Source: an uncultured Collinsella sp. | GTDB taxonomy: Bacteria > Actinomycetota > Coriobacteriia > Coriobacteriales > Coriobacteriaceae | NCBI GenBank assembly: GCA_900546755.1 | Contig: UREC01000009.1 | Span: 69 to 64,068 of the forward strand | DNA: 64,000 bases | Direction of reading: 5' to 3' | Part shown: piece after piece, positions 1 through 64,000 of the stretch | Position numbering within the stretch: position 1 is the stretch's first letter | Layout of the letters: each line of letters starts with the position of its first letter | Program-made: the position numbers and the translations under genes | The notes under the pieces: model-generated | The model's input: the letters and a program-made list of their open reading frames with translations, nothing else | Database searches by the model: none | Told to the model about the DNA's origin: nothing

Positions 1-40
1 GCGCAATCAGCCCGTTGTTTAAAACGGAATAAAGGTTAGT

Positions 41-74
41 GAGGCCCTGGCCGTTTGGCCAGGGCCTCGTTTTG
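41..74 (+). terminator. Rho-independent terminator-like hairpin
   Basis: gaggccctggcc-gttt-ggccagggcctc (12-bp GC stem) followed by gttttg. It sits just beyond the stop of the minus-strand GGDEF gene and downstream of whatever plus-strand gene lies left of the window. Confidence 0.6.
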
Positions 75-95
75 TAGCCGTCCTCTGTTGCAGGC

Positions 96-1187
96 TTACC
101 GGCCATCGCGTTGCGGACCGGCTGCCTCGGCCGTCTTTATGCGGTTCTTGTCGATGTACATGTTTTTGTCGGCCTGTGAAAAGAGCTCGCGCATCGTGGG
201 CAGCTCATCAAAATCACTGGAAAGCGCATAGCCCACCGCGTAGCTGATAGGCATGTCGGAGTGAGCCTCGGAATACTCGTTCACGTTCGCACGGACCCGA
301 GCGAGACGGGACTCCACGGCAGCTCGATCGGCATCCCACAGCACCGCGATAAACTCATCGCCGCCGTCGCGGCCCACAAAGCAGGCCTCGGACGCCACGC
401 GCCCCAGCTGCTGGGCAAAAGAACGGATGTATTCGTCACCCTTCTCGTGGCCAAAGCGGTTATTGACCGTATGCAGATTATTAAGATCGAAGACACACAG
501 CGCAACGGGCGCTTCAGCGGAAACGGGATGCTCCTGACCCAAGATTTCCTCGCATTTGTTCTTGTTGGGCAGTCCCGTAGCTTCGTCGAGATAAACTTTG
601 CTCTGCAGCTCGCGATTGAGTGCGGCAGTGCGCACCGCGCGAACAAGTTCGACCGCAAAGGTCGTCACCAAGCCCACGATGTCGATGATCACCAAGCCCT
701 CGAGATAGTTGAGCGCCGACGCCTTCTCCTGAGAGTAGTCCTCTGCGAGTCGCGTAGCATCGTCGCAAATACCAAAGAACTCCTCGCTCATGGCGATGAT
801 GTCGGTGTTCTCGTAGCCGACTTCGCGCACATGGATGATCTCGGCGCAAAGCTCATCATAATAGTTTGCAAGCTCGGTCATCTTTGCCTGATACTCGTCG
901 TCGTCGAGACGGACGAGGTTGAGGTCATCACTTCCGTAACGCAAACCGTTGATGTATGAATCAACGGCTCTGAGCAGGTCATCTCGAGGCTGGCCCGCGT
1001 CCTCGAGCTTAACGATTCGCTGCGTAGTGCCGCGCACCAGACCGGCGTAGTTGACCACGCGCGCTGTGCCCTGGATATCGGAGACGAGCAGCATAACATT
1101 GATGAAAAAGAAGATGAGAACTGCCGTGAGCACCATCATGAGCAGGCGCACCGCCCGGCTGGCTTTCTTGGCGACAGAAGGATTCAC
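96..1187 (-). CDS. Diguanylate cyclase (GGDEF domain) with N-terminal TM helix and PilJ/NarX-like sensor region
   Basis: 'RDGGDEFIAVLW' GGDEF motif, 'GHEKGDEYIR', and N-terminal TM 'LLMMVLTAVLIFFFINVMLLV'. Start moved to the GTG at 1185-1187, which is preceded by GAGGAG with a 7-nt spacer. The ORF-track start at 1253 is a TTG with no RBS. Confidence 0.85.
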   Translation of the reverse strand: MNPSVAKKASRAVRLLMMVLTAVLIFFFINVMLLVSDIQGTARVVNYAGLVRGTTQRIVKLEDAGQPRDDLLRAVDSYINGLRYGSDDLNLVRLDDDEYQAKMTELANYYDELCAEIIHVREVGYENTDIIAMSEEFFGICDDATRLAEDYSQEKASALNYLEGLVIIDIVGLVTTFAVELVRAVRTAALNRELQSKVYLDEATGLPNKNKCEEILGQEHPVSAEAPVALCVFDLNNLHTVNNRFGHEKGDEYIRSFAQQLGRVASEACFVGRDGGDEFIAVLWDADRAAVESRLARVRANVNEYSEAHSDMPISYAVGYALSSDFDELPTMRELFSQADKNMYIDKNRIKTAEAAGPQRDGR

Positions 1188-1306
1188 AAGTTCACTCCTC
1201 AAATGACAAAAGTGCAGGTAGCACACAGTGTGCTGAAATTCACGTGAGGTCAACTCTACCAGATGATTTTTCTAGGACGGGGATTAAAGAATCATCGACA
1301 CGATAG

Positions 1307-2185
1307 CTATTTGAGAAGTTGGACCATGGCGTTGACGAATTTTTGGACTTGGAGGGTGGGCTCAAGCGGGTAGTGCAAATAGACCGGCACCTCGCGGCCA
1401 CATAGGAACGGTACGCCCACAAAGGCCGGGTGCACGCCCGACCACGCTCCGCAGGTGAGCACCGCATCGCCCTTTTCCTCCGCTTCGTTAAAGAGCGCAA
1501 AGTCAAAGCTGTCCACGTCGATCACGTCCACGCCGCCGTCGGCCAACAGGTCGATGCGCAGGCTGTCCATGGCGTCGTTGCCGTGACGAAGCACGCGCAG
1601 GCGCATGCCCTCCAAGTCGGCAACCGTGATGCGCGTCTTGCGCGCAAGCCGGCTTGTGCGCGGCACGTCGATATAAAACGGCACGGTAACGATGCGGAGC
1701 TTTTGGCAGGCGTCACCCCAGCGCGGGGTCGAAAAACTCGACTGCACTACATCCACCTCGCGCCCCAAGCTGCGCATGACGGATTCACGCTCGTCATAGA
1801 GGTCGTTCACCGGCACGATCTCGAAGCGCAGCGATGGTTCCAGCTCGTGTACGCCCGTCCACATCGACAGCGTCTGACGCCCCGGGCACATCATCGACAC
1901 GCCCAGGCGCACGGCGCCGCCATCGCCCGCCGCGCGTCGGGCGCGACGCAGGGCATCCTCGGACTGGCGCATAATCGAGCGCGCGTCGTCCACCAGAAGC
2001 GCCCCCGCCGGCGTCACCTTGACGCCCGAATGCGAGCGCTCGAACAGCGTGATGCCAAACTCGGCCTCGAATCTTGACACCTGTTTGACGAGTGCCGGGG
2101 TCGACACGCGCAGTTTTGCCGCGGCGCGCGAGAAGCTTCCCAGCTCAGCGGCGGCCGCTATGGCCTCGAGTCGTCGATCGTACAC
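1307..2185 (-). CDS. LysR-family transcriptional regulator
   Basis: N-terminal HTH 'LEAIAAAAELGSFSRAAAKLRVSTPALVKQVSRFEAEFGITLFERS'. GTG start with a GGGAGA RBS. Divergent from the SDR/MFS operon. Confidence 0.9.
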   Translation of the reverse strand: MYDRRLEAIAAAAELGSFSRAAAKLRVSTPALVKQVSRFEAEFGITLFERSHSGVKVTPAGALLVDDARSIMRQSEDALRRARRAAGDGGAVRLGVSMMCPGRQTLSMWTGVHELEPSLRFEIVPVNDLYDERESVMRSLGREVDVVQSSFSTPRWGDACQKLRIVTVPFYIDVPRTSRLARKTRITVADLEGMRLRVLRHGNDAMDSLRIDLLADGGVDVIDVDSFDFALFNEAEEKGDAVLTCGAWSGVHPAFVGVPFLCGREVPVYLHYPLEPTLQVQKFVNAMVQLLK

Positions 2186-2418
2186 GTCAATCTCCCGTTT
2201 CCAGACGTATGGACATGCGCTGCCGAAGGGGGTCGTTTTGGCAGGTCACACACTCAATTAAGAACAAATTGCCTTGCGTGCTGTAAACCATAGGTTTACG
2301 CCATTCTAACAAATATGCAATTCACCTGCGCAAATGCAAAGCATACGATAACCAGCGAAAACCACGTGGGTCGATTAATGGGAGCGACCCACCGGGAGGC
2401 ACAAGAAGGGAAGTTCCT

Positions 2419-3300
2419 ATGAGCAACTGGCTTAAGCTCGAGGGCGATGTCTGCGCTGTGACCGGCGCACTCGGCGGCATGGGCGTCGAGATCTGCCGCG
2501 AGTTCGCCCGCAACGGCGCCAACGTCGTCCTGCTCGACCTGGACGAGGAGAAGGTCAAGGCCGCGGCCGCCGACCTCGCCGCCGAGTTTGGCATCCACGC
2601 CGAGGGCTACAAGATGAACGCCACCGACGAGGCCGAGGTTCAGGCCGCTGTCGATGCCACCATCGCCGACTTCGGCCGCGTCGACGTCCTCGTCAACACT
2701 GCCGGCATCCTGCGCTTCGCAGCCATGGAAGACCTGCCGCTGAGTGACTGGAACGAGGTCCTCAACGTCAACCTCACCGGCTACTTCATCACCTCGCAGC
2801 GCTTTGGTCGCGAGATGATCAAGGCCGGCCATGGTCGCCTGGTGCACATCTCGACCGTTGCCAGCCACTCCCCCGAGACGTTCTCGGGCGTGTACAGCTC
2901 CACCAAGGCGGGCGTCAACATGATGTCGAAGATGTTGGCTGCCGAGTGGGGTCCCTACGGCGTGCGTTCCAATTGCGTCGAGCCCTGCTTTGTTAAGACC
3001 CCCATGTCGGCGAGCTTTTACGCCGACCCCGAGGTCGAGAAGAGCCGCAGCCGTCTCATCGCCACGCGCCGCATCGGCGAGGTCAGCGATATCGCCAACG
3101 CCGTCATGTTCCTGGCGTCCAAGCGCTCGGACTTTACCACCGGCGACGCCATCAAGGTCGACGGCGGCTTCTCCAATATGATGGGCGACCTCACCGCCAA
3201 GCCCGGCGGCCGTCGAGCCTTTGCCGACAACTACCTCAAGAACAAGGGTGTCGAGCTTTGGTCCGACGAGTCTGGCGTCGCAAAGCCCACTGACCAGTAA
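2419..3300 (+). CDS. SDR-family oxidoreductase (short-chain dehydrogenase)
   Basis: Rossmann motif 'VTGALGGMGVEICREFARNGANVVLLD', 'NTAGI', and catalytic 'YSSTKAG'. Confidence 0.9.
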   Translation: MSNWLKLEGDVCAVTGALGGMGVEICREFARNGANVVLLDLDEEKVKAAAADLAAEFGIHAEGYKMNATDEAEVQAAVDATIADFGRVDVLVNTAGILRFAAMEDLPLSDWNEVLNVNLTGYFITSQRFGREMIKAGHGRLVHISTVASHSPETFSGVYSSTKAGVNMMSKMLAAEWGPYGVRSNCVEPCFVKTPMSASFYADPEVEKSRSRLIATRRIGEVSDIANAVMFLASKRSDFTTGDAIKVDGGFSNMMGDLTAKPGGRRAFADNYLKNKGVELWSDESGVAKPTDQ

Positions 3301-3366
3301 ACCAGCCTGACAGGGAGGCCCCGCGGACGTGTCCGCCCCTCCCCCGCATCGATTAGAAAGAGTCCA

Positions 3367-4623
3367 ATGGCTTCCACCAACTCCAACAAGGGTCGCGCCG
3401 TCGTGCTTTCCGCCGCGTGCGTCACCATGTTCTTTATCAGCTCCATCGCGCTGTATTCCGTCGTGAGCAAGAACCTGCTCGCCGTCTACCCCGAGTGGTC
3501 CAGCGCCCTTACCTGGGCTTTCCCGGTCTTTCAGACCATCATGGCCGTGACAGGCATCTTCGCCGGCCGCATCTCCGATAAGATCGGCCCCCGCAACGTC
3601 GTGATCGCCGCCGCCGTGTGCTACGGCCTGGGCTGGTTCATGTCTGGCACCGTCACCGAGCCGTGGCAGTTCTACCTGTGGTTCTCGCTCGTCGCCGCCA
3701 TCGGCAACGGCCTGGGTTACAACCCGGCGCTCACCACCGGCCAAAAGTGGTTCATCGACAAGAAGGGCCTGGCTTCCGGCATCACCCTGGCCGCTTCGAC
3801 CGCCGGCCCCGCCGTGCTGTCCCCGGTGCTCGCCTCGCTGCTCATCCCGAGCCTGGGCATCTTTGGCGCCCTCAAGGCACTCGGCGTCATCTTCTTTGCG
3901 ATGATCGCCGCCTCCGCCCTGTTCCTGAAGGCCCCCGAGGCCGGTTGGCTGCCCGAGGGCTTCGAGGCCCCCAAGGGCGGCGCACACGCCGGCACCTTCG
4001 GCGACCTCACCCCGGGCGAGATGGTCAAAACCCCGCGCTTTTGGATCCTCATCGTCACCTTCGCCTTTGCTGCCACTGCAGGCACCCTGCTCGTGGGCAA
4101 GGTTGCCTCCATCGCCGCCGTCCAGCTCTTCGCCGACCCCACGTGCGCCGCAGCTGTCGCCCTCGGCGGTGTAGTGGTCTCCGTCAACACCTGCGCCAAC
4201 CTGGTCGGTCGTCTGTCCTTTGGCCAGATCATTGACAAGCTCGGCGCCTACAAGTCGCTGCTCATCAGCCTTGTCGTCACCATCGTCGCGCTCGTCATCA
4301 TGTCGATGAGCTTTACGCAGAGCATGTTCTTTGTGGCGCTCGCCCTGCTCGGCTTTAGCTTTGGCGCCCTGCTCGTCATCTACCCGCCGCTTACCGGTGG
4401 CGCCTTTGGTACCAGCAACATCGGCGTCAACTACGGCATCATGTTCCTGGGCTACGCCGCTTCCACCTGGATCAGCCAGCCCATCACCGCCGTGCTGTAT
4501 CACGCCGAGGCCGGCAGCGCCGCCTACCAGCAGTCCTTCTACGGCGCCATCGTGATCGCCGCCATCGCCGTCGTACTCACCGTCTACATGATGGTCTCCG
4601 ACAGCAAGAAGAAGTCCGCTTAG
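3367..4623 (+). CDS. MFS transporter (oxalate/formate-antiporter-like subfamily)
   Basis: About 12 hydrophobic segments and the 'GRISDKIGPR' MFS loop motif. Co-directional with the SDR and Gfo/Idh/MocA genes. Confidence 0.85.
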   Translation: MASTNSNKGRAVVLSAACVTMFFISSIALYSVVSKNLLAVYPEWSSALTWAFPVFQTIMAVTGIFAGRISDKIGPRNVVIAAAVCYGLGWFMSGTVTEPWQFYLWFSLVAAIGNGLGYNPALTTGQKWFIDKKGLASGITLAASTAGPAVLSPVLASLLIPSLGIFGALKALGVIFFAMIAASALFLKAPEAGWLPEGFEAPKGGAHAGTFGDLTPGEMVKTPRFWILIVTFAFAATAGTLLVGKVASIAAVQLFADPTCAAAVALGGVVVSVNTCANLVGRLSFGQIIDKLGAYKSLLISLVVTIVALVIMSMSFTQSMFFVALALLGFSFGALLVIYPPLTGGAFGTSNIGVNYGIMFLGYAASTWISQPITAVLYHAEAGSAAYQQSFYGAIVIAAIAVVLTVYMMVSDSKKKSA

Positions 4624-4630
4624 TTTTACC

Positions 4631-4666
4631 GATGTGACATGAGGGACCGTCCCTTTGTCACATTCC
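4631..4666. repeat. Palindromic REP-like hairpin, family 'gtgacaaagggac' (copy 1)
   Basis: gatgtgacatgagggac-cg-tccctttgtcacattc. Related copies lie at 21845-21879 and 47187-47214. It follows the MFS stop directly, so it is probably a terminator. Confidence 0.6.
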
Positions 4667-4693
4667 ACCAGCCACCAGCATTAAGGAGTCGAA

Positions 4694-5734
4694 ATGTCTG
4701 AGCTCAACCCCGTCCGCATTGCCGTCATCGGCGCCGGCGCCATGGGCTGCAACCACATCCGCTTTGTCACCGAGGAGCCCGAGGCCGAGCTCGTCGCCAT
4801 CGCCGACGCCTTTGAGGGCGCCCGCGCCACGGCCGAGGCTGCCGGCGTGCCGTTCTTTACCGATCCCGCCCAGATGATGGACGAGGTCAAGCCCGAGGCC
4901 GTCATCATCGCCACCCCCAACGACCTGCATCTGGGCGTTGCCCGCGAGGCCGTGAAGCGCAACATCGTGCCGCTGGTCGAAAAGCCGATCTCCAATGACC
5001 TCGAGGATGCCCAGACCTTTGCCGCCGAGGCCGAGACCGCCGGCGTGCCCGTGCTCGTGGGCCAGCACCGTCGTCACAACCCCTTCGTCAACAAAGCCAA
5101 AGAGATCATCGAGTCCGGCGAGCTGGGCAAGCTCACCGTGTCGAGCTTCCACTACATGATCTATAAGAATGACGAGTACTTCGATGTCGAGTGGCGCCGC
5201 AAGAAGGGTGCCGGCCCGATCCTGGTTAACCTGGTTCACGACGTCGACCTGCTCCGCTATCTGCTGGGCGAGCCCGTCGCCGTCCAGGGTATGCAGTCCA
5301 GCGCCGCCCGCGGTTTTGAGACTGAGGACTCCGCCGTGGTCAACGTCCGTTTTGCCGATGGCGCGCTCGCAAGCATGACCATCTCCGATGCCACCGCCAG
5401 CCCCTGGAACTGGGAGGCCACCGCTCGCGAGGACCCGCAGTACCGTCCCTTCGACGCCGACGCCTACTTTATCGGCGGAACCTTGGGCGCCCTTTCGCTG
5501 CCCCGCCTGCACCAGTTCTCCTACAACGGTGCCTCCAACTGGCACAAGCCGCTGCAGATGGAGATCCCGGCCGTGGACCCGGCGCTGCCGCACAAGATGC
5601 AGCTCAAGCACTTTGTGAAGGTCGTCCGCCGCGAGGTCGAGCCCGTCGTGACCCCCGCCGACAACGTTAAGACGCTCACGCTGCTTAACGCCATCAAGGA
5701 GGCCGCCGAGACCGGCCAGCTCGTCGAGCTGTAA
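4694..5734 (+). CDS. Gfo/Idh/MocA-family oxidoreductase
   Basis: 'RIAVIGAGAMGCNHI' NAD-binding N-terminus, 'VEKPIS' and 'GQHRRHNP'. AAGGAG RBS. Confidence 0.9.
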   Translation: MSELNPVRIAVIGAGAMGCNHIRFVTEEPEAELVAIADAFEGARATAEAAGVPFFTDPAQMMDEVKPEAVIIATPNDLHLGVAREAVKRNIVPLVEKPISNDLEDAQTFAAEAETAGVPVLVGQHRRHNPFVNKAKEIIESGELGKLTVSSFHYMIYKNDEYFDVEWRRKKGAGPILVNLVHDVDLLRYLLGEPVAVQGMQSSAARGFETEDSAVVNVRFADGALASMTISDATASPWNWEATAREDPQYRPFDADAYFIGGTLGALSLPRLHQFSYNGASNWHKPLQMEIPAVDPALPHKMQLKHFVKVVRREVEPVVTPADNVKTLTLLNAIKEAAETGQLVEL

Positions 5735-5920
5735 TGCCTTAAGAGCGGCCGCGGCAGAAACCCCATGCCGAGTCCCTCGGTCCGCCACAAATAAGCCCCT
5801 CTTCTTTGCCCCACGAGCAGCCTCCTGCCCGCGGGGCTTTTCTTTGCAGCCGCGGCGCGCGGGCGGGTGGTAGACTGGGTGGCTCATGCACCTGTAACGT
5901 ACTCACAGACAGGAATTCCC

Positions 5921-8068
5921 ATGGATCTTATCGCCCAGCTCGCCCGCGAGCTCAACCTTAAGGCCGCCAATGTCGAGGCGACCGTCAAGCTCATCGACGA
6001 GGGCAACACCATCCCCTTTATCTCGCGCTACCGCAAGGAAACCACCGGCGGCATGGACGACGTCGCCCTGCGCGCACTCGACGAGCGCCTGTCCTACCTG
6101 CGCAATCTTGAGCAGCGCAAAGAGGACGTCATCCTGCTCATCGACGCACAGGGCAAGCTCACGCCCGAGCTCGAGCAGCAGATCCGCGAGGCCACACAGC
6201 TCCAGCGTGTCGAGGACCTCTATAAGCCCTACCGCAAAAAGCGCATGACCCGCGCGCAGAAGGCCCGCGAGGCAGGTCTGGAGCCGCTTGCCAACATGAT
6301 CATCATGCAGGCCTCGGCCAAGGGCAGCGCGCTCGACGCCGCCGCGGAATACGTCAACGAGGAGGCCGGCTTCGACACACCTGAGAAGGCGCTTGCCGGC
6401 GCCGCCGACATCGTGGCCGAGACGGTGGCCGAGGACCCTGAGAACGTCGCCGACCTGCGCGCCTTTACGCAAAACACCGCCGATATCGTCGTCGAGGCCA
6501 CCGACCCCGCGGAGAAGACTCCCTACGAGCCTTACTACAACTTTGACGAGCCGCTGCGCCGCATCCCTAACCACCGCGTGCTGGCTATCGACCGCGGTGA
6601 GCGCGAGGGTAAGCTCCGCGTGCGCGTGAACGTCGACGGCGCTGCCGCCACGGCGCGCCTCGGCAGCCGTTGGCCCCGACGCCAGGGCGTGTTTGCTCCC
6701 ATCTTCGATGCCGCCATCGCCGATGGTTACAAGCGCCTCATGGCCCCCTCGCTGGAGCGCGAGGCCCGCGCCAAGCTCACCGTCCGCGCGCAGACCGAGG
6801 CCATCAACGTCTTTGCCAAGAATCTTGAGGGCCTGCTCTCGGCACGCCCCGTGCGCGGCGCCCGCGTGCTCGCGCTCGATCCGGGCTACCGCACTGGCTG
6901 CAAGGTCGCCGTCATGGACGAGACCGGCAAGCTGCTCGACCACGGCGTGGTCTACCCCACCAAGCCGCGCCACGACGTCGCCGGCACCAAGCGCGAGCTC
7001 GCCCGCCTCGTCAAGAAGGACGGCGTCAACACCATCGTCATCGGCAACGGCACCGCCAGCCGCGAGACCGAGGAAGTCGTCTCGGAGTTCATTGCCGAGC
7101 AGGCGCCCAGCCTTCGCTACACCATCGTCAACGAGGCCGGCGCATCGGTGTACTCCGCCTCCGAGCTCGCCAGCCAGGAATATCCCGACCTGGACGTCAC
7201 CGTACGTGGCGCCATGAGCCTGGGCCGCCGCCTGCAAGACCCGCTGGCAGAGCTCGTCAAGATTCCGCCCCAGTCCATCGGCGTGGGTCAATACCAGCAC
7301 GACCTTGACCAGGCCGAACTCTCGCGCACCCTGGGCCACGTGGTGGAGGACGTCGTTAACCGCGTGGGCGTCGACGTGAACACCGCGAGCGCGAGCCTGC
7401 TGGGATACGTATCGGGCATCACGCCGAGCGTGGCCAAAAACATCGTGGCTTTCCGCGAGGAAAACGGCGCCTTTACCGATCGCCGCCAGCTCAAGAAGGT
7501 CCCCAAGCTGGGACCCAAGGCGTACCTCAACGCCGCAGGTTTCCTGCGCATCAGCGGCGGCAAGAACCCGCTCGACGCGACAAGCGTCCACCCCGAAAGC
7601 TACGAGGTGGCCACGGCCGTCCTGGAGCGCGCCGGCGTTGCGGCAAGCGAGCTCAGCCGCGGCGGCGTGCCCGACATCGAGCGCCGCCTGGGCAGCATCT
7701 CGACGCTGGCAAGCGACCTGGACTGCGGTACCCTCACGCTCATCGACATTGTCAACGAGCTCAAGAAGCCCGGCCGCGACCCGCGAGACGACGCGCCCGA
7801 GGTGGTCTTTAGCCGCTCGGCACTTTCCATCGACGACCTGGAACCCGGCATGGAGCTCAAGGGCACGGTGCGCAACGTCGTCGACTTTGGCGCCTTCGTC
7901 GACGTGGGCGTGCACCAGGACGGCCTCGTGCACATCTCCAAACTGGCCAACCGCTTCGTCAAGCACCCAAGCGACGTGGTGCGCGTCGGCGACACGGTCA
8001 AGGTGTGGGTCGAAAAGGTCGATCGCGACCGCAAGAAGATCTCGCTCACCATGGTGCAGGGGAAATAA
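5921..8068 (+). CDS. tex: Tex-like transcription accessory protein (YqgF/HHH/S1 domains)
   Basis: 'TIPFISRYRKE', 'LDPGYRTGCKVAV' and a C-terminal S1 domain 'GTVRNVVDFGAFVDVGVHQDGLVHIS'. Start set at the ATG at 5921 (MDLIAQLA...), the typical Tex N-terminus. Confidence 0.95.
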   Translation: MDLIAQLARELNLKAANVEATVKLIDEGNTIPFISRYRKETTGGMDDVALRALDERLSYLRNLEQRKEDVILLIDAQGKLTPELEQQIREATQLQRVEDLYKPYRKKRMTRAQKAREAGLEPLANMIIMQASAKGSALDAAAEYVNEEAGFDTPEKALAGAADIVAETVAEDPENVADLRAFTQNTADIVVEATDPAEKTPYEPYYNFDEPLRRIPNHRVLAIDRGEREGKLRVRVNVDGAAATARLGSRWPRRQGVFAPIFDAAIADGYKRLMAPSLEREARAKLTVRAQTEAINVFAKNLEGLLSARPVRGARVLALDPGYRTGCKVAVMDETGKLLDHGVVYPTKPRHDVAGTKRELARLVKKDGVNTIVIGNGTASRETEEVVSEFIAEQAPSLRYTIVNEAGASVYSASELASQEYPDLDVTVRGAMSLGRRLQDPLAELVKIPPQSIGVGQYQHDLDQAELSRTLGHVVEDVVNRVGVDVNTASASLLGYVSGITPSVAKNIVAFREENGAFTDRRQLKKVPKLGPKAYLNAAGFLRISGGKNPLDATSVHPESYEVATAVLERAGVAASELSRGGVPDIERRLGSISTLASDLDCGTLTLIDIVNELKKPGRDPRDDAPEVVFSRSALSIDDLEPGMELKGTVRNVVDFGAFVDVGVHQDGLVHISKLANRFVKHPSDVVRVGDTVKVWVEKVDRDRKKISLTMVQGK

Positions 8069-8078
8069 ACCGCCAAAG

Positions 8079-8292
8079 CAAGGGTACCCCCTGTAGCAGC
8101 GTGCAAAATCGCGAGTATTCTGCAATTTCCGCCGCTCCGAACGCTCCTCAGAGGCAATAAAGTCACAAACAGCCCCCGTTTTAGCGTCGTCAGAGCCAAA
8201 ACGGGGGCTGTTCCGTGCTTCAACCAGCTGGTAAAAGCCTTTACCTTGCTGAATACTCTCAATTTTGCACGTCGCAGGCGGGGGTACCTTTG
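8079..8292. repeat. MITE-like element: ~42-bp imperfect terminal inverted repeats around a 15-bp-stem hairpin
   Basis: Left arm 8079-8120 (caagggtaccccctgtagcagcgtgcaaaatcgcgagtattc) matches the reverse complement of 8251-8292 (gaatactctcaattttgcacgtcgcaggcgggggtacctttg). It has no coding capacity. Confidence 0.55.
8168..8212 (+). terminator. Hairpin terminator between convergent tex and the transaldolase-like gene
   Basis: aacagcccccgtttt-(15-nt loop)-aaaacgggggctgtt, a 15-bp perfect stem followed by ttcc. Confidence 0.6.
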
Positions 8293-8293
8293 C

Positions 8294-8320
8294 CTACGGC
8301 AGGATATGGAAGCCGAGTGC
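8294..8320 (-). repeat. Orphan duplicate of the 3' end of the transaldolase-like gene
   Basis: The minus strand reads gcactcggcttccatatcctgccgtag (A-L-G-F-H-I-L-P-stop). Twenty nt (tacggcaggatatggaagcc, 8295-8314) are identical to the true gene end at 8451-8470. Confidence 0.7.
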
Positions 8321-8449
8321 TAACTTGCCGGCAAGCTCGTGTCGGCAGCCCCGGCCTTTCCTTTACCTAGCGCGACCCTCGCGAAGCGCGTGAGCGATAG
8401 GGAAAGGAAAGGCCGGGGCGAACAACCCGCGGCGCAGCCAGTGTTCGCG

Positions 8450-9154
8450 TTACGGCAGGATATGGAAGCCCAAAGCGGCGATATCCTTGGCAAAGCCGCG
8501 CACGGTATCGAGCGAAACCTCATACGGGTCGCGCCCGATGTTCTTGCGCTTGGCCAGGATACTGTTGGGCACCGTGATGATCTGACAACCGCAGGCCTCG
8601 GCCTGGTAGATGTTGATGAGCTCGCGCGTGGATGCCCACAGGACCTCGCAGTTGGGCTTGGCGGCGGCCGTCTTGACCGACTCCGTCACAAACGGAATGG
8701 GATCGACGCCGGTGTCGGCGATGCGACCGGCAAAGAGCGAGATGATGGACGGCGTCTCGGCGTCAACGGCCTCGACCATCTCGTCGACCTGCGTAGGCGT
8801 AAAGATGGTGGTGACGTTGACCTTGATGCCGTCGGCCGAAAGCTTGTGCACCAGCTCGGCGGTGGACTCGCCCTTGGTGGTCACGCACGGAATCTTGACG
8901 TAGACGTTCTCGGCCCAGGCAGCAATCTCGCGGGCCTCGACCTCCATGGTCTCGACGTCGTCGGCAAAGACCTCAAACGACACGGACACATCGGTGATGT
9001 GGGCCAGGACCTCCTTGGCAAACGCGCGGTAATCCGTCACGCCGCCCTTCTTCATAAGGGACGGGTTGGTCGTGAAACCCTGAACGTTGCCGCTCTCGTA
9101 CATGTCGAGCATGCCCTCGAGGTTTGCACCGTCAGCGAACACCTTGATTGCCAT
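8450..9154 (-). CDS. Transaldolase-family protein (short Staphylococcus-type), paralog 1
   Basis: 'MAIKVFADGANLEGM...NVQGFTTNPSLMKKGGVTDYRAFAKEV...SFEVFADD...VKIP'. Start set at the ATG at 9152-9154. Confidence 0.85.
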   Translation of the reverse strand: MAIKVFADGANLEGMLDMYESGNVQGFTTNPSLMKKGGVTDYRAFAKEVLAHITDVSVSFEVFADDVETMEVEAREIAAWAENVYVKIPCVTTKGESTAELVHKLSADGIKVNVTTIFTPTQVDEMVEAVDAETPSIISLFAGRIADTGVDPIPFVTESVKTAAAKPNCEVLWASTRELINIYQAEACGCQIITVPNSILAKRKNIGRDPYEVSLDTVRGFAKDIAALGFHILP

Positions 9155-9325
9155 CTGCCTGATTCCTTTCGTTAGCATACGGCCGATAAACTGCTAAACA
9201 CTTTATCTACGTTTATCAAGGCGTGAACTGCGGTTTTTTATCTTCTCGGCGAACGGTTTTGCAGATTTACCATTTTTATATCGACGCCCCAGCGGCAAAA
9301 CGTTTTTGCCGATCATTGCGTTTGA

Positions 9326-9339
9326 TTCCGTTCACGGAA
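9326..9339. promoter_or_regulatory. Candidate operator half-site pair (TTCCG-N4-CGGAA; minus strand reads TTCCGTGAACGGAA)
   Basis: The core CCGTGAACGG also occurs at 12580-12589, and GCGTGAAC at 9221-9228 and 12601-12608. All four lie in the two promoter regions of the PTS/transaldolase cluster next to a DeoR gene. Confidence 0.3.
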
Positions 9340-9382
9340 CAGAAGCAGCGCCTCGCCGGCTCATATTCACAATCGCTCCAAA

Positions 9383-9421
9383 GCAAAAAGCGGTGACGCC
9401 TCGATTGAGACGTCACCGCTT
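9383..9421 (-). terminator. Rho-independent terminator after the PTS IIC gene
   Basis: Minus strand: gcggtgacgtctcaatcgaggcgtcaccgc followed by tttttgctttgg. Confidence 0.75.
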
Positions 9422-9478
9422 CCGTGTAGGAGCCGGTTATCGGAGCTCCGCCCGATTAGGGCTTAACGTATGCCTGGA

Positions 9479-10870
9479 TTACTCTTCCTCAACGTGATTG
9501 ATCACAGCACCCTTGGTGTGGATGAAGTTGGGGACGAAGGCAACGACCAGAAGGACAGCGAGAATCGCGTAGACACCGGTGGTACCGAAGGCCTCGGCAG
9601 CGCGGCCAAGCGTAATACCAATGACGGAGAAATCGAAGTCGCCGAACGTAGTGTTCTTGAAGCCAAAGACGTCAAGAACGGGCAGGAGCAGGGCCGGGGC
9701 AAAGGTGATGAGCAGGCCGTTGACGAAAGCGCCAAGAGCTGCGCCCTTGCGACCGCCGGTAGCATTGCCGTAGATGCCCGCGGTAGCACCGCAGAAGAAG
9801 TGGGGAACCATGCCCGGGATGATGAAGATGCCCAGGGTAGCGCCCACGATGAACATACCGACCACGCCACCGATAAAGGAAGCGACAAAGCCGAGGATGA
9901 CGGCGGTGGGAGCATAGGGGAAGAAGACGGCGCAGTCGACGGCGGGGATGGCACCGGGGATCAGCTTGTTGGAGATGCCCTGGAAAGCCGGGACCAGGTC
10001 GGCAAGGATCATACGAACGCCGTTATAGACGATGGTGACACCAACGGCGAAAGACAGAGCGCAGGTCAGGGCATAGACAATCACGTTGTCGCCACCAGCG
10101 GTCTTGGTAACGACCGCAGGATCTGCAATGTAAGCGGCGAAAGCGGTAACCAGGTAGAAGAAGGCCATGGTAAGAGCCGTGGAGATGGTAGTGTCGCGCA
10201 GGAAGGCGAACTTCTCGGGAACCTCGATCTTCTCGGTGCTGTTCTCCTCGGCGTCCTTAGCAAAAAGCGTACCGACTGCAGCGGAGATGTAATAGGCGAG
10301 TGAACCGAAGTGGCCCATGGCGATTTCATCGCCATCGGTAACCTTCTCGGTGAAACGCTGACCAACGGCGGGAAGCATAGCGCTCACGAGGCCCAGGAAC
10401 ATGCCGCCCACGATGACAAGCTGGACATCCTGGAAGCCAGATGCCTGCAGAACGGCAGACAGCAGGCAGGCCATAAACATGCTGTGATGGCCCGTCAGGA
10501 AGATGTACTTAAACTTGGTAAAGCGGGCAATGATAATGTTCACGACATAGCCGAGAATCAGGATCATCATGGTCTGAACGCCGAGGACGCTCTGAGCCAT
10601 CGAAACGACGACCTCGTTGTTGGGCACGACGCCGGTGATGTGGAAACCGGTCTCGATGAAGGTACCCAGCGGAGCAAGGTTCTCCTGAACAACAGCGGCG
10701 CCGGCAGACAGCATGATGTAACCAAGAATGGGCTTCAGGGTGCCCGTCATCACCTTGTGGGCAGGACGCTTAAGCGCGACAAGGCCCACAAAGGCAAATA
10801 GACCCATAATCCACGCTGGCTTGGTCAGAATCGATTGGATAAACTCAAGTATGGGAAGGATGGCTTGCAT
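9479..10870 (-). CDS. PTS ascorbate-family transporter subunit IIC (UlaA/SgaT-like)
   Basis: Polytopic membrane protein with the 'MQAILPILEFIQSILTKPAWIMGL' N-terminus typical of the UlaA family. Start at the ATG at 10868-10870. Confidence 0.9.
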   Translation of the reverse strand: MQAILPILEFIQSILTKPAWIMGLFAFVGLVALKRPAHKVMTGTLKPILGYIMLSAGAAVVQENLAPLGTFIETGFHITGVVPNNEVVVSMAQSVLGVQTMMILILGYVVNIIIARFTKFKYIFLTGHHSMFMACLLSAVLQASGFQDVQLVIVGGMFLGLVSAMLPAVGQRFTEKVTDGDEIAMGHFGSLAYYISAAVGTLFAKDAEENSTEKIEVPEKFAFLRDTTISTALTMAFFYLVTAFAAYIADPAVVTKTAGGDNVIVYALTCALSFAVGVTIVYNGVRMILADLVPAFQGISNKLIPGAIPAVDCAVFFPYAPTAVILGFVASFIGGVVGMFIVGATLGIFIIPGMVPHFFCGATAGIYGNATGGRKGAALGAFVNGLLITFAPALLLPVLDVFGFKNTTFGDFDFSVIGITLGRAAEAFGTTGVYAILAVLLVVAFVPNFIHTKGAVINHVEEE

Positions 10871-10941
10871 CTGCGCTTCCTTTCTCTCTAACGTGGGCGC
10901 GTTTCCCTCTTCCACAGGGAACCGCCCTTTTTTGTGCCGCT

Positions 10942-11217
10942 TTAGGCGTTAGCGGCGGCCGCCTTGATTGCCTCGAGGGCGTCTTCGCGGATCTTCTTCT
11001 TGTTCACATAGCTGCGAACGATCACAACGTTGCCGTGGAGCTCGGGGGCGAGTTCCTTAACGGTGATGAACAGATCCGGATTTGCGGAAGAAGCACCGTT
11101 CAGGTCCATAGACTCAACGTCGGCCTTGATGCCCTCCTCCTCGCAAAGCTCCTCGACTTTGCCAGCGAGCATCAGGCTGGACCCGATGCCGTTTCCGCAT
11201 ACGGTGATGATATGCAT
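10942..11217 (-). CDS. PTS sugar transporter subunit IIB (UlaB/SgaB-like)
   Basis: 'MHIITVCGNGIGSSLML' with the active-site Cys motif; 91 aa. Confidence 0.9.
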   Translation of the reverse strand: MHIITVCGNGIGSSLMLAGKVEELCEEEGIKADVESMDLNGASSANPDLFITVKELAPELHGNVVIVRSYVNKKKIREDALEAIKAAAANA

Positions 11218-11292
11218 GGCAACCTTCCTCTCCTACACGTGACGGTTTTCCGTCTATCCAAAAGCGGCGACGCATCGCCGTGCCATTAAGGC

Positions 11293-11739
11293 CTAAAAGA
11301 ATGAACGCATGGTCTCCAAAACCTGCTCGGGCGTATCGCATGCGCTGAGCTTGGCAACGCAGTCCTCGTCCTCGAACATCTGCGAAAGCTCCGCCAAGCA
11401 GCCAAGATGAGCCTTGGGGTCGGGTGCGCAAATACCCACGAGCACGTGAACCGGATCGAAATCCTCGTGTCCAAACGCAACGGCTGGGTCAAGCGTGACG
11501 ATACAGATTCCCGCTTCGCTCACATTGCCATCTGCCTGAGCGTGGGGCATGGCGATGCCCTCTTCCAAGACCATATAGGGGCCGAATTTGTGAACCGATG
11601 AAATCATGGCGTCAACATAGCTCTGATCGCATTTGCCAGCGTCTACGAGCAACTTACCGCATGCCCTGATCGCTTCCTCCCAGTCGGAGGCCTCGACGTG
11701 GCAGGCAACAAGCTCGGGCTTAAGAAGATCGGTCAGCAT
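11293..11739 (-). CDS. PTS sugar transporter subunit IIA (PTS_EIIA_2 type)
   Basis: 'GIAMPHA' phosphorylatable-His motif; 148 aa. It follows paralog 2 after a 9-nt gap. Confidence 0.9.
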   Translation of the reverse strand: MLTDLLKPELVACHVEASDWEEAIRACGKLLVDAGKCDQSYVDAMISSVHKFGPYMVLEEGIAMPHAQADGNVSEAGICIVTLDPAVAFGHEDFDPVHVLVGICAPDPKAHLGCLAELSQMFEDEDCVAKLSACDTPEQVLETMRSFF

Positions 11740-11748
11740 GCTCGTCCC

Positions 11749-12459
11749 CTACTCCTCGGGCAGGATATGAAAACCAAGCGCCTGAATGTCGCGGGCAAAA
11801 CCCTTGACCGTATCAAGCGAGTACTCAAGCAAATCTTTCCCGAAATTCTTGCGCTTGGCAAGAAGGGCATTGGGGACCGTAATGATCTGGCATCCAACGG
11901 ACTCCGCCTGGAAGATATTGAGGACCTCGCGCGTAGACGCCCAGAGAACCTCGGCAGCAGGCTTAACGGCAGCCTTCTTTACGGACTCCGCCATGAGGGG
12001 CAGCGGATCGACGCCGGTATCGGCAATGCGACCGGCGAAGATGGACAGAATAGAGGGGGTCTCAGCAGAGACGGCATCGACAAACTCGTCGACCTGTTCG
12101 GGCGTGAAGATCGTGGTGACATTCACCTTGATGCCGTCGGCAGAAAGGCGCTTGACCAGCGCGGCAGTGGACTCACCCTTGGTGTTGAGCGCCGGGATCT
12201 TAACGTAGACGTTGTCTGCCCAGGTTGCGATCTCGCGAGCCTCGGCTTCCATACCTGCCTCGTCGTCGGCGAATACCTCAAAAGAGACCGACACATCAGT
12301 AATGTGCTCAAGAACCGTCTTGGCAAAAGCGCGGTAGTCGGTCACGCCGCCGGCCTTCATAAGGGAAGGATTGGTCGTGAAGCCCTGAACGTTGCCATTG
12401 TCATGCATGTCAAGCATGCCCTCGAGGTCAGCGCCGTCGGCAAACACCTTGATCGCCAT
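11749..12459 (-). CDS. Transaldolase-family protein, paralog 2 (first gene of the PTS operon)
   Basis: Long runs identical to paralog 1: 'MAIKVFADGA', 'NVQGFTTNPSLMK', 'GGVTDYRAFAK', 'HITDVSVSFEVFADD', 'LSADGIKVNVTTIFTP'. Start at the ATG at 12457-12459. Confidence 0.85.
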   Translation of the reverse strand: MAIKVFADGADLEGMLDMHDNGNVQGFTTNPSLMKAGGVTDYRAFAKTVLEHITDVSVSFEVFADDEAGMEAEAREIATWADNVYVKIPALNTKGESTAALVKRLSADGIKVNVTTIFTPEQVDEFVDAVSAETPSILSIFAGRIADTGVDPLPLMAESVKKAAVKPAAEVLWASTREVLNIFQAESVGCQIITVPNALLAKRKNFGKDLLEYSLDTVKGFARDIQALGFHILPEE

Positions 12460-12577
12460 GTTCGGTCCTTTCTCATCTAACACTATTGCTATCGAAAGCC
12501 TTCTTCTTTGTTTCAAAAGCTTTTCGGTTTTCTTTTATAAACTATTTCAAAAGCTATCGAAAGCTCAATTGTCAACT

Positions 12578-12589
12578 TTCCGTGAACGG
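12578..12589. promoter_or_regulatory. Candidate operator motif TTCCGTGAACGG in the divergent PTS/deoR promoter region
   Basis: Same core as 9326-9339, with a second GCGTGAAC at 12601-12608. The intergenic region 12460-12807 is AT-rich. Confidence 0.3.
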
Positions 12590-12807
12590 TCGAATATCGG
12601 GCGTGAACGTACTTCTTTTGGGCGGCACCTTCAGAATGAGACTCTTTATAGCCCGTTTACGTGCGAACTATCTGCTACGCATGCATTTGTGACATGCCAT
12701 TCCGTTCTTTTGATTCATTCGAATTTGCCTTGTTCTTTTCATATCGATACGTTATATTTCGATTACGAAAGGCGCATCTTTTACCTTTTGTTCAAAAGGA
12801 GCGGCAT

Positions 12808-13599
12808 ATGGCATCTACTTCAGACCTTTCACCGGCCGAGCGTCAGCGATTTATCATGAATTGGCTGGCCGAAAAGCCAAATATCTCGGTATCCGACATC
12901 GTTCGCCGTTTTTCGGTTTCGGAAGTCACCGCACGGCACGACCTCATCTCGCTGGAATCCGAAGGCAAGCTGCGTCGCGTACGCGGCGGAGCGGTATCGC
13001 TTTCTCGCTCCAACGCAATCTCGTATCCCGAGGAGCGCATCAATGTCCAAGTCGAGGCCAAGGAGGCCATCGCCGCAACCGCAGCAACTCTTGTTGATGA
13101 TGGCGATGTTCTGGTAATTGATATCGGCACCACAGGCTTTTACTTCGCTAAGGCCCTCATGGACAAGCGTGAGATCACCATTATCACCGGCGATCTTGCA
13201 ATCGCGAACTACGCCAGCTTCAATCTCCCCAATGCTTCGGTAGTGCTGCTGGGCGGCTCCGTGCGCAAGGGGCACCTCTATCTCGCGGGCGCACTGACGC
13301 TCGACTGCATGAGCAAACTACATGCCGACAAGGCGTTTGTCAGTGCCGACGGATTCCACCCCGACCACGGCTTTACCGTCGAGCACGACTTCTCGGCCAT
13401 GATCAAGCATATGTACCTTACCAACTCAAACCAGGGCTACATGATGGTTGACCAGGGAAAGTTCAACAAAACCAGTTTTTATCAGTCCGCGCAGATCGAT
13501 GACCTCGACGGCATCATCGTTGATGGAGACGACGAGGGCATCATGACGGCGGCGATCGAGAGCAGTCGCAGTCATCCCAAGCTCTATATTGCAAAATAG
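12808..13599 (+). CDS. DeoR/GlpR-family transcriptional regulator
   Basis: 'ERQRFIMNWLAEKPNISVSDIVRRFSVSEVTARHDLISLESEGKLRRVRGGA' HTH plus a sugar-binding C-domain. Start set at the ATG at 12808 after AAGGAG. The upstream extension of the ORF track is AT-rich and non-protein-like. Confidence 0.9.
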   Translation: MASTSDLSPAERQRFIMNWLAEKPNISVSDIVRRFSVSEVTARHDLISLESEGKLRRVRGGAVSLSRSNAISYPEERINVQVEAKEAIAATAATLVDDGDVLVIDIGTTGFYFAKALMDKREITIITGDLAIANYASFNLPNASVVLLGGSVRKGHLYLAGALTLDCMSKLHADKAFVSADGFHPDHGFTVEHDFSAMIKHMYLTNSNQGYMMVDQGKFNKTSFYQSAQIDDLDGIIVDGDDEGIMTAAIESSRSHPKLYIAK

Positions 13600-13602
13600 C
13601 TC

Positions 13603-13643
13603 AAATGGCCGGGTCGCCCCCACTGCGGGCGACCCGGCCATTT
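13603..13643. terminator. Bidirectional hairpin terminator between convergent deoR and HAD genes
   Basis: aaatggccgggtcgccc-ccactgc-gggcgacccggccattt, a 17-bp stem with A/T runs on both sides. Confidence 0.8.
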
Positions 13644-13644
13644 A

Positions 13645-14472
13645 TTAAATCAACCCAAAATGCTGCATCGCTGTGACGGTACCGTCGTGTGCGACATCGT
13701 CGGTCACGTAGTCGGCGAGCGCCTTGACTTCGGGCATGGCGTTGCCCATGGCGACAGCTGTCTCGACCGCAGCGAGCATACCCAGGTCGTTGCCCGAATC
13801 GCCAAAGCCAAAGGTGCGCGCATTTCCCGCGCGACCCAGATACTCCAGCGCCCGCGCCACGCCCACGCCCTTGTCGATGCCCTTGGGGCTCAGCTCGCGA
13901 TTCTGACCACCGGTGTTGCACAGCTCAAACTCGCGCTCGATAAAGCCGTCATCGTTGGCTACGCGAGCCAGGTCGCACGCGTTAATGCACACCTTGCCTA
14001 CGCGCAAGCGGCCATCGACGCGCATCTGATCAACGCCATGCACCACGCCGGCGCCTAGCAGAAATGACTGTTCGACACCAACTGGCTCAAGTGAATAGGT
14101 GGCACTGTTCGTCTCGAACAACGCCTCGCCGCCCGCCACAGTAATGCGACGCGCGAGCTCCTCAACAATGTCCTCGTCAATGCAGTCCTCGTGTGCCACG
14201 CGGCCCTCGACCTCTAGCGTGGCCCCCGCCATGGCAACGATACCCGCCGGGTTCAGCGCGCGCAGGCCATCGGCAATCAGCCACAAGGGGCGACCCGTGC
14301 AGATAAATGCCTTGTGCCCCGCATCGCGCAAACGGTGAAATGCCTCGATAACCGCCCGCGAGGGACGCACCGCCGTAAAGTCCTTATCGGTCATATCGTC
14401 GGGATCGAACGACGTCAGCGTGCCGTCCACGTCAAAAAAGAGCACAGCGGGTTCGGGACACGCATCAATCAT
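13645..14472 (-). CDS. Cof-type HAD-IIB family hydrolase
   Basis: 'LFFDVDGTLT', 'CTGRP' and 'GFGDSGNDLGML' HAD motifs. Start at the ATG at 14470-14472 with an AAAGGA RBS. Confidence 0.85.
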   Translation of the reverse strand: MIDACPEPAVLFFDVDGTLTSFDPDDMTDKDFTAVRPSRAVIEAFHRLRDAGHKAFICTGRPLWLIADGLRALNPAGIVAMAGATLEVEGRVAHEDCIDEDIVEELARRITVAGGEALFETNSATYSLEPVGVEQSFLLGAGVVHGVDQMRVDGRLRVGKVCINACDLARVANDDGFIEREFELCNTGGQNRELSPKGIDKGVGVARALEYLGRAGNARTFGFGDSGNDLGMLAAVETAVAMGNAMPEVKALADYVTDDVAHDGTVTAMQHFGLI

Positions 14473-14547
14473 ATGGGTTCCTTTCGAGGATAAGGGCAAA
14501 CGAAGCATCCATCATATAATGGAGCGACGCAACCAGAGAGGTCACCC

Positions 14548-17118
14548 ATGGAATTTTACGCAAGCTGCCCCGAGGGCTTTGAGTCCGCACTCGCCGATGA
14601 GCTTAAACGCCTCGGACTTTCGCATGTTCGCCGGCTGAAGGGCCGCGCTACATTTGAGGGCGAGCTCGAAGAAGGTTACCGCGCCTGTCTGTGGTCGCGC
14701 CTGGCGAGCCGCGTGTTCGTGGTGCTCAGGCGCTTTGAGGCGCAGAATGCCGATGAACTGTACGATGCCGTTTACGACATTGCCTGGGAAAACATCGTCC
14801 GCTGCGGCGCCACCATTGCCATCACTGCCCGTGGTGTGACCGAGCAGCTGCGCAACACGCGCTTCTCTGCCCTGCGCGCCAAGGACGCATTGTGCGATCG
14901 CCTGGCCGAGACCACAGGCCGTCGCGCCGATGTCGATGCTGCCGACCCCGATGTCCACCTGCTGCTTTCGCTACGCCAGCGCCGTGCGAGCATAAGCCTG
15001 GACCTTTCGGGCGACCCGCTGTTCAAGCGCCTGCCGCCCGCCGCGACTCGCGCCGGCGAGGGCGCGCACGTGCTACGCCCCGACTACGCCGCCCTGGTGT
15101 TGGCGCAGGTCGGCTGGACCGCGCTGTGCGAGCGCGAGCTGACGGCCGACGACTACGAAAACGAGGCCCTACCTACGCTGATCGACGCCTCGTGCGCCGG
15201 CGGCGGCCTGCTGCTGGAGGCCGTGAACATCCTGACCGACCGCGCCCCGGGCGCCGCACGCGAGCGCTGGGGCTTTGAGGGCTGGCAGCTGCACGATGCC
15301 GCCCTATGGGAGCAGTTGCTTGCCGAGGCACGAGAGCGCGAGGCGGCAGCGCGCGAGCGCCAGGCACGCATCGTCGCCGTGGACATTGACCCTGCCGCCC
15401 GCAAGACCGCCGAGCGCATGGCCAAGTGCGCCGGTTACAAGCGCTTTGTCGATTTTTGCGCCGCCAAGCCCGCCACCGTGCTGGACCATGCGGGCGCTGT
15501 CGCCGGCGCCGCCCTCGTCGCGGATACGACCGAGACACCGCTGTCGCTTATGCATGACGCCATGACGCTGGTCGGCGAGCTGCGCCGCGCGCCCGAGCTT
15601 GCTTCGGCACCGGTCGCCGCGCTCACCCGCGACGGCCTGCTGGCCCGCGCGCTCCATGCCGAGCCCGCGCGCTCCATTGCCGTCATGCCCAACAACGAAG
15701 AGGCGACTATCGAGGTTTGGCCCTCGCTCGACCACGCCGCCGCAGCGTTTGAGGCTGCGACCAGCGCGGATGCCGAGGCCGAGGTTGCGGATGCCAACGA
15801 CGTCATCAGCGACGAAGCCGCCAGCACCCCCATGCCCGAACCTGCCGCCACGCTCGACCTGGGCGACGGCAAGCCGCTGCCCGTGCTCATCCCCGAATCC
15901 GAGCAGTTCGCCAACCGCCTGCGCAAGAACGCTCGCCTGCGCCGCAAGTGGGCCAAGCGCGAGGGCGTGAGCTGCTACCGCGTCTACGATGCCGACCTGC
16001 CCGACTACTCCGCCGCCATCGATCTGTACGAGGGTTGCCCGCAGACGCCGGGCCGCTGGCTCGTCATCGCCGAATACGCCGCGCCCAAGACCATCGACCC
16101 CGCACTGGCCCAGGCCCGCATGCTCGACATTCTGGCCATCGCGCCGCGCATCCTAGATGTTCCCGCCGAGCACGTGCACGCCAAGGCCCGCATGCGTTCG
16201 CGCGGCGGCTCGCAGTACGGTAAGCAGGGCGCCGGCAAGGGCGGCTCGGGCGAGCGCGCCAACATTGCGCGCCGTCGCCTACCGCTCATCGAGGAAGGCG
16301 GCCTCACCTTTGCCGTCAACTTTGACGACTACCTGGACGTGGGCATCTTCTTGGACCACCGCGTCACGCGCAATCTGGTGCGCGAGCACGCCAAGCAGGC
16401 GCGCCGCTTCCTCAACCTGTTTGCCTACACCGGCACTGCCACCTGCTATGCGGCAGACAGCGGCGTCGAGGAGACCGTGACGGTCGACCTCTCCAACACC
16501 TATCTGGACTGGGCCGAGCGCAACATGCGCCAGAACGGCTTTGTGGGGCCTCAGCATCATTTTGTGCGCGACGACGTGCTCGCCTGGATTCGCGACCAGC
16601 GCCAGACGCGCAACCGCTGGGACCTGATCTTTGTCGACCCGCCCACGTTCTCGAACTCGTCCAAGATGGGCCGTCGCACCTGGGATGTTCAGCGCGACCA
16701 TGTTGAGCTTTTGGCCGGCGTATCGCGCCTGCTCGCGCAGGGCGGCCATGCCATCTTTAGCTGCAACCTGCGCGGTTTCCGCCCCGAGACGCGCAAGCTC
16801 GCGCGCGCAGGCGTGGTGCTGGAGGACATTACGGAGCAGACCATCCCCGAGGATTTCGCGCGCAACCAGAAGGTGCACCACTGCTACATCGTGCGCCGCC
16901 TGCCCATCGAGGACGCCATGGCCGAGGTCGGCTTTAGCGCCGAGGAAATTGCTGAGCGCGTCGAGGAACTGCGCAACCCCGGAGCCCGCAAGCCTCGCGC
17001 AGCATCGCCCGCGCACGCGCAGGCCGGCGTCCGAGGACCGCACGGCGACGACAAGCCCGCCTGCTCAGGCAAGCCCAAAAAGAAGAAGTTCTACGCCAGC
17101 AAGCCCAAGGGCAAATAA
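14548..17118 (+). CDS. rlmL: Bifunctional 23S rRNA methyltransferase RlmKL (THUMP + two SAM-MTase domains)
   Basis: N-terminal THUMP-like 'FYASCPEGFESALADELKRLG', and a C-terminal MTase with 'FLNLFAYTG' and 'DLIFVDPPTFSNS'. It has an Ala/Glu-rich linker and a Lys-rich tail, 'KPKKKKFYASKPKGK'. Confidence 0.85.
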   Translation: MEFYASCPEGFESALADELKRLGLSHVRRLKGRATFEGELEEGYRACLWSRLASRVFVVLRRFEAQNADELYDAVYDIAWENIVRCGATIAITARGVTEQLRNTRFSALRAKDALCDRLAETTGRRADVDAADPDVHLLLSLRQRRASISLDLSGDPLFKRLPPAATRAGEGAHVLRPDYAALVLAQVGWTALCERELTADDYENEALPTLIDASCAGGGLLLEAVNILTDRAPGAARERWGFEGWQLHDAALWEQLLAEAREREAAARERQARIVAVDIDPAARKTAERMAKCAGYKRFVDFCAAKPATVLDHAGAVAGAALVADTTETPLSLMHDAMTLVGELRRAPELASAPVAALTRDGLLARALHAEPARSIAVMPNNEEATIEVWPSLDHAAAAFEAATSADAEAEVADANDVISDEAASTPMPEPAATLDLGDGKPLPVLIPESEQFANRLRKNARLRRKWAKREGVSCYRVYDADLPDYSAAIDLYEGCPQTPGRWLVIAEYAAPKTIDPALAQARMLDILAIAPRILDVPAEHVHAKARMRSRGGSQYGKQGAGKGGSGERANIARRRLPLIEEGGLTFAVNFDDYLDVGIFLDHRVTRNLVREHAKQARRFLNLFAYTGTATCYAADSGVEETVTVDLSNTYLDWAERNMRQNGFVGPQHHFVRDDVLAWIRDQRQTRNRWDLIFVDPPTFSNSSKMGRRTWDVQRDHVELLAGVSRLLAQGGHAIFSCNLRGFRPETRKLARAGVVLEDITEQTIPEDFARNQKVHHCYIVRRLPIEDAMAEVGFSAEEIAERVEELRNPGARKPRAASPAHAQAGVRGPHGDDKPACSGKPKKKKFYASKPKGK

Positions 17119-17122
17119 ACAA

Positions 17123-17189
17123 AGTTGCGGTGGAATAGTCCCTAAAAATGCCTGGTAAAGGCCCAAACAGGAACTATTTCACCGCAACT
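17123..17189. repeat. Long REP-like hairpin, family 'agttgcggtggaata...tatttcaccgcaact' (copy 1)
   Basis: The arm beginning at 17123 (agttgcggtggaatagtccc) pairs with the arm ending at 17189 (ggaactatttcaccgcaact). It lies between convergent rlmKL and kdpE. A second copy is at 40608-40676. Confidence 0.6.
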
Positions 17190-17213
17190 CATATTGGGAT
17201 GATGGTTGGCGAT

Positions 17214-17927
17214 CTAGCCTTGGATGACCAGGCGGTAGCCGATGCCCACGTGCGTTTGGATATAGTGCGGGTGCGCGGGATCGGACTCGATCTTTTTGCG
17301 CAGCGTACCCATAAAGACGCGCAGGCTCGCCAGGTCGCTCTTGGTCGCCGTGCCCCAGATCTCGTGCAGGATAAATTGGTGCGTCAGCACCTTGTCGGCG
17401 TTGTGTGCCAGCAGGCACAAGAGCTTGTACTCGATCGGCGTCAGATGCAGTTCCTCGCCATCCATCGTGGCGATGCCGGCATCAAAATCGATATGCAACT
17501 CGCCGGTATCGAACGAGCCCTCGGAGACAACACCGCCCGCCTGCGCATACGAAAGGCGCCTGAGCGTGGTGCGAATGCGCGCGAGCAGCTCCTCGACCGA
17601 AAACGGCTTAGTCAGGTAGTCATCGGCGCCGGCATCGAGCGCTCGGATCTTGTCCGCGTCCTCGCTGCGTGCCGAGACCACGATGATCGGCATGCCCGAC
17701 CACGCGCGCACCGACTCCACCACCTTGACGCCGTCCATATCGGGCAGGCCCAGATCGAGCAGCACAATGCTCGGCGCCTGCGACGAAGCGGCGGCGATGG
17801 CGGCGTGGGCGGTCTCCACAGCCATATGGCGCAAACCGTGCGCCTCGAGCGCGGCAACGATAAGGTTGCGGACGGCGGGATCGTCCTCAACGACCAAGAT
17901 AAGCGGTTTCACAGCAGAGTTCGGCAC
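17214..17927 (-). CDS. kdpE: OmpR-family response regulator KdpE
   Basis: 'LILVVEDDP', 'LLDLGLPDMDG', and a winged helix 'IQTHVGIGYRL'. GTG start at 17925-17927 preceded by AAGGAG, 5 nt after the kdpD stop. Confidence 0.9.
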   Translation of the reverse strand: MPNSAVKPLILVVEDDPAVRNLIVAALEAHGLRHMAVETAHAAIAAASSQAPSIVLLDLGLPDMDGVKVVESVRAWSGMPIIVVSARSEDADKIRALDAGADDYLTKPFSVEELLARIRTTLRRLSYAQAGGVVSEGSFDTGELHIDFDAGIATMDGEELHLTPIEYKLLCLLAHNADKVLTHQFILHEIWGTATKSDLASLRVFMGTLRKKIESDPAHPHYIQTHVGIGYRLVIQG

Positions 17928-17931
17928 AGTG

Positions 17932-19557
17932 TTACTCCTTATCAAACGAAACATCGGCGGCAGGAAGCTCAATCGTAAAGACAGAGCCGTGCGGGTCCGC
18001 CGCGGCAACCCCTATGCTACCGCCATGCGCCAGCGCAATGGAGCGGCAGAGCGAAAGCCCCAGACCCACACTGCGGCAGCTATCGGCTAGGCCATGGTTG
18101 GCGATATAGAACGACTCAAAGATTCGCTCGCGGTCCTCGGGCGCAATGCCCGGGCCGTCATCGGCAACCGAGCACGCCACGCATCCATCATGGACGCCAA
18201 TCGAGATCACGATATGCGAGCCTGCGGGCGTATAGGTAATGGCGTTGTTCACCAGATTGACCACCAGCTGCACCATCAGGCGCGCGTCGACGTTGACGAG
18301 CGCCGGCTCATCGCACGCCACTACCTTAAGGTCGTGCTCACGTACGGCCGGGTTTACGTGGCGCAGCGCCTCCTCGACGATATCGTCCATGAGCTCGAGC
18401 GTGGTCGACAGATGCATGCCGCCGCCCTCGAGCTTGGTAATGGCGAGCAGGTTCTCGACGGTGGCGTTGAGCCATTGCGCGTCCGAGCGAATGGATAGGA
18501 GCAGGCCGCGGCGCGTCTGGTCGTCGAGCACGGCCGTGCCAGTCGAGCCCTGGTCGAGCAACACGTCGGCATTGCCCGAGATACTGGTAAGCGGCGTGCG
18601 CAGATCGTGCGAGATGGAGCGCAGCAAGTTGGCACGCAGCTGCTCGTTTTTAGCGAGCACCGCCGCCTCCTCGCGGGCCTCCATGGCGCGGGCGCGATCG
18701 AGAGCCAGCTCGCCTTCGCTCACGATGGCATCGGCAAGCGTCCGCTCCTCGGACGTCAGCGCATCGGGCTCGGCGACAATGGCGAGCACCCCCACCACCG
18801 AGGCGGGATCACCCGCGCGCACCATGGTGTCGCCCGAGTGCACGGTCAGGTATATGCCAAAGAACGCCGAGCCGCCATAGGTGGCATCGAGCGGCGTTCC
18901 CACATAGGCGGATGCCGAGAGCCGTGGCGGCATCTGCGGCGCCAGCTCGTGCACCGGCGCGGCATCGCCCACGGCCGTGTACATCGTGCGCGGCAGCAGG
19001 TCATCGTCGTCGACATCGGCGCTATACCACACGACCGGACAGTCCGAAAGACGCGCCAGTTGCGTTGCCATAGCATGCACAATCTGTTGCTGATCGCCGC
19101 ACCGCTGCAGCATGCGGTTGGTCTCGAGCACCATCTGCGTGCGACGGTCGCTGGCGGCAGCCTGCGCCAAGGCGCGGCGCAGGGCCAGCGCAATCGAGCT
19201 CGACACGAGCGAGACCACAAACATGATAAAGAACATGCCGGGATAGACGCGGTCGATGAGCGACAGCGAGTAGCGCGGGTCGACAAACAAATAGTTGTAG
19301 AGCGCCACGGCGGCAGCCGAGCTCAGCAGGCAATACAGGCGGCTCCAGGTAAAGAATGCGCACAGCTGCACGGCAAACACATAGACGATCATGATGCTCG
19401 GCGCGAGACCCGGACGGTCGAGCAGCGCGCCCACAATCGTCGCCGCGACCAGCAGCCCCGCTGATACGCAGGCGTCATACAGAGGGCTGCGACGCGTCAG
19501 CGTCGTGCGCCGCCACCAAAAGTTCTCGGCAATATCGCCGTCCGTATGGACGTCCAT
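17932..19557 (-). CDS. kdpD: KdpD-type sensor histidine kinase lacking the N-terminal KdpD/Usp sensing module
   Basis: Starts directly with the TM block (DUF4118-like), followed by a GAF-like region, HisKA 'SISHDLRTPLTSI' and HATPase 'GLGLSLCRSIALAHGG'. It is 541 aa, against roughly 890 aa for canonical KdpD. Confidence 0.85.
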   Translation of the reverse strand: MDVHTDGDIAENFWWRRTTLTRRSPLYDACVSAGLLVAATIVGALLDRPGLAPSIMIVYVFAVQLCAFFTWSRLYCLLSSAAAVALYNYLFVDPRYSLSLIDRVYPGMFFIMFVVSLVSSSIALALRRALAQAAASDRRTQMVLETNRMLQRCGDQQQIVHAMATQLARLSDCPVVWYSADVDDDDLLPRTMYTAVGDAAPVHELAPQMPPRLSASAYVGTPLDATYGGSAFFGIYLTVHSGDTMVRAGDPASVVGVLAIVAEPDALTSEERTLADAIVSEGELALDRARAMEAREEAAVLAKNEQLRANLLRSISHDLRTPLTSISGNADVLLDQGSTGTAVLDDQTRRGLLLSIRSDAQWLNATVENLLAITKLEGGGMHLSTTLELMDDIVEEALRHVNPAVREHDLKVVACDEPALVNVDARLMVQLVVNLVNNAITYTPAGSHIVISIGVHDGCVACSVADDGPGIAPEDRERIFESFYIANHGLADSCRSVGLGLSLCRSIALAHGGSIGVAAADPHGSVFTIELPAADVSFDKE

Positions 19558-19576
19558 CAGCGCACCGCCCCTCTCT

Positions 19577-19621
19577 CAAAAACAAAAACCACCACAAAGG
19601 GGACAGGCACCTTTGTGGTGG
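19577..19621 (-). terminator. Rho-independent terminator after kup, 20 nt upstream of the kdpD start
   Basis: Minus strand: accaccacaaagg-tgcctgtcc-cctttgtggtggt followed by ttttgttttt. The loop and stem are related to the hairpin at 59014-59046. Confidence 0.75.
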
Positions 19622-19693
19622 TGGCCTCCTTGTGGTGGTTTCAAGTGTATAGCCTTTGCAGCCCGCAGTCGCTAGACAAACAGCAGACGTCGA

Positions 19694-21721
19694 CTACGGG
19701 CGCTCGTCGGGAGCCAGGCGCTGCATCTTGCTCACGGCCTTAAACTTGGTGAACAGCGGCACGTACTCAAAGCTCACGTTGGAGTTCTCCAGGCCGTACC
19801 AGCGCGCGGGAGTGCCGGCAGCGCGGCGGATGATGTACTTGAGCGTGATGGCCGTACGCTCGCTGGGCTCCACGTCGCTTTCGGGCGCCAGCAGCTTGCG
19901 GATCATGACGAACTTAAACGTGCCGATGTTGCCCGGATCCTTGTAGACCGAGTAGTCATGCGTCTGTGCCGGCAGCTCGCCGCTGGCAGCCAGATCCTGA
20001 ACAACCTGACGCAGATAGGCATTGACGCGCTGGTTGATCTTGTAGCCCAGATACAGATGCACGCGGAACACGTAGTCGGTGCCGAACGTCTCGACCGAGT
20101 AGGCAAAGGTATGCGGCTCCTCCATGGTCTCGACATTCACGAACCACCAGGCGCGAGCGCGCTTGGGGTGCTTGTCCAAGATCGAGTAGACGATATCGCG
20201 GTCGATGTAGTCGGTATTGGTGTCCTTGGTCAGGTACACGATGTTGTCACTCATAAGCTCGTAGCGATCGTCGTCGCGCAGGCGCTTGAGCTGCGGCAGG
20301 TAGCTGCGCAGCGGCAGCAGCGTAAACTGGCGCTGCTCAACAGCCGTACCGTTGTACCAGCACACCATGATGCCCATGATGAGCGCGGCCATGAGGATGG
20401 TGAAATAGCCACCGTGGAAGAACTTGGTGAGTGAGCTCACGAAGAAGAAGCCTTCGAGCAAAAGGAAGAAGGCCGCGAAGATCCACGGAGCAACCTTGAG
20501 CTTGCGCTCCTCATGCAGGTAGAAGAAGAGCAGCAGCGTGGTGCACATCATAGTCAGCGTAATGGCAAGGCCGTAGGCGGCTTCCATATGCGCCGAGTTC
20601 TGGAACAGCAGCACCACGATGACGCAGCCGACAAGCATGACGTTGTTGACCATGGGGATGTAGAGCTGGCCCTTGGTCTCGGCAGGATAGAAGACCTGCA
20701 TATGCGGCATGAGGTCCAGGCGGCTGGCCTCGGACACCAGCGAGAATGCGCCGGTGATGAGCGCCTGCGAAGCGATGATGGCCGCGACGGTGGAAAGGCC
20801 GACGGCAAAGGGACGCAGGCCCGGGGTGAGCATCTGGTAGAAGGGGTTGAGGTCGGCGATGCCCATGAGCTCCGGGTTGCCGGCGTTGTTGATAAGCCAC
20901 GCGCCCTGGCCCATGTAGGACAGCAGCAGGCAGCACTTAACAAACGGCCAGGTGGCGTAGATGTTGCCGCGGCCCACATGGCCCATGTCGGAATAGAGCG
21001 CCTCGGCACCGGTGGTGGCCAGGAAGCAGCTGCCCAAGATCATGATGCCCGCATGGTTGTTGGGGCTCAGCAAAAAGCCGATGCCACGCAGCGGGTTGAG
21101 GCACAAAAGCACCGCGGGATACTGGAAGACAAAGAACAGACCCGTACCGCCCAGGAACAAAAACCACAGCGTCATGATGGGGCCAAAGGCGTGGCCAATC
21201 TTGGCCGTGCCGATGCGCTGCACCAAGAAGAGCGCGATGATGATGGCGAGCGTGATGGCGACAACGCGGCCCTGGTCGTCACCGAGCACGGCGTGGACCG
21301 CCGGAATGGTGCGCAGGCCCTCGATGGCCGTGGTCACGGTAACGGCCGGCGTCAGGATACCGTCGGCGAGCAGTGCCGCGCCGCCCAGCATGGCGGGGAT
21401 GATAAGCCACTTGCCGCAGCGCTTGACCAGGCTGTACAGGGCAAAGATGCCGCCCTCGCCGTGGTTGTCGGCGCGCAGCGAGATCAGCACGTACTTGACG
21501 GTCGTCAGCAGCGTGACCGTCCACACGACAAGGGAGAGCGCGCCGAGCACGAACTCCTGCGTGACGCTTCCGATGCCGCCGTTGCCGGCAACGAGCGCCT
21601 TGGTTACATACATGGGGCTGGTGCCGATATCGCCGTACACCACGCCCAGCGTGACGAGCATCGCCGAGATGCTCACAGGAATCGCAGCGTGCGAGGCTAC
21701 TTCCTTTGCCTTTTGTTCCAT
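19694..21721 (-). CDS. kup: KUP/HAK/KT-family potassium transporter
   Basis: 'GVVYGDIGTSPMYV' signature, polytopic N-terminal domain plus a cytoplasmic C-domain. Start at the ATG at 21719-21721 after GGGAGGA. Confidence 0.95.
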   Translation of the reverse strand: MEQKAKEVASHAAIPVSISAMLVTLGVVYGDIGTSPMYVTKALVAGNGGIGSVTQEFVLGALSLVVWTVTLLTTVKYVLISLRADNHGEGGIFALYSLVKRCGKWLIIPAMLGGAALLADGILTPAVTVTTAIEGLRTIPAVHAVLGDDQGRVVAITLAIIIALFLVQRIGTAKIGHAFGPIMTLWFLFLGGTGLFFVFQYPAVLLCLNPLRGIGFLLSPNNHAGIMILGSCFLATTGAEALYSDMGHVGRGNIYATWPFVKCCLLLSYMGQGAWLINNAGNPELMGIADLNPFYQMLTPGLRPFAVGLSTVAAIIASQALITGAFSLVSEASRLDLMPHMQVFYPAETKGQLYIPMVNNVMLVGCVIVVLLFQNSAHMEAAYGLAITLTMMCTTLLLFFYLHEERKLKVAPWIFAAFFLLLEGFFFVSSLTKFFHGGYFTILMAALIMGIMVCWYNGTAVEQRQFTLLPLRSYLPQLKRLRDDDRYELMSDNIVYLTKDTNTDYIDRDIVYSILDKHPKRARAWWFVNVETMEEPHTFAYSVETFGTDYVFRVHLYLGYKINQRVNAYLRQVVQDLAASGELPAQTHDYSVYKDPGNIGTFKFVMIRKLLAPESDVEPSERTAITLKYIIRRAAGTPARWYGLENSNVSFEYVPLFTKFKAVSKMQRLAPDERP

Positions 21722-21844
21722 AAGCCAGTTTCCTCCCAATTTTAACGTTCGACGGGATTATAGGTAATCAGCCCATGTTTGAATGGTACTGTTTTCCCAG
21801 CTAAATAAACATTTATGCGGCCTTTAGGCCACCGCGGCGATATG

Positions 21845-21879
21845 GAATGTGACAAAGGGACAGTCCCTTTGTCACATTC
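21845..21879. repeat. Perfect 17-bp-stem palindrome, family 'gtgacaaagggac' (copy 2); probable terminator of the nitroreductase gene
   Basis: gaatgtgacaaagggac-a-gtccctttgtcacattc, directly abutting the stop at 21881. Confidence 0.7.
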
Positions 21880-21880
21880 G

Positions 21881-22753
21881 TCATTTTCCGAGCCAGTTCT
21901 TGAACCACCACTCCATGGAGCGGCTCATCTCGGCCATAAAGGGACTCGTGTGCTTACGGGTGTAGATATCGACGACGCGCTCGCCCACCTCGCGGGCGTG
22001 CGGGCGAAACATCGCGTCCATCTCGGCCACCTGCGCATCCAAGGTCGCGGCGTCGGCGCGACAATAACGCTCCTCATGCACCAGGTTCACCACGGGATGC
22101 GCGATCGCCGGGCGCTCCTTGCGGGGCGTGCCGATGATGAGCATCGACAGCGGCATGGTATAGGGAGGCAAGTCCAGCAGCGCGGCGACTTCCTCGGCGT
22201 TCTCGACGACATCGCCGATATAGCAGCTCCCCAGCCCCAGGGCCTCGGCGGCAACCACGGCGTTTTGAGCGGCGATCATGGCATCCTGTGCCGCGATGGC
22301 AAAGTCGCCCAGGCCCGGCGCACGACGGGGCGACTTGCCCGTGCGCTCGACAAACTCGGGCTCAAAGCAACCCACATGCTCAAACAGATCGATCCACTTG
22401 GCATAGTCGACTACAAATATGAGTGCCCAGGGCGCCTTGGCGATCATGGGCTGATGATCGCACAGGTCGGCCAGGCGGTCCAATGTGGCCTGCTCACGAA
22501 TGCTCACGATGGAATACATCATCATGGCGCCTGCCGACGGCGCACGGCTCGCCGCATGCAGAATCGCCGCCCGCTGTTCGTCGGTCACCGCCACGGGACG
22601 GTCATCGTCATCACGCGCGAAGGCACGCGTAGACGAGCGATGCTCCAAGATGTCCAGCACCGCGTTGCCCGTAGTCTCGACCGGATAGCCGTATGTATCC
22701 ACGACCGCAGCTCCGTCGCTGCCCATGTCCGCCTTGCAAACCTGCTCGCTCAT
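21881..22753 (-). CDS. Nitroreductase-family protein (long form)
   Basis: 'LDILEHRSSTRAF' and 'GLGSCYIGD' nitroreductase motifs. The start is uncertain, since the M10 alternative is possible. Confidence 0.8.
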   Translation of the reverse strand: MSEQVCKADMGSDGAAVVDTYGYPVETTGNAVLDILEHRSSTRAFARDDDDRPVAVTDEQRAAILHAASRAPSAGAMMMYSIVSIREQATLDRLADLCDHQPMIAKAPWALIFVVDYAKWIDLFEHVGCFEPEFVERTGKSPRRAPGLGDFAIAAQDAMIAAQNAVVAAEALGLGSCYIGDVVENAEEVAALLDLPPYTMPLSMLIIGTPRKERPAIAHPVVNLVHEERYCRADAATLDAQVAEMDAMFRPHAREVGERVVDIYTRKHTSPFMAEMSRSMEWWFKNWLGK

Positions 22754-22966
22754 CGCCCTACCCTCGCCATTTCTTTAAGAAGCCTTTACGTTTCCGTGTA
22801 ATTCCCGTCCATTATCGCGCAGGTCGCCGCTACATTGCGCAACACCGCCACGCACGCGCGTTATTATGGCTGGTTGTTGTGCGCAGTCACCAAATGCAGC
22901 GCATATCTTGGTAACAATCGGGTAAACCCCCGCTTTCGTAGGTTTTAGTTTGTGAGGAGTCTCAGC

Positions 22967-25267
22967 ATGTTCGCTGCCGCCATCTCGCTCGTCGGTCTTG
23001 CGGCGACCGTCTACCTTGTCTTGCGCGAGGCCAAGGCCATTCGCGCTCAGTCGGGCACCGTTGCCAAAAGCGCTCTTGGATGGAGCGTCGCCTTCGGCCT
23101 GTTCCAGCTCTTTTTGACCGTCTGGGGCGCCATTGGCCTCGTCGCCCAAAACGAGCCGCTCGCCTTTGTGATGCTCATCCTGACCAACGCCATCCTCACC
23201 GGCTGCGCTTGGGCCAGCATCGCCCGCGACCGTATCGCCCCGCGCGTCTTTGCGTTTGCCGCGCCCGATGCCCCCGCCCTCACCGGCAAGCTCGCCCGCC
23301 TGCGCGGCGCCTTTGTGGGCAAACCGCTCGTCGCCGCCGTCTTGTGCCTACTGCTCGCCGGCGTCTTTGCGCTGCTGGGCATGGAGGTCTCGTCCAACCA
23401 CGACTTTACCTGGATCTACCCCCTGTGCATTCTGCTCGAATGGGCCATTATCACCGTGCTCATGGTCGGCTTGTTCTTCCTATTCCAGCGCCACGGCGCA
23501 GCTCCCGCGGTCCTGGCCTTCGCCCTCTTTGTCCTGGGCATTGCCGAGTTTTTCGTCATCACGTTTAAATCCATGCCCATCCAGCCGGGCGACCTTTCGG
23601 CCATCTCCACCGCCGCCGCGGTCGCCGGCAACGGCTACACCTTCTCGATCTCGCTGTTCTGCGTGCTGTCCATGGGCTTTACCGCCATCGCCATGCTGCT
23701 GTGCGAGTACGCCGGCCTGGTGGCACCGCACCGTCAGAAGGGTGCCGCCAACGCCAAGCGCATGCTGCTCACCAACCTGCTCGTGGCAGTGCTGTGCCTG
23801 GGCGGCGTAACCGCGCATGTCACGCTCATCGACTACTACAACACCCTCGGCATCACCGTCTACACCTGGCGCCCGCTCGAGAGCTACTGGCGCGAGGGCT
23901 ACCTGCCCGCTTTCATTAGCGCAGCGCAGTCCATCAAGCCGCCCAAACCCGCCGACTACTCCGTCGACGATGCCAAGGCCACGCTCAAAAAGTACGCCAA
24001 GGCCTACGACAAGTCCGACGCGGCCAAGAGCGACGAGCGCGCCGCCGCAAAGGAGCAGTTCGACAGCGAGAAGCCCACGGTCATCGCCATCATGAACGAG
24101 ACCTTCTCGGATCTGTCAATCTACCAGAACATGCGCGCCGGCTACGAGGGCCCGCAGTACTTTAAGAGCCTGTCCAACTGCCTCAGCCGTGGCAAGCTCT
24201 ACGTGAGCGCCTACGGCGGCGGTACCGCCAATACCGAGTTTGAGTTTATGACCGGCAACTCCATGGCCAACCTGGGCTCGGGCGTGTACCCCTACACCAT
24301 CTACAACATGGAAACGACCGGGAACCTGGCAGAGCAGTTCAAGTCGCTCGGATATTCCACCACGGCCATGCACCCCAACCACGCGACCAACTGGAACCGC
24401 GAGAACGTCTACAAGGACTTTGGCTTTGACCAGTTCCTGTCCATCAACGACTTCCAGGGTGCCGACACCCTGCGCGGCATGGTGACCGACCAGGCGACAT
24501 ACGACAAGATTCTTGAGCTGCTCGACCAGAACGCCGACCCGCAGTTCATCTTCGACGTGACCATGCAGAACCACTCGGGCTACGACACGGGCCTGCTGCC
24601 GGTCGACAAGCAGATGCACCTGAACATCGACACGACCGACCTGGATGCCAAGACCGTCGAGGATGGCACGCTGTCCGATGTCGACGAGTATGTCTCGTGC
24701 ATCGAGCAGTCCGATCAGGCGCTGCGCTACTTCCTCAACGCCCTGAGCAAGCTCGACCGTAAGGTGGTCGTGGTGTTCTGGGGCGACCATCAGCCGTTCT
24801 TCCCGTCCAAGTTCAACGATAAGTGGTTTACCGGCGAGGACGACGCCACCCACCAGGAACGCTTGTGGCAGACCGACTACATCATCTGGGCTAACTACGA
24901 CGTTGCCGGTTGCGACCAGACGAGTGAGGTCGACGACCTGTCCACCAACTATCTGTCCACCCAGCTGATGCAGCTGATCGGCGCACCGCTGACCGACTAC
25001 CAGAAGGCGCATATGACATTGCGCGAGTCGCTGCCCGCCATCAACTCCGTCGGCTACGAGGACGCCAGCCTGCGCTGGGCGCTCTCCTCCAACGTCACCG
25101 GTGATGACGCCGTCGCCGCTGCTGCCACCAAGGCGCGCGAGGATTACGCCAAGATGCAGTATTACGAAATGTTCCGCGACGGCAAGAACGTCTACACCGA
25201 GCACTTCCAGACCGAGGCCAACGAAACCGACCCTAACTTGGCACCGGGTACGACCAAGATCAAATAG
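22967..25267 (+). CDS. LTA-synthase-family protein (polytopic N-domain + extracellular sulfatase/phosphoglycerol-transferase domain)
   Basis: N-terminal multi-TM block, then 'IMNETFSDLS', 'GGGTANTEFEF' and 'HPNHATNWNRENVY'. ATG at 22967, 7 nt after GAGGAG. Confidence 0.85.
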   Translation: MFAAAISLVGLAATVYLVLREAKAIRAQSGTVAKSALGWSVAFGLFQLFLTVWGAIGLVAQNEPLAFVMLILTNAILTGCAWASIARDRIAPRVFAFAAPDAPALTGKLARLRGAFVGKPLVAAVLCLLLAGVFALLGMEVSSNHDFTWIYPLCILLEWAIITVLMVGLFFLFQRHGAAPAVLAFALFVLGIAEFFVITFKSMPIQPGDLSAISTAAAVAGNGYTFSISLFCVLSMGFTAIAMLLCEYAGLVAPHRQKGAANAKRMLLTNLLVAVLCLGGVTAHVTLIDYYNTLGITVYTWRPLESYWREGYLPAFISAAQSIKPPKPADYSVDDAKATLKKYAKAYDKSDAAKSDERAAAKEQFDSEKPTVIAIMNETFSDLSIYQNMRAGYEGPQYFKSLSNCLSRGKLYVSAYGGGTANTEFEFMTGNSMANLGSGVYPYTIYNMETTGNLAEQFKSLGYSTTAMHPNHATNWNRENVYKDFGFDQFLSINDFQGADTLRGMVTDQATYDKILELLDQNADPQFIFDVTMQNHSGYDTGLLPVDKQMHLNIDTTDLDAKTVEDGTLSDVDEYVSCIEQSDQALRYFLNALSKLDRKVVVVFWGDHQPFFPSKFNDKWFTGEDDATHQERLWQTDYIIWANYDVAGCDQTSEVDDLSTNYLSTQLMQLIGAPLTDYQKAHMTLRESLPAINSVGYEDASLRWALSSNVTGDDAVAAAATKAREDYAKMQYYEMFRDGKNVYTEHFQTEANETDPNLAPGTTKIK

Positions 25268-25320
25268 CGGCTAGCTGCGAGTTCATAACTGAAACGTCTG
25301 TCCGGGCGGAGGCATATAAG

Positions 25321-25377
25321 GTTCCCTGCTCGGACAGTCCTGCGCAAGACGAAGGCCACATTAAGTGGCCTTCTTTG
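25321..25377. repeat. Left arm of a 56/57-nt near-perfect inverted repeat; contains terminator hairpin gaaggccac-atta-gtggccttc + tttg
   Basis: gttccctgctcggacagtcctgcgcaagacgaaggccacattaagtggccttctttg equals the reverse complement of 25751-25806, apart from one indel or mismatch. Confidence 0.85.
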
Positions 25378-25702
25378 TATTCGGAAAGTGTGTCCCGGAA
25401 TCTGCCTTCGGAATGGGACGCAGTTTCCGCTTGAGGGCCTGTTGGGAAAGCGCATCCCACTTCAAGAGTAAATTCCGGGTCGCACTTTCCGCTAAGGCTC
25501 TCAACCGGAAAGTGCATCCCATTCCAAGCCTTAATTCCGGGACATAGTTTCCGGACAAGACATCAACCGGAAAGTGGGGACCACTCTGAGCGCCGATTCT
25601 GGGACACACTTTCCGAAACACCGCCCATCCGGAAAGCCCGTCCCACTCCGAATACATCCAGGCATAAAATCATCAGCTTATTAGGCCTTCTATCAATAAA
25701 GA
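25378..25702. repeat. BIME-like repeat array, copy A: nine ~20-nt units in alternating orientation plus a conserved tail
   Basis: Units of type GGAAAG(Y)GCATCCCAYTCC alternate with their inverse AATTCCGGGWCRCASTTTCC. The tail is catcagcttattaggccttctatcaataaag. It is collinear with 35131-35450. Confidence 0.8.
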
Positions 25703-25750
25703 GACACCCTCCCGAGCGGCGGGCTCGAAGTTCATCGCGAGTTCCGCACG

Positions 25751-25806
25751 CAAAGAAGGCCACTTAATGTGGCCTTCGTCTTGCGCAGGACTGTAGAGCA
25801 GGGAAC
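25751..25806. repeat. Right arm of the 56/57-nt inverted repeat; serves as terminator for the minus-strand fibre operon
   Basis: caaagaaggccacttaatgtggccttcgtcttgcgcaggactgtagagcagggaac. It lies 45 nt downstream of the P4 stop. Confidence 0.85.
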
Positions 25807-25850
25807 TTCGTGCCAGCCGCCCGGGAGGGCGTTGCGTTTAGAAGATGGAC

Positions 25851-26549
25851 CTAGTACTTATCCCTCCGGGACAAAAGTAGCGCGGCTATAAAAGCGATGC
25901 TGGCAAGAGTTAGCAAAACTAAAAGCAACGTGAGCGTGTTGTCGCCCGTTGCCGCCAGACCAAGCAAGCCGGGCTTCTTGCTGTCAGCAGACTGCACGGG
26001 AATCTTCTCGCCATCGTCCTCGGCGGTAATCTCCCAGCGAATGGTCTTGTTTGCGTCGGCAAGCTCGTTGCCCACCGACGTCGGAACGCTTAGCTGCAGA
26101 TTAAGCACCGTGCTGTCATCGCTCGTAAACGTGGCGATTTGCGTGGGATAGGCGAACACGCTGCCCGGTGTTCCTGTCTGGAGCCAACCTGCAGAGGCAT
26201 CGCCCACAGTCGCCGTTAAGGTGATGGGCGATAGCAGATGTGCCGTCTCGTGATCGACAACAGCCCGCACAAACACACGTACCTGGGACTTTACACCCGT
26301 GGTACGAACCCCAATCTGTTGCTCGCGTACATCGCCGGGCATTAGATCTTTAAAGGCTGGAAACAGATCGGGCTCCCCCGAGGAGTCCGTCGCTCCCGAT
26401 ACCGTTAGCTGGCGTGCATTTCCGTCATAGGCAATCGTGGGAACGTCAGCAAACGCACGTGCAGGAACGGCAAGCGCGATAAGGCAGACGATTGCCGCCA
26501 TCACGCAGCGCAAGGAACACACAACGTCTTTACGAATCGGAGAAGCCAT
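25851..26549 (-). CDS. TasA/camelysin-like protein with Sec signal peptide and C-terminal LAxTG cell-wall sorting signal (P4)
   Basis: Signal peptide '...LIALAVPARAFA/DV', core motif 'LFPAFKDLMPGDVREQQIGV', and C-terminus 'LAATG' + 23 hydrophobic residues + 'SRRDKY'. ATG at 26547-26549 after GGAGGTG, 2 nt after the P3 stop. Confidence 0.8.
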   Translation of the reverse strand: MASPIRKDVVCSLRCVMAAIVCLIALAVPARAFADVPTIAYDGNARQLTVSGATDSSGEPDLFPAFKDLMPGDVREQQIGVRTTGVKSQVRVFVRAVVDHETAHLLSPITLTATVGDASAGWLQTGTPGSVFAYPTQIATFTSDDSTVLNLQLSVPTSVGNELADANKTIRWEITAEDDGEKIPVQSADSKKPGLLGLAATGDNTLTLLLVLLTLASIAFIAALLLSRRDKY

Positions 26550-26551
26550 AC

Positions 26552-27121
26552 CTACGCACCTCCATGCGGCGGCACCAGCACGCCATCCTTGACTGTACAG
26601 CCCCATGCCTCTGCAACTGCATCGTCGGGCGTGGATTGAATTGCTTGGGTCGAAATGTCAACGACCAGGTTCTTCCCATCTGCCTTCTGCTCAGTCACGC
26701 TCTTGATGAGCACATCGGTTTTGCCCATCGGAGCAACGGGAGACGTCCAGTAGTAGTACCCGTCGGACGCGACAACCCAAGACGAGGCGGTGTTGGAAGC
26801 AGATGCCTTGGACACACTGCCCCAGTCAATGACGTAGTCGGTGCCGGCAACTGGCTCATCCCACAGGCGTGCGCCATCCTGGTCCTGCCAGTAGATATCC
26901 ACTGCAGCACGAATATAGGCGGGCGCAGTACCCGTGTTCTTCGCCTTGACATCGCTTTTCACTTTGCCGTTGAGCGTTTCCTGAACCGATGGCGTCACCG
27001 ATCCGATGCCGAACTGGTTGACCAGCACGCCCGTAACCGAAAGCCAGGCCAACGTGCCTGCCGTACCGGCCAGGAGGATAACCCCCACCAGCAAGGCGAT
27101 GATGCGCTTGCGCTTGGACAT
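26552..27121 (-). CDS. TasA/camelysin-like protein with SipW-cognate-type signal peptide (P3)
   Basis: 'MSKRKRIIALLVGVILLAGTAGTLAWLSVTGVLVNQFGIGSV', 'VKAKNTGTAPAYIRAAV', and C-terminal 'LVVDISTQAIQS'. AAGGAGGA RBS, 1 nt after the stop of the giant gene. Confidence 0.8.
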   Translation of the reverse strand: MSKRKRIIALLVGVILLAGTAGTLAWLSVTGVLVNQFGIGSVTPSVQETLNGKVKSDVKAKNTGTAPAYIRAAVDIYWQDQDGARLWDEPVAGTDYVIDWGSVSKASASNTASSWVVASDGYYYWTSPVAPMGKTDVLIKSVTEQKADGKNLVVDISTQAIQSTPDDAVAEAWGCTVKDGVLVPPHGGA

Positions 27122-27122
27122 G

Positions 27123-30100
27123 CTAATCCTCCTTCTTTGCTACGTTGCCGTTGCTCCAAACGTTATGGGCACGATCGCTGCCGTCGATCCATTTGTCGTT
27201 CACACGCGTGTTCGTGCAGGTGAACGTGGCATCGTTCGCGCTCGATGCAGACGAAATCGTCAGCTCGGCAGTTTTACCGGGCGCCTTGCCCGGCGTGCTC
27301 AGCTCACCCTGGTAGCGCCATGCCCAAGCCGTATCTTCCTCGACGGTATAGATGCCAGCCGGAGCGGCGAACTGCACGCTGCCGACATAGCAAGTTTCAC
27401 CGTTTTCGTCGCGCTGCTCGCTAACTTTCACCTCGACCATGCGCGTCTCGGCAGGAGAATCCTGCGACATCTTTCGCGTTACCTTAAAGCGGAACGTTTG
27501 CCCCATAGCGCTGGCATCGGTCGTCTTTTTAACGATCGTCAGCGCATGAGTCTGGGCAAAGTTGAACACGGCTTTGCCGGGGCCCTGATCGCCCTCGCCC
27601 GTCTTCTTGGACTCCAGACGGTTGGCCAGGTCGAACGAGCCGTCACCCGAACCAAGGCTGTAGAGCGAGACAAACTTGCCGTTTACGGGCTCTTCCGCCA
27701 CAGAAACACCCTCTGTACCAGGCCCGTAGCTTGCCCGCATTACCGTAACGGTCAGCCGCGTTCCCATAAACGGCTTGGCAAAGCAGACCTTAAACGGCGC
27801 CTTGTCGGCACTGTCATCGACGGTGTTGGCGGCGGCGGGATCGAGCAGCCACTTAAGCTGGGCGGTCATGGTTTCGGACTTCGCGGGATCAGACGTATCT
27901 TTGGCAACCACGCGATATGTAACGGGATACAGGTCCATGTCGCCCTTAATTGGCTCGTCCTTAAACACATCCCAAGGCTTCGTATCACCATCGGCGCCCA
28001 CATATCGCCACTCCAAGAAGAGCTCACGCATATCGCCATTGGCGGCCGCACGCTCATCGAGCAGCGCGACGATCTTGGAATGGGCGTCCGGGTCGTATGC
28101 CACGGACTTTTGCTCCATCATGGGATTCCCGCTGTTGTCATAGACGGGGCGGCCGTTCTCATCCATTTTGGGAACATCAACCGTATAGACGAAGCCGGAC
28201 TTGCCGTCCTGCGCACGCTCGTCGCCCGAGTCGACCGTCGCCGTAAAGAGAACCGACCCGTCGACACCGTGATAGCGCACCTTATGCGGCGCAATCTTGT
28301 ACACCGCAGTGTACATCGCGCTCTTAAAGGGCTCATTGCCCTCGAGGGGATACTTGTCGTCACCGGTCATCAGGGTGTACTTGTTATCGGATTCATAGTC
28401 ACGCGACCAGCAGACAAAGTCGTACTTGGTGCCATCCTTGCCGACAACCTCAGTTGCAGCTTTTACCTCCAGCGAAATTTGATCACCAGAGTCGGTCCGC
28501 GAAAGATAACGCACAGAACCGGGGTCATCCAGATTGGCATCGATATTCGATTGAACACGCACCGCGCTGGCGCGGTAGACCGGATACAACTCCATGGGGG
28601 CCTTGACCACGGTGCTTTTATTCACCATGGAAACGTCGTCCGACCAAACGACATAACCGTTGCCAGCTACCGGCTTAGTTTCCGTCCAGCCCACGAAGGC
28701 ATTGTATGCGTTTGTTGCAGCATCGATATCGCCGACGTTATACGTTGGCAGCGGGATGCCGTCCTTAAGGCTGCCGAGAGAATCGCCCTGCTGGGCTACC
28801 TTACCGTCCACATCCCTGGCATTGAGATGGTACACAACCGCCAACGGCGAATAGTACGCCACGAATGTATAGGCTCCGCCAGGTTCCACCGGATAAGAGC
28901 AAGTACCATGCTCCACATCGTAGGGAAGCGTCTTGATCTCGCCGTTCGGAAGCTCGATCTCAACCTTCTGCAACTTATACAGCTCACCGCCTGCTTTATA
29001 AACCGGCGTCGTAACGTCAGGGGTCACCGTTGCCGTAGCAGGATTGGTGTCCGCGTTGATAACGGGAGCGATGTTGTAGCTAGGCACATTGACCTTGTCC
29101 GTACCCTCAAAACCTGCGCGATGCAGGTTGGTGGTGTAGCTGACGTCGTACTTTGCGTAGACGGGATAGGCATCCTGCCACTGGGTGACCTTGGACTCGT
29201 CGGTCGCCAGATACGGCTCTGCCTTATCCGGATCACTCGTCACATAGGAGTCGCCGGCGACGTCGTAGATATACTTCCAGACGTCAGAATCCTTCTGAAC
29301 CTCGGCGGTCGAAATCCAGCCCAGGAACTTATAGCCCGGCACGGCCATGTCGGCATCGGTCGGGGAAGCTTCGAGGGTCAGGGGGCTCTCATACGATCCC
29401 TTCTCACCATCTTCTGGCTTTTCGGCCACTTTAACCGACTTATTAACATGCGGGTAGTAATACGTGAACGTCGGATCCGCCCCGTTCACCTTGGTCTGCA
29501 GCAAGTTACTCTCATAGCGCCGCGTGGCAGTCCTCACGACATTATCGCCCTTGTTGTAGAAATTAACGTCCGTGGTAATCATCGCGCGAACGTAGTACTT
29601 CTTATCTGTACGCACCATGCTCTCGATGGGATTTTTCACATATGTCCAATATTCACCATCGCGCTCAAGCGTCCAGAAATTCAGGCGATAGCGATCATTC
29701 ACCGGTTTGACCGTTACGTTCAGCGAAGCCGAAGTCCAAGTATCGCTTAGCGTTGCAGCGCCTGGAAAATCGGTATCGGCATAGAGGTTTTTTAGAGTAT
29801 CGGCTCCCGTATCGTTTTTAACGTTGTGCGAGTACGCGTTAAGGGGACTCACGACAAGGGTTTCCTTCGTGAAGCGCGTGCCACACGTTTCATAACTATC
29901 CTTTATACCGTGGTCAACATGCTCCGGGCCCCAGTGGACGACGTTTTCACGCACGAAGGTACTACCGACGTTTTCCTCAAAGGGCGTTTGATAGCGATTC
30001 CAAACGGAACAAAGTAGCTTGCTGTCCGTAAACTCATGGTTGGTATAAGCCCGAACGTAATAATCCACTCGGTACTCAAAGCGGGCGATGTAGGTATGCG

Positions 30101-32594
30101 GCGCGGTTAAATCGACATCGGCGGGGAGCGTATAGCTGGGGTCGCGGCTTACGCGCACCTCGAGCGGGGCATCCTCGGTTCCCTTGTTTTCATACCAACC
30201 CAGGAAACGATAGCCGTCGGGCAGCTGGCCCTCCTCGGATATAGCTTTACCGGATACGTCGAGCACCCGTACGGTATACGCGCTTGTGCCATCCTCGGCA
30301 GTCTCAACCTTAACGTCAGTTTTGCCCACACCGTCGCGCCGAGTCTGATCGTCGGTTGCATCCTGCTCATTGCCCTCAAACACCGTCATGATGTTCGACA
30401 CATAGTCGGTGTACACCGGATAAAAATCGGTAGGACCAAGCACAGTGATCTCGGTGCCGGCAGGATAGAACGCACCGGCGTTTTTTAGCTCGGCAAGCTT
30501 AGGCGAGGTGATGGCCGCGTAACCGCCATGCATCCCGGCCTCGCCACTCGGCTGCGTCGTCCAACCGATAAAGGTGGCGCTGGCGGAAAGAGTGCCGCGG
30601 TCCGCAGGGGCAGCCGGCGTTAAACCGACGCCATAGCGGTACCAGTCCGTCGACTTGTCGTGCTCCTCGCCGCTCTGCCACGCGAGCGTCTCGCCCTTGA
30701 CGTTATAGAACAGTACCTGCGCCTCGTACGAAGCAATAAACAGGTCGTTGCCCTTAAAGGCCTCGGCCCCCTTCGCGTTATCGGCGGTATAGGTCGACGT
30801 TATCTCGTGCGCTTCGTTCTTCTGGACCTGCTTGCCAGCCTTAACGGCATCGGCATCGGTCTTGCCGTTAAACCAGGCGTTATCGGCATCGATACGGTTC
30901 ACATTGACTCCGGACTCGCGGAACCAGCCCATGAAGCGATAACCGCCGTTGGCATCGGTCAAGCCCTTGGGCTTTGCGGAGGTATCCTGCCTAAACGTCA
31001 CCGATGTATCGCCCTGGGCCAAGCCCTGGGCCGTTCCCGCCAGCACGGCGCTCACGGCAAAGGCGTACGGATCCGAGGTCGCTTGATCAATACCGAGTTT
31101 GGTTGCCGTAATTGTCGCGGTACCCGCACCGGGAAAATCGATCGTCGCCTTAACGCTCTGGCCATGCACAGGAATATTCAGCTTGTAATCCATCGCCCAC
31201 TCATTGGGGTGCGGGCCATCCAGGGTCCCGTCGTTAGCAGTCGAGCGCATGGTGCCGGCACAGAAGTCGTAGTCGTGCTCTTCCCACAGCTCGCGCGTGG
31301 TGTAGCGCTCGTCGTCCCATGGACCATAGCTGTCGCCCTTGGTGGTACCGTCGCCGCCAAAAGAGGGGATCTTTTTCTTAGCCGCGGTACCCTGGCTGCT
31401 GCCTTTTAGGCTCACGCTCGGCTTAAAGTAGCACTCGGTGACCGTGGCATCATCCTTGTTGGCACGCGCGGCAATACCGCCCAGGTTCACATCGTTTTGA
31501 ATGATGGGGATCACGGCGATGGGATTGTACTGACGCGAGCTCAAGTCACCCGCAAAATGGCTTCGAACGAGCTCGTTGCCCTTTTCGGTTAGAATACGAC
31601 CCGCCAAGCCACCCGTCCACGCACGCGTCACGGCGACGACGCCCACATATGACGCGGCATAGCTGTAGCACTGCGCCGTCGAGAAGCAGTCGATAATCTT
31701 GGCCTCGCCCGCCATGCAGCCCACAAAACCCGAGGCGTACACGTTGTTGCCGCCCAGGGCGCCAATGGCCACGTCGTACTTATTGGTGACGTCGGTCATG
31801 CCAATCGAGCCATCATCTTTGCGCGTAGGCGTAACGCGGCAGTACTCAATCGTCGAATTTGTAACGTAGCCGGCAAACGCCGCCATATACAGACCCTCAC
31901 CGCCGAGCGCCTGCACGCCCGAGGTCGTGTTGTTAACGGCGCGGCCACCACGTACCTCGCAGTTATAGAGGGTACAGCCGTCGAGCTCGCCGGCGATGAG
32001 ACCGCCCTCAAAGCCTGCGTTGGTAATGAGGTTGAGAGCATTGTTGGCGCAGGTCACGTGCAGCGTGCTCTCCATGACCATAACGTTTTCGAAACGCGTT
32101 TTGACGGCCTTGCCCACGATAATGCCACCGCGGAAGTCCGCCCACACGTTGGCGTCCTTGACCAGGAAGTTTTTGATGGTGGCGCCGTTGGTCTCGGCAA
32201 AAAATCCCGTATCGCGCTCGGGGTCAAAAGCGTCTTTATCGTAGTTCAGGCCCTCAACGGCGTGGTTTTGACCATCGAACACGCCCTTAAACGGATGCTC
32301 CTTGTTGCCAAACGACAGATGCTTAACGGTGTCTGCAACGATGGTTTTCATGTCGTCGCTGTCGAGCTCAATGTCGTTATCGAGATAAACGTGCCAGCCG
32401 GACGTATCGTGCTCGCGCGACAGCGCCACACACGACAAAAAGTCAGCCTCGTTTTTGATGTGGAATTCGATTTTGGCCTCGGGCACATCCTCGGCATGCA
32501 CCACCGTTGGCAGCGCCATAACGCAGCAAAGGGCAATCGCTGCGACGGCAACCAGCCTGCTAAGCATACCCCGGTTCATATTCTTGATCTTCAT
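27123..32594 (-). CDS. 1823-aa secreted surface protein: signal peptide, GLUG-motif region, multiple InlB-B/Listeria-Bacteroides-type repeats, C-terminal Cna-B/prealbumin-like domain; no LPXTG or TM anchor
   Basis: Signal 'VAVAAIALCCVMALPTVVHA/ED'. N-terminal module 'FKGVFDGQNHAVEGL'. GLUG-like repeats 'GGIIVGKA', 'GGLIAGEL', 'AAFAGYV', 'SGFVGCMAG', 'GGLAGRI', 'GGIAARA'. B-repeat hallmarks 'YRFMGWF', 'FIGWTT', 'YRFLGWY', 'YKFLGWIS', 'FVGWTE', 'FVCWS' with recurring 'YPVY'. C-terminus 'TFRFKVTRK...GIYTVEEDTAWAWRY'. Confidence 0.85.
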   Translation of the reverse strand: MKIKNMNRGMLSRLVAVAAIALCCVMALPTVVHAEDVPEAKIEFHIKNEADFLSCVALSREHDTSGWHVYLDNDIELDSDDMKTIVADTVKHLSFGNKEHPFKGVFDGQNHAVEGLNYDKDAFDPERDTGFFAETNGATIKNFLVKDANVWADFRGGIIVGKAVKTRFENVMVMESTLHVTCANNALNLITNAGFEGGLIAGELDGCTLYNCEVRGGRAVNNTTSGVQALGGEGLYMAAFAGYVTNSTIEYCRVTPTRKDDGSIGMTDVTNKYDVAIGALGGNNVYASGFVGCMAGEAKIIDCFSTAQCYSYAASYVGVVAVTRAWTGGLAGRILTEKGNELVRSHFAGDLSSRQYNPIAVIPIIQNDVNLGGIAARANKDDATVTECYFKPSVSLKGSSQGTAAKKKIPSFGGDGTTKGDSYGPWDDERYTTRELWEEHDYDFCAGTMRSTANDGTLDGPHPNEWAMDYKLNIPVHGQSVKATIDFPGAGTATITATKLGIDQATSDPYAFAVSAVLAGTAQGLAQGDTSVTFRQDTSAKPKGLTDANGGYRFMGWFRESGVNVNRIDADNAWFNGKTDADAVKAGKQVQKNEAHEITSTYTADNAKGAEAFKGNDLFIASYEAQVLFYNVKGETLAWQSGEEHDKSTDWYRYGVGLTPAAPADRGTLSASATFIGWTTQPSGEAGMHGGYAAITSPKLAELKNAGAFYPAGTEITVLGPTDFYPVYTDYVSNIMTVFEGNEQDATDDQTRRDGVGKTDVKVETAEDGTSAYTVRVLDVSGKAISEEGQLPDGYRFLGWYENKGTEDAPLEVRVSRDPSYTLPADVDLTAPHTYIARFEYRVDYYVRAYTNHEFTDSKLLCSVWNRYQTPFEENVGSTFVRENVVHWGPEHVDHGIKDSYETCGTRFTKETLVVSPLNAYSHNVKNDTGADTLKNLYADTDFPGAATLSDTWTSASLNVTVKPVNDRYRLNFWTLERDGEYWTYVKNPIESMVRTDKKYYVRAMITTDVNFYNKGDNVVRTATRRYESNLLQTKVNGADPTFTYYYPHVNKSVKVAEKPEDGEKGSYESPLTLEASPTDADMAVPGYKFLGWISTAEVQKDSDVWKYIYDVAGDSYVTSDPDKAEPYLATDESKVTQWQDAYPVYAKYDVSYTTNLHRAGFEGTDKVNVPSYNIAPVINADTNPATATVTPDVTTPVYKAGGELYKLQKVEIELPNGEIKTLPYDVEHGTCSYPVEPGGAYTFVAYYSPLAVVYHLNARDVDGKVAQQGDSLGSLKDGIPLPTYNVGDIDAATNAYNAFVGWTETKPVAGNGYVVWSDDVSMVNKSTVVKAPMELYPVYRASAVRVQSNIDANLDDPGSVRYLSRTDSGDQISLEVKAATEVVGKDGTKYDFVCWSRDYESDNKYTLMTGDDKYPLEGNEPFKSAMYTAVYKIAPHKVRYHGVDGSVLFTATVDSGDERAQDGKSGFVYTVDVPKMDENGRPVYDNSGNPMMEQKSVAYDPDAHSKIVALLDERAAANGDMRELFLEWRYVGADGDTKPWDVFKDEPIKGDMDLYPVTYRVVAKDTSDPAKSETMTAQLKWLLDPAAANTVDDSADKAPFKVCFAKPFMGTRLTVTVMRASYGPGTEGVSVAEEPVNGKFVSLYSLGSGDGSFDLANRLESKKTGEGDQGPGKAVFNFAQTHALTIVKKTTDASAMGQTFRFKVTRKMSQDSPAETRMVEVKVSEQRDENGETCYVGSVQFAAPAGIYTVEEDTAWAWRYQGELSTPGKAPGKTAELTISSASSANDATFTCTNTRVNDKWIDGSDRAHNVWSNGNVAKKED

Positions 32595-32597
32595 AGG

Positions 32598-33245
32598 CTA
32601 GTTCGCCTCCGGCCAACCCACAACGTCAAGTACGTCGAGGGCGGTATCGCTTGTCTGCTGGTTTTTGGCCTGCACGGCCTGAACATCGATATCGAGCTTG
32701 AATGAGCCGCCGCGCGCGGCATCGTGGTAGTCGCCCACAAATCGCAGCGAGTCCATAAGGCTTTCCGTCATGGCGCCGGGGTCGAGCATGCCGCCACGCC
32801 CGGCCAATCCACGGTAGTAGTACCACCCATCGCCGCCGTCGATCCACGGGGACCCCTCGTCCGCGTTCACATGAAACGCAACGCTGCCCGAGGCATCCGC
32901 ACTCGAACCGTCGGGTGCCACTGACGTCATGCGTAGACGAGCGCGAACGTACTCAGGCTGCGCGCCGGCGTTCTCCACGCGTACAATGCGGCTGATGTCA
33001 GAGCCCCCGGCCTTGGTGTCGGGATAGTCCCCGCGCTCGTTGGCCTCAAACGGAATCTCCTCGCCCCGCTCGTTGAGGGTGTATTCGCAGACTCGTACCT
33101 TCACGCTGCCAAACGATAGGACGTTGTTCGCCGGAACCATATCAACGGTAAAAGCCAGCGTGCCACACATGCACGCCAGGGCCAACAGCGCAATCGCGGC
33201 AAGCGCCAAGGTGCGTTTCTGATTGTCGGAAAGATTGTTGAGCAT
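32598..33245 (-). CDS. TasA/camelysin-like protein with SipW-cognate-type signal peptide (P2)
   Basis: 'MLNNLSDNQKRTLALAAIALLALACMCGTLAFTVDMVPANNVLSFGSVKV', 'VRVENAGAQPEYVRARL', and C-terminal 'FKLDIDVQAVQA'. The start could be the ATG at 33243-33245 or the TTG at 33257, and the RBS is weak. Confidence 0.75.
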   Translation of the reverse strand: MLNNLSDNQKRTLALAAIALLALACMCGTLAFTVDMVPANNVLSFGSVKVRVCEYTLNERGEEIPFEANERGDYPDTKAGGSDISRIVRVENAGAQPEYVRARLRMTSVAPDGSSADASGSVAFHVNADEGSPWIDGGDGWYYYRGLAGRGGMLDPGAMTESLMDSLRFVGDYHDAARGGSFKLDIDVQAVQAKNQQTSDTALDVLDVVGWPEAN

Positions 33246-33265
33246 TACGTTCGCCAATCGTCGAT

Positions 33266-33322
33266 AAAAAGGGGGACCGAGATCCCAGCCCGAATATAGG
33301 GGTGGGGGCGGGCCGGGATCTC
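33266..33322 (-). terminator. Intra-operon rho-independent terminator/attenuator between P1 and P2
   Basis: Minus strand: gagatcccggcccg-(16-nt loop)-cgggctgggatctc, then ggtccccc and ttttta. It starts 10 nt after the P1 stop. Confidence 0.6.
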
Positions 33323-33332
33323 AGTGGGGGGA

Positions 33333-34097
33333 TTAAGCCTGAGCCTGAGTCTTAGCCCATTCCTTGGCCTGCTTAAGGGCATTCTGCGCGTCAGCATTTT
33401 CACCCTGCTCGGTGCCATTCTGGCCCGCGCCAAAGATGTAGGCAGAGACCGTCATCGTGGGAGCCTGTTTCGGGTCAGTAGTAGTCTCGACAACATCGGT
33501 GTTGTTCATGGCAGAGGGAATCGTCACGGCAGTGAAAAGCTCATCGGTATAAACGTCCTGCTCTGCTTTGTTGGCTTCGAGCTTTGCAGGCAGGTTCTCT
33601 GCGGCAGAGTTCTTGGAGTACATAAACAGACCGCTCACGTACTGGTTGCCAGAGTTGTCAGATTGGTTGGTCTTGACTTGACCCTCAACGGGCTTCCAAT
33701 TCGTATTTTTGAGCGTAAAGTACGGGGTCTTTTCAAGGCTGGTGCCAGGCTTGACGATGGCATTCTTTACGTAAATGAATACGTATGCATCATCAGAGCC
33801 AGCCTTGATGCCGACATTGGGGTTCTTGGCCACAGTGGCGCCAGGAACCATCTTGGAGTTGGCAACCCACTGGGTCTCGAACAGGTAGGCCTTTTCAGTG
33901 TTCGGATTATCGGGGTCCGGTTTCTCGGGATCGGTCGGATCAGGCTTGTTTTCCGGGTGGCCAAAGCTACCCACCGTGAACACGTTGTCAATGTGCTCCT
34001 GCGCCGTCAGCCATGCATAGGTACCCACACCGGCGGCCATCACCAACAGCAGCAGGGCGGCAATGATGCCGTAGCGCTTTTTCTTCTTGTTTTCCAT
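33333..34097 (-). CDS. TasA/camelysin-like protein with SipW-cognate-type signal peptide and Pro/Asp-rich linker (P1, putative major subunit)
   Basis: 'MENKKKKRYGIIAALLLLVMAAGVGTYAWLTAQEHIDNVFTVGSFG', then 'HPENKPDPTDPEKPDPDNPNTEK', 'KMVPGATVAKNPNVGIKAGSDDAYVFIYV', and C-terminal 'TMTVSAYIFGAGQ'. ATG at 34095-34097 after AAGGAAG. The 71-codon upstream extension in the ORF track overlaps sipW and is Arg/Gly junk. Confidence 0.8.
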   Translation of the reverse strand: MENKKKKRYGIIAALLLLVMAAGVGTYAWLTAQEHIDNVFTVGSFGHPENKPDPTDPEKPDPDNPNTEKAYLFETQWVANSKMVPGATVAKNPNVGIKAGSDDAYVFIYVKNAIVKPGTSLEKTPYFTLKNTNWKPVEGQVKTNQSDNSGNQYVSGLFMYSKNSAAENLPAKLEANKAEQDVYTDELFTAVTIPSAMNNTDVVETTTDPKQAPTMTVSAYIFGAGQNGTEQGENADAQNALKQAKEWAKTQAQA

Positions 34098-34168
34098 CGT
34101 TCTCTTCCTTTCGAAAATCGACTTCCCCGGCAACGGCCCTTGCCGTTGCCGACACCTCTCCCCTGCCG

Positions 34169-34726
34169 CTATGAACGCCGCTCCCTCGCATGCGCGCGGG
34201 CATGCTTGCCCGCAGGCTCGTCGGGAACCACCCGATCGAGCACTATCGACGCCGCGACCAGCAGCGCCAGAACGGCCACCACAACAAGCAAACCGGGCAT
34301 CGTCGTGCAATATGCGTTAACGAAGCCCAGGTAAGGGACACAAAAAGAGACAGTGCCGATCACGCGTGAAAAAGGCGTCTGCTCGGCATCGTGCATGATG
34401 GTTCCATCTGCATTTTTGTTTGCGATTCCCTGCGTGCCGATCGTCTGCGCGGCAGGGTCGATCTCGTACACCTGGTGCGTCACCACGGCGCCGTCCGATC
34501 GGTAAAAGGTTGCATTGTCGCCCACGGTAATATCCGTTGGCTCAACCTGGCGGACAAACACCATGGAGCCAACGGGAAGATCGGGTTCCATAGAGCCCGA
34601 AAGCACAGCAAAGGGCATGTATCCAAATGCGCGAGGCACAAAAGAAACAACGGCAAGGGCTATGACAAGCGCGAACGCCAAGCTACTCAAAAGTGCAATA
34701 AATCGTTTGAGTCTACGCGCAGCCAA
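34169..34726 (-). CDS. sipW: Signal peptidase I, SipW/archaeal-ER type
   Basis: N-terminal TM, 'AVLSGSMEPDLPVGSMVFV', a downstream 'VTHQV' His, and the C-terminal TM 'GLLVVVAVLALLVAASIVL' that is typical of SipW. The start is an apparent TTG at 34724-34726, and no in-frame ATG precedes the TM. Confidence 0.8.
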   Translation of the reverse strand: MAARRLKRFIALLSSLAFALVIALAVVSFVPRAFGYMPFAVLSGSMEPDLPVGSMVFVRQVEPTDITVGDNATFYRSDGAVVTHQVYEIDPAAQTIGTQGIANKNADGTIMHDAEQTPFSRVIGTVSFCVPYLGFVNAYCTTMPGLLVVVAVLALLVAASIVLDRVVPDEPAGKHARAHARERRS

Positions 34727-34852
34727 AGTGATAATTCATCCCCCTTGAGGACCTATTCGACCCATCCAAAGGTCAGCAAGTTTCAACAGGAACCGCAAGG
34801 CGCTTGAAAAGTGAGTCCGAAATAAGCCAATTTGGAATCTTTTCGTAATAAA

Positions 34853-34881
34853 AACATAGCGATGTGCTACACATTTTTCAA
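34853..34881 (-). promoter_or_regulatory. Candidate sigma-70-type promoter for the fibre operon (TTGAAA-17 nt-TATGTT)
   Basis: Minus strand: ttgaaa aatgtgtagcacatcgc tatgtt, about 125 nt upstream of sipW in an AT-rich region. The spacer contains the small palindrome atgtg-N3-cacat. Confidence 0.3.
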
Positions 34882-35018
34882 TGTTTTGTCGCTAAATGCT
34901 ACCTATTTTGGCGTAAGTGGTCATTTATCACCAAATTAGTCTGTTTTATCCAATATCTGTGACTAACCCCCTACGCAACTTCCCCATAGAGGGATCATTT
35001 TTTTGCGAAACTAAAATA

Positions 35019-35046
35019 ATGGTACCCCCCCCCCACATTAAAACAA
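35019..35046 (-). promoter_or_regulatory. Second candidate promoter whose 16-nt spacer is mostly a G10 tract (TTGTTT-taatgtGGGGGGGGGG-TACCAT)
   Basis: Read directly from the minus strand of 35019-35046. Hexamer matches are moderate: the -10 matches TATAAT at 4 of 6 positions, including A2 and T6. Confidence 0.3.
35025..35034. repeat. Homopolymeric C10 (G10 on the coding strand of the operon)
   Basis: ggta-cccccccccc-acatta. It is the only long homopolymer I noticed by eye in the window. Confidence 0.95.
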
Positions 35047-35130
35047 ACTGCTGGAAGCGCCATTTATTTCCGACCCCTTTTACTAGAGTTTTTATGACAA
35101 CCTCATGTAGTTCGCAGCCCATAACCCTCT

Positions 35131-35450
35131 GAAAACCGTGTCCCAGAATTCCCGTCCGGAGTGGGATGCGGCTTCCGCTTGTGGCCCCGTTGGGAAGCCG
35201 TATCCCGCTTCGATCACAAATTCCGGGTCGCACTTTCCGCCAAGACCCTCAACCGGAAACTACATCCCATTTCTCGACCGAATGCTGGGATGTAGTTTCC
35301 ACAGAGCCCTTCACCGGGAAACCGCATCCCATTCCAAAGGCAAATTCCGGGACGCAGCTTCCGCAACCCCACCCATCCGGAAATCCCATCCCACTCCGCA
35401 CACATCCGGGCATAGAACAATCAGCTTATTAGGCCTTCCATCAATAAAGG
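35131..35450. repeat. BIME-like repeat array, copy B (collinear with, and in the same orientation as, 25378-25702)
   Basis: Same nine alternating units, for example gggaagccgtatcccgcttc / aaattccgggtcgcactttccg / ccggaaactacatcccatttc. Same tail, aatcagcttattaggccttccatcaataaag. Confidence 0.8.
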
Positions 35451-35467
35451 GGCGCCCTCGTGTCATG

Positions 35468-35496
35468 AAAAAAGCCCCGAGAATCTCGAGGCTTTC
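35468..35496 (-). terminator. Rho-independent terminator of the flavodoxin-like gene
   Basis: Minus strand: gaaagcctcgaga-ttc-tcggggcttt followed by ttttt. Confidence 0.7.
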
Positions 35497-35537
35497 ACGT
35501 TTGTACGATTGAACGCGCGGCACCGCAAGCGGCGAAG

Positions 35538-36095
35538 TTATTCGCCCAAAACGGCCTTTTTTGCGGCTGCAGCCATGTTATCCATATCTTCCTTGGTGGG
35601 ATGGTCCTTCGCGGCAACCCAGTTGTCGAGCAGCATCTTAAATCGGGCGTTTTCGGGATCTTGCTCGAGCATTGCCTCGTAGCGCTGCTTAACCGCGGGA
35701 CCCATCTTGCCCTGGCACATCGCCCAGCCTACAAGCTCGGCATCATTGGCCAAATTGGAGGTCACGCGATCGATAATCTGCTGATAATAGCTCTGGTCGG
35801 CACCAAAGCCGCAGGTGCCAAACAGGAAGACGCGCTTACCGTGCAAGGCGGAGAGCAACGCCGCGACCGAAGGCGTGCACGCGCCCTTGTCGCACCAAAA
35901 ACCGACGAGCACCGTGTCGGCCGCGCAGGCGCCCTGCGCCTCGAGCGCAACCTGATCTGCGTCCGCATCGTCGCTCAACGCCGCGGCGTGGACAAACTCA
36001 ACGCCCGCAGCCTGCAGAGCGCGCTTGATCGCCCCCGTAACCATCCTGGTATTACCGCTCTTGCTGTTGACCACCATAGAGCATGTCATAGTCAC
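35538..36095 (-). CDS. Flavodoxin-family protein
   Basis: 'VVNSKSGNTRMV' FMN-binding loop and 'FLFGTCGFG'. The start is ambiguous between the GTG at 36095 and two downstream ATGs. Confidence 0.8.
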   Translation of the reverse strand: MTMTCSMVVNSKSGNTRMVTGAIKRALQAAGVEFVHAAALSDDADADQVALEAQGACAADTVLVGFWCDKGACTPSVAALLSALHGKRVFLFGTCGFGADQSYYQQIIDRVTSNLANDAELVGWAMCQGKMGPAVKQRYEAMLEQDPENARFKMLLDNWVAAKDHPTKEDMDNMAAAAKKAVLGE

Positions 36096-36200
36096 GTTGC
36101 CTCGTTTCCCCCGAAACTCGAGCCATTAATGCAATTTGTTAGAAGCATATCTTAGTACTAACGGCGCAGATGTAAACCATCTGCCGCTAATCGGTATTCC

Positions 36201-38060
36201 CTACTGGGCGAATTGGCTGCGGTAGAGCTCGGCATAGAAGCCGCCTGCCGCTAGCAGCTCGTCGTGCGTGCCGCGCTCGATAATCTCGCCGTCGCGCATC
36301 ACCAGAATGCAGTCGGCGTTGCGGATGGTGCTCAGGCGGTGCGCCACGACAAAGCTTGTGCGACCTGCCATGAGCTCGTCGAATGCCGCCTGAACCTGCA
36401 GCTCGGTGCGGGTATCGATGCTCGAGGTCGCCTCGTCCAGCAGCAAGATCGCCGGGTCGGTGAGCATGACGCGCGCGATGCACAGCAGTTGTTTTTGACC
36501 CTGGCTAAACGTGCCGCCGTCCTCGCCGATTACCGTATCGTAGCCGCCTGGCAGCTGCACGATAAACTTGTGCGCATGCGCGCGCTTGGCAGCCTCGATA
36601 ACCTGCTCGCGCGTGGCATCCGGGCAACCGTAGGCAATGTTTTCGGCCACCGTGCCCTCGAACAGCCAGGTGTCCTGCAGCACCATGCCAAAGGCGCGGC
36701 GCAGGCTTGCGCGCGTGTAGTCACGCGAAGACCGGCCATCGACCGCAATGCGACCGGCATCGATATCGTAAAAGCGCAGCAGCAAATTGATGAGCGTCGT
36801 CTTGCCGCAGCCCGTGGGACCAACGAGGGCAAAGCGCATGCCGGGCTTGGCCTCGATGCAAATGTCCTGCAGCAGCTTGCGGTCGTGAACGTAGCTAAAG
36901 TCCACATGTTCAAAGGCGACCTCGCCCTTCGGGGCGGCAAGCTCCGCGGCATCCGTCGCATCGGGCTCCTGCTCGCGCGCATCGAGCAGCGCAAACATGC
37001 GGCGCGCCGAGGCGTACGCGGTCTGGATCTGCGTAATGACGTTGGTGACCTCGTTGAACGGCTTGGTGTACTGGTTGGCATAGGACAGGAAAATCTGCAC
37101 GCCGCCCACCGTAAGCGCCGCGGGCACGCCCGTGATCACGCCCACGCAGCCGATCACAGCGACCACGGCATAGATGATGTTATTGATAAAGCGCGTGCCG
37201 GGGTTGGAGAGCGAACCCATAAACTGCGCACGCTCGCCCGCGGTGTAGAGCTCGGCGTTGAGGACATCAAAGCGCAGCTGCGCGTTGGGGCCATAGGCAA
37301 ACGCGTCCACGAGCTTCTGCTCGCCCACATACTCCTCGATATGACCGCCCAGTTGACCCTGAATACGCTGCTGTGCCGTAAAGCTTTTGTTGGAAAGCTT
37401 GGCAATAGCACCGGCTGCAAAAATGGAAAGCGGCGTGACGAGTACCACCACGAGCGTCATGGTCAGGTTAATGGAGAGCATAAACGCGAGCGTGCCCACG
37501 ATGGTAATAACACCGGTGAAGAGCTGCGTGAAGCCCTGCAGCAGGCCGTCACCCACCTGGTCGACGTCGTTGACCACGCGGCTCATGAGGTCGCCGTGGG
37601 CATGGCCGTCGATAAAGCTGAGCGGCATGCGGCTGAGCTTGTCGCTCGCCTCCACGCGCATGTCGCGCACCGTCTCGTAGGACAGACGGTTAACGCAGTA
37701 GCCCTGCAGCCACTGGAAGGCCGCAGCACCTACGACGACAATCGCGAGCTTGGTGACAAGCGGCAGCAGCGCATCGAAGTCCACCTGTCCGGCGGCGACG
37801 ATAAGGTCGATGCCCTCGCCAATGAGGATGGGCGTATAGAGTTGCAAGATCACCGAGATTGCGGCGCTCACAAACGATGCCGTAAACGAGACGCGGTGCG
37901 GGCGAACATAGCCCAGCAGGCGGCGGGTCACCGCACCCACGGGATAGCGCTCGGGGTCGCCAGGCTGGCGCGGGCCGTCGCCCAGGTCGTTGAGGCTATC
38001 GTTACCGGACACGTTGGCCGTCATCGTGGCGACCGAACCGGAGGAAGTGTACGGATTCAT
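36201..38060 (-). CDS. ABC transporter ATP-binding protein/permease (type I exporter half-transporter)
   Basis: Six-TM domain followed by Walker A 'GPTGCGKTT', signature 'FSQGQKQLL' and Walker B 'ILLLDEATS'. Confidence 0.95.
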   Translation of the reverse strand: MNPYTSSGSVATMTANVSGNDSLNDLGDGPRQPGDPERYPVGAVTRRLLGYVRPHRVSFTASFVSAAISVILQLYTPILIGEGIDLIVAAGQVDFDALLPLVTKLAIVVVGAAAFQWLQGYCVNRLSYETVRDMRVEASDKLSRMPLSFIDGHAHGDLMSRVVNDVDQVGDGLLQGFTQLFTGVITIVGTLAFMLSINLTMTLVVVLVTPLSIFAAGAIAKLSNKSFTAQQRIQGQLGGHIEEYVGEQKLVDAFAYGPNAQLRFDVLNAELYTAGERAQFMGSLSNPGTRFINNIIYAVVAVIGCVGVITGVPAALTVGGVQIFLSYANQYTKPFNEVTNVITQIQTAYASARRMFALLDAREQEPDATDAAELAAPKGEVAFEHVDFSYVHDRKLLQDICIEAKPGMRFALVGPTGCGKTTLINLLLRFYDIDAGRIAVDGRSSRDYTRASLRRAFGMVLQDTWLFEGTVAENIAYGCPDATREQVIEAAKRAHAHKFIVQLPGGYDTVIGEDGGTFSQGQKQLLCIARVMLTDPAILLLDEATSSIDTRTELQVQAAFDELMAGRTSFVVAHRLSTIRNADCILVMRDGEIIERGTHDELLAAGGFYAELYRSQFAQ

Positions 38061-39905
38061 TTAGCAGCCCTCCTTTGAGCAAGTAGGCGCAGGGGCAGTC
38101 GGGGCGGACGCGGGCACCGTGCTCCCCTGCTGGCCCTCGAGCTCCTCGCGGCGCAGCTGCGACTGGCAAATCTCGCGATAGAGCTGGCAGGTCGCGTACA
38201 GCTCATCGTGCGTGCCCAGGCCCGCAACCGAGCCGTGATCGAGCACGCAGATCATGTCGGCGTCGCGCACGGTCGAGACGCGCTGGCTTACGATGACGGT
38301 CGTGAGCGGCAGCCCGCCCTCGGCGGCACCGCGCACGCTGCGCTCGCGAATGGCATGGCGAAGCGCCGCGTCGGTCTTAAAGTCGAGCGCCGAGGCGGAG
38401 TCGTCCATGATCAGGACCTGTGGCGAGCCCACCAGGGCACGCGCGATGGTCAGGCGCTGGCGCTGGCCACCGCTGAAGTTCTTGCCGCCCGCCTCGACCG
38501 GGGCGTTGAGCCCCTGCGGCTTGTTGCGCACGAACTCGCTCGCTTGCGCCATATCGAGCGCTGCCCAGAGCTCCTCGTCGATCGCCGCCTCGTCACGCCA
38601 GGTCAGGTTGCTGCGGATGGTGCCGCTCACCAGCGACGCTCGCTGCGGAACGGTCGCGACCACGTGGCGCAGCTGATCGAGCGGCCAGGTGCGCACGTCG
38701 GCGCCCATCACGCACACGCTGCCGGCGCTCGCATCGTACAGGCGCGAGATAAGCGAGACGAGTGTGGACTTGCCGCTACCAGTGCCGCCGATAATGCCAA
38801 GCGTTTTGCCCAGCGGCAGCTCCAAGGTCACATCGCTCACGGCATTTGCCGCGCCCGCGCCAAACGAAAAGCTCGCATGGCTCAAGCTCAGCGCAGGAAC
38901 TGGAGTGACATTGCCCGGCTCGGGCAGCGCAACCGACTGATTGCCCTCGTCGGTGATGCTCGGCTCGCAGTTGAGCACCTCATTGATGCGCGACGCGCTG
39001 GCGCTCGCCTTGGTAAAGACAACGACCAGGTTGGCCACGTAGACGATGGAGGTGAGGGTCTGCGTCATGTAGTTCACAAACGCCATGACCTGGCCCTGCG
39101 TAAGCTCACCCACGTTGACCTGGATGCCGCCCACCCACAGGATGGCGCACACGCCCAGGTTCATCACCAAAAACGTTACGGGGTTAAGGATTGACGAGAG
39201 CTTGCCCACCGCGATGGCAGTATGGGCCTGATCGTCGGCGGCTTGGGCAAAACGCTCGCGCTCGTGGTCCTCGCGCACAAAGGCGCGAACCACGCGGGCG
39301 CCCGAAAGGCCCTCACGGCAAATGAGCGCGATGCGGTCGAGCTTTGCCTGCAACTGCCTGTAATACGGGATGCAGCGCGCCATGACAAACCAAAATACCA
39401 GGCCGATGGCGGGCGTGCAAATCAAGAAGATGATGCCGAGCTTAAGGTCGATGGCAAGGGCCGCGACCATGGAACCCACGGCCAAGAAGGGCCAGCGGAT
39501 GAGCATGCGCACGCCCAGCGCCACGGCAAGCTGCACCTGGTTGACGTCGTTGGTGATACGCGTGATGAGCGACGGCGTGCCAAAGCGGTCGAGCTCGGCA
39601 TAGCTCAGTCGGTTGATATGCTCGTAGAGTGCGCCGCGGATGTCGGTACCCATGCCCTGCGAGGTGAGCGCCGCCATCTTTTGGCAAACGAGCGTAAACG
39701 AGATGCCGATCACAGCCATGGCGGCGAGCACCACGCCGTAACGGACGACGGCGTTGACATCGTGCGCGCCGATGCCCTTATCGATCATCTGGGCAATCAC
39801 CAGCGGCGTAAGCAGGTCAAAGATCACTTCGATCAGCTTGCACGCAGGGCCAATCACCATATACCGGCGAAACTTACCACCAAAACGCCTGAGCAGCTCA
39901 ATCAT
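38061..39905 (-). CDS. ABC transporter ATP-binding protein/permease (partner half-transporter)
   Basis: 'GGTGSGKST', 'FSGGQRQRL', 'VLIMDDSAS'. Its stop abuts the start of the downstream partner. ATG at 39903-39905 after AGGGAG. Confidence 0.95.
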   Translation of the reverse strand: MIELLRRFGGKFRRYMVIGPACKLIEVIFDLLTPLVIAQMIDKGIGAHDVNAVVRYGVVLAAMAVIGISFTLVCQKMAALTSQGMGTDIRGALYEHINRLSYAELDRFGTPSLITRITNDVNQVQLAVALGVRMLIRWPFLAVGSMVAALAIDLKLGIIFLICTPAIGLVFWFVMARCIPYYRQLQAKLDRIALICREGLSGARVVRAFVREDHERERFAQAADDQAHTAIAVGKLSSILNPVTFLVMNLGVCAILWVGGIQVNVGELTQGQVMAFVNYMTQTLTSIVYVANLVVVFTKASASASRINEVLNCEPSITDEGNQSVALPEPGNVTPVPALSLSHASFSFGAGAANAVSDVTLELPLGKTLGIIGGTGSGKSTLVSLISRLYDASAGSVCVMGADVRTWPLDQLRHVVATVPQRASLVSGTIRSNLTWRDEAAIDEELWAALDMAQASEFVRNKPQGLNAPVEAGGKNFSGGQRQRLTIARALVGSPQVLIMDDSASALDFKTDAALRHAIRERSVRGAAEGGLPLTTVIVSQRVSTVRDADMICVLDHGSVAGLGTHDELYATCQLYREICQSQLRREELEGQQGSTVPASAPTAPAPTCSKEGC

Positions 39906-40092
39906 AAAAAGGCGCTCCCTATCATCATCTCTCTTCAATCTGATTCATGATAGTACGGCGAACCCTGAAGATGCGTAAGCAACTCGTTACAGATGTAAGG
40001 GCAACGGCCGCTAGCGCCCAAGGCACGTAGCAGCCGATGTTTTGGCAACGCCAGCGAGCGACATAACGCCAGGGATTCAATTATCAGATAAA

Positions 40093-40295
40093 TGTGACCC
40101 TGCCGGCACTCGCGGGTAGCCGCGGCACGAAAAAGCGCCTGCGCACTCGATGGATTCGGATGCCCGACAGAGGCTCCTTATGGCTGCTTCCTTCCGGACC
40201 TGACCAGATTCGGAACATGTCGTCATCCGAACCCATCGAACGCGCTAGGCGCTCGATATATCTTACCTGCTCCCGCCCGATGGGGCAAGACAGCT
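40093..40295 (-). ncRNA. ffs: Signal recognition particle RNA (ffs; long Gram-positive-like form, ends approximate)
   Basis: The minus strand contains ctggtcaggtccggaaggaagcagccataagg, the conserved SRP domain-IV motif. It is flanked by long complementary arms: tcgatgggttcggatg / catccgaatccatcga, and gcgcctagcgc / gcgcaggcgc. Confidence 0.8.
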
Positions 40296-40297
40296 AA

Positions 40298-40377
40298 TTT
40301 GGGACGGGGCTTTTTTGACTACTTTTTGACTGGGGACATCAGGGTGACGAAAGTAGCCAAGAAAGCCCCGTCCCAAA
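40298..40377. repeat. 16-bp perfect inverted repeat (tttgggacggggcttt / aaagccccgtcccaaa) with a 48-nt loop
   Basis: Read directly from the sequence. The left arm resembles agctaatttgggacgaggctatttt at 52766-52790. Confidence 0.7.
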
Positions 40378-40607
40378 AAGACTGATCTGGTGCTGCGCCA
40401 CGAAAAGGCCCCATCTACTACGTTTTGGTCGCAGGGGTCGACCATAGCCGACTTTTTCGGAAATCGGCAAGCTCTCTACCTGCGGTTTCATTTTTGCAAA
40501 TTCCGAGATAGTCGAGGGTGGTCGGTTAAACGTAGTAGATAGCCGTGTTTCGTGGCAAACGGTCCGACTCGAAACCCATGTCGACCAGCCTCGGATGACC
40601 ATTCACG

Positions 40608-40676
40608 AAGTTACGGTGGAATACGGACTGAATTGGCACCTTAAAGGCAAAAACACTCCGTATTTCACCGCAACTT
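40608..40676. repeat. Long REP-like hairpin, family 'agttRcggtggaata...tatttcaccgcaact' (copy 2)
   Basis: aagttacggtggaatacgga ... tccgtatttcaccgcaactt, 17 nt downstream of the tadA-glxK stop. Confidence 0.6.
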
Positions 40677-40692
40677 ATCGAGGGGATGGGTT

Positions 40693-42474
40693 TTAGAGGC
40701 GGGCGAGGTCGTAGGATCGAGCGGCAGACTCGCCGGCGCAGATAAGGTTGGTTATGGCTTCTTGGGGATCGAGCGCCAGCTCAAGGCCCATGGGCTTGCG
40801 GCAGATCGTCAAAACCAGGTCGACGCCCTGCTCATACACCGCATCCAGGTTGTCAGCGCGACCGCCCACGACGGCGACCACCGGCTTGCCATAGCGCTTG
40901 GCACGGCGGGCCACACCCACCGGCGCTTTGCCGGCGGCGGATTGCTCGTCCATATTGCCCTCGCCCGTTATGACCAGATCGACATCCCGCACGCGCTCGT
41001 CAAACCCAATCAGATCAAGCACCGTCTCCACGCCCGAATGTAGCTCTGCACCGAGCGCTAGCAGCGCGGCGCCCAGACCGCCAGCGGCACCGGCGCCGGG
41101 CACGCCGAGCACCGAGCCAAACGTCCGCGCACCCTCGGACACGCGCAGCAATCCCTGAGCCCGTACCTCGGCAATCGCCGTATCGAGCAGGCGGCCGTAG
41201 CCGACCATCCAGCCGTCGCACCCGCCCAGCGCTTCGACATCGTCTGTCGGCAGGCCCTTTTGCCCGCCAAACACCGCAAGTGCCCCGCGACGCCCCACGA
41301 GCGGGTTTTCGACATCGGAAAGCACCACGACACGCGCGCCATCCAAAGCCTGCAGCGCTGGCGCCAAATCAACGCTCGCCACCTGCTCAAGGCCCGCAAG
41401 ACCGGGAGCGATATTGCAGCCACGGTCATCGACAAGACGCGCGCCCAGCGCTTGCAGCATGCCGGCGCCACCGTCGTTGGTGGCGCTGCCGCCCAGTCCC
41501 ATATATAGGGTCCTCGCCCCCGCGCGAACCGCACGAAGCATCAGCTCGCCCACGCCATAGGTCGTCGCGGCCAACGCCGCCGACTCCGTGCACGGCGAGT
41601 ACCCGATGCCCGCGGCTTCGGCCATCTCAATGACAGCCGACTCGTGCTCGCCGTCCACCAGCATCCGGGCAGCCACGCGCTTGCCCAAGGGACCCGCCAC
41701 CTCGCAGGTCACAATCTCACCGCCGCACGCGGCAACGGCATCGAGCGTTCCCTCACCGCCATCCGCCAGCGGCAGCGCGCTTACTTGGGCATCGGGCCAC
41801 ACGCGGCGCACGCCCCCGGCAACTGCCGCCTCCGCCTGCGCGCTCGACACGCTGCCCTTAAAGGAGTCAATCGCCAGCAGCACACGGCGGGGCCGGCGGC
41901 ACGCAGGACCAAAGTCAACTGCCGCGCCAGCATCCTCACCGGCACCTGCAAGCGCTGCGGCGTGAGCGGCGTGTGCTTCAAGATCGGCCCCACAACCGCA
42001 ATCAGCGCCGCCCGCTCCGCGCAGACCGCCAAAATAGCTACTCAGCAGCTCGCGGCATTCATCCGCCAAGACCCCAGCCGTCACATTAAACCGATGATTC
42101 AGGCGCGAATCGGCATTGAGGTCGTATAGCGACCCCAGGGCGCCCGCCTTAGCATCGGCCGCGCCGTACACGCAGCGCCCCACGCGCGCATTAACCATAA
42201 GCCCCGCGCACATGCAGCAGGGCTCGAGCGTCACGTAGACCGTACAATCGGAAAGGCGCCAACGACCGAGCGACTGAGCGGCGGCGCATAGGGCCGCAAA
42301 CTCGGCATGCGCCGAAGGATCCTGGTCGAGCTCGCGGCGATTATGCGCCCGCGCGACAATCTCACCCGCGCGCACCACTACGGCACCGATCGGCACCTCG
42401 CCCACCGCCGCGGCGGCACGCGCCTCCGACAGCGCCTCACGCATGAACTTCTCATCGATTCCGGTGCTCGTCAT
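40693..42474 (-). CDS. tadA: Fusion ORF: tRNA adenosine(34) deaminase TadA (N-terminal) + glycerate kinase (C-terminal)
   Basis: N-terminal part: 'HAEFAALCAA' (HAE) and 'LEPCCMCAG' (PCxxC) zinc motifs. After an Ala/Gly-rich linker of about 50 aa: 'LLAIDSFKGSVSS...LPLADGGEGTLDAV', the glycerate kinase N-terminus, through to the family C-terminus. There is no in-frame stop between the two parts. ATG at 42472-42474 after GGGGAGG. Confidence 0.8.
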   Translation of the reverse strand: MTSTGIDEKFMREALSEARAAAAVGEVPIGAVVVRAGEIVARAHNRRELDQDPSAHAEFAALCAAAQSLGRWRLSDCTVYVTLEPCCMCAGLMVNARVGRCVYGAADAKAGALGSLYDLNADSRLNHRFNVTAGVLADECRELLSSYFGGLRGAGGADCGCGADLEAHAAHAAALAGAGEDAGAAVDFGPACRRPRRVLLAIDSFKGSVSSAQAEAAVAGGVRRVWPDAQVSALPLADGGEGTLDAVAACGGEIVTCEVAGPLGKRVAARMLVDGEHESAVIEMAEAAGIGYSPCTESAALAATTYGVGELMLRAVRAGARTLYMGLGGSATNDGGAGMLQALGARLVDDRGCNIAPGLAGLEQVASVDLAPALQALDGARVVVLSDVENPLVGRRGALAVFGGQKGLPTDDVEALGGCDGWMVGYGRLLDTAIAEVRAQGLLRVSEGARTFGSVLGVPGAGAAGGLGAALLALGAELHSGVETVLDLIGFDERVRDVDLVITGEGNMDEQSAAGKAPVGVARRAKRYGKPVVAVVGGRADNLDAVYEQGVDLVLTICRKPMGLELALDPQEAITNLICAGESAARSYDLARL

Positions 42475-42525
42475 CGTTCGCCTCCCCTGTTGCAAATCCA
42501 AAACGATGCTATCATTACGACTCAC

Positions 42526-42615
42526 GGAGAGATGGCAGAGCGGTTGAATGCGGCGGTCTTGAAAACCGTTGAGCGCGAGAGCGTTCCGGGGGTTCGAATC
42601 CCCCTCTCTCCGCCA
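42526..42615 (+). tRNA. tRNA-Ser (anticodon UGA), CCA encoded
   Basis: Acceptor ggagaga/tctctcc, anticodon stem-loop gcggt-cttgaaa-accgt, long variable arm, T-arm cgggggttcgaatccccc, discriminator g plus cca. Confidence 0.95.
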
Positions 42616-42618
42616 CTC

Positions 42619-43203
42619 TTAGTGACTCACCGGCGTCATGGTCCGCTCGAACAGCGCATCGACCACGTCGGCGATTTCGGATCGGCGCTCCAGTACGTGG
42701 CCCGATTCCCACCACATGGTGAAGAGCCGAATAATGCCGCCGGCGACAAACTCAGACGTCGTCTCGAGCGATACGGGCGCAAGCGCATCCTCGTCAAGCG
42801 CGCTCATCACGCGCCCGCGTATGGAGCGCGCGATGCGGTCGCAAATCATGCTGGTCAGCATGCCCGACATACTGCTCGCCAAAATGTTATCCATGAGCTG
42901 CTCATGCGCCAGAATCAGATCCATGGCATCGGCGAACACTTCGTGGCGAAGCGCGCGCACGTCCTCGGCGCCCTCCGCGCCATCCGCATCGGCCCGCTTT
43001 TGCGGCAGACCCGACATGAGTTCATCGATATAGAAGGCAAAGTAATCGTTTTTGTCGCGGAAGTGCTTGTAGAACGTCGTCCGACGAATCATAGCGCGGT
43101 CGCACAGCATGGCAACCGTCACGTCCTCAAACCGATGCTCTTCGAGCAGCTCAGTAAAGGCCTCGAACAGGGCCCGATAGGTTTTCTTGATGCGAAGGTC
43201 CAT
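42619..43203 (-). CDS. TetR/AcrR-family transcriptional regulator
   Basis: 'IKKTYRALFEAFTELLEEHRFEDVTVAMLCDRAMIRRTTFYKHFRDKNDY' HTH. ATG at 43201-43203. Confidence 0.9.
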   Translation of the reverse strand: MDLRIKKTYRALFEAFTELLEEHRFEDVTVAMLCDRAMIRRTTFYKHFRDKNDYFAFYIDELMSGLPQKRADADGAEGAEDVRALRHEVFADAMDLILAHEQLMDNILASSMSGMLTSMICDRIARSIRGRVMSALDEDALAPVSLETTSEFVAGGIIRLFTMWWESGHVLERRSEIADVVDALFERTMTPVSH

Positions 43204-43415
43204 ACGTATCGCCCTCCTCAAGGAAAAGACATCGCTCACTAATCTGTCGCATATCTTACACCTGTATCGCCCACCCCCTGGCGAACGGCCTCACCTTGGT
43301 GGAAACATAACGCTTACCGGAAAGTTCGGTATCGCCAAGGGTTGCGGGTATACTAGTAGCGTTACACCAACGGCAGCCGGCGGAAGACGCCGCGGCCATT
43401 CGAAACGGAGACACC

Positions 43416-43967
43416 ATGATTCCCGTCATCATCGGTATCGTTGTTGTCGTTGTGATTGTCTGCGCCATCGCCGGCATCTACAACAACATGGTCACCAAGC
43501 GCAATCGCATTGATAACGCCTGGCAGAATATCGACACGCAGCTGCAGCGCCGCAACGACCTGATCCCTAACCTAGTCGAGACCGTCAAGGGCTATGCCAA
43601 ACACGAGCAGGACACGCTTGCCGCCGTGGTCAACGCGCGCAACGCCGCCGTAAGCGCCACCACGCCCGAAGCCAAGATGGAAGCCGACAACGTGCTGACC
43701 GGCGCTCTGCGCCAGCTCTTCGCCGTGGCCGAGGCTTACCCCGATCTTAAGGCGAACACCAACTTTACGCAGCTCCAAGCCACGCTCGAAGACACCGAGA
43801 ACAAGGTGAGCTACGCGCGCCAGAGCTACAACGACTGCGTGCTCAGCTACAACAACGCCATCCAGACGTTCCCTGCCGTCATCTTTGCCGGCATCTTCCA
43901 GTTTAAGGAGCGCCAGGGCTTCGAGGCCGCCGAAGCAGCCCGCCAGGCACCGACCGTCAAGTTCTAA
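43416..43967 (+). CDS. LemA-family protein
   Basis: N-terminal TM followed by 'YNNMVTKRNRIDNAWQNIDTQLQRRNDLIPNLVETVKGYAKHE'. Confidence 0.9.
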   Translation: MIPVIIGIVVVVVIVCAIAGIYNNMVTKRNRIDNAWQNIDTQLQRRNDLIPNLVETVKGYAKHEQDTLAAVVNARNAAVSATTPEAKMEADNVLTGALRQLFAVAEAYPDLKANTNFTQLQATLEDTENKVSYARQSYNDCVLSYNNAIQTFPAVIFAGIFQFKERQGFEAAEAARQAPTVKF

Positions 43968-44003
43968 CAGGTTGCCAGCGCATCCTTAATCCGCTATATG
44001 CAT

Positions 44004-44050
44004 AAACCGCCCCGTCGAATGCATACTTCGACGGGGCGGTTTCCTTTGTC
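44004..44050 (+). terminator. Rho-independent terminator after lemA
   Basis: aaaccgccccgtcgaa-tgcatac-ttcgacggggcggttt followed by cctttgtc. Confidence 0.75.
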
Positions 44051-44185
44051 GCGAAGGTCCCCCTCAAGGCGCACTCCGCAGGACGCAAGAAGCCCTCGCC
44101 GCACGAAGTGCGCAGCGAGGGCTTCTTGCATGTCCGAGGACGCGGCGGGAGGGAACTTGCTCTCCACCCGGACGGGTAAGACAAA

Positions 44186-45238
44186 TTACGCAACGGTGTA
44201 AACCCAGTCGTGCTTATCCTCGACAGCACCAGATTGGATGCCGGTCAGGGTCTCGCGGAGCTTCTTCATCACGGGGCCAATCTCGGTGTAGCCAGCCGGG
44301 AAGGTCACGGTCTCATCGGCACCATAGACCTTGTTGTCGATCTCGCCCACCGGGGAAATGACGGCAGCGGTGCCGCACAGGCCGCACTCAACAAAGGTGC
44401 CGGACTTGACCTCAGCCCACTCGACGGGACGCTGGTCAACGGTCATGCCCAGGTCCTCGGCAACCTGAACAAGCGAACGACGGGTGATGGAGGGCAAGAT
44501 GGAGTCGGTGTGCGACTGCGGAACGACGAGCGTGCCGTCCTCCTTCACGAACAGAACGTTCGCGCCGCCGGTCTCCTCGACATAGGTGCGGGACTCAGAG
44601 TCGAGATACAGGTTCTCGGCATAGCCCTCGCGATGGGCCTCCATCGTGGGCTTGAGGGACATGGCGTAGTTCAGGCCAGCCTTGATGTTGCCGGTGCCGT
44701 GCGGTGCGGCGCGGTCGTACTCGGAAACGCGCAGCTTGACGGGCTTGAGGCCGCCCTTAAAGTACGGACCGACCGGAGTCACGAGAATGCGGAACGTGTA
44801 CTCAGGAGCGGGAGCCACGCCAATCACGTCACCGGAGCCGATCATAAACGGACGCACATACAGGGTTGCGCCAGAACCGAAGGGCGGAACCCATGCGGCG
44901 TTGGCAGAGACGACCTGCTTGACGGCCTCGACAAACTTGTCCTTGGGGAACGGGGGCATCTCCAGACGCTGGGCGGAGTTGTACATACGCTCGGCGTTCA
45001 TATCGGGACGGAAGCAGACGATGCTGCCATCCTCGGCGGTGTAGGCTTTCAGGCCCTCAAAGACCTCCTGGCAGTAGTGGAAGATACCACCGCACTCGGA
45101 GACATGCAGGGTGTGGTCGGTGGTCAGGCCACCCTCGTCCCACTCGCCATCCTTCCAATGAGCCTCGTAGCTGTAATCGGTCTTCATGTAGCCAAAGCCG
45201 AGGCTACCCCAATCGATATCCTTCTTCTCGACAGTCAT
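44186..45238 (-). CDS. ilvE: Branched-chain amino acid aminotransferase
   Basis: 'DIDWGSLGFGYMKTDY', 'YVRPFMIGSG' and 'GTGNIKAGLNYA' are typical of class-IV BCAT. ATG at 45236-45238 after TAAGGAG. Confidence 0.9.
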   Translation of the reverse strand: MTVEKKDIDWGSLGFGYMKTDYSYEAHWKDGEWDEGGLTTDHTLHVSECGGIFHYCQEVFEGLKAYTAEDGSIVCFRPDMNAERMYNSAQRLEMPPFPKDKFVEAVKQVVSANAAWVPPFGSGATLYVRPFMIGSGDVIGVAPAPEYTFRILVTPVGPYFKGGLKPVKLRVSEYDRAAPHGTGNIKAGLNYAMSLKPTMEAHREGYAENLYLDSESRTYVEETGGANVLFVKEDGTLVVPQSHTDSILPSITRRSLVQVAEDLGMTVDQRPVEWAEVKSGTFVECGLCGTAAVISPVGEIDNKVYGADETVTFPAGYTEIGPVMKKLRETLTGIQSGAVEDKHDWVYTVA

Positions 45239-45527
45239 ATGTCGCTCCTTACATACACAGTTGCATACTCGCGAACCCGCACGCAAGGACCGGGGCCGAC
45301 CGTGTCGCAACGTCACACGCCCGGAGCGTAGAGCCGGACGGGACACGCGGACGACATCGAAGCCGATGACACGTCGATTCGCATGCACGAGATTGTACTC
45401 CGCACACGCATCGGATAAAACGTTTTTCTTTAACTAACTAAAGTATTTTCATTTGACCGAAGCTAGAGAGGCCCGCCACCGTAAACGGTGACGGGCCTCA
45501 ACGACACGATTTGTGCGCCGGCTCGAG

Positions 45528-46175
45528 CTACGCGTTCTTTTTGCCCAGCTTTGCCTTAACCAAACCGACCACGGTCGGAATAATCGACACGGCAACAATG
45601 CCCACGATCAGCAGCTCAAAGTGCTCCTGCACAAAGGGAATGCCGCCAAAGAAATAGCCCAGCAGTGTAAAGACCGTCGACCAGGTGATACCGCCCAGCA
45701 CGTTATAGATGACAAAGTTGCGCCAGTGCATGCCGCCCATACCGGCGATGAAGGGCACAAAGGTGCGGATAAACGGGAAGAAGCGACCCAGGAAGATGGC
45801 CAGGTGGCCCCACTTGTCAAGGAAGTCCTCGGACTTTTTAATGCGCTCGGGCGTCATGGCCTTGACCTTGCCCGAGACGATGATCTTTCGGCCAAAGAAA
45901 TGGCCGATCATAAAGTTGCACTGGTCGCCCAAGATGGCGGCCGTCCATGCGACGGCCAACAGGGCCACGATGTTAAAGCCGCCGTTGTGGGCAAAGAAGC
46001 CCGAAGCGAACAGCAGCGAATCGCCGGGAAGGAACGGGAAGAACACCACGCCCGTCTCGATAAAGATAATTAGGAACACGCAGCCGTAGGCCATAAGCGG
46101 GCCGGCGGCGATCCAACTGGCGATCGCGGTGCGCGGGTCCTTGAGCAGCTCGGCGATAAAGTTAATGAAACCCAT
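45528..46175 (-). CDS. DedA-family (VTT domain) membrane protein
   Basis: 'FPFLPGDSLLFASGFF' and 'GRFFPFIRTFVPFIAG' DedA motifs. ATG at 46173-46175. Confidence 0.9.
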   Translation of the reverse strand: MGFINFIAELLKDPRTAIASWIAAGPLMAYGCVFLIIFIETGVVFFPFLPGDSLLFASGFFAHNGGFNIVALLAVAWTAAILGDQCNFMIGHFFGRKIIVSGKVKAMTPERIKKSEDFLDKWGHLAIFLGRFFPFIRTFVPFIAGMGGMHWRNFVIYNVLGGITWSTVFTLLGYFFGGIPFVQEHFELLIVGIVAVSIIPTVVGLVKAKLGKKNA

Positions 46176-46399
46176 GAAGTAAAACCTCTCAGTTGTGGGC
46201 GCGGACACGTCCAAGTTGACCAGTATACGGTTGCGGCGCCCCCTCGTGCGCAACCCCACAAAAGCATGACTCCATTACCAGCAAGTTTGCATAACTGACA
46301 CTTGTCGCCCAAAGCAAAGCAAGATCGCCCTTCTTAATCCCTAGCGAATCGCTATACTTTATTGAATCGCATTGTCACGGCGCTGAGGGAGGGCGGCCA

Positions 46400-47104
46400 G
46401 TGAGCTTTATCAATACCATTCGCGAGGACATCAAGACCGTCCAAGCGCAGGACCCCGCCGCGCAAAACGGTCTGGTCATTTTTCTTTCGTACCCCGGCCT
46501 GCACGCCAAGTGGAACCACGTGCCCGAGCACTGGCTGTGGGAGCACGGCCATCGCTCGCTCGCCCGGGTGCTCTCGCAAATCACCCGCCACATCACCGGC
46601 GTCGAGATTCATCCCGCTGCACAGATCGGCAAACATTTCTTTATCGACCACGCCATGGGCGTTGTCATCGGCGAGACCACCATTGTGGGCGACAACTGCG
46701 TGCTCTACCAAGGCGTCACGCTCGGCGGTACCGGCAACGAGACCGGCAAACGCCATCCCACCCTGGGCAACAATGTCACGGTGGGCACGGGCGCCAAGGT
46801 GCTTGGCAACATCCACATTGGCGACAACGTCAAGATCGGCGGCAACTCGGTCGTCGTCAAGGACGTGCCCGACAACTGCACCGTCGTGGGCGTGCCCGGG
46901 CGCATCATCAAGCGCAACGGCTGCCGCGTGTTCGAGGAGAGCTTCGACGCCAAGCAGCATCGCGAGTACATGCCCGACGATGCCGCCGAGCAGAGCGCCC
47001 TCAACCGCCAGGGCATCAACGAAAACGCCCGTCGCGTCAAGGAACTCGAGCGAGAGGTGGCCGAGCTCAAAGCCCTCGTCGCCAAGCTCGTGGACGAGCG
47101 CTAG
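46400..47104 (+). CDS. cysE: Serine O-acetyltransferase with C-terminal coiled-coil-like extension
   Basis: 'DPAAQN', '[43 protein letters not shown]' hexapeptide repeats, and the tail '[24 protein letters not shown]'. GTG start after GAGGGAGGG. Confidence 0.85.
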
Positions 47105-47142
47105 GGCCGTGGGCAGCCGCCACAGCATGAACGCCAGCACAA

Positions 47143-47182
47143 AAGGCGCGCCAGGGAATCAGCCCCCGGCGCGCCTTCTTTT
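47143..47182 (+). terminator. Rho-independent terminator after cysE
   Basis: aaggcgcgcc-(15-nt loop)-ggcgcgcctt overlapping a cttctttt T-run. Confidence 0.75.
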
Positions 47183-47186
47183 CGAT

Positions 47187-47214
47187 GCGACATGCGGGAC
47201 TGCCCCTTTGTCAC
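47187..47214. repeat. Degenerate copy of the 'gtgacaaagggac' palindrome family (copy 3)
   Basis: gcgacatgcgggac-tg-cccctttgtcac, abutting the stop of the ABC gene at 47216. Confidence 0.5.
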
Positions 47215-47215
47215 C

Positions 47216-49231
47216 TTATGCGAACTGGCTTAGGTAGAGGTCGGCGTAAGCGCCCTCGGCAGCCAGCAGCTCCTTGTGCGTACCCTGCTCGATGATATTG
47301 CCGTGATCCATGACCAGGATGAGGTCGGCATCAACAATCGTCGACAGACGGTGCGCGATCACAAAGCTCGTGCGCCCGCGCATGAGCGCGTCCATGGCGC
47401 GGCCGATGGCAAGCTCGGTGCGCGTGTCCACGCTCGACGTCGCCTCGTCCAGGATGAGGATCGCCGGGTTGTTGAGCAGCACGCGCGCGATGGTCAGCAG
47501 CTGACGTTGGCCCTGGCTGATGCTCTCGGCATCGTTAGCCACCCGTGTGTCGTAGCCCTGCGGCATAGTGCGCACAAAGAAGTCGACCTGAGCGGCACGT
47601 GCGGCCGCGACAATCTCCTCGCGCGTCGCCTCGGGACAGCCATAGGCGATGTTCTCGGCAATGGTGCCATCGAACAGCCAGGCGTCCTGCAACACCATGC
47701 CAAACTGCTGGCGCAGCTCGCCGCGGTCCATGCAGCTTGTGTCCACGCCGTCGAGCGTAATGCGGCCGCCGTCGATCTCGTAAAAGCGCATAAGCAGGTT
47801 GATGAGCGTGGTCTTACCCGCACCCGTGGTTCCCACCACGGCGATCTTTTGGCCCGGCTCGGCGGCAAACGACACGTCGCGCATAAGCGGCTTGTCGGGC
47901 GAATAACCAAAGCGCACGTGCTCAAAAGCGACGCGGCCCTCAATGCGACCCGGCAGCTTGGCGGCCTCGTCCGGCAGCGGATCGGCCTCCATCTCGGGCT
48001 CATCAAGCAGGTCGAACACGCGCTCCGCACTCGCCAGCGCGCTCTGCAGCGAGTTAAAAGTGAACGACAGCTGCGTCATGGGTTCGGACGCCTCGTAGAT
48101 AAACTGGAAGAACGCCTGGAACACGCCGACGGTCATGTGACCGGCGACCAGCATGCTGCAGCCCACGAGCGCAATCACAATCTGCGCCAGGCGACCGATA
48201 AAGCGAACCGCGGGTCCGACGGCGTTAATCATAAAGTCGGCCTTGGTGCTCACGCGCGCCAGCTCGCCCGAGGCCTCGTGCACCTCGGCAGAGCTCTGGT
48301 GCTCGCGGTTGAATGCGCGAATCACCAAACGGCCCGAATAGCCTTCCTCGACCGCGCTCGTGATTTTGGACACCCACTCCTGACGCTCGCCCGTCACATC
48401 ATGCGTACGGCGCGAAACCACCTTGGTCACCAGCAGCGACAACGCCGTAAAGAACAAAAAGACTAGCGTAAGCGGCACGCTAAACACGAACATCACGCCC
48501 ACGGCGCCCACCACGGTGCCGATCGACACAAGCAGCTGCAGCAATCCGCGCTGCATGCTCTCGGACATCTTGTCCAAGTCGTTGGTCGCACGGCTGACGA
48601 CCTCACCGGGACGATGCGCATCAAAGAAGGCAAGCGGCAGACGGTTGAGCTTTTGTGCGATGCGGTTGCGTAGACGCAGGTTGAGGCGTTCGGCCACGCT
48701 CGACATCAAAAAGCTCTGGAGCGCATAGAACGAGGCGGCGGCAGTCCAGATCATAAAGTAGACGAAGATGGTCTTGCCGCAGTTCTCCCAGGTGATGTTG
48801 AAGGTGGTTCCGTTGGCAAACGCCACCTGAATGTGGCCCCACAGCTCATCGATCACGCGGGCGCTATATGCCGGCGCGGCGGTGTTAAAGATGACATAGA
48901 ACACAATGCTCGCAAACACGATATAGAAGCGCCAATGGTCGCCGGCAGCCTCGCTCCACAGGCGGCGCACCGTCGCCCAGGTATCACGGGGCGTCTCGTC
49001 TTCGTCTTCGTCATCCACGTCGCGCATGCGCTCTGCCTCGGCGCGGGCACGCTCATCCTCGGCTCGTTCGTTTTCCTCGTAAAGCGCTTGACGACGAGCC
49101 TCGCGCCCGGCCGCCGCCTTGGCGGCGTCATCCAGCTCGGTCGACGCGGCAGCCTGGTCGACCGTTTTATCGGCAGCGTCCGCAGCGGCGGCATCGACAA
49201 GGTCGCCCTGCTTCTTGAGCTCCTCGGTCAT
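47216..49231 (-). CDS. ABC transporter ATP-binding protein/permease (exporter half-transporter with acidic/Ala-rich N-terminal extension)
   Basis: 'GTTGAGKTT', 'ISQGQRQLL', 'ILILDEATS'. ATG at 49229-49231, 9 nt after AAGGGAG. Confidence 0.95.
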   Translation of the reverse strand: MTEELKKQGDLVDAAAADAADKTVDQAAASTELDDAAKAAAGREARRQALYEENERAEDERARAEAERMRDVDDEDEDETPRDTWATVRRLWSEAAGDHWRFYIVFASIVFYVIFNTAAPAYSARVIDELWGHIQVAFANGTTFNITWENCGKTIFVYFMIWTAAASFYALQSFLMSSVAERLNLRLRNRIAQKLNRLPLAFFDAHRPGEVVSRATNDLDKMSESMQRGLLQLLVSIGTVVGAVGVMFVFSVPLTLVFLFFTALSLLVTKVVSRRTHDVTGERQEWVSKITSAVEEGYSGRLVIRAFNREHQSSAEVHEASGELARVSTKADFMINAVGPAVRFIGRLAQIVIALVGCSMLVAGHMTVGVFQAFFQFIYEASEPMTQLSFTFNSLQSALASAERVFDLLDEPEMEADPLPDEAAKLPGRIEGRVAFEHVRFGYSPDKPLMRDVSFAAEPGQKIAVVGTTGAGKTTLINLLMRFYEIDGGRITLDGVDTSCMDRGELRQQFGMVLQDAWLFDGTIAENIAYGCPEATREEIVAAARAAQVDFFVRTMPQGYDTRVANDAESISQGQRQLLTIARVLLNNPAILILDEATSSVDTRTELAIGRAMDALMRGRTSFVIAHRLSTIVDADLILVMDHGNIIEQGTHKELLAAEGAYADLYLSQFA

Positions 49232-49232
49232 G

Positions 49233-50969
49233 CTACTCACCTCCCTTCATCTGCGATTCCGCGATGGCGCGGTACACCTCGCAGGTTTCCATAAGCTCGC
49301 CATGCGTGCCCAGGCCCACGACCTCGCCATCCTTGAGCACGACAATCTGGTCGGCGTGCAGAATCGTCGAGATGCGCTGCGCGATGATGAGCACCGCGGC
49401 GTCGCGCGTCTCGTCCTGCAGCGCATGGCGCAGGGCTGCATCGGTCTTAAAGTCCAGGGCCGAAAAACTATCGTCGAAGATATATAGATCGGCATGCTTC
49501 ATGAGCGCACGGGCGATGGCCAGACGTTGGCGCTGGCCGCCCGAAAAGTTCGTACCGCCCTGCACCACCGGGGTATCGAGCCCCTGCGGCTGATCGAGCA
49601 CAAAGGTGCTCTGGGCAACCTGCAGCGCATGAAGCATGTCCGCCTCGGTCGCGTCCTCGTTGCCAAAGCGCAGATTGCTTGCCACGGTACCCGAGAACAG
49701 CCACGCCTTCTGCGGCACATAGGCAATGCGCCCGCGAATCTCACCTTGCGAAAGCTCGCGCAGATCGACGCCGTCCAGGCGAATGATGCCCTTGGTGGCA
49801 TCGTGGAAGCGCAGTAGAAGCTTTGCCACCGTCGACTTGCCCGAGCCCGTCGAGCCCACGATCGCGGTGGTCTGCCCGCGACGACAGGCAAAGCTCAGGT
49901 CGCACAGGGTGTCCTCGTCGGCATCGTCAAAGCGAAACGACATGTGATCGAACACGGCGACCGTATCGGCCCCGTCCTTTGAGTCGGACGCGGCCGCATC
50001 GAGCGTACGCTGGCCATCGACGATGCTCGGCTTAATCTCCAGCACCTGCTGTGCGCGGTTCAGACATGCGGCGGCACGCGGAAGCGTCAGCACCACCATC
50101 TGCGCCATCATCACAAAGAACAGGATCAGAAGCGCGTACTCCAGCACCGCCGAGATGCTCGCGATCTGCATGGCGTGGGCGCCCACGCGGTTGCCGCCCA
50201 CCCACAGCACCGCCACCTCGGCAATGTTCATCAAAAAGAAGCTGGAGCTGTCGAGCCCCACAAAAAGGTGGTTGACCTTAATGGCGTTGTCCGCGTACTC
50301 GCTAAACACCTCGTCCAGGCGCTGCTCCTCGTGGCGCTCTTTATTAAAGGCGCGGATGACGCGAACGCCCACGATGTTCTCGCGCAGCACCACGTTCATG
50401 CGGTCGATAAAGCTCTGCAGGCGCATAAAAATCGGCGCGGCGTTAGCGACCGTAAAGACCGCCGCCACCAGCACGATCGCAACCACGACGCCCAGCAGCG
50501 TGCCCATGGCGGGATCGATAAACCAGGCGAAGATGATGCCCGCCACGGCCAAAAACGGCACCGGCAGCACCAGTTGAATCGTCTGCAGAATCGCCTGCTG
50601 GATCACGTTGATGTCGTTGAGCGAACGCGTGATCATCGAGCCCGTGCCAAAGCGCTCAAAGTCGCTGGCAGACAGCTCAAGCGACTTGTCGTAGACGGCG
50701 TTGCGGATATCGCAGGCCACGTTGGCGGCCAGGCGTGCCGAAAGATAGCAGCCCAGCACCGCGCCGCCGCTGGCCATGCCGGTCGCGATAAGCATGTAGA
50801 GGCCGTTGCGCAGGATGTAGTCGACATCGCCCGTGGTGATGCCGGTGTTGACCATGTTCGCCAGCATCGTGGGAACCAACAGCGTACCGACGTTGTCGAT
50901 TAGCAGCACCAACAACGTCACCGCGACAAGCCTGCGATACGGCTTCATAAACCTCATTAAGAGTCGCAC
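49233..50969 (-). CDS. ABC transporter ATP-binding protein/permease (partner half-transporter)
   Basis: 'GSTGSGKST', 'FSGGQRQRL', 'LYIFDDSFS'. The start is either the GTG at 50969 or the ATG at 50955-50957, which overlaps the marR stop as TAATG. Confidence 0.95.
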   Translation of the reverse strand: MRLLMRFMKPYRRLVAVTLLVLLIDNVGTLLVPTMLANMVNTGITTGDVDYILRNGLYMLIATGMASGGAVLGCYLSARLAANVACDIRNAVYDKSLELSASDFERFGTGSMITRSLNDINVIQQAILQTIQLVLPVPFLAVAGIIFAWFIDPAMGTLLGVVVAIVLVAAVFTVANAAPIFMRLQSFIDRMNVVLRENIVGVRVIRAFNKERHEEQRLDEVFSEYADNAIKVNHLFVGLDSSSFFLMNIAEVAVLWVGGNRVGAHAMQIASISAVLEYALLILFFVMMAQMVVLTLPRAAACLNRAQQVLEIKPSIVDGQRTLDAAASDSKDGADTVAVFDHMSFRFDDADEDTLCDLSFACRRGQTTAIVGSTGSGKSTVAKLLLRFHDATKGIIRLDGVDLRELSQGEIRGRIAYVPQKAWLFSGTVASNLRFGNEDATEADMLHALQVAQSTFVLDQPQGLDTPVVQGGTNFSGGQRQRLAIARALMKHADLYIFDDSFSALDFKTDAALRHALQDETRDAAVLIIAQRISTILHADQIVVLKDGEVVGLGTHGELMETCEVYRAIAESQMKGGE

Positions 50970-51457
50970 GACTCCCCCTCACCTTGATTCTCGGCCTGGC
51001 TCTCGGCAGCGATATGCTGCTTAAAGGCATCGCACTCATCGCCGAGCACCCGAGAGAATTTGCCGATCAAGCGCATAATCTCGCGCTGCTCACATGGCTC
51101 AAGCGCACCAAAGGCTCGCTGTTCGGCCTTGAGTGCCGGCAACGCATAACGCTCGGCAAACCGCATGCCCGCTTCGGTCAAACGCACAACCTTGTTCTTA
51201 CGGCTGCCTTCGGCAAACTCCAACGTTGCGAAGCCCCGCGCCGTCAAGGTTTTAATTGCCGAGTTGATAGTCTGCTTGCTGTAGAACCATTCGCTTGTCA
51301 GACAGCTTACGGCAACACTGCCGCCCGCCGTGCTGGTATCGACGAGCATCCAGTAAGCGCAGTCCGAAAGACCGCAGGCGCGCGAGAACTCCGAATAGAT
51401 ATGGTCGAGTCCATTGAGCAACCGGTCGAAGTCGACCAGCGTAACCGCACTATTCAT
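50957..51457 (-). CDS. MarR-family transcriptional regulator
   Basis: Winged-helix region 'YSKQTINSAIKTLTARGFATLEFAEGSRKNKVVRLTEAG'. First gene of an operon with the ABC pair. Confidence 0.85.
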   Translation of the reverse strand: MNSAVTLVDFDRLLNGLDHIYSEFSRACGLSDCAYWMLVDTSTAGGSVAVSCLTSEWFYSKQTINSAIKTLTARGFATLEFAEGSRKNKVVRLTEAGMRFAERYALPALKAEQRAFGALEPCEQREIMRLIGKFSRVLGDECDAFKQHIAAESQAENQGEGESCDS

Positions 51458-51576
51458 CTATCCCACCATTCGATTGTCCGATTTTTGACCAATTTTGTAT
51501 CTCTAGATTAGTCCGAGTTTTGACTATCGTCAACAGGCTCTCCGCAAATGCTTGCACTTTTATGGCCTATCGGCAG

Positions 51577-51612
51577 AAAAAGACCGCCGGCGCGGGGGCA
51601 GCGCCAGCGGTC
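51577..51612 (-). terminator. Rho-independent terminator after the small hypothetical gene
   Basis: Minus strand: gaccgctggcgc-tgccccc-gcgccggcggtc followed by tttttctg. Confidence 0.75.
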
Positions 51613-51638
51613 ACGTGAAAATCGGGTTTTATTGCCCG

Positions 51639-51929
51639 TTAAGCGGCGACGGCCTCATAGACCGTAGCGCCCGAGAAGCTGTCATGCAGGCTCTTGCCGG
51701 CAATCCACGGCAGCTCGACGACCTCGCAGACCGTGTTGACCAGCTCGGAGCAGTCAGTAAAGTGGCCCTTGTCGTTGAGGGCCTCGCAATCCTGAACACG
51801 CCAATAGCCATCGGTGTGCGTGATGTAGTACTCGTGATCGTCAATCGTCACAAAAGCGCGCGTCTTGGAACGCAGCAGCTTCAGAAATCCTTCGAAGTCG
51901 GTCTCGACGACATCTCCAGCCTGGAACAT
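51639..51929 (-). CDS. Hypothetical small cytoplasmic protein (96 aa)
   Basis: Strong RBS (CCAGGAGGT, 7 nt before the ATG at 51927-51929), its own terminator and a balanced composition. I do not recognise the family. Confidence 0.65.
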   Translation of the reverse strand: MFQAGDVVETDFEGFLKLLRSKTRAFVTIDDHEYYITHTDGYWRVQDCEALNDKGHFTDCSELVNTVCEVVELPWIAGKSLHDSFSGATVYEAVAA

Positions 51930-52223
51930 GATGTTACCTCCTGGCCCGGCGCCACCACGGCGCATTGATAAACGTTGGTACTCCTTTAGTAAAACCTTTA
52001 TCAGAGGTTATGCGTTCGTCATTTAGGCAAGTGGTAAAAAACCGCAGGGTAGACGGGATAAAACGTTTAACCATCCCATTTGTTTGTCACATTCTGAAGG
52101 TACTTTTATGCAAACCTACTTTCCCAATTGGGATCTACCCTTTTGGCCGGGCAATTGACCGTCTATCGTTTGAGCCCGACGGGTATGAACGGGGCATCTG
52201 CAACGCCACCGCAAGGAGACACC

Positions 52224-52745
52224 ATGGAGACTATCGAAGCACTCATCCACCGCCGCAGCTGCCGCAAATACAGTGATCGTCCCGTCGAGGCCGAAAAGCT
52301 CGCACGCATTATCGAGGCCGGCCAGTATGCACCCAGTGGCATGGGGCGCCAGCCGGTGACGTTTGTCGCCGTCACCGACCCCACGACCGTTGAGCGCCTC
52401 TCGCAGCTCAACGCACAGGTCATGGGCAGCAACAGCGACCCCTTCTATGGCGCCAAGACCGTTGTGGTGGTACTGGTCGACCGCAGCGTGCCCACGCACC
52501 TGGAAGACGGATCGCTCGCCATGGGCAACCTGCTCAACGCCGCCTATGCACTGGGTGTCGACTCATGCTGGATTCACCGCGCGCATGAGGTCTTTGACTC
52601 GCCCGAGGGCCTGGAGCTGCTGGCCAGCTGGGGCCTGCCCGCCGACGGCAGCCTGCGCGGCGTCGGTCACTGCATTCTGGGCTATGCCGAAGACACGCTA
52701 CCCGAGCCCAAACCCCGCCGCGACAACGTCGTCTACGTAAGGTAA
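52224..52745 (+). CDS. Nitroreductase-family protein (short form)
   Basis: 'IEALIHRRSCRKY', 'QYAPSGMGRQP', 'LGVDSCWI'. ATG at 52224 after AAGGAGA. Confidence 0.9.
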   Translation: METIEALIHRRSCRKYSDRPVEAEKLARIIEAGQYAPSGMGRQPVTFVAVTDPTTVERLSQLNAQVMGSNSDPFYGAKTVVVVLVDRSVPTHLEDGSLAMGNLLNAAYALGVDSCWIHRAHEVFDSPEGLELLASWGLPADGSLRGVGHCILGYAEDTLPEPKPRRDNVVYVR

Positions 52746-52808
52746 CCCAAGAGCGTCATAGGGGTAGCTAATTTGGGACGAGGCTATTTTAGCCACCCCA
52801 CTCGCAAC

Positions 52809-53384
52809 TTATCTTGCCGATGGAGTTGTCGTCGTTTCGTTCGTGTGGGTCGTTTCGGCGCCGTCGCCCTGTTCGCCCTCGTCCTTTTGAGCGTCGGCGA
52901 TGGTGGAGGCCGCCGCAACGATACCGCGCTGGGGCGCGACGCCCGTCTGGGTCTGAGCGCCCTCGACAATTTCTGTGCCTGCATGCGCGAGCTCGGGCGA
53001 TTTAAACATCGCGTCCAAGTTGGCACCGTCGCCGGCGTAGCCAAGCGCAGCGAGTGCGATGACGATCACTGCAACGACGACCGCGATCGGAACATAACGA
53101 TGCCAACCAGCCGGATTGAGTCCGCTGCGACGAGCCGCCCCGCGGCTGATGTAGCCGAGCGTGCCGTCGTGCTTGAGCTTTGAACCCACCACGCGTTTGC
53201 GGTCCCACAGCGAGGACTCTGCCTGCATTGCCAAGCGGGCACCTGTCGAAGGATAGCCGTATTTAGTGCGCTTGAACGAGCCGTCAAACCCCGAGGCGTG
53301 TTTGCCCCACGTCACCGATGTTGTGCGTCGGTTAACCGGCGCGGCGCTCCGCCTTCTGCGGCTCGGTTTTGTAGTCTCAGCCAT
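52809..53384 (-). CDS. Hypothetical single-pass membrane protein (basic N-terminus, TM, acidic/Thr-rich C-terminus)
   Basis: 'MAETTKPSRRRRSAAPVNRR...' followed by the TM 'YVPIAVVVAVIVIALAALGYAG'. No recognisable family, and the call rests on ORF length and topology-like layout only. Confidence 0.55.
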   Translation of the reverse strand: MAETTKPSRRRRSAAPVNRRTTSVTWGKHASGFDGSFKRTKYGYPSTGARLAMQAESSLWDRKRVVGSKLKHDGTLGYISRGAARRSGLNPAGWHRYVPIAVVVAVIVIALAALGYAGDGANLDAMFKSPELAHAGTEIVEGAQTQTGVAPQRGIVAAASTIADAQKDEGEQGDGAETTHTNETTTTPSAR

Positions 53385-53468
53385 ACGCCCCCGCACGCCG
53401 TAACCAAATCGAAACAATAACGCTTTGGACTGTAGCACACGCGTCGCGCGCGGTCACGGGCGCCTCGC

Positions 53469-54686
53469 TCAACGGTCATCGTCCTTCAGTAAGCGCCACA
53501 GCGTTGTTCGGCTTATGCCCAGCACCTCCGCCGCACGGGTTCGGTTGCCGTGGAGATGATCTACAACCAGATGCGCGATATCTCGCTCGGTATCGGCCAG
53601 CGGTCGCAGGATATACAGGTCGCTTTCGAGTGTCGGGGCGCCAAAGGTTGCGGTCTTAATCACGTCCTCTTGGGCTAGCACTTCCTCCGCCACAGCGCGA
53701 TCCACCGTGCCCGCCCCCACCAATATATACAGTCGTTCCGAGACCTCGCGGAGCTGCAGATAATTGCGCGGCCAGCGGTAAGCATCGAGCGCCTTCGTCG
53801 CCGCGGCAGACAGCGTGGGCGCTGCCGTCCCAAATGCACCAGCGAGATATTCCAAATAGCGCGCAATCTTTTGCGACGTGGCTCCCTGCTCGACGATTGC
53901 CGGCGCCACGCTCACCGCACAGGCGAAGCGCTCGGTCACAAAGGCGGCTTGATCACTTTCGCTGCCGCCCGGCATGTCATTCGCCGTCAGCACCACATGG
54001 CAGCGCGTCGCCAACGCGGTGTCGGCCATCGTGGAAACGAGCTCGCGGAGACGCTGGGGGCCAACCGTGTTCCAGCCCTCAATGCAAAGCGTCAGCCCCG
54101 TTTGGAACAACGGCGATTCGGCGCTTTTGAGCAGATGGCGCCAGCCGCGATCCGTTAGCTCATCGAGCGCAACGGCAACAAAGGGCTGATCGACAAAAGG
54201 ACCGTCCAGATAGAGGCGCATGGCAATCTCGACCTGACCCGTTCCCAGCTCGCCCTCGAGCATAAGGGGCACACCGCGCGCGTAGCTCTCGGCGACCGGC
54301 GCAGCCACCGAGGCAGGCCCCTCAACGATGCCGTACGCGCTCGATTCGTAGCGGGCCTCAACTTCGTCGGCGTTGAGCCACTCGATGCCCGCGTGCGCCG
54401 CGGCGCCGCGCACCTCGCGGACCACGACGACCCAAAGGCCCCCGCCCTCTTTGTCGGCGGGGCGAACGGTCAGGCTCAGGCGCGTACCCGCACGCCCCAT
54501 AACCAGACGCGCGCCGTCTCCTATACGGTCGAGGCGTTCGGCAACAAAAGCTGCCACATCCCGCTCAAGCGCCGCGTCATTCATGGTCGAAATCGCGACG
54601 TCCCCACGCGCATCGATTGCCAATGCCGAGGCCCCGGCAGCAGCCAGGGCCTCGGTCAAGATGTTCAGCTTGGCATCGCTATCCAT
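53469..54686 (-). CDS. Transcriptional regulator with degenerate sigma-54-activator-like AAA+ core and Fis-type HTH
   Basis: 'LMLEGELGTGQVEIAMRLY' sits where the GESGTGK Walker A belongs. 'QPFVAVALDEL', 'TLCIEGW', 'HVVLTAN' and 'YRWPRNYLQLREV' follow, with the C-terminal 'LHGNRTRAAEVLGISRTTLWRLLK'. There is no GAFTGA-like loop. Confidence 0.7.
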   Translation of the reverse strand: MDSDAKLNILTEALAAAGASALAIDARGDVAISTMNDAALERDVAAFVAERLDRIGDGARLVMGRAGTRLSLTVRPADKEGGGLWVVVVREVRGAAAHAGIEWLNADEVEARYESSAYGIVEGPASVAAPVAESYARGVPLMLEGELGTGQVEIAMRLYLDGPFVDQPFVAVALDELTDRGWRHLLKSAESPLFQTGLTLCIEGWNTVGPQRLRELVSTMADTALATRCHVVLTANDMPGGSESDQAAFVTERFACAVSVAPAIVEQGATSQKIARYLEYLAGAFGTAAPTLSAAATKALDAYRWPRNYLQLREVSERLYILVGAGTVDRAVAEEVLAQEDVIKTATFGAPTLESDLYILRPLADTERDIAHLVVDHLHGNRTRAAEVLGISRTTLWRLLKDDDR

Positions 54687-54959
54687 GATTTGCCCCTGTC
54701 CGCGGCGACGTGCAACCGCCGACGGTCGCACGACCGAGTGTTTCAAAATTGAACGATATTGCTCACCAAACACTATAGGGCAGAAAGCGCCGTCCTGCGA
54801 GTATAGGTGTTGCCCCGCATCGCCATCCTGGCGGGGCGATAAGAGCTCTTCGGGACTTATAAACCTGCGGACAAGCCATACCCGCAAGAGCTCCTATCGC
54901 TCCACCGCAGGCTTGCGCTCACCAGCAACCAGCAACCAGCACGCGAATAAGCTACTTCT

Positions 54960-55994
54960 CTACCAGATTCCCAGCACGTGCTGCATTCCCAAGCTCATGC
55001 ACGCAATGCCAATCCAGCAGCAAAAGCCCAGCGCGATGGGCTTGCCGCCCTTTTTGACCAGCTCGACGATATCGGTATTAAAGCCAATAGCCGCCATGGC
55101 CATCACGATAAAGAACTTCGAAAGCTCCTTGATGGGCGCCGTAATGGACGTGGGAAGCTGAAACACCGTGGTGACCACGCTTGCCAGCACAAAGAACAGC
55201 ACGAACATGGGAAACGCGCGTTTAAGCGAAAACGTGCTTTTGGCGTCGCCGCCGGCCTTACGCGCCAGATGCATCTGCCAGCATGCGAGGACCAACGTGA
55301 TGGGAATAATGGCCAGCGTCCTGGTGAGCTTGACCACCGTGGCGCTCTCGAGCACATTGGCACCGGGATGCATACTGTCCCAAGCACTCGCCGCAGCCGT
55401 TACGGACGAGGTGTCGTTGATGGCGGTGCCGGCAAACAGGCCAAAGCCCTCGTTGGTCAGCCCGAGCATACCACCGAGCGTCGGAAACACGAGCGCCGCG
55501 ATAACGTTAAACAGGAAGATGACCGAAATAGCCTGGGCAATCTCGCGATCGTCGGCATCGATGACGGGTGCGGTCGCGGCGATGGCAGAACCGCCGCAAA
55601 TCGACGAACCCACACCCACAAGCGTCGAGATCTTACCCGGCACGTTCATAACGCGGCAGAGCACAAAGGCGATGACAAGCGAGGTCGAGATCGTCGCCAC
55701 GATAATCGGCAGCGACTGGGCGCCCTTGGACAGAATCTGGGAGAGGTTCATGCCAAAGCCAAGCAGGATGACCGCATACTGCAAGATCTTTTTAGACGTA
55801 TAGGTAACGCCGGCGGCAAGCGGCTCACGACGATGCTTGGGAAAGACAAGTGCCAGAACCATGCCGATGAGGATGGCGAATACCGGCCCGCCGACCACCT
55901 CGATCTGTTTGCCGAGCAGCGTTGCGGGAATGGCGATGATCAGGCAGAACAAAACGCCCTTCCAGCGCTCGCGTACGATATTTGCCAGTTGCAT
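54960..55994 (-). CDS. YeiH-family (UPF0324) membrane protein
   Basis: Polytopic, with 'GVGSSICGGSAIAATAPV' and 'GLFAGTAINDTSSV', which are typical of YeiH. Confidence 0.85.
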   Translation of the reverse strand: MQLANIVRERWKGVLFCLIIAIPATLLGKQIEVVGGPVFAILIGMVLALVFPKHRREPLAAGVTYTSKKILQYAVILLGFGMNLSQILSKGAQSLPIIVATISTSLVIAFVLCRVMNVPGKISTLVGVGSSICGGSAIAATAPVIDADDREIAQAISVIFLFNVIAALVFPTLGGMLGLTNEGFGLFAGTAINDTSSVTAAASAWDSMHPGANVLESATVVKLTRTLAIIPITLVLACWQMHLARKAGGDAKSTFSLKRAFPMFVLFFVLASVVTTVFQLPTSITAPIKELSKFFIVMAMAAIGFNTDIVELVKKGGKPIALGFCCWIGIACMSLGMQHVLGIW

Positions 55995-56187
55995 ATGGGA
56001 TTCCTTCTTTCTATTTCACGTTTGCGACGGCTTATGATACGGCAACGTTGAGCACAGCCATGCGTAAACACAGACCAAGATGCCGCAATAGTTCTTGGGC
56101 AACAGTCGAATTACCCACCGCGGAGAGCCGATTCGCGGCATAATTAACAGCTGACATATCAGTGTGATAGAACGGTTGCGAGGCACT

Positions 56188-56889
56188 ATGGAAGAATCGA
56201 TGCACGTCGGCGAGCAGGAAACGAGCCTACAGGACCAGTCCTACCACACCATTCGACGCAAAATCGTCTACCTGGACTACAAACCGGGCGAAAAACTGGG
56301 TGTCAAGCAGCTTTGTGACGACCTGGATATGGGGCGCACCCCTGTGCGCGAGGCGCTGGTGCGTCTGGCGCAAGAGGGCCTGGTGCGTACCGTGCCCCAA
56401 AGCGGCACCTATGTCTCGCCCATCAACCTCACTCTTGCCGAGAGCGCCTGCTACATTCGCGAACACCTGGAAAAGCAGGTGATTGTAGAGTGCTGCGCCC
56501 GTGCCACCTCGGCAGGCATCGAGCAGCTCGACCGAGCCATCGCGCTGCAGGAAAAGACCATGGCCGAGGAGGATCGCATCGGCTTCTTTTTAAGCGACAA
56601 CCTCATGCACCGCATGATCTTTAACATCGCGTGCCGCAGCACCGTGTGGTCGTGGCTCGAGGCGACCAATGCCGACCTGGAGCGCTTCCGCTGGCTGCGC
56701 GCCGCCACGCAGAGGCTCGACAATCAGGAGATTGTTAACGAGCACAAGAAAATCCGCCGCGCTATCGCCGGTCGCGACCCCATCGAGGCGAGCTTTTTGG
56801 TCAGCAAGCACCTGCATATGATGTTCCGCAACCAGACCGAGGTCCTGGACCAATATCCCAAGTACTTCGAGACCAGCAAGCTCCGCTAA
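56188..56889 (+). CDS. GntR-family transcriptional regulator (FCD-type C-domain)
   Basis: 'YHTIRRKIVYLDYKPGEKLGVKQLCDDLDMGRTPVREALVRLAQEGLV'. The start at the ATG at 56188 is approximate. Confidence 0.85.
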   Translation: MEESMHVGEQETSLQDQSYHTIRRKIVYLDYKPGEKLGVKQLCDDLDMGRTPVREALVRLAQEGLVRTVPQSGTYVSPINLTLAESACYIREHLEKQVIVECCARATSAGIEQLDRAIALQEKTMAEEDRIGFFLSDNLMHRMIFNIACRSTVWSWLEATNADLERFRWLRAATQRLDNQEIVNEHKKIRRAIAGRDPIEASFLVSKHLHMMFRNQTEVLDQYPKYFETSKLR

Positions 56890-56890
56890 C

Positions 56891-56977
56891 CTGCCAAAAA
56901 GGGACAAGTTTATTTTGGCAGGTTTTATCTGGGCAAACGCAACAAGGCCCGACTCCGCCACAACGGAGCCGGGCCTT
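56891..56977 (+). repeat. Hairpin + U-run + GC-hairpin module, copy 1 (family 'ccaaaaagggacaggtttattttggcaggttttatctgggg')
   Basis: ctgccaaaa-agggacaagttta-ttttggcag gttttatctgggcaaacgc, then aaggcccgactccg..cggagccgggcctt. It begins 2 nt after the gntR stop. Confidence 0.7.
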
Positions 56978-57002
56978 AGTCGCTAGAACGGCGGAATATT
57001 AG

Positions 57003-58850
<1,848 letters not shown>

Positions 58851-59013
58851 AGGATAAATCCCTTCGTTCGCGTGACTGCAAGACGTCCACGCACAGGGGG
58901 CGCTGAGACGTATAACGTTCGAGTATTGTACTCACGCAAGCGCAAGCTGATATACCAGAAGTGGTATCTCAACTTAGATACCACCCGATGCACACATGCC
59001 CAGCCGGTCCAAA

Positions 59014-59107
59014 CCGCCACAATGGGGACAGGCACCTTTGTGGTGGTCGCGCTGGCAACGGCGTTTCCCCAGATAAAACCTGCCAAAATAAACCTGTCAC
59101 TTTTTGG
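59014..59107 (-). repeat. Hairpin + U-run + GC-hairpin module, copy 2, in the glmS/lacI-type divergent region (glmS leader side)
   Basis: Minus strand: ccaaaaagtgacaggtttattttggcaggttttatctggggaaacgc, then ccaccacaaaggtgcctgtccccattgtggcgg. The second hairpin is related to the kup terminator at 19587-19621. Confidence 0.7.
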
Positions 59108-59162
59108 TTGGTTTAGGATGCTACAATCTGGCTTGTACTTGAAACGCATCAAAGGGGCCGCT

Positions 59163-60296
59163 ATGGCAAAGGTTAAAATCAGCGACGTCGCGCGCGAGGC
59201 CGGGGTTTCGCTTGGCACGGTTTCCAACGCGCTCAACCATCCCGAGAAGTTGCGCCCCGAGACCCTCAGGCTCATCAACGAGACCATCAATCGCCTGGGC
59301 TACCTGCCCAACCAAAGCGCTCGTCAGCTCGCGGGCGGCGCCACCAAGTCCTTTGGCCTGGTGCTCCCCCGTCTCGACCACGGCTTTTCGCTCCAAATCG
59401 CCAGCGGCGCCCACAACGAGGCCCGCAAGCACGGCTACGATCTGCTCATCGCCAATGCCGATAACGACGATATTCTCGAGGATCATTACCTGCGCTATTT
59501 TATGGGCACGCAGATGTCCGGCGTCATGGTTCAGCCCATGGCGTCCCCCGACTGGCACCCCGCTATGACCAAGATGCCCGTGCCGATCGTCTATCTGGAC
59601 ATCCATTGCTCCGAGCCCGGTTACTACGTGGCCGCCGACAACGAGGCACAGGGGCGTATTATCGCCGAGCTCGCCATCGCCCGCGGCGCACGCCATATCA
59701 CCGTTGTGGGCCGAGCGGCATTTATGCAGCTCGGCCTGCGCGTCCTTGGCATCCACAAGGCACTTGCCCTGCATCCTGATATCAAAATTGAGGTCATCGA
59801 TGCCGGGGAGTGGAATACCGCAGCCGACGGCTACAGCATCGGTACCCAGATTGCCGAACGCCCTGCTGACGAGCGCCCCGATTTTGTCATCGGCCTGACC
59901 GACGTATTGGCCTCGGGCGTTATCTCGGCGCTGACCGACAAAGGCATTTCCGTCCCCGGCCAGGTCCGCGTGGCCGGCTGCGACGGCAACCCGCTCGCTT
60001 GGAGCGGATCGGTCCCGCTCACCACGGTAGCACCCCCAGGCTACGAGATTGGCCGCAAGGGCGTGCAGCTGCTCATGGAACAAATCGAGGATAAACCTGC
60101 CGCCAAGACCAAACGAGTCCGCATCGGCTCCGCCGCGCGCACCGTCACCACGGTCCCGGCCACCGAGGACATCAACCGTCAGGAAATCGTGCGTCCCTTC
60201 TTGCTCGAGCGCGTAAGCACCCAAAATGCCAAGCCGCATCCGACGGGCCAACCCATAGTCCCGACAACCGACATCAACCTGGGCGCCTACCTGTAA
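59163..60296 (+). CDS. LacI-family transcriptional regulator
   Basis: 'MAKVKISDVAREAGVSLGTVSNALNHPEKLRPETLRLINETINRLGYLPNQSARQL' HTH plus a periplasmic-binding-protein-like core. There is an extra C-terminal tail of about 50 aa. Confidence 0.9.
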   Translation: MAKVKISDVAREAGVSLGTVSNALNHPEKLRPETLRLINETINRLGYLPNQSARQLAGGATKSFGLVLPRLDHGFSLQIASGAHNEARKHGYDLLIANADNDDILEDHYLRYFMGTQMSGVMVQPMASPDWHPAMTKMPVPIVYLDIHCSEPGYYVAADNEAQGRIIAELAIARGARHITVVGRAAFMQLGLRVLGIHKALALHPDIKIEVIDAGEWNTAADGYSIGTQIAERPADERPDFVIGLTDVLASGVISALTDKGISVPGQVRVAGCDGNPLAWSGSVPLTTVAPPGYEIGRKGVQLLMEQIEDKPAAKTKRVRIGSAARTVTTVPATEDINRQEIVRPFLLERVSTQNAKPHPTGQPIVPTTDINLGAYL

Positions 60297-60302
60297 CAAA
60301 AA

Positions 60303-60339
60303 AACGCCGCAACGGAAACAGTCCCGCTGCGGCGTTTTG
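60303..60339 (+). terminator. Rho-independent terminator after the LacI-family gene
   Basis: aacgccgca-(16-nt loop)-tgcggcgtt followed by ttgc. Confidence 0.7.
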
Positions 60340-60510
60340 CTGGCCCCATGTTCCCTCCCCGTTTAGCCGAACCTGCGGCTACGGATATTTATGGAATGTA
60401 ATCCATTTTTCATTAACTTTTTTGTTAAAATAGATTCAATTCCATATTTTTAGATATTTCCTATAAGTATTGATTTTGCTCCAGTTTTTTCTCGCCAAGA
60501 AAGGGGTTTC

Positions 60511-61716
60511 ATGAATCTGATTGATCGCAAACAGTACCTCGACTGGCTCATTTCGTGGAAAGACTCGCACGTCATCAAGGTCGTTTCGGGCGTGCGAAGG
60601 TCCGGCAAATCAAAGCTATTCGAAATCTACCGTAGCTACCTGCGCGATCATGGAATCACAGGCGACCAGGTTATATCCCTCAACTTTGAAGACCTGGAGT
60701 TCGAGTCGCTTACGTCGTATAGAGCACTCTACAACTACATTTCCGCCAGACTCGTCCCCGATAAGATGAACTACGTTTTTCTGGACGAGATACAGCACGT
60801 CGAGCATTTCGAAAAAGCCGTCGACAGTCTTTTTATCAAGGACAATGTCGACCTCTACATAACCGGTTCCAACGCCTATCTGCTCTCGAGCGAACTGGCA
60901 ACTTTGCTCTCTGGTCGCTACGTAGAGCTCAAGATGCTGCCCCTATCCTTTAAGGAGTTTTGCTCGGCAAAAACCAATGACGGAAAGGCTCCCGCGCAGT
61001 TGTTTGACGAGTACATCACCCGGGGCTCTTTTCCCTTTATCGCCGAGACGGGCATTCAAGGACCCCAGGCGCGCGATTATCTTATGAGCCTCTACGATAC
61101 CATCGTCATACGCGACGTTATCGAACGCCTGAAGGTCTCGGACGTCCCGACCCTGCGCGATATCACCAAGTTCCTACTCCATAGCATTGGAAACCGGATC
61201 TCGATTAAAAAAATCTCCGACACGCTCTCGTCCAACGGCAACAAAACCGACCAGAAAACCGTAGCCAAGTACCTCAAAGGCTTAACAGACAGCCTTGTGC
61301 TGTACTTTGCTCCGCGCTATAACGTGCGCGGTCGGCAGCTTCTTTCAACAAACGGCAAATACTACGCCGTTGACCTTGGACTTAGAGGCGCTCTCGTCAA
61401 AACCCAAAGCAGCGATATCGGTCATATCCTCGAGAATGTTGTTTATCTCGAGCTCCTACGCCGTGGATACGACGTCTACGTGGGCGATATCGACGGCGGG
61501 GAAATCGATTTTGTTGCCCTAAACTCAGACGAGACAGCCTATTTTCAGGTTTCAGCCACAACGCTCGACGAAACTACCCTCAATCGAGAGTTGGCCCCCT
61601 TTAAGAAAGTCCGAGACAACTATCCCAAGACGCTTCTTACGCTCGACACGCTGTTTGCGGACGCGAACTACGAAGGAGTCCGCAAGCGCAACGTGATCGA
61701 CTGGCTCCTGGAGTAA
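60511..61716 (+). CDS. AAA-family ATPase with DUF4143-type C-terminal domain
   Basis: Walker A-like 'GVRRSGKS', Walker B-like 'YVFLDEIQ', C-terminal 'GHILENVVYLELLRRGYDVYVG..GEIDFV' (restriction-endonuclease-like fold family). Clearly lower G+C than its neighbours. Confidence 0.8.
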   Translation: MNLIDRKQYLDWLISWKDSHVIKVVSGVRRSGKSKLFEIYRSYLRDHGITGDQVISLNFEDLEFESLTSYRALYNYISARLVPDKMNYVFLDEIQHVEHFEKAVDSLFIKDNVDLYITGSNAYLLSSELATLLSGRYVELKMLPLSFKEFCSAKTNDGKAPAQLFDEYITRGSFPFIAETGIQGPQARDYLMSLYDTIVIRDVIERLKVSDVPTLRDITKFLLHSIGNRISIKKISDTLSSNGNKTDQKTVAKYLKGLTDSLVLYFAPRYNVRGRQLLSTNGKYYAVDLGLRGALVKTQSSDIGHILENVVYLELLRRGYDVYVGDIDGGEIDFVALNSDETAYFQVSATTLDETTLNRELAPFKKVRDNYPKTLLTLDTLFADANYEGVRKRNVIDWLLE

Positions 61717-61917
61717 CTTGTAGCGTCATAACCCTCCGCCAGCTCCTTACCAAGGCCGCAGCCCCAGTCGCTTAAAGCACAATGCCCCTCTTATCGGCCA
61801 AAACAGCAATCTTGGCGTGATAAGAGGGGCTGACTGCGTCAGCGCCTCCACGCAGGCGCCGTTGCCGTCACCGTCCCGCGGGATCGGGCGCGGGGCATGG
61901 CGACTCGCGTGCGAACG

Positions 61918-62568
61918 CTAACACACGGGCTTGACCGCGGCCGTCAGATCGAACAGCGTATCGAGCACGGCCTCGCAGCCATCCACCACGTCCTGCGGCA
62001 GCGGCACGATATCGGGAACGGCAAAGACGTGGCAGCCGGCCGTGATGCCCGAGACGCAGCCGTTGCGGGAATCCTCGACCACGGCGCACTCCTCGGGAGC
62101 AAAGCCCGCGCGCTCGCAGGCGAGCAGGTACATCTCAGGGTCGGGCTTGCCGTGTACGACGTCCTCGCCGCAGGTCACCGTCTCAAACTTATCAAAGAGG
62201 CCGACCGTCTTAAGGTTGCGCTCGGCGGTAACATGGCGCGACGACGTCGCAAGACCCACGTGATAGCCCGCGGTCAGCAGCTCGTCTAGGCACTCGGCGG
62301 CGCCGGCCTTAAGCTCCAGTTCGGTCTTGACCATCTCGTCGCGAATCTCCTTGTGGCGACGATAGATCGCCTCAGCGGTTTCGCGGCTGCCGTAATGCCC
62401 ATCAAGGATCTCCATGACATCGGGCAGCGTGCGGCCGATAAACTGATGGATCAGCGCATCGTCAATCGCGAATCCCAGCTCGGCCGCGCCCGCCTTCCAC
62501 GCCTTGATACCCAAACGCTCGGTGTCGACCAGCGTTCCGTCCATGTCAAAAATGACAGCCTTGATCAT
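61918..62568 (-). CDS. HAD-IA family hydrolase (beta-phosphoglucomutase-like)
   Basis: 'IKAVIFDMDGTLVDTE', 'GLATSS', 'GKPDPEMYL', 'VEDSRNG'. ATG at 62566-62568. Confidence 0.9.
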   Translation of the reverse strand: MIKAVIFDMDGTLVDTERLGIKAWKAGAAELGFAIDDALIHQFIGRTLPDVMEILDGHYGSRETAEAIYRRHKEIRDEMVKTELELKAGAAECLDELLTAGYHVGLATSSRHVTAERNLKTVGLFDKFETVTCGEDVVHGKPDPEMYLLACERAGFAPEECAVVEDSRNGCVSGITAGCHVFAVPDIVPLPQDVVDGCEAVLDTLFDLTAAVKPVC

Positions 62569-62741
62569 ATCGGTCCCCCATCGCTTCGCGCTGCTGTACT
62601 CCCGCAACTTTACCGCACTTGTAAACTTGTATATAACGTATATAGCATATTGCACTTTCGTTACATAGATAGAAGTCTTATGACAAGTGGCTCGGTAGGA
62701 TTATAGTTTTCGATCGAGTACTCAACGATAAGGATCGTTTC

Positions 62742-63620
62742 ATGATTTTAGACACCACGGCACCCGCAGAGGAGCTTCAAGACAAGCTATCGGCGCTCGA
62801 ACAGCTGCTTTTGGCATACGGGCGCGTGGCTATCGGGTTTTCCGGCGGCGTTGACAGCAGCTTTTTGGCCGCCGTATGCGCCCGCATCATGCCCGCCAGC
62901 ACGCTTCTTGTTCACCTCACTACGCCGCTCATCGGCACGCCCGAGCAGGCTTCGTTTGAGCGGGCGGTTGACGGGCAGGCCGATGAGGGGCCGCATTTCA
63001 AGCTCCCCGTGCTCAACCTCTCGGTCGATCAGCTGCAGCTCCCCCAGGTAGCCTGCAACGACGCCGACCGCTGCTACCACTGCAAGCGCGCCGGCTTTAC
63101 CGCCATCGTCAACCACGCCAGGTCGCTGGGTTTTCCCACCGTCATCGACGGCAGCAACGCAAGCGACCGCGGCGACTACCGCCCCGGCATGCGCGCCGCC
63201 CAGGAGCTCGACGTGCGCTCGCCGCTTATGGAGGTCGGCTTTACCAAGGACGAGGAGCGCGAGCTGCTACGCGCCTGGGGATACCCCGTCTGGAACCTGC
63301 CGGCAGGAGCCTGCCTGGCCACGCGAGTCCCCACGGGCGAGGAGCTCACGCGCGAGAAGGTCGATGTAATCCGCACCTGTGAGGACTACCTGCACGACCT
63401 TGGCCTGGACCAGGTCCGCGCGCGCTTGGTCGGCGGCTGCATGCATATCGAGGCCGCGCCGGCAGACGTCGCCAAGATCGCCGCCCTCGGCAGGACCGCG
63501 GTCAACGACGAGGGCAAGGCCCCGCTTCCCGCCGCCATCGAATCTGCCCTGCGCAACCTAGGCTGCGGCCACATCTCCCACGAGGTCACCCCCTACATCC
63601 ACGGCAACATGAACCTTTAG
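62742..63620 (+). CDS. larE: LarE-family ATP-dependent sulfur transferase (PP-loop ATP pyrophosphatase)
   Basis: PP-loop 'GFSGGVDSSFLA', 'CYHCK', 'GSNASDRGDYRPG', 'PAGACLATRVP'. Confidence 0.8.
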   Translation: MILDTTAPAEELQDKLSALEQLLLAYGRVAIGFSGGVDSSFLAAVCARIMPASTLLVHLTTPLIGTPEQASFERAVDGQADEGPHFKLPVLNLSVDQLQLPQVACNDADRCYHCKRAGFTAIVNHARSLGFPTVIDGSNASDRGDYRPGMRAAQELDVRSPLMEVGFTKDEERELLRAWGYPVWNLPAGACLATRVPTGEELTREKVDVIRTCEDYLHDLGLDQVRARLVGGCMHIEAAPADVAKIAALGRTAVNDEGKAPLPAAIESALRNLGCGHISHEVTPYIHGNMNL

Positions 63621-63804
63621 GTTACGCCGTTTTACAAACGGCGTACCTGCTCGGCGCTGCGCGGGCTCCGGGCACGGCAATCTGACGTTCAGCTTCACGG
63701 GCGCGACCAAAAGGTCAGCGCCCGCTTGTTTCGCGTCACCTTACCGCACCCGGAGCCCGCTCGCTCGCATATGCTCAACCTGAACTACATAAATTGTCGC
63801 CAAC

Positions 63805-63894
63805 CTACCAAAAAGGGACAGGTTTATTTTGGCAGGTTTTATCTGGGGAAACGCAAACAGGGCCGCGACACCCATATGGCGTCGCGGCCCTTTT
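63805..63894 (+). repeat. Hairpin + U-run + GC-hairpin module, copy 3
   Basis: ctaccaaaaagggacaggtttattttggcaggttttatctggggaaacgc, then gggccgcgac-(11-nt loop)-gtcgcggccc followed by tttt. Confidence 0.7.
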
Positions 63895-64000
63895 CCTTGG
63901 AGAAGGATCGATTGATTGAACGGGATGACCGTTCTAGTCTTCGAGTCCGCTATTGATGAGTTCCGCAATCTCAACGGGATCGGTGCTCGCGCGTACCTTG

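Follow-up and report, generated by a model that had tools for sequence, protein, structure and literature searches.

In this study, we analysed a stretch of 64,000 nucleotides (the window) from Collinsella, a common human gut bacterium, in which a six-gene operon most likely builds a wall-anchored fibre of the TasA/BsaA type that carries a giant adhesin. The core of the sequence-only reading, which had proposed an operon for a SipW-processed, TasA-type fibre that includes an anchor subunit and contains an adhesin gene, is supported by profile methods; fibre formation itself we infer, along with polymerisation, the order of the subunits and what the adhesin tail does. In our view, the locus is probably an operon of the bsa/tasA type that encodes a heteropolymeric, wall-anchored surface fibre (pilus). 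It comprises the following features, with the basis of each assignment in brackets.

35138..35438, no strand assigned: upstream copy of a nested-palindrome repeat array of about 300 nt (repeat comparison)
35025-35034, minus strand: variable poly-G tract (length 7-12 across loci)
34853-34881, minus strand: sigma-70-like site (promoter-like match)
34727..35130, minus strand: AT-rich region upstream of sipW (GC 49% for 34727-35537)
34169..34726, minus strand: SipW-type (archaeal/ER-type) signal peptidase I, 185 aa, TTG start, N- and C-terminal TM segments (TIGR02228, SEC11 alignment)
33333..34097, minus strand: P1, candidate major fibre subunit (TIGR04088, BsaA-family hhalign, AF2/Foldseek)
33276..33325, minus strand: 17-bp hairpin with short U tract between P1 and P2 (folding energy, conservation, terminator scan)
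32598..33245, minus strand: P2, putative BsaA-family minor subunit with C-terminal GWP motif, directly upstream of the adhesin gene (P3 homology, TIGR04090 family)
27123..32594, minus strand: adhesin-like protein of 1823 aa, ordinary signal peptide at aa 1-34 (motifs, positional homologues)
27207..27542, minus strand: C-terminal CnaB-type (SpaA_4/DUF5979-like) domain of the adhesin, aa 1685-1796 (Lys-Glu-Asn triad in LTIVK, YTVEE and FTCTN)
27126..27206, minus strand: invariant adhesin tail W-[LI]-x-G-x5-N-x-[WF] (KWIDGSDRAHNVWSNGNV) (alignment, PSSM)
26552..27121, minus strand: P3, putative BsaA-family minor subunit directly downstream of the adhesin gene (homologues, sub-threshold TIGR04090)
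25851..26549, minus strand: P4, putative wall-anchor (base) subunit with predicted TasA-like beta-sandwich (family motifs, hhalign, AF2/Foldseek)
25854..25958, minus strand: P4 sorting signal, L(A/V)ATG with TM segment and basic tail (regex scan, alignment)
25380..25690, no strand assigned: downstream copy of the same repeat array of about 300 nt (repeat comparison)

All six co-directional genes described beforehand are present on the minus strand, and their order is unchanged in every complete Collinsella locus examined. The gaps between them measure 71, 87, 3, 1 and 2 nt; of the range of 1-75 nt given earlier, the upper value requires the TTG at 33257 as the start of P2. The operon is indeed lower in G+C, but modestly so (57.1% versus 60.6% in the rest of the window, the seventh lowest among 111 equal-size windows), with a GC3 of 62-74%; three neighbouring genes reach 80-87%, and the flavodoxin gene directly upstream 73%. 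P1 was found in 1264 blocks of the public assemblies searched, as well as in 188 genome records, one GTDB species each. The two nested-palindrome repeat arrays bracket the operon, the downstream one being enclosed in turn by inverted arms of 53 nt with terminator hairpins.

The peptidase encoded first in the operon carries both the stretch LSGSMEPDLPVGSMVFV and the C-terminal TM segment ascribed to it, and the archaeal-type signal peptidase I profile TIGR02228, suggested as a check, gives 75.3 bits (cutoff 51.85), compared to 66 bits (cutoff 190) with the equivalog model for Bacillus SipW. Its Ser (SGSMEP) and His (THQV) align with SEC11A/C of human SEC11, and the protein is conserved over its full 185 aa in 80 loci. 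P1 combines a SipW-type signal peptide, the donor-strand motif NVFTVGSF, a Pro/Asp-rich linker and a beta-sandwich body, and passes the SipW-cognate signal model TIGR04088 with 30.2-34.7 bits (cutoff 19). An enriched profile of the P1 family aligned with the BsaA family in hhalign (99.4%, E 1.4e-21, 163 columns). The AF2 model of P1 (pLDDT 71.9) has the TasA fibre 8aur as its best Foldseek match (prob 0.87, E 6e-3) and the archaeal bundling pilus 7ueg among its best, all Foldseek matches of P1 and P4 lying at E > 1e-3 and TM 0.3-0.4.

P1 is also the most variable gene of the operon, with a mean pairwise identity of 0.77 (minimum 0.57), compared to 0.81 for P3, 0.82 for the adhesin, 0.90 for P4, 0.91 for SipW and 0.93 for P2, the most conserved structural gene. 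The hairpin behind P1 has a folding energy of -33.6 kcal/mol (z = -3.6) and is detected by the terminator scan as well. A stable hairpin follows P1 in 40 of 40 distinct Collinsella intergenic sequences; several of them show paired changes in the stem, and locus L041 has a different hairpin between P1 and P2. We regard this element as a putative attenuating terminator or 3' stabiliser.

The basic n-region and hydrophobic core read from P1, P2 and P3 are present in each, as are GT(Y/L)A(W/F)(L/T) and N-x-(F/L)-x-x-G-S. That the small proteins are four paralogs cannot be seen when they are compared directly: BLASTP joins P2 and P3 only (24% over about 190 aa), P1 and P3 have the signal peptide alone in common, and P4 has no match. 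All four fall below the cutoff of the Peptidase_M73/camelysin Pfam profile that had been proposed as a check. Judged from sequence, P1, P2 and P3 are members of the TasA/BsaA superfamily, a relationship visible at profile level only. With the P2/P3 profile, a search picks up 4025 cluster representatives (E <= 1e-3), and 101 of 113 sampled members of this family match TIGR04090 BsaA, while P2 and P3 themselves miss its cutoff (P3 with 25.5 bits, cutoff 60). On TIGR04088, P2 fails, showing the visible motif only, and P3 is sub-threshold. N35 and E48 of the donor-strand motif are almost invariant.

For P4, the expected sortase-type anchor is borne out, since the protein has LAATG, a TM segment and RRDKY at its C-terminus; of 50 genomes, 38 have LAATG and 12 LVATG. 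LAxTG is the typical motif of class E housekeeping sortases in Actinobacteria; the 64-kb window contains no sortase gene. The signal peptide of P4 is an ordinary one of the AxA kind and not of SipW type. Upstream of the sorting signal, the P4 family shares the motifs TIxYDGxA(K/R), DLFxxFKxxMPGD and GNE(L/Y)(A/Q). With the BsaA profile, hhalign aligned the N-terminal part of P4 only (90.7%, E 1.3e-6, 47 columns). In Foldseek, its AF2 model (pLDDT 73.8) matches TasA (8aur, 5of1, 5of2) with prob 0.98-0.99 and, with prob 0.97, the archaeal bundling pilus 7ueg, all at weak E, and cohesins and other beta-sandwiches have similar scores. P4 is a remote relative of the TasA/BsaA superfamily rather than an obvious paralogue.

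In the 1823-aa protein, a conserved N-terminal region containing a single GLUG-like motif is followed by degenerate Flg_new-like repeats and, at the C-terminus, by the CnaB-type domain and the conserved tail; the protein contains neither a TM segment nor LPXTG. Its Pfam matches are all sub-threshold. The designation as a GLUG adhesin comes down to a single marginal match of 18 residues (19.9 bits, Pfam cutoff 20.5), and the Listeria-Bacteroides repeat reaches just 13-15 bits of the required 27. YRFxGW-type motifs lie at aa 552, 795, 1088 and 1391. The C-terminal domain stays below the cutoffs of SpaA_4 (16.8 bits) and FctA (13.9 bits); the Lys-Glu-Asn triad is invariant in seven homologous adhesin C-termini, their profile matches the CnaB domains of PDB 7w6b and 7vcn with E 7e-7, and DUF5979 scores 38 bits in the adhesin homologue of locus L088. 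In the tail, W, G and N are invariant in seven adhesins. With a PSSM built from 51 donor segments of SipW substrates, the tail is the best site of the whole adhesin (14.2 bits, the next site at -2.0, and 0 of 200 shuffles as high) and ranks first in the adhesins of L087, L091 and L092 as well; its likeness to a donor strand is significant in just the two adhesins of Coriobacteriia type, another site ranks first in three of seven, and hhalign gave no support for the resemblance. We propose that the tail mimics a donor strand and docks the adhesin on the fibre.

Beyond Collinsella, where the synteny search suggested earlier shows the order recurring in all complete loci, the same cassette was found in 9 of 9 other, unrelated loci (GC 40-61%), obtained by look-ups of distant P3-like proteins. 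There, a module of P2-like gene, large adhesin, P3-like gene and P4-like anchor stands behind SipW and 2-6 TasA-like genes. The P3 homologues in these nine loci are 34-62% identical and hold the same position, and P2-like genes lie upstream of the large gene in L087-L095, hence in 10 of 10 cassettes including the window. Adhesin heads are swapped between loci (VWA, PA14, BNR, MucBP, Flg_new), and so are the anchors of the P4 family, which is present in all nine and ends in LPXTG-like motifs or SLH (LAATG, FSKTG, PPQTG, LIQTG; SLH in L089 and L091); some related loci (L088, L090) encode a sortase. The hosts belong to several other, distant bacterial lineages from metagenomes, including at least four human-gut samples.

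We propose a model in which all five structural proteins would be exported by Sec, and P1, P2 and P3 would be cleaved by SipW, leaving a free N-terminal strand with the motif N-x-F-x-x-G-x-V. This strand would enter the beta-sandwich of the adjacent subunit by donor-strand exchange, as in TasA and BsaA. Hypervariable P1, transcribed ahead of the attenuator-like hairpin, would form the shaft, while P2 and P3, separated from the adhesin and anchor genes by gaps of just 1-3 nt, would be low-copy adaptors made in step with adhesin and anchor. The C-terminal tail would act as the donor-strand mimic that keeps the adhesin on the fibre, and P4, cut by ordinary signal peptidase, would terminate the fibre, and a sortase whose gene lies elsewhere would couple it to peptidoglycan. 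We favour the order adhesin - P2 - (P1)n - P3 - P4 - wall.

It is conceivable, but rather unlikely, that the operon makes two products, with P4, P3 and the adhesin in a short 1:1:1 strand-complemented stalk that displays the adhesin, and P1, perhaps nucleated by P2, in a separate, released matrix fibre resembling TasA/BsaA. The genes for adhesin, P3 and P4 are contiguous, 1-2 nt apart, and behave as one recombination block independent of P1, since in L035 and L058 P3 and P4 are 100% identical to the window and P1 is 98% and 65% identical, respectively. The hairpin moreover parts sipW-P1 from the remaining genes, comparable to the bicistronic sipW-bsaA transcript (PMC7395162). BsaA polymers are mainly released (PMC7395162), and in C. 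perfringens strain 13 BsaB is left out of BsaA oligomers and BsaC occurs in the secretome (PMC11580942); accessory proteins therefore need not be fibre parts. However, P2 too is coupled to the adhesin, by a 3-nt gap and by its constant upstream position in the cassettes, and a single assembly fits at least equally well.

We consider it very unlikely that the small proteins are secreted camelysin-like proteins, enzymes or chaperones that aid export or folding of the giant surface protein. The Pfam family name Peptidase_M73 would suggest so, but is considered a likely misidentification (PMC11580942). Accessory TapA acts as initiator or chaperone only (PMC10151520), and the family-membership scores of the window's own proteins (Pfam, NCBIfam) are sub-threshold; against this stand the full-length homology of P1 to the polymer-forming BsaA family and the conserved donor-strand motif, and a conserved wall-anchored member along with several paralogues per operon suits a polymer better than an enzyme. 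A classical sortase-dependent pilus of the SpaA type, in which the CnaB-containing giant would be the tip pilin and P4 the base pilin, is extremely unlikely: although the adhesin C-terminus is homologous to the CnaB domains of 7w6b and 7vcn (entries titled 'von Willebrand factor type A domain protein'), a sortase signal is present in P4 and L088 and L090 encode a sortase, the adhesin lacks LPXTG and TM segment, operon and window contain neither a pilin-type shaft protein nor a pilus-specific sortase, the SLH anchors of L089 and L091 need no sortase, and the operon begins with SipW and SipW-type substrates.

For the wall-anchored heteropolymeric fibre that we prefer, the closest studied system is the C. 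perfringens sipW-bsaABC operon, whose BsaA polymerises and appears extracellularly in a SipW-dependent manner (PMC7395162, Obana 2020). AlphaFold-Multimer models its donor-strand exchange, and mutations of predicted isopeptide residues abolish oligomerisation (PMC11580942, Kivimaki 2025 preprint); the intermolecular Asn-Glu-Lys isopeptide lock is a feature of C. perfringens BsaA. In sipW-bsaA-bsaB-bsaC(-bsaRSD), SipW comes first, the polymerising subunit next, and then a terminator with read-through (PMC7395162), an arrangement matched here by SipW, the candidate subunit P1 and the putative terminator. Both operons also have further BsaA-family paralogues and a large secreted protein, whose adhesion-type domain is a vWA in C. 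perfringens. P2 and P3 fall into the NCBIfam BsaA neighbourhood, and most C. perfringens strains have one BsaB paralogue with LPXTG and a sortase gene near. In contrast, the host here is an actinobacterium, the adhesin (1823 aa, with a GLUG-like/Flg_new-like head instead of vWA) has a paralogue on either side and a dedicated anchor protein further downstream, and the operon has no two-component system and no adjacent sortase. Anchoring and adhesin attachment are not established in C. perfringens either.

With B. subtilis tapA-sipW-tasA and B. cereus sipW-tasA-calY, the locus shares a SipW-type peptidase encoded with its own substrates, and 8aur, a fibre of beta-sandwiches polymerised by an inserted N-terminal donor strand, is the top or a high-probability match for P1 and P4. 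TasA filaments start by a strand donated from TapA, a cell-associated accessory protein (PMC10151520); no TapA homologue was found at the window locus. Unlike in Bacillus, whose products are matrix fibres and not wall-anchored adhesive pili, the SipW equivalog model is far from its cutoff and Pfam M73 below it, and a sortase-anchored subunit and a giant adhesin are added. Archaeal bundling pili (AbpA, 7ueg) and Sulfolobus threads likewise show a TasA-like fold, donor-strand complementation and an archaeal-type signal peptidase, but are homopolymers for which no adhesin, adaptors or wall anchor are described. The layout also recalls sortase-assembled Gram-positive pili, with a modular-head tip adhesin ending in CnaB, a variable shaft and a base anchored by housekeeping sortase; here, however, the shaft is of TasA type, subunits are presumably strand-inserted instead of linked by sortase-made Thr-Lys bonds, and the W-L-x-G-x5-N-x-W tail stands in for an adhesin LPXTG. 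Chaperone-usher pili (Fim, Pap) are equally donor-strand-exchange heteropolymers with major subunit, low-copy adaptors, tip adhesin, PapH-like terminator/anchor and an attenuating hairpin behind the major-subunit gene, but the families are unrelated, and a dedicated signal peptidase would prime the subunits here, where chaperone, usher and outer membrane are lacking.

As to the earlier remark that no characterised system of this composition is known, the locus is uncharacterised but not unique, given the cassette in nine other loci and the analogous parts of the C. perfringens bsa operon. The sequence-only interpretation was largely right, and the locus represents a variant, itself uncharacterised, of a type of system already known. 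New here are the hypervariable P1 with the conserved attenuator-like hairpin behind it and the recurring P2-adhesin-P3-P4 cassette with its swapped heads and anchors, unstudied in the lineages that carry it.

The six minus-strand open reading frames in which the sequence-only reading had seen a composite surface-fibre operon are all present, and the motifs it quoted are found in them. In transcription order they encode a SipW-type signal peptidase, two small structural proteins (P1, the candidate shaft subunit, and P2), a giant adhesin and two further small proteins (P3 and P4, the latter the candidate wall-anchor subunit).

Genes and expression signals of the operon; identities are mean pairwise protein identities computed over 50 complete loci
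34169-34726, minus strand: SipW, 185 aa, TTG start, identity 0.91
33333-34097, minus strand: P1, 254 aa, identity 0.77 (minimum 0.57)
33276-33325, minus strand: hairpin between P1 and P2, 17 bp and a short U tract, dG -33.6 kcal/mol, z = -3.6
32598-33245, minus strand: P2, 215 aa, identity 0.93
27123-32594, minus strand: adhesin, 1823 aa, identity 0.82
26552-27121, minus strand: P3, 189 aa, identity 0.81
25851-26549, minus strand: P4, 232 aa, identity 0.90; public gene calls agree on its placement
35025-35034, minus strand: poly-G tract of 10 G, some 300 nt ahead of the start codon of sipW

From SipW to P4, the intergenic gaps measure 71, 87, 3, 1 and 2 nt. The last four genes thus lie close enough for their translation to be coupled, and P1 is set apart. 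A stable hairpin lies 3' of P1 in 40/40 distinct Collinsella intergenic sequences, several of which carry paired stem changes, while the most divergent locus has a different hairpin instead. In the bsa operon of C. perfringens, a terminator after bsaA yields a sipW-bsaA transcript and read-through (PMC7395162); the Collinsella hairpin mirrors this arrangement and, by analogy, would fit production of P1 in excess. The region upstream of sipW is AT-rich and contains a sigma-70-like site, and among loci with the same flanks the poly-G tract is 7, 8, 9 (24 loci), 10 (18 loci) or 12 nt long, differences which could stem from phase variation by strand slippage or from errors in assembling the homopolymer. 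The TTG start of the 185-aa SipW is preceded by a GGGGGA Shine-Dalgarno sequence and kept across loci. In public gene calls the signal peptidase begins at an internal ATG, giving a protein of 149 aa that has lost its N-terminal membrane anchor (window 34619-34726).

Two repeat arrays bracket the operon, and further structured elements were found in the window:

25380-25690 and 35138-35438, direct orientation: a pair of arrays, each about 300 nt long and composed of nested palindromes with a unit of about 62 nt
25334-25386 and 25742-25794: 53-nt inverted arms, 94% complementary, flanking the downstream array
40144-40239, minus strand: small bacterial SRP RNA (Rfam)
42526-42612, plus strand: tRNA gene (Rfam)

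The arrays are 75% identical to each other and strongly self-complementary (z = -6.5), both positions are kept in most Collinsella loci, and no further copy was found elsewhere in the 64-kb window. They correspond to no known RNA family in Rfam, whose matches in the window are confined to the SRP RNA and the tRNA; they could be insulators, recombination substrates or MITE remnants. Each 53-nt arm holds a hairpin, GAAGGCCAC-N5-GTGGCCTTC, and the arms probably terminate transcription in both directions, from P4 and from the sulfatase-family gene that converges on it (22952-25267).

SipW exceeds the cutoff of the archaeal/ER-type signal peptidase I model TIGR02228, as anticipated (75.3 bits, cutoff 51.85), and that of Pfam Peptidase_S26 (27.1 bits, cutoff 22.9). 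The Ser of its SGSMEP motif and the His of THQV align with VLSGSMEP and VHRV of human SEC11C/A (PDB 7p2q, 7p2p), and the catalytic pair is the Ser-His of the Sec11/SipW type as opposed to the Ser-Lys of bacterial LepB. An orthologue of Bacillus SipW in the strict sense was rejected, as the score against the equivalog model NF046067 is 66.4 bits at a cutoff of 190; the two are the same enzyme type, not equivalogs.

The description of P1 to P4 as four paralogs does not stand: all-against-all BLASTP joins only P2 and P3, the similarity of P1 and P3 is limited to the signal peptide, and P4 has no match among the others. Their proposed membership of the TasA/camelysin family was not recovered with curated models, all of which stay below cutoff for the window proteins, but homology emerged via family profiles. 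Peptidase_M73 (PF12389) reaches 18.6 bits on P1 (cutoff 22.5), at the N-terminus only, and does not match P2, P3 or P4; the BsaA family model TIGR04090 (cutoff 60) gives 25.5 bits for P3 and 20.1 for P2. The SipW-cognate signal model TIGR04088 (cutoff 19) supports the predicted signal peptide for P1 (34.7 bits), but not for P3 (14.5 bits) and without a match in P2, P4 or the adhesin. The SipW-type signal motif of P2 and P3 is visible by eye, with which hhalign agrees, and the donor-strand motif N-x-F-x-x-G-x-V is conserved in SipW-type substrates. A joint profile of P2 and P3 retrieved 4025 cluster representatives at E <= 1e-3, and 101 of 113 sampled relatives match TIGR04090 (best E 1e-32), which makes P2 and P3 divergent members of the BsaA family.

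For P1 and P4, family matches required enrichment of the alignments with distant homologues from other lineages (for P1, the first-position genes of the cassettes described below). After enrichment, hhalign matched P1 and its relatives to the BsaA family over 163 columns (99.4%, E 1.4e-21); for the Collinsella-only P1 alignment the match was confined to the signal peptide and donor strand. For the enriched P4 family the match covers the N-terminal 47 columns only (90.7%, E 1.3e-6), which lays the mature N-terminal strand of P4 over the family donor strand; the Collinsella-only P4 alignment gave no match to the BsaA family. Against PDB sequences, single-sequence searches of P1, P3 and P4 found no match, and the P2/P3, P4 and P1 family profiles missed TasA. 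Two of three homologue searches, those with P1 (identities of 59% or more) and P4 (82% or more), returned close Collinsella relatives only, and the AF2 input alignments were therefore shallow. The P1 model (pLDDT 71.9) has the TasA fibre 8aur as top PDB match (prob 0.87, E 6e-3, TM 0.30) and the archaeal bundling pilus 7ueg in third rank. For the P4 model (pLDDT 73.8), the top matches include TasA structures 8aur, 5of1 and 5of2 (prob 0.98-0.99) and 7ueg (0.97) at E 2e-3 to 2e-2, with cohesin scores equal to those of TasA. The fold evidence from these models is consistent for P1 and P4, not decisive, all E values being weak (2e-3 to 2e-2). Between donor strand and body, P1 carries a Pro/Asp-rich linker, HPENKPDPTDPEKPDPDNPNTEK (aa 46-69, window 33960-33890), which is present in Collinsella and in one locus outside the genus (L087) and missing from the P1-like proteins of other loci; such a linker would make for a more flexible, beads-on-a-string shaft.

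The 1823-aa adhesin carries a signal peptide of ordinary type and lacks an anchor. Its designation as a GLUG protein with Listeria-Bacteroides repeats was not borne out, since a single Glug motif (PF07581, aa 238-255) reaches 19.9 bits against a cutoff of 20.5 and Flg_new (PF09479) 13.6-14.9 bits against 27; positional homologues of the adhesin pass Flg_new, that of L089 with 73.6 bits. Similarity to other taxa is confined to the last 140 residues. In seven aligned C-termini, a CnaB-type Lys-Glu-Asn triad (LTIxK, YTVxE, TFxNxR) and a tail of the form W-[LI]-x-G-x5-N-x-[WF] are invariant, and the profile of these seven sequences matches the CnaB domains of PDB 7w6b (E 6.8e-7) and 7vcn, both entitled 'von Willebrand factor type A domain protein'. 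On SpaA_4 the window adhesin scores 16.8 bits (cutoff 27.3); its homologue in L088 passes Pfam DUF5979 (38.4 bits against 25), which a recent survey counts among CnaB-like isopeptide domains (PMC12617251). From these alignments, the C-terminal domain appears to be of CnaB type with a predicted isopeptide triad.

In sortase pili a CnaB-type domain is followed by LPXTG, whereas in the Collinsella adhesin the conserved tail occupies that position. The tail shares the W-to-N spacing of 9 residues and the N-x-aromatic element with SipW substrates (P1 AWLTAQEHIDNVFTVGSF vs adhesin KWIDGSDRAHNVWSNGNV). Each adhesin was scanned with a donor-strand position matrix built from 51 SipW-substrate segments, none of them adhesin-derived: the best site in the 1823-aa adhesin is the tail, at 14.2 bits, with the next site at -2.0 and 0/200 shuffles as high. 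The tail ranks first in L087 as well (10.9 bits) and, non-significantly, in L091 and L092; in three other adhesins scanned it does not rank first, and the similarity of tail and donor strands in hhalign is non-significant. We hypothesise that the tail is a donor-strand mimic.

P4 is the candidate for the sortase-type anchor subunit that the sequence-only reading proposed, with a C-terminus (...LAATGDNTLTLLLVLLTLASIAFIAALLLSRRDKY) that combines sorting pentapeptide, hydrophobic segment and basic tail, and a signal peptide of ordinary AxA type. L(A/V)ATG is retained in 50/50 genomes, LAxTG being the motif of class E housekeeping sortases of Actinobacteria. Curated anchor models do not match P4 itself, one P4-like homologue reaching 19 bits against 20, and no plausible TLxTC-containing open reading frame for a sortase was found within the 64-kb window.

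The same order of genes was found outside Collinsella. Nine of the matches to a profile built from distant P3-like proteins were inspected on their contigs (L087 to L095, GC 40 to 61%), and a common arrangement is seen in the eight loci that include the upstream end, the contig of L093 stopping short of the SipW position: SipW, 2-6 TasA/M73-like proteins (1 in L087), then a cassette of P2-like protein, large protein, P3-like protein and P4-like protein. Gene assignments are backed by BLASTP and alignments. The P2-like proteins of these loci end in GWP, and the large proteins, of 1021-2405 aa, end in a domain of CnaB type, aligned for 6 of the loci, and a W-L-x-G tail. Their heads vary between loci (VWA, Flg_new with MucBP, BNR, PA14), as do the anchors, which are LAATG, FSKTG, PPQTG or LIQTG sorting signals or, in L089 and L091, three SLH domains; in L088 and L090 a sortase gene follows the cassette. 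Heads and anchoring chemistry are thus swapped around a constant core, which is our strongest argument that the large protein would be the functional payload and P4 the wall attachment. Genes for tyrosine integrases or serine recombinases adjoin the cassette in L088 (157-1281 and 17113-18066), L095 (802-1944) and L093 (12721-14229), and in these Firmicutes-like loci the cassette may reside on mobile elements. In the high-GC locus L087, a second giant protein (11664-18395, 2243 aa, Flg_new) lies directly 3' of the P4-like gene, and its C-terminal hydrophobic segment and basic tail resemble a wall or membrane anchor.

Within Collinsella, the operon is not unique to the genome of the window. P1 is present in 1264 blocks of a public assembly collection, and a close homologue from Collinsella aerofaciens bears the NCBI name SipW-dependent-type signal peptide protein. 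A scan of one genome per species, dominated by Collinsella and without cross-genus synteny, yielded relatives of P1 in 188 genome records, and Collinsella or Coriobacteriaceae account for all of the best 80. Synteny, proposed as a check on the operon, confirmed that the six-gene order recurs, being identical in every locus long enough, and the chromosomal setting is constant, with a flavodoxin/ABC-transporter block on one side and a sulfatase-family gene on the other. The lower G+C content remarked on earlier is real (57.1% vs 60.6% in the rest of the window), but the deficit is small; GC3 is 62-74% in the operon, as against 80-87% in three of its neighbours and 73% in the adjacent upstream flavodoxin gene. 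With so small a deficit, and with a chromosomal position that is the same from strain to strain, acquisition of the island by horizontal transfer is not established.

P1 occurs in discrete allele classes at about 100, 83, 66 and 60% identity, which are uncoupled from the downstream block: in the Collinsella locus L058, P3 and P4 are 100% identical to those of the window, P1 65%. Such a divergent P1 beside an identical downstream block points to recombination between the two. Set against the window, L035 (also a Collinsella locus) and L058 show the operon as a mosaic, with the 3' adhesin-P3-P4 block up to 100% identical and P1 down to 65%. In the adhesin, residues 100-500 are most conserved (0.91-0.95) and the C-terminal two-thirds most variable (0.72-0.85).

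Enzyme type, family relationships, anchor signal, conserved module, hairpin and variability pattern are established here; assembly is approached by analogy with TasA (PMC9674648; PMC10151520), BsaA (PMC11580942) and archaeal pili, the structure models being monomers. By this analogy, SipW would release an N-terminal strand on P1, P2 and P3, which would complete the sandwich of the neighbouring subunit. P1 would form the shaft, P2 and P3 would serve as adaptors, synthesised in step with adhesin and anchor, the adhesin would dock via its tail, and P4, which has no SipW-released strand, would terminate the fibre and attach it to the wall. We prefer the order adhesin - P2 - (P1)n - P3 - P4; adhesin, P3 and P4 might instead form a short stalk, with P1 in a fibre of its own. 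A sortase-dependent pilus of SpaA type was rejected, as the locus has no shaft protein with a pilin motif, no LPXTG on every pilin and no class C sortase.

In a tentative reading, somewhat on the doubtful side of even, the operon would represent a third, widespread class of Gram-positive pilus: a SipW-primed donor-strand-exchange heteropolymer that would need neither chaperone and usher nor sortase-made polymer bonds. A four-gene module of P2-like adaptor, modular adhesin, P3-like adaptor and TasA-fold anchor would bear interchangeable heads (GLUG/Flg_new, VWA, PA14, BNR, MucBP), the adhesin being attached by a C-terminal donor-strand mimic in place of the LPXTG of sortase-pilus tip adhesins, and the fibre would end in a subunit fixed to the wall via sortase or SLH domains. 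In Collinsella the shaft gene would be hypervariable, with expression perhaps phase-variable via the upstream poly-G tract.

Among studied systems the C. perfringens bsa operon comes closest, with SipW, the polymer BsaA, its paralogue BsaB and the vWA protein BsaC, where BsaB bears LPXTG in most strains and a sortase gene is adjacent (PMC11580942). According to the same authors, BsaA/TasA genes are often found in putative operons together with genes for LPxTG and SpaA-domain proteins, signal peptidases and sortases, and heteropolymers could exist; the general idea is therefore already published (PMC11580942). In the literature searched we found no description of a fixed module of P2, adhesin, P3 and anchor, of adhesins that end in a CnaB-type domain plus tail, of the P4 family or of the Collinsella locus, and nothing on how Collinsella attaches to other cells, to mucus or to food particles.

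The genus ranks with the most prevalent Actinobacteria of the gut, and the operon, found throughout it and equipped with a dedicated adhesin, offers a concrete candidate for such attachment. The variability of P1, among the highest in the region, bears on how strains are typed, on immune recognition and possibly on phage adsorption. TasA/BsaA fibres are currently viewed as scaffolds of the biofilm matrix. With a conserved cassette that supplies adaptors, an exchangeable adhesin and a wall anchor, they would become true adhesive pili and, if so, a Gram-positive counterpart to the chaperone-usher logic; the cassette makes testable the long-standing question of how TasA-type fibres start, end and attach to the cell.

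Follow-up and report, generated by a model that had tools for sequence, protein, structure and literature searches.

P4, a 232-residue protein encoded at the end of a Collinsella operon, carries a conserved sortase signal, and we lean towards reading it as the terminal, wall-fixed component of a pilus-like fibre system of the SipW/TasA type. In that position it probably ties the fibre and a giant adhesin to the wall. P4 is a real, well-conserved member of a recently predicted kind, the putative LPXTG-type anchors of TasA-superfamily fibres. How such fibres are retained on cells is unsettled: in Bacillus the part played by TapA is disputed, BsaA is held by the membrane, and archaeal anchors are only predicted. 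To our knowledge, the suggestion of a covalent, sortase-made link for TasA-type fibres has so far come solely from gene neighbourhoods and AF3 models.

The operon and the place of P4 in it

The window, by which we mean the whole 64-kb stretch of DNA analysed here, contains an operon in the order sipW-P1-P2-giant-P3-P4 (Table 1). The P2, giant, P3 and P4 genes are separated by gaps of only 1-3 nt, and the P3 stop codon lies 2 nt before the P4 start. We place this start at the ATG at 26549, which has a GGAGG 8-12 nt to its 5' side; a longer reading of 251 aa from 26606 was rejected, as it would run into the upstream gene P3. Going by their sequences, P1-P3 are TasA/BsaA-like proteins with SipW-type signals. 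They share the signal/N-terminus pattern GT.A[WYF]...N.F, and the motif GTLA[FWY]...N.F was recognised by eye in P2 and P3. P4, as the first-pass annotation of this DNA had proposed, bears an ordinary AxA signal and not one of the SipW-cognate type: a basic n-region and a hydrophobic core precede ARAFA/DV, as expected of a Sec signal, and the SipW-cognate signal model TIGR04088 gave no match. Every P4 string quoted in that annotation could be located in the 232-aa translation, including PARAFA/DV (residues 29-36), LFPAFKDLMPGD (residues 62-73), LNLQLSVPTSVGNE (residues 149-162) and the C-terminal succession of LAATG, hydrophobic segment and SRRDKY.

Table 1. Features of the P4 gene and its operon (window positions; all on the minus strand)
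Feature	Position	Strand	Basis
P4 coding sequence (stop included), candidate wall-anchored end subunit	25851..26549	-	ORF and translation, 232 aa
P4 ordinary Sec signal peptide, residues 1-34, predicted cleavage AFA/DV	26448..26549	-	Sequence; AF2 helix 7-27
P4 beta-sandwich core, residues 35-183	26001..26447	-	AF2 core model, pLDDT 92.8, pTM 0.84
P4 flexible linker, residues 184-197	25959..26000	-	pLDDT about 49-66 in the full-length AF2 model
P4 LAATG sortase motif, residues 198-202	25944..25958	-	Sequence; T201 and G202 invariant across the family
P4 Asp203 and 23 hydrophobic residues, 203-226	25872..25943	-	Sequence; AF2 helix 204-229
P4 positively charged tail SRRDKY, residues 227-232	25854..25871	-	Sequence; homologue tails include SRRDKR and SRRNKR
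SipW/archaeal-type signal peptidase I	34169..34726	-	TIGR02228, 75.3 bits against a cut-off of 51.85; Pfam Peptidase_S26
P1, TasA-like paralogue, candidate major subunit	33333..34097	-	TIGR04088, 30.2 bits against a cut-off of 19; Peptidase_M73, E 0.0017
P2, TasA-like paralogue, SipW-type signal, start codon uncertain	32598..33257	-	Weak TIGR04090 match; alignment A3
Giant secreted protein, 1823 aa, putative distal adhesin	27123..32594	-	Ordinary signal peptide, no sorting signal
P3, TasA-like paralogue, SipW-type signal	26552..27121	-	Weak TIGR04090 (BsaA family) match, E 9.4e-6
GC-rich hairpin GAAGGCCAC-ATTAA-GTGGCCTTC followed by TTTG, about 75 nt 3' of the P4 stop	25755..25777	-	Sequence; inverted repeat I3

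The hairpin downstream of P4 is a possible operon terminator and also part of an inverted-repeat element. A terminator scan leaves it unlisted on the minus strand, its T-run being too short, and an Rfam search of the repeats flanking the operon returned nothing credible.

The setting of P4 in a SipW/TasA-type fibre operon was borne out by synteny in seven lineages below 50% identity (28 clusters at 70%). Their general order runs from a SipW-type peptidase through two to five TasA-like paralogues, a giant adhesin and a P3-like paralogue to a P4-type gene, which comes last. SipW was present in 20 of 21 loci of P4 homologues, and a C-terminal module of the giant, about 130 aa long, in all 21 loci that had at least 9 kb of upstream sequence. 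The same module is common to the giants of three other lineages, one of them with a VWA domain; at locus L086 the VWA giant has a faintly SpaA-like C-terminus. A P3-like/TasA-like gene stands immediately 5' of the P4 homologue in all seven deep lineages and in 57 of 64 metagenome loci; the other seven loci have no TasA-like gene directly 5' of the P4-like gene, which in at least six of them follows the giant gene. A search for related loci with a subset of the 91-sequence family alignment returned only Collinsella. P4 might of course be a separate small surface protein, co-transcribed with the fibre genes but physically unconnected to their products, and the lack of any annotated function for its family would fit that account. 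We nevertheless hold it to be very improbable, because the strict last-gene place after a P3-like gene, kept in seven deep lineages with genes that overlap or lie 2 nt apart, would be surprising if P4 had no functional tie to the fibre genes.

The sorting signal and sortases near P4 homologues

P4 belongs to a large, uncurated family that has no Pfam or NCBIfam model and is newly defined here, with 328 homologues at E<=1e-3 in a 90%-identity protein collection and 582 representatives of 50%-identity clusters. The C-terminal signal is conserved across the family. L[AV][AVT]TG, a hydrophobic stretch and a basic tail occur in all 120 close homologues (82-91% identity), where the motif reads LAATG in 81, LVATG in 34, LAVTG in 2, LATTG in 2 and LVVTG in 1. 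Across the wider family, 105 of 149 representatives have T-[GSN]-[DE] followed by a tail of 18-45 residues, and in the 91-sequence alignment T201 and G202 show no variation, with D203 conserved to at least 90%. Among these 91 relatives, 27 match the LPXTG_anchor model TIGR01167 or come near its threshold, and 10 match Pfam Gram_pos_anchor (PF00746). P4 itself matches neither of these two models, which are built around LPXTG and not LAXTG. NF053819 (EF0750 family) is matched by 26 of the 91 sequences, but solely over the signal peptide and the anchor, so that we rejected it as a family assignment.

SLH wall-binding domains take the place of the signal in some relatives: in P0160, P0173, P0202 and P0243 they are joined to the P4-type N-terminal domain (E 4e-15 to 4e-39). 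P0188 and P0197 have Cna_B or FctA stalk domains after this N-terminal domain, and LPQTG or PQTGD after the stalk. The motif also differs between lineages: L(A/V)xTG predominates in Collinsella, and PPxTG does so in gut-metagenome relatives of Firmicutes-like appearance. LAXTG is the motif of class E sortases (PMC5148588) and PPxTG that of C. difficile SrtB (PMC4155245, PMC5118464). P4 itself has the class E motif, and about 30% of homologues depart from the textbook form by having Val in position 2. Compared at the sequence level, the variants thus appear to track lineage-typical sortase specificities. A signal of the same kind, NLA(G/N)TGD with a membrane segment and KRRK, ends an unrelated Collinsella fn3/FG-GAP protein of about 1350 aa.

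In three lineages, a gene for a sortase lies just 3' of the P4 homologue. At L090 the sortase gene (H...TLFTC...R) overlaps the 3' end of the P4-like gene; class B sortases stand at the P4 homologues of L145 and L169 (188.6 and 183.6 bits against a cut-off of 153.75) and of L168 (by phmmer match only). Linkage of this kind is seen in only 1 of the 48 loci with enough downstream sequence. A 192-aa ORF of L086 with LSLVTC was rejected as a sortase, being a TasA-like paralogue. In Collinsella, a scan with motif and phmmer seeds found no sortase-like ORF in the 64-kb window, in agreement with the first-pass annotation, no other ORF with a sorting signal there, and no sortase within 10 kb of P4 in 80 genomes; its sensitivity is limited, because it initially overlooked the class B sortases of related loci. 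The first motif pattern was too strict and missed TLFTC. We found no paper on sortases of Collinsella or Coriobacteriia.

These observations bear on whether the P4 C-terminus is instead a plain membrane anchor, with P4 residing in the cytoplasmic membrane like BsaA of C. perfringens strain 13, whose oligomers are membrane-anchored and not wall-anchored (PMC11580942), and with no sortase acting in Collinsella. The failure of that limited scan to find a sortase in the window or around the 80 Collinsella loci speaks for this account, as do the curated LPXTG-anchor models, which P4 does not reach, and the alternation of Ala and Val at motif position 2. A plain anchor, however, would not need an invariant T-G and a conserved Asp just before the membrane segment, nor would it lead one to expect operon-linked sortase genes in three lineages, replacement of the signal by SLH domains, or LAxTGD on an unrelated Collinsella protein. 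We therefore judge the plain anchor improbable and retain a genuine sorting signal on P4, which conservation across the family, SLH replacement, co-variation with lineage, downstream sortases and the shared Collinsella signal together uphold.

Fold of the core and proposed role

AF2 predicts a confident beta-sandwich for the P4 core, and the full-length model has a pLDDT of 86. The invariant alignment columns of the family spell out the core motifs V.YDG, DLF..FK.lMPGD, VP...GNE and W.F.AE. A monomer model of this kind does not discriminate between a strand held in cis and one donated in trans. How far this sandwich resembles TasA is less clear-cut. In Foldseek searches, the full-length model found 7ueg (E 2.3e-3), 7pnb (E 6.3e-3) and 5of2 (E 7.9e-3) with probabilities of 0.82-0.99 and TM-scores of 0.23-0.37. 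With the core, AbpA (7ueg) gave a TMq of 0.44, the highest among the hits listed, and TasA (5of2/5of1) gave 0.36-0.38; none of the core hits fell below E 1e-3. For P4, the hits in first place or close to it include AbpA, the Saci_0406 thread and TasA, with probabilities of 0.97-0.99. Scores like those of these TasA-superfamily hits are also reached by CUB, GOLD and unknown-function sandwiches.

Sequence profiles add little. P4 matched nothing in Pfam or NCBIfam, PF12389 and TIGR04090 included, and neither P4 nor its 91 relatives matched the TapA model TIGR04087. PF12389 was reached by 2 of the 91 relatives at E about 1e-3 and by P0180 at E 0.035 over the PGD region, and faint matches to choice-of-anchor D, ASH and DUF11 models were also seen. 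Aligning the P4 family with the operon's TasA-like paralogues by hhalign gave 80% probability and E 1.4e-5 over only 29 columns, confined to a 'PGD...V.N.G...Y.R' hairpin whose motif is present in other Ig-like families too. The P4 profile against P1, P2 or P3 singly was not significant. A homologue search with the paralogue alignment A3 retrieved only close Collinsella homologues of P3 and no deeper profile, and profile searches of PDB sequences with the P4 family (A1) and with A3 both missed TasA, the sequences being too divergent. Taken together, the models hint weakly at a TasA-like fold. The first-pass description of P4 as a TasA-like paralogue with a camelysin-like core is weakly supported, by the Foldseek ranking of AbpA and TasA (TM at most 0.44) and by the 29 aligned columns, and has no backing from the family models; the structure prediction proposed for P4 alone likewise yielded a confident sandwich with weak TasA-superfamily likeness.

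This weak likeness raises a further account, in which P4 is sortase-anchored and part of the system but does not take part in strand exchange. It would be a wall-bound docking or assembly factor, either a TapA-like nucleator or a receptor for the giant's C-terminal module, and an ordinary Ig-like domain would hold the adhesin, or a short P3 adaptor, without a covalent bond. P4 lacks both the N.F(T/S).G donor-strand motif and the SipW signal of P1-P3; the giant, P3 and P4 genes are constantly adjacent and tightly coupled, with the giant's C-terminal module conserved; and at least six of the seven loci without a TasA-like gene directly 5' of the P4-like gene place it after the giant gene, all of which would suit such a factor. 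On the other hand, the best-ranked structural matches of P4 are donor-strand fibre subunits, its mature N-terminal V.YDG strand is highly conserved (Y41 at least 90% in the 91-sequence alignment), as expected of a functional strand, and an analogous LPXTG anchor is predicted by AF3 to form oligomers through strand complementation (bioRxiv 10.64898/2026.01.04.697558). We consider a docking factor of this kind unlikely.

In the terminal-subunit model that we favour, P4 would be exported by Sec and cut by the general signal peptidase at AFA/DV, its C-terminal segment keeping it in the membrane. A housekeeping sortase encoded elsewhere, presumably of class E given the LAxTG motif, would then cut between Thr201 and Gly202 and join Thr201 to a peptidoglycan precursor. 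The fibre's proximal end, with P3 as the likeliest partner, would be bound by the core, probably through beta-strand complementation, with the conserved mature N-terminus V.YDG as candidate donor strand. P4 would thereby end the fibre, so that a P1/P2 shaft and the giant distal adhesin become covalently tied to the wall; the sortase would serve anchoring only and have no part in polymerisation.

What is newly defined about the family, besides its extent, is its fixed last-gene place, its interchangeable wall-attachment modules (sortase signal or SLH) and, in some lineages, an operon-linked sortase. The anchor hypothesis is made concrete for an abundant commensal of the human gut, Collinsella aerofaciens, and its relatives, and the 1823-aa adhesin that the P4 apparatus putatively displays may matter for attachment to host or mucus. 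If the model is true, monoderm bacteria routinely combine strand-exchange polymerisation with sortase anchoring. More tentatively, and with doubts that we think outweigh the case for it, the P4 family could mark a third, widespread class of Gram-positive pilus in gut Coriobacteriia and Clostridia-like relatives, made of a SipW-processed, donor-strand TasA-like shaft, an interchangeable giant tip adhesin plugged in by its C-terminal module, a P3 adaptor and a P4 terminator that would cap the fibre with its N-terminal strand and be fixed covalently to peptidoglycan at its C-terminus by a housekeeping sortase, again an enzyme for anchoring and never for polymerisation.

Comparison with known anchors and terminal subunits

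The annotation had suggested that P4 unites two assembly logics normally seen apart. The pairing stands as a proposal but is less new than it supposed, since it has already been put forward computationally (PMC11580942; bioRxiv 10.64898/2026.01.04.697558). In the abpX locus of Clostridium amylolyticum, the LPXTG-type protein A0A1M6GRE1 was proposed as a cell anchor on computational grounds only (bioRxiv 10.64898/2026.01.04.697558). It shares with P4 a TasA-superfamily fibre locus, a dedicated signal peptidase I and a sortase motif; the abpX locus also has minor subunits, and AF3 has A0A1M6GRE1 forming strand-complemented oligomers with the fibril subunit. Unlike the P4 operon, that locus contains a 10-TM peptidase, a DUF5305 accessory protein and AbpX-type subunits, and no giant adhesin is reported for it; A0A1M6GRE1 and the P4 family are compared here by description only.

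In most C. perfringens strains, a BsaB-like paralogue with an LPXTG motif adjoins a class B srtB, and attachment of BsaA oligomers to peptidoglycan through this paralogue has been put forward as a speculation. Strain 13 has lost the motif, carries its fibres on the membrane and can polymerise them without srtB (PMC11580942; PMC7395162). The bsa operon resembles the P4 operon in its TasA/BsaA-family genes, its sipW and its single member with a sortase motif. However, BsaB is a recognisable BsaA/TasA member in a SipW-type context, whereas the P4 family gave no TIGR04090 match, and the bsa locus has no counterpart to the giant adhesin gene. TapA of the B. subtilis tapA-sipW-tasA operon is credited with nucleating TasA fibres and with their surface retention, an accessory role like the one considered for P4, but it is SipW-dependent, encoded by the first gene of its operon, devoid of a sortase signal and bound non-covalently, and P4 gave no match to it. 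A specialised last subunit that stops a strand-exchanged fibre and fixes it to the envelope is also known from Mfa2/FimB (type V) and PapH (chaperone-usher); these are anchored by lipid or usher in the outer membrane and are unrelated to P4 in sequence, which makes the likeness a functional analogy only.

Sortase pili offer the remaining comparison. Their basal pilins, such as SpaB, are like P4 small terminal subunits with a C-terminal sorting signal served by a housekeeping sortase, and their large tip adhesins often carry a VWA domain, to which the VWA giant of L086 is comparable. Their shafts, by contrast, are polymerised covalently by a class C sortase, and here neither P1-P3 nor the giant has a sorting signal: in the P4 operon, a SipW peptidase and TasA-like subunits stand where sortase pili have their class C-polymerised shaft.

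A conserved sorting signal at the end of P4

P4 is encoded by a minus-strand ORF that translates to 232 aa and closes the operon (table). A GGAGG stands a few bases before its ATG at 26549, which lies 2 nt past the stop of the preceding gene. Several database entries call a 251-aa form from an ATG at 26606, a gene-calling variant whose upstream start overlaps the end of P3 (26550-26606), and the name 'preprotein translocase subunit SecE' in one JGI entry is a mis-annotation. The signal peptide, the two core strings, and the LAATG with its tail that the first-pass annotation had quoted were each found in place; after LAATG come D and 23 hydrophobic residues, then SRRDKY.

P4 matches nothing in Pfam or NCBIfam. 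Its relatives number 328 in a 90%-identity collection, and the family comprises 582 representatives of 50%-identity clusters. Across a 91-sequence family alignment T201 and G202 never vary, conservation of D203 is 90% or more, and the core shares Y41, L62, F63, P71-G72-D73, P156, and W172. L[AV][AVT]TG with a membrane segment and basic tail is kept in 120/120 close homologues, and 105 of 149 family representatives have T-[GSN]-[DE] ahead of a hydrophobic/basic tail 18-45 residues long. The curated LPXTG_anchor model matched 27 of the 91 relatives and Pfam Gram_pos_anchor 10; assignment to the EF0750 family was rejected because its matches were confined to the signal and anchor regions.

Four lines of sequence evidence support reading the P4 C-terminus as a probable wall-attachment module, and the earlier reading of a sortase signal held up: the signal is conserved across the family, swapped for other wall modules in some relatives, and sortase-linked in three lineages. 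The P4 N-terminal domain is joined to SLH domains, without a sorting signal, in four relatives (P0160, P0173, P0202, and P0243); in two others (P0188 and P0197) Cna_B or FctA stalk domains come after it, with LPQTG or PQTGD beyond them. The motif also tracks lineage. P4 homologues in Collinsella carry L(A/V)xTG, the class E sortase type (PMC5148588); 80 Firmicutes-looking gut-metagenome relatives mostly carry PPPTGD, PPQTGD, or PPKTGD, which is the motif (S/P)PxTG known for class B sortase in clostridia (PMC4155245, PMC5118464). The same signal recurs on an unrelated ~1350-aa fn3/FG-GAP protein, adjoining the operon in some Collinsella strains, which closes with NLA(G/N)TGD, a membrane segment, and KRRK; it is not present in the window at the positions it occupies in two such loci, L001 and L037.

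As the first-pass annotation had stated, no sortase-like ORF was detected in the window by a six-frame motif and phmmer scan of limited sensitivity, which likewise found no second sorting-signal ORF. Elsewhere, P4-type genes of three lineages are immediately followed by a sortase gene (loci L090, L145, L168, and L169). On the other side of the balance, among 48 loci that extend 1.5 kb or more beyond the P4-type gene just 1 has a linked sortase, a count that may be low as detection relied on few seed sequences and motifs. Normally the enzyme must be encoded elsewhere.

Coordinates of features in the window and in comparison loci (coordinates local to each locus)
Sequence	Feature	Position	Strand	Remarks
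Window	SipW/archaeal-type signal peptidase I	34169-34726	-	TIGR02228, 75 bits, above cut-off
Window	P1	33333-34097	-	SipW-cognate signal TIGR04088 above cut-off; faint Peptidase_M73
Window	P2	32598-33257	-	weak BsaA-family match
Window	1823-aa secreted giant	27123-32594	-	ordinary signal peptide, no sorting signal
Window	giant C-terminal module	27123-27800	-
Window	P3	26552-27121	-	weak BsaA-family match
Window	P4	25851-26549	-
Window	P4 signal peptide end		-	...PARAFA/DV
Window	P4 core string LFPAFKDLMPGD	residues 62-73	-
Window	P4 core string LNLQLSVPTSVGNE	residues 149-162	-
Window	P4 LAATG	residues 198-202, nt 25944-25958	-
Window	771-aa Sulfatase protein	22952-25267	+	convergent with P4 end of operon
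Window	~300-nt direct repeat	25385-25684 / 35133-35432
Window	~460-nt element	25334-25794
L001	fn3/FG-GAP protein	1-1361		upstream of sipW
L037	fn3/FG-GAP protein	11135-15190		just downstream of P4
L002	giant C-terminal module	8656-9333
L086	giant C-terminal module	8672-9349
L090	giant C-terminal module	8642-9319
L002	type II-A CRISPR-Cas	11319-17289
L003	type II-A CRISPR-Cas	3775-9814
L090	sortase	12423-13034		H...TLFTC...R; overlaps end of P4-like gene; divergent, under every class cut-off
L145	class B sortase	7334-8068		after P4-type gene; above curated class B cut-off
L169	class B sortase	10640-11503		after P4-type gene; above curated class B cut-off
L168	homologue of L145/L169 sortase	10943-11848		after P4-type gene; phmmer match only

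Operon order and its neighbourhood

P4 is the final gene of the minus-strand operon, following the giant and P3, and the gaps between P2, the giant, P3, and P4 are just 1-3 nt. By alignment P1-P3 and their counterparts elsewhere form a single TasA-like family and share GT.A[WYF]...N.F(T/S).G. The best 80 genome loci are all from Collinsella or Coriobacteriaceae, which places the organism in the aerofaciens group of Collinsella. Wherever the context is informative, the P4-type gene comes last, straight after a P3-like gene, as in L002/L003 (a Coriobacteriia-like relative, 36% identity to P4), L085, L086/L087 (28%), L088, L090, and L091; in L086/L087 two proteins pass the Peptidase_M73 cut-off and the giant carries a VWA domain. 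Across 80 metagenome loci, from samples not independent of each other, the P4 proteins form 7 groups when clustered at 50% identity and 28 when clustered at 70%. A TasA-like ORF ends at most 200 nt upstream of the P4-type gene in 57 of the 64 with at least 700 nt upstream, and where at least 9 kb is available a SipW-type peptidase is present in 20/21 and a giant protein in 21/21.

Giants of four distant operons have a ~130-aa C-terminal module in common (F.F.V ... P.G.Y.V.E ... W.WRY ... CTN ... D.W ... S ... N.F), which is a candidate fibre-coupling domain. Their N-terminal parts differ, being Glug/Flg_new-like in some and a VWA domain in L086, whose giant also has a faint SpaA/prealbumin match.

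The 771-aa protein convergent with the operon combines a Sulfatase domain (PF00884, E 5e-42) with a multi-pass membrane region at its N-terminus and looks like a member of the LtaS family; it is also found in L001. A ~300-nt direct repeat (75% identity, spacing 9748) brackets the entire sipW-to-P4 operon. Its downstream copy sits within a ~460-nt element that ends in 53-nt inverted repeats (94% complementary), with a GAAGGCCAC/GTGGCCTTC hairpin in each arm and more inverted repeats inside, and that looks like a MITE or structured intergenic repeat; comparison of the flanking repeats with Rfam gave no credible match. In L002 and L003, type II-A CRISPR-Cas genes (Cas9, Cas1, Cas2, Csn2) directly follow the operon.

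The fold of P4

Full-length P4, modelled with AlphaFold2 from the family alignment (pLDDT 86), is predicted to comprise a signal helix, a nine-strand sandwich (38-178), a disordered stretch (180-200), and a membrane helix (204-229); the core alone reached pLDDT 92.8 and pTM 0.84. Against the PDB, Foldseek ranked the AbpA bundling pilus first (7ueg; E 2.3e-3, probability 0.99), the Saci_0406 thread second (7pnb; E 6.3e-3, 0.82), and TasA third (5of2; E 7.9e-3, 0.99). For the core model the top TM-score among the matches listed was that of AbpA (0.44; TasA 0.36-0.38), nothing fell under E 1e-3, and CUB, GOLD, and unknown-function sandwiches had similar scores. Aligning the P4 family with 12 TasA-like paralogues of the same operons (hhalign) gave 80% probability and E 1.4e-5 over 29 columns only, the 'MPGD..V.N.G..Y.R' hairpin, where a few P4 relatives also show faint Peptidase_M73 matches. 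The beta-sandwich is predicted with confidence, and the claim that P4 is a TasA-like paralogue is weakly supported: AbpA and TasA are among the top ranks, and no family model matches P4. Given the weak Foldseek scores and the short hhalign match, a TasA-superfamily-like sandwich is the best available reading, not an established one.

A proposed anchored-fibre model and its precedents

P4 would be exported by Sec and cleaved by the general signal peptidase, and a sortase would then cut at Thr201/Gly202 and join it to peptidoglycan. Its core may bind a fibre at the end nearest the cell; P1/P2 would make up that fibre, the giant would sit at its tip, and P3 would serve as adaptor. One proposed polarity, with every subunit passing its N-terminal strand outward to the next, would fit the data: no SipW signal is required of the tip protein, and P4 could donate its conserved N-terminal V.YDG strand, its C-terminus facing the wall through a flexible linker of 15-20 residues.

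The first-pass annotation saw here two assembly logics normally kept separate. The idea of a sortase-anchored TasA-type fibre has already been put forward in two preprints, neither experimental. In most C. perfringens strains a bsaB-like gene with LPXTG adjoins srtB, and its product is speculated to anchor BsaA oligomers to peptidoglycan; LPXTG proteins and sortases are listed among TasA-family gene neighbours (PMC11580942). Bacterial abpX loci have LPXTG- and SLH-type anchors, and AF3 models a C. amylolyticum LPXTG protein with fibril subunits as strand-complemented oligomers (bioRxiv 10.64898/2026.01.04.697558). The P4 family, its Collinsella operon, and the putative giant adhesin with the module conserved in it are described in neither, making P4 a new, well-documented example of a recently predicted type.
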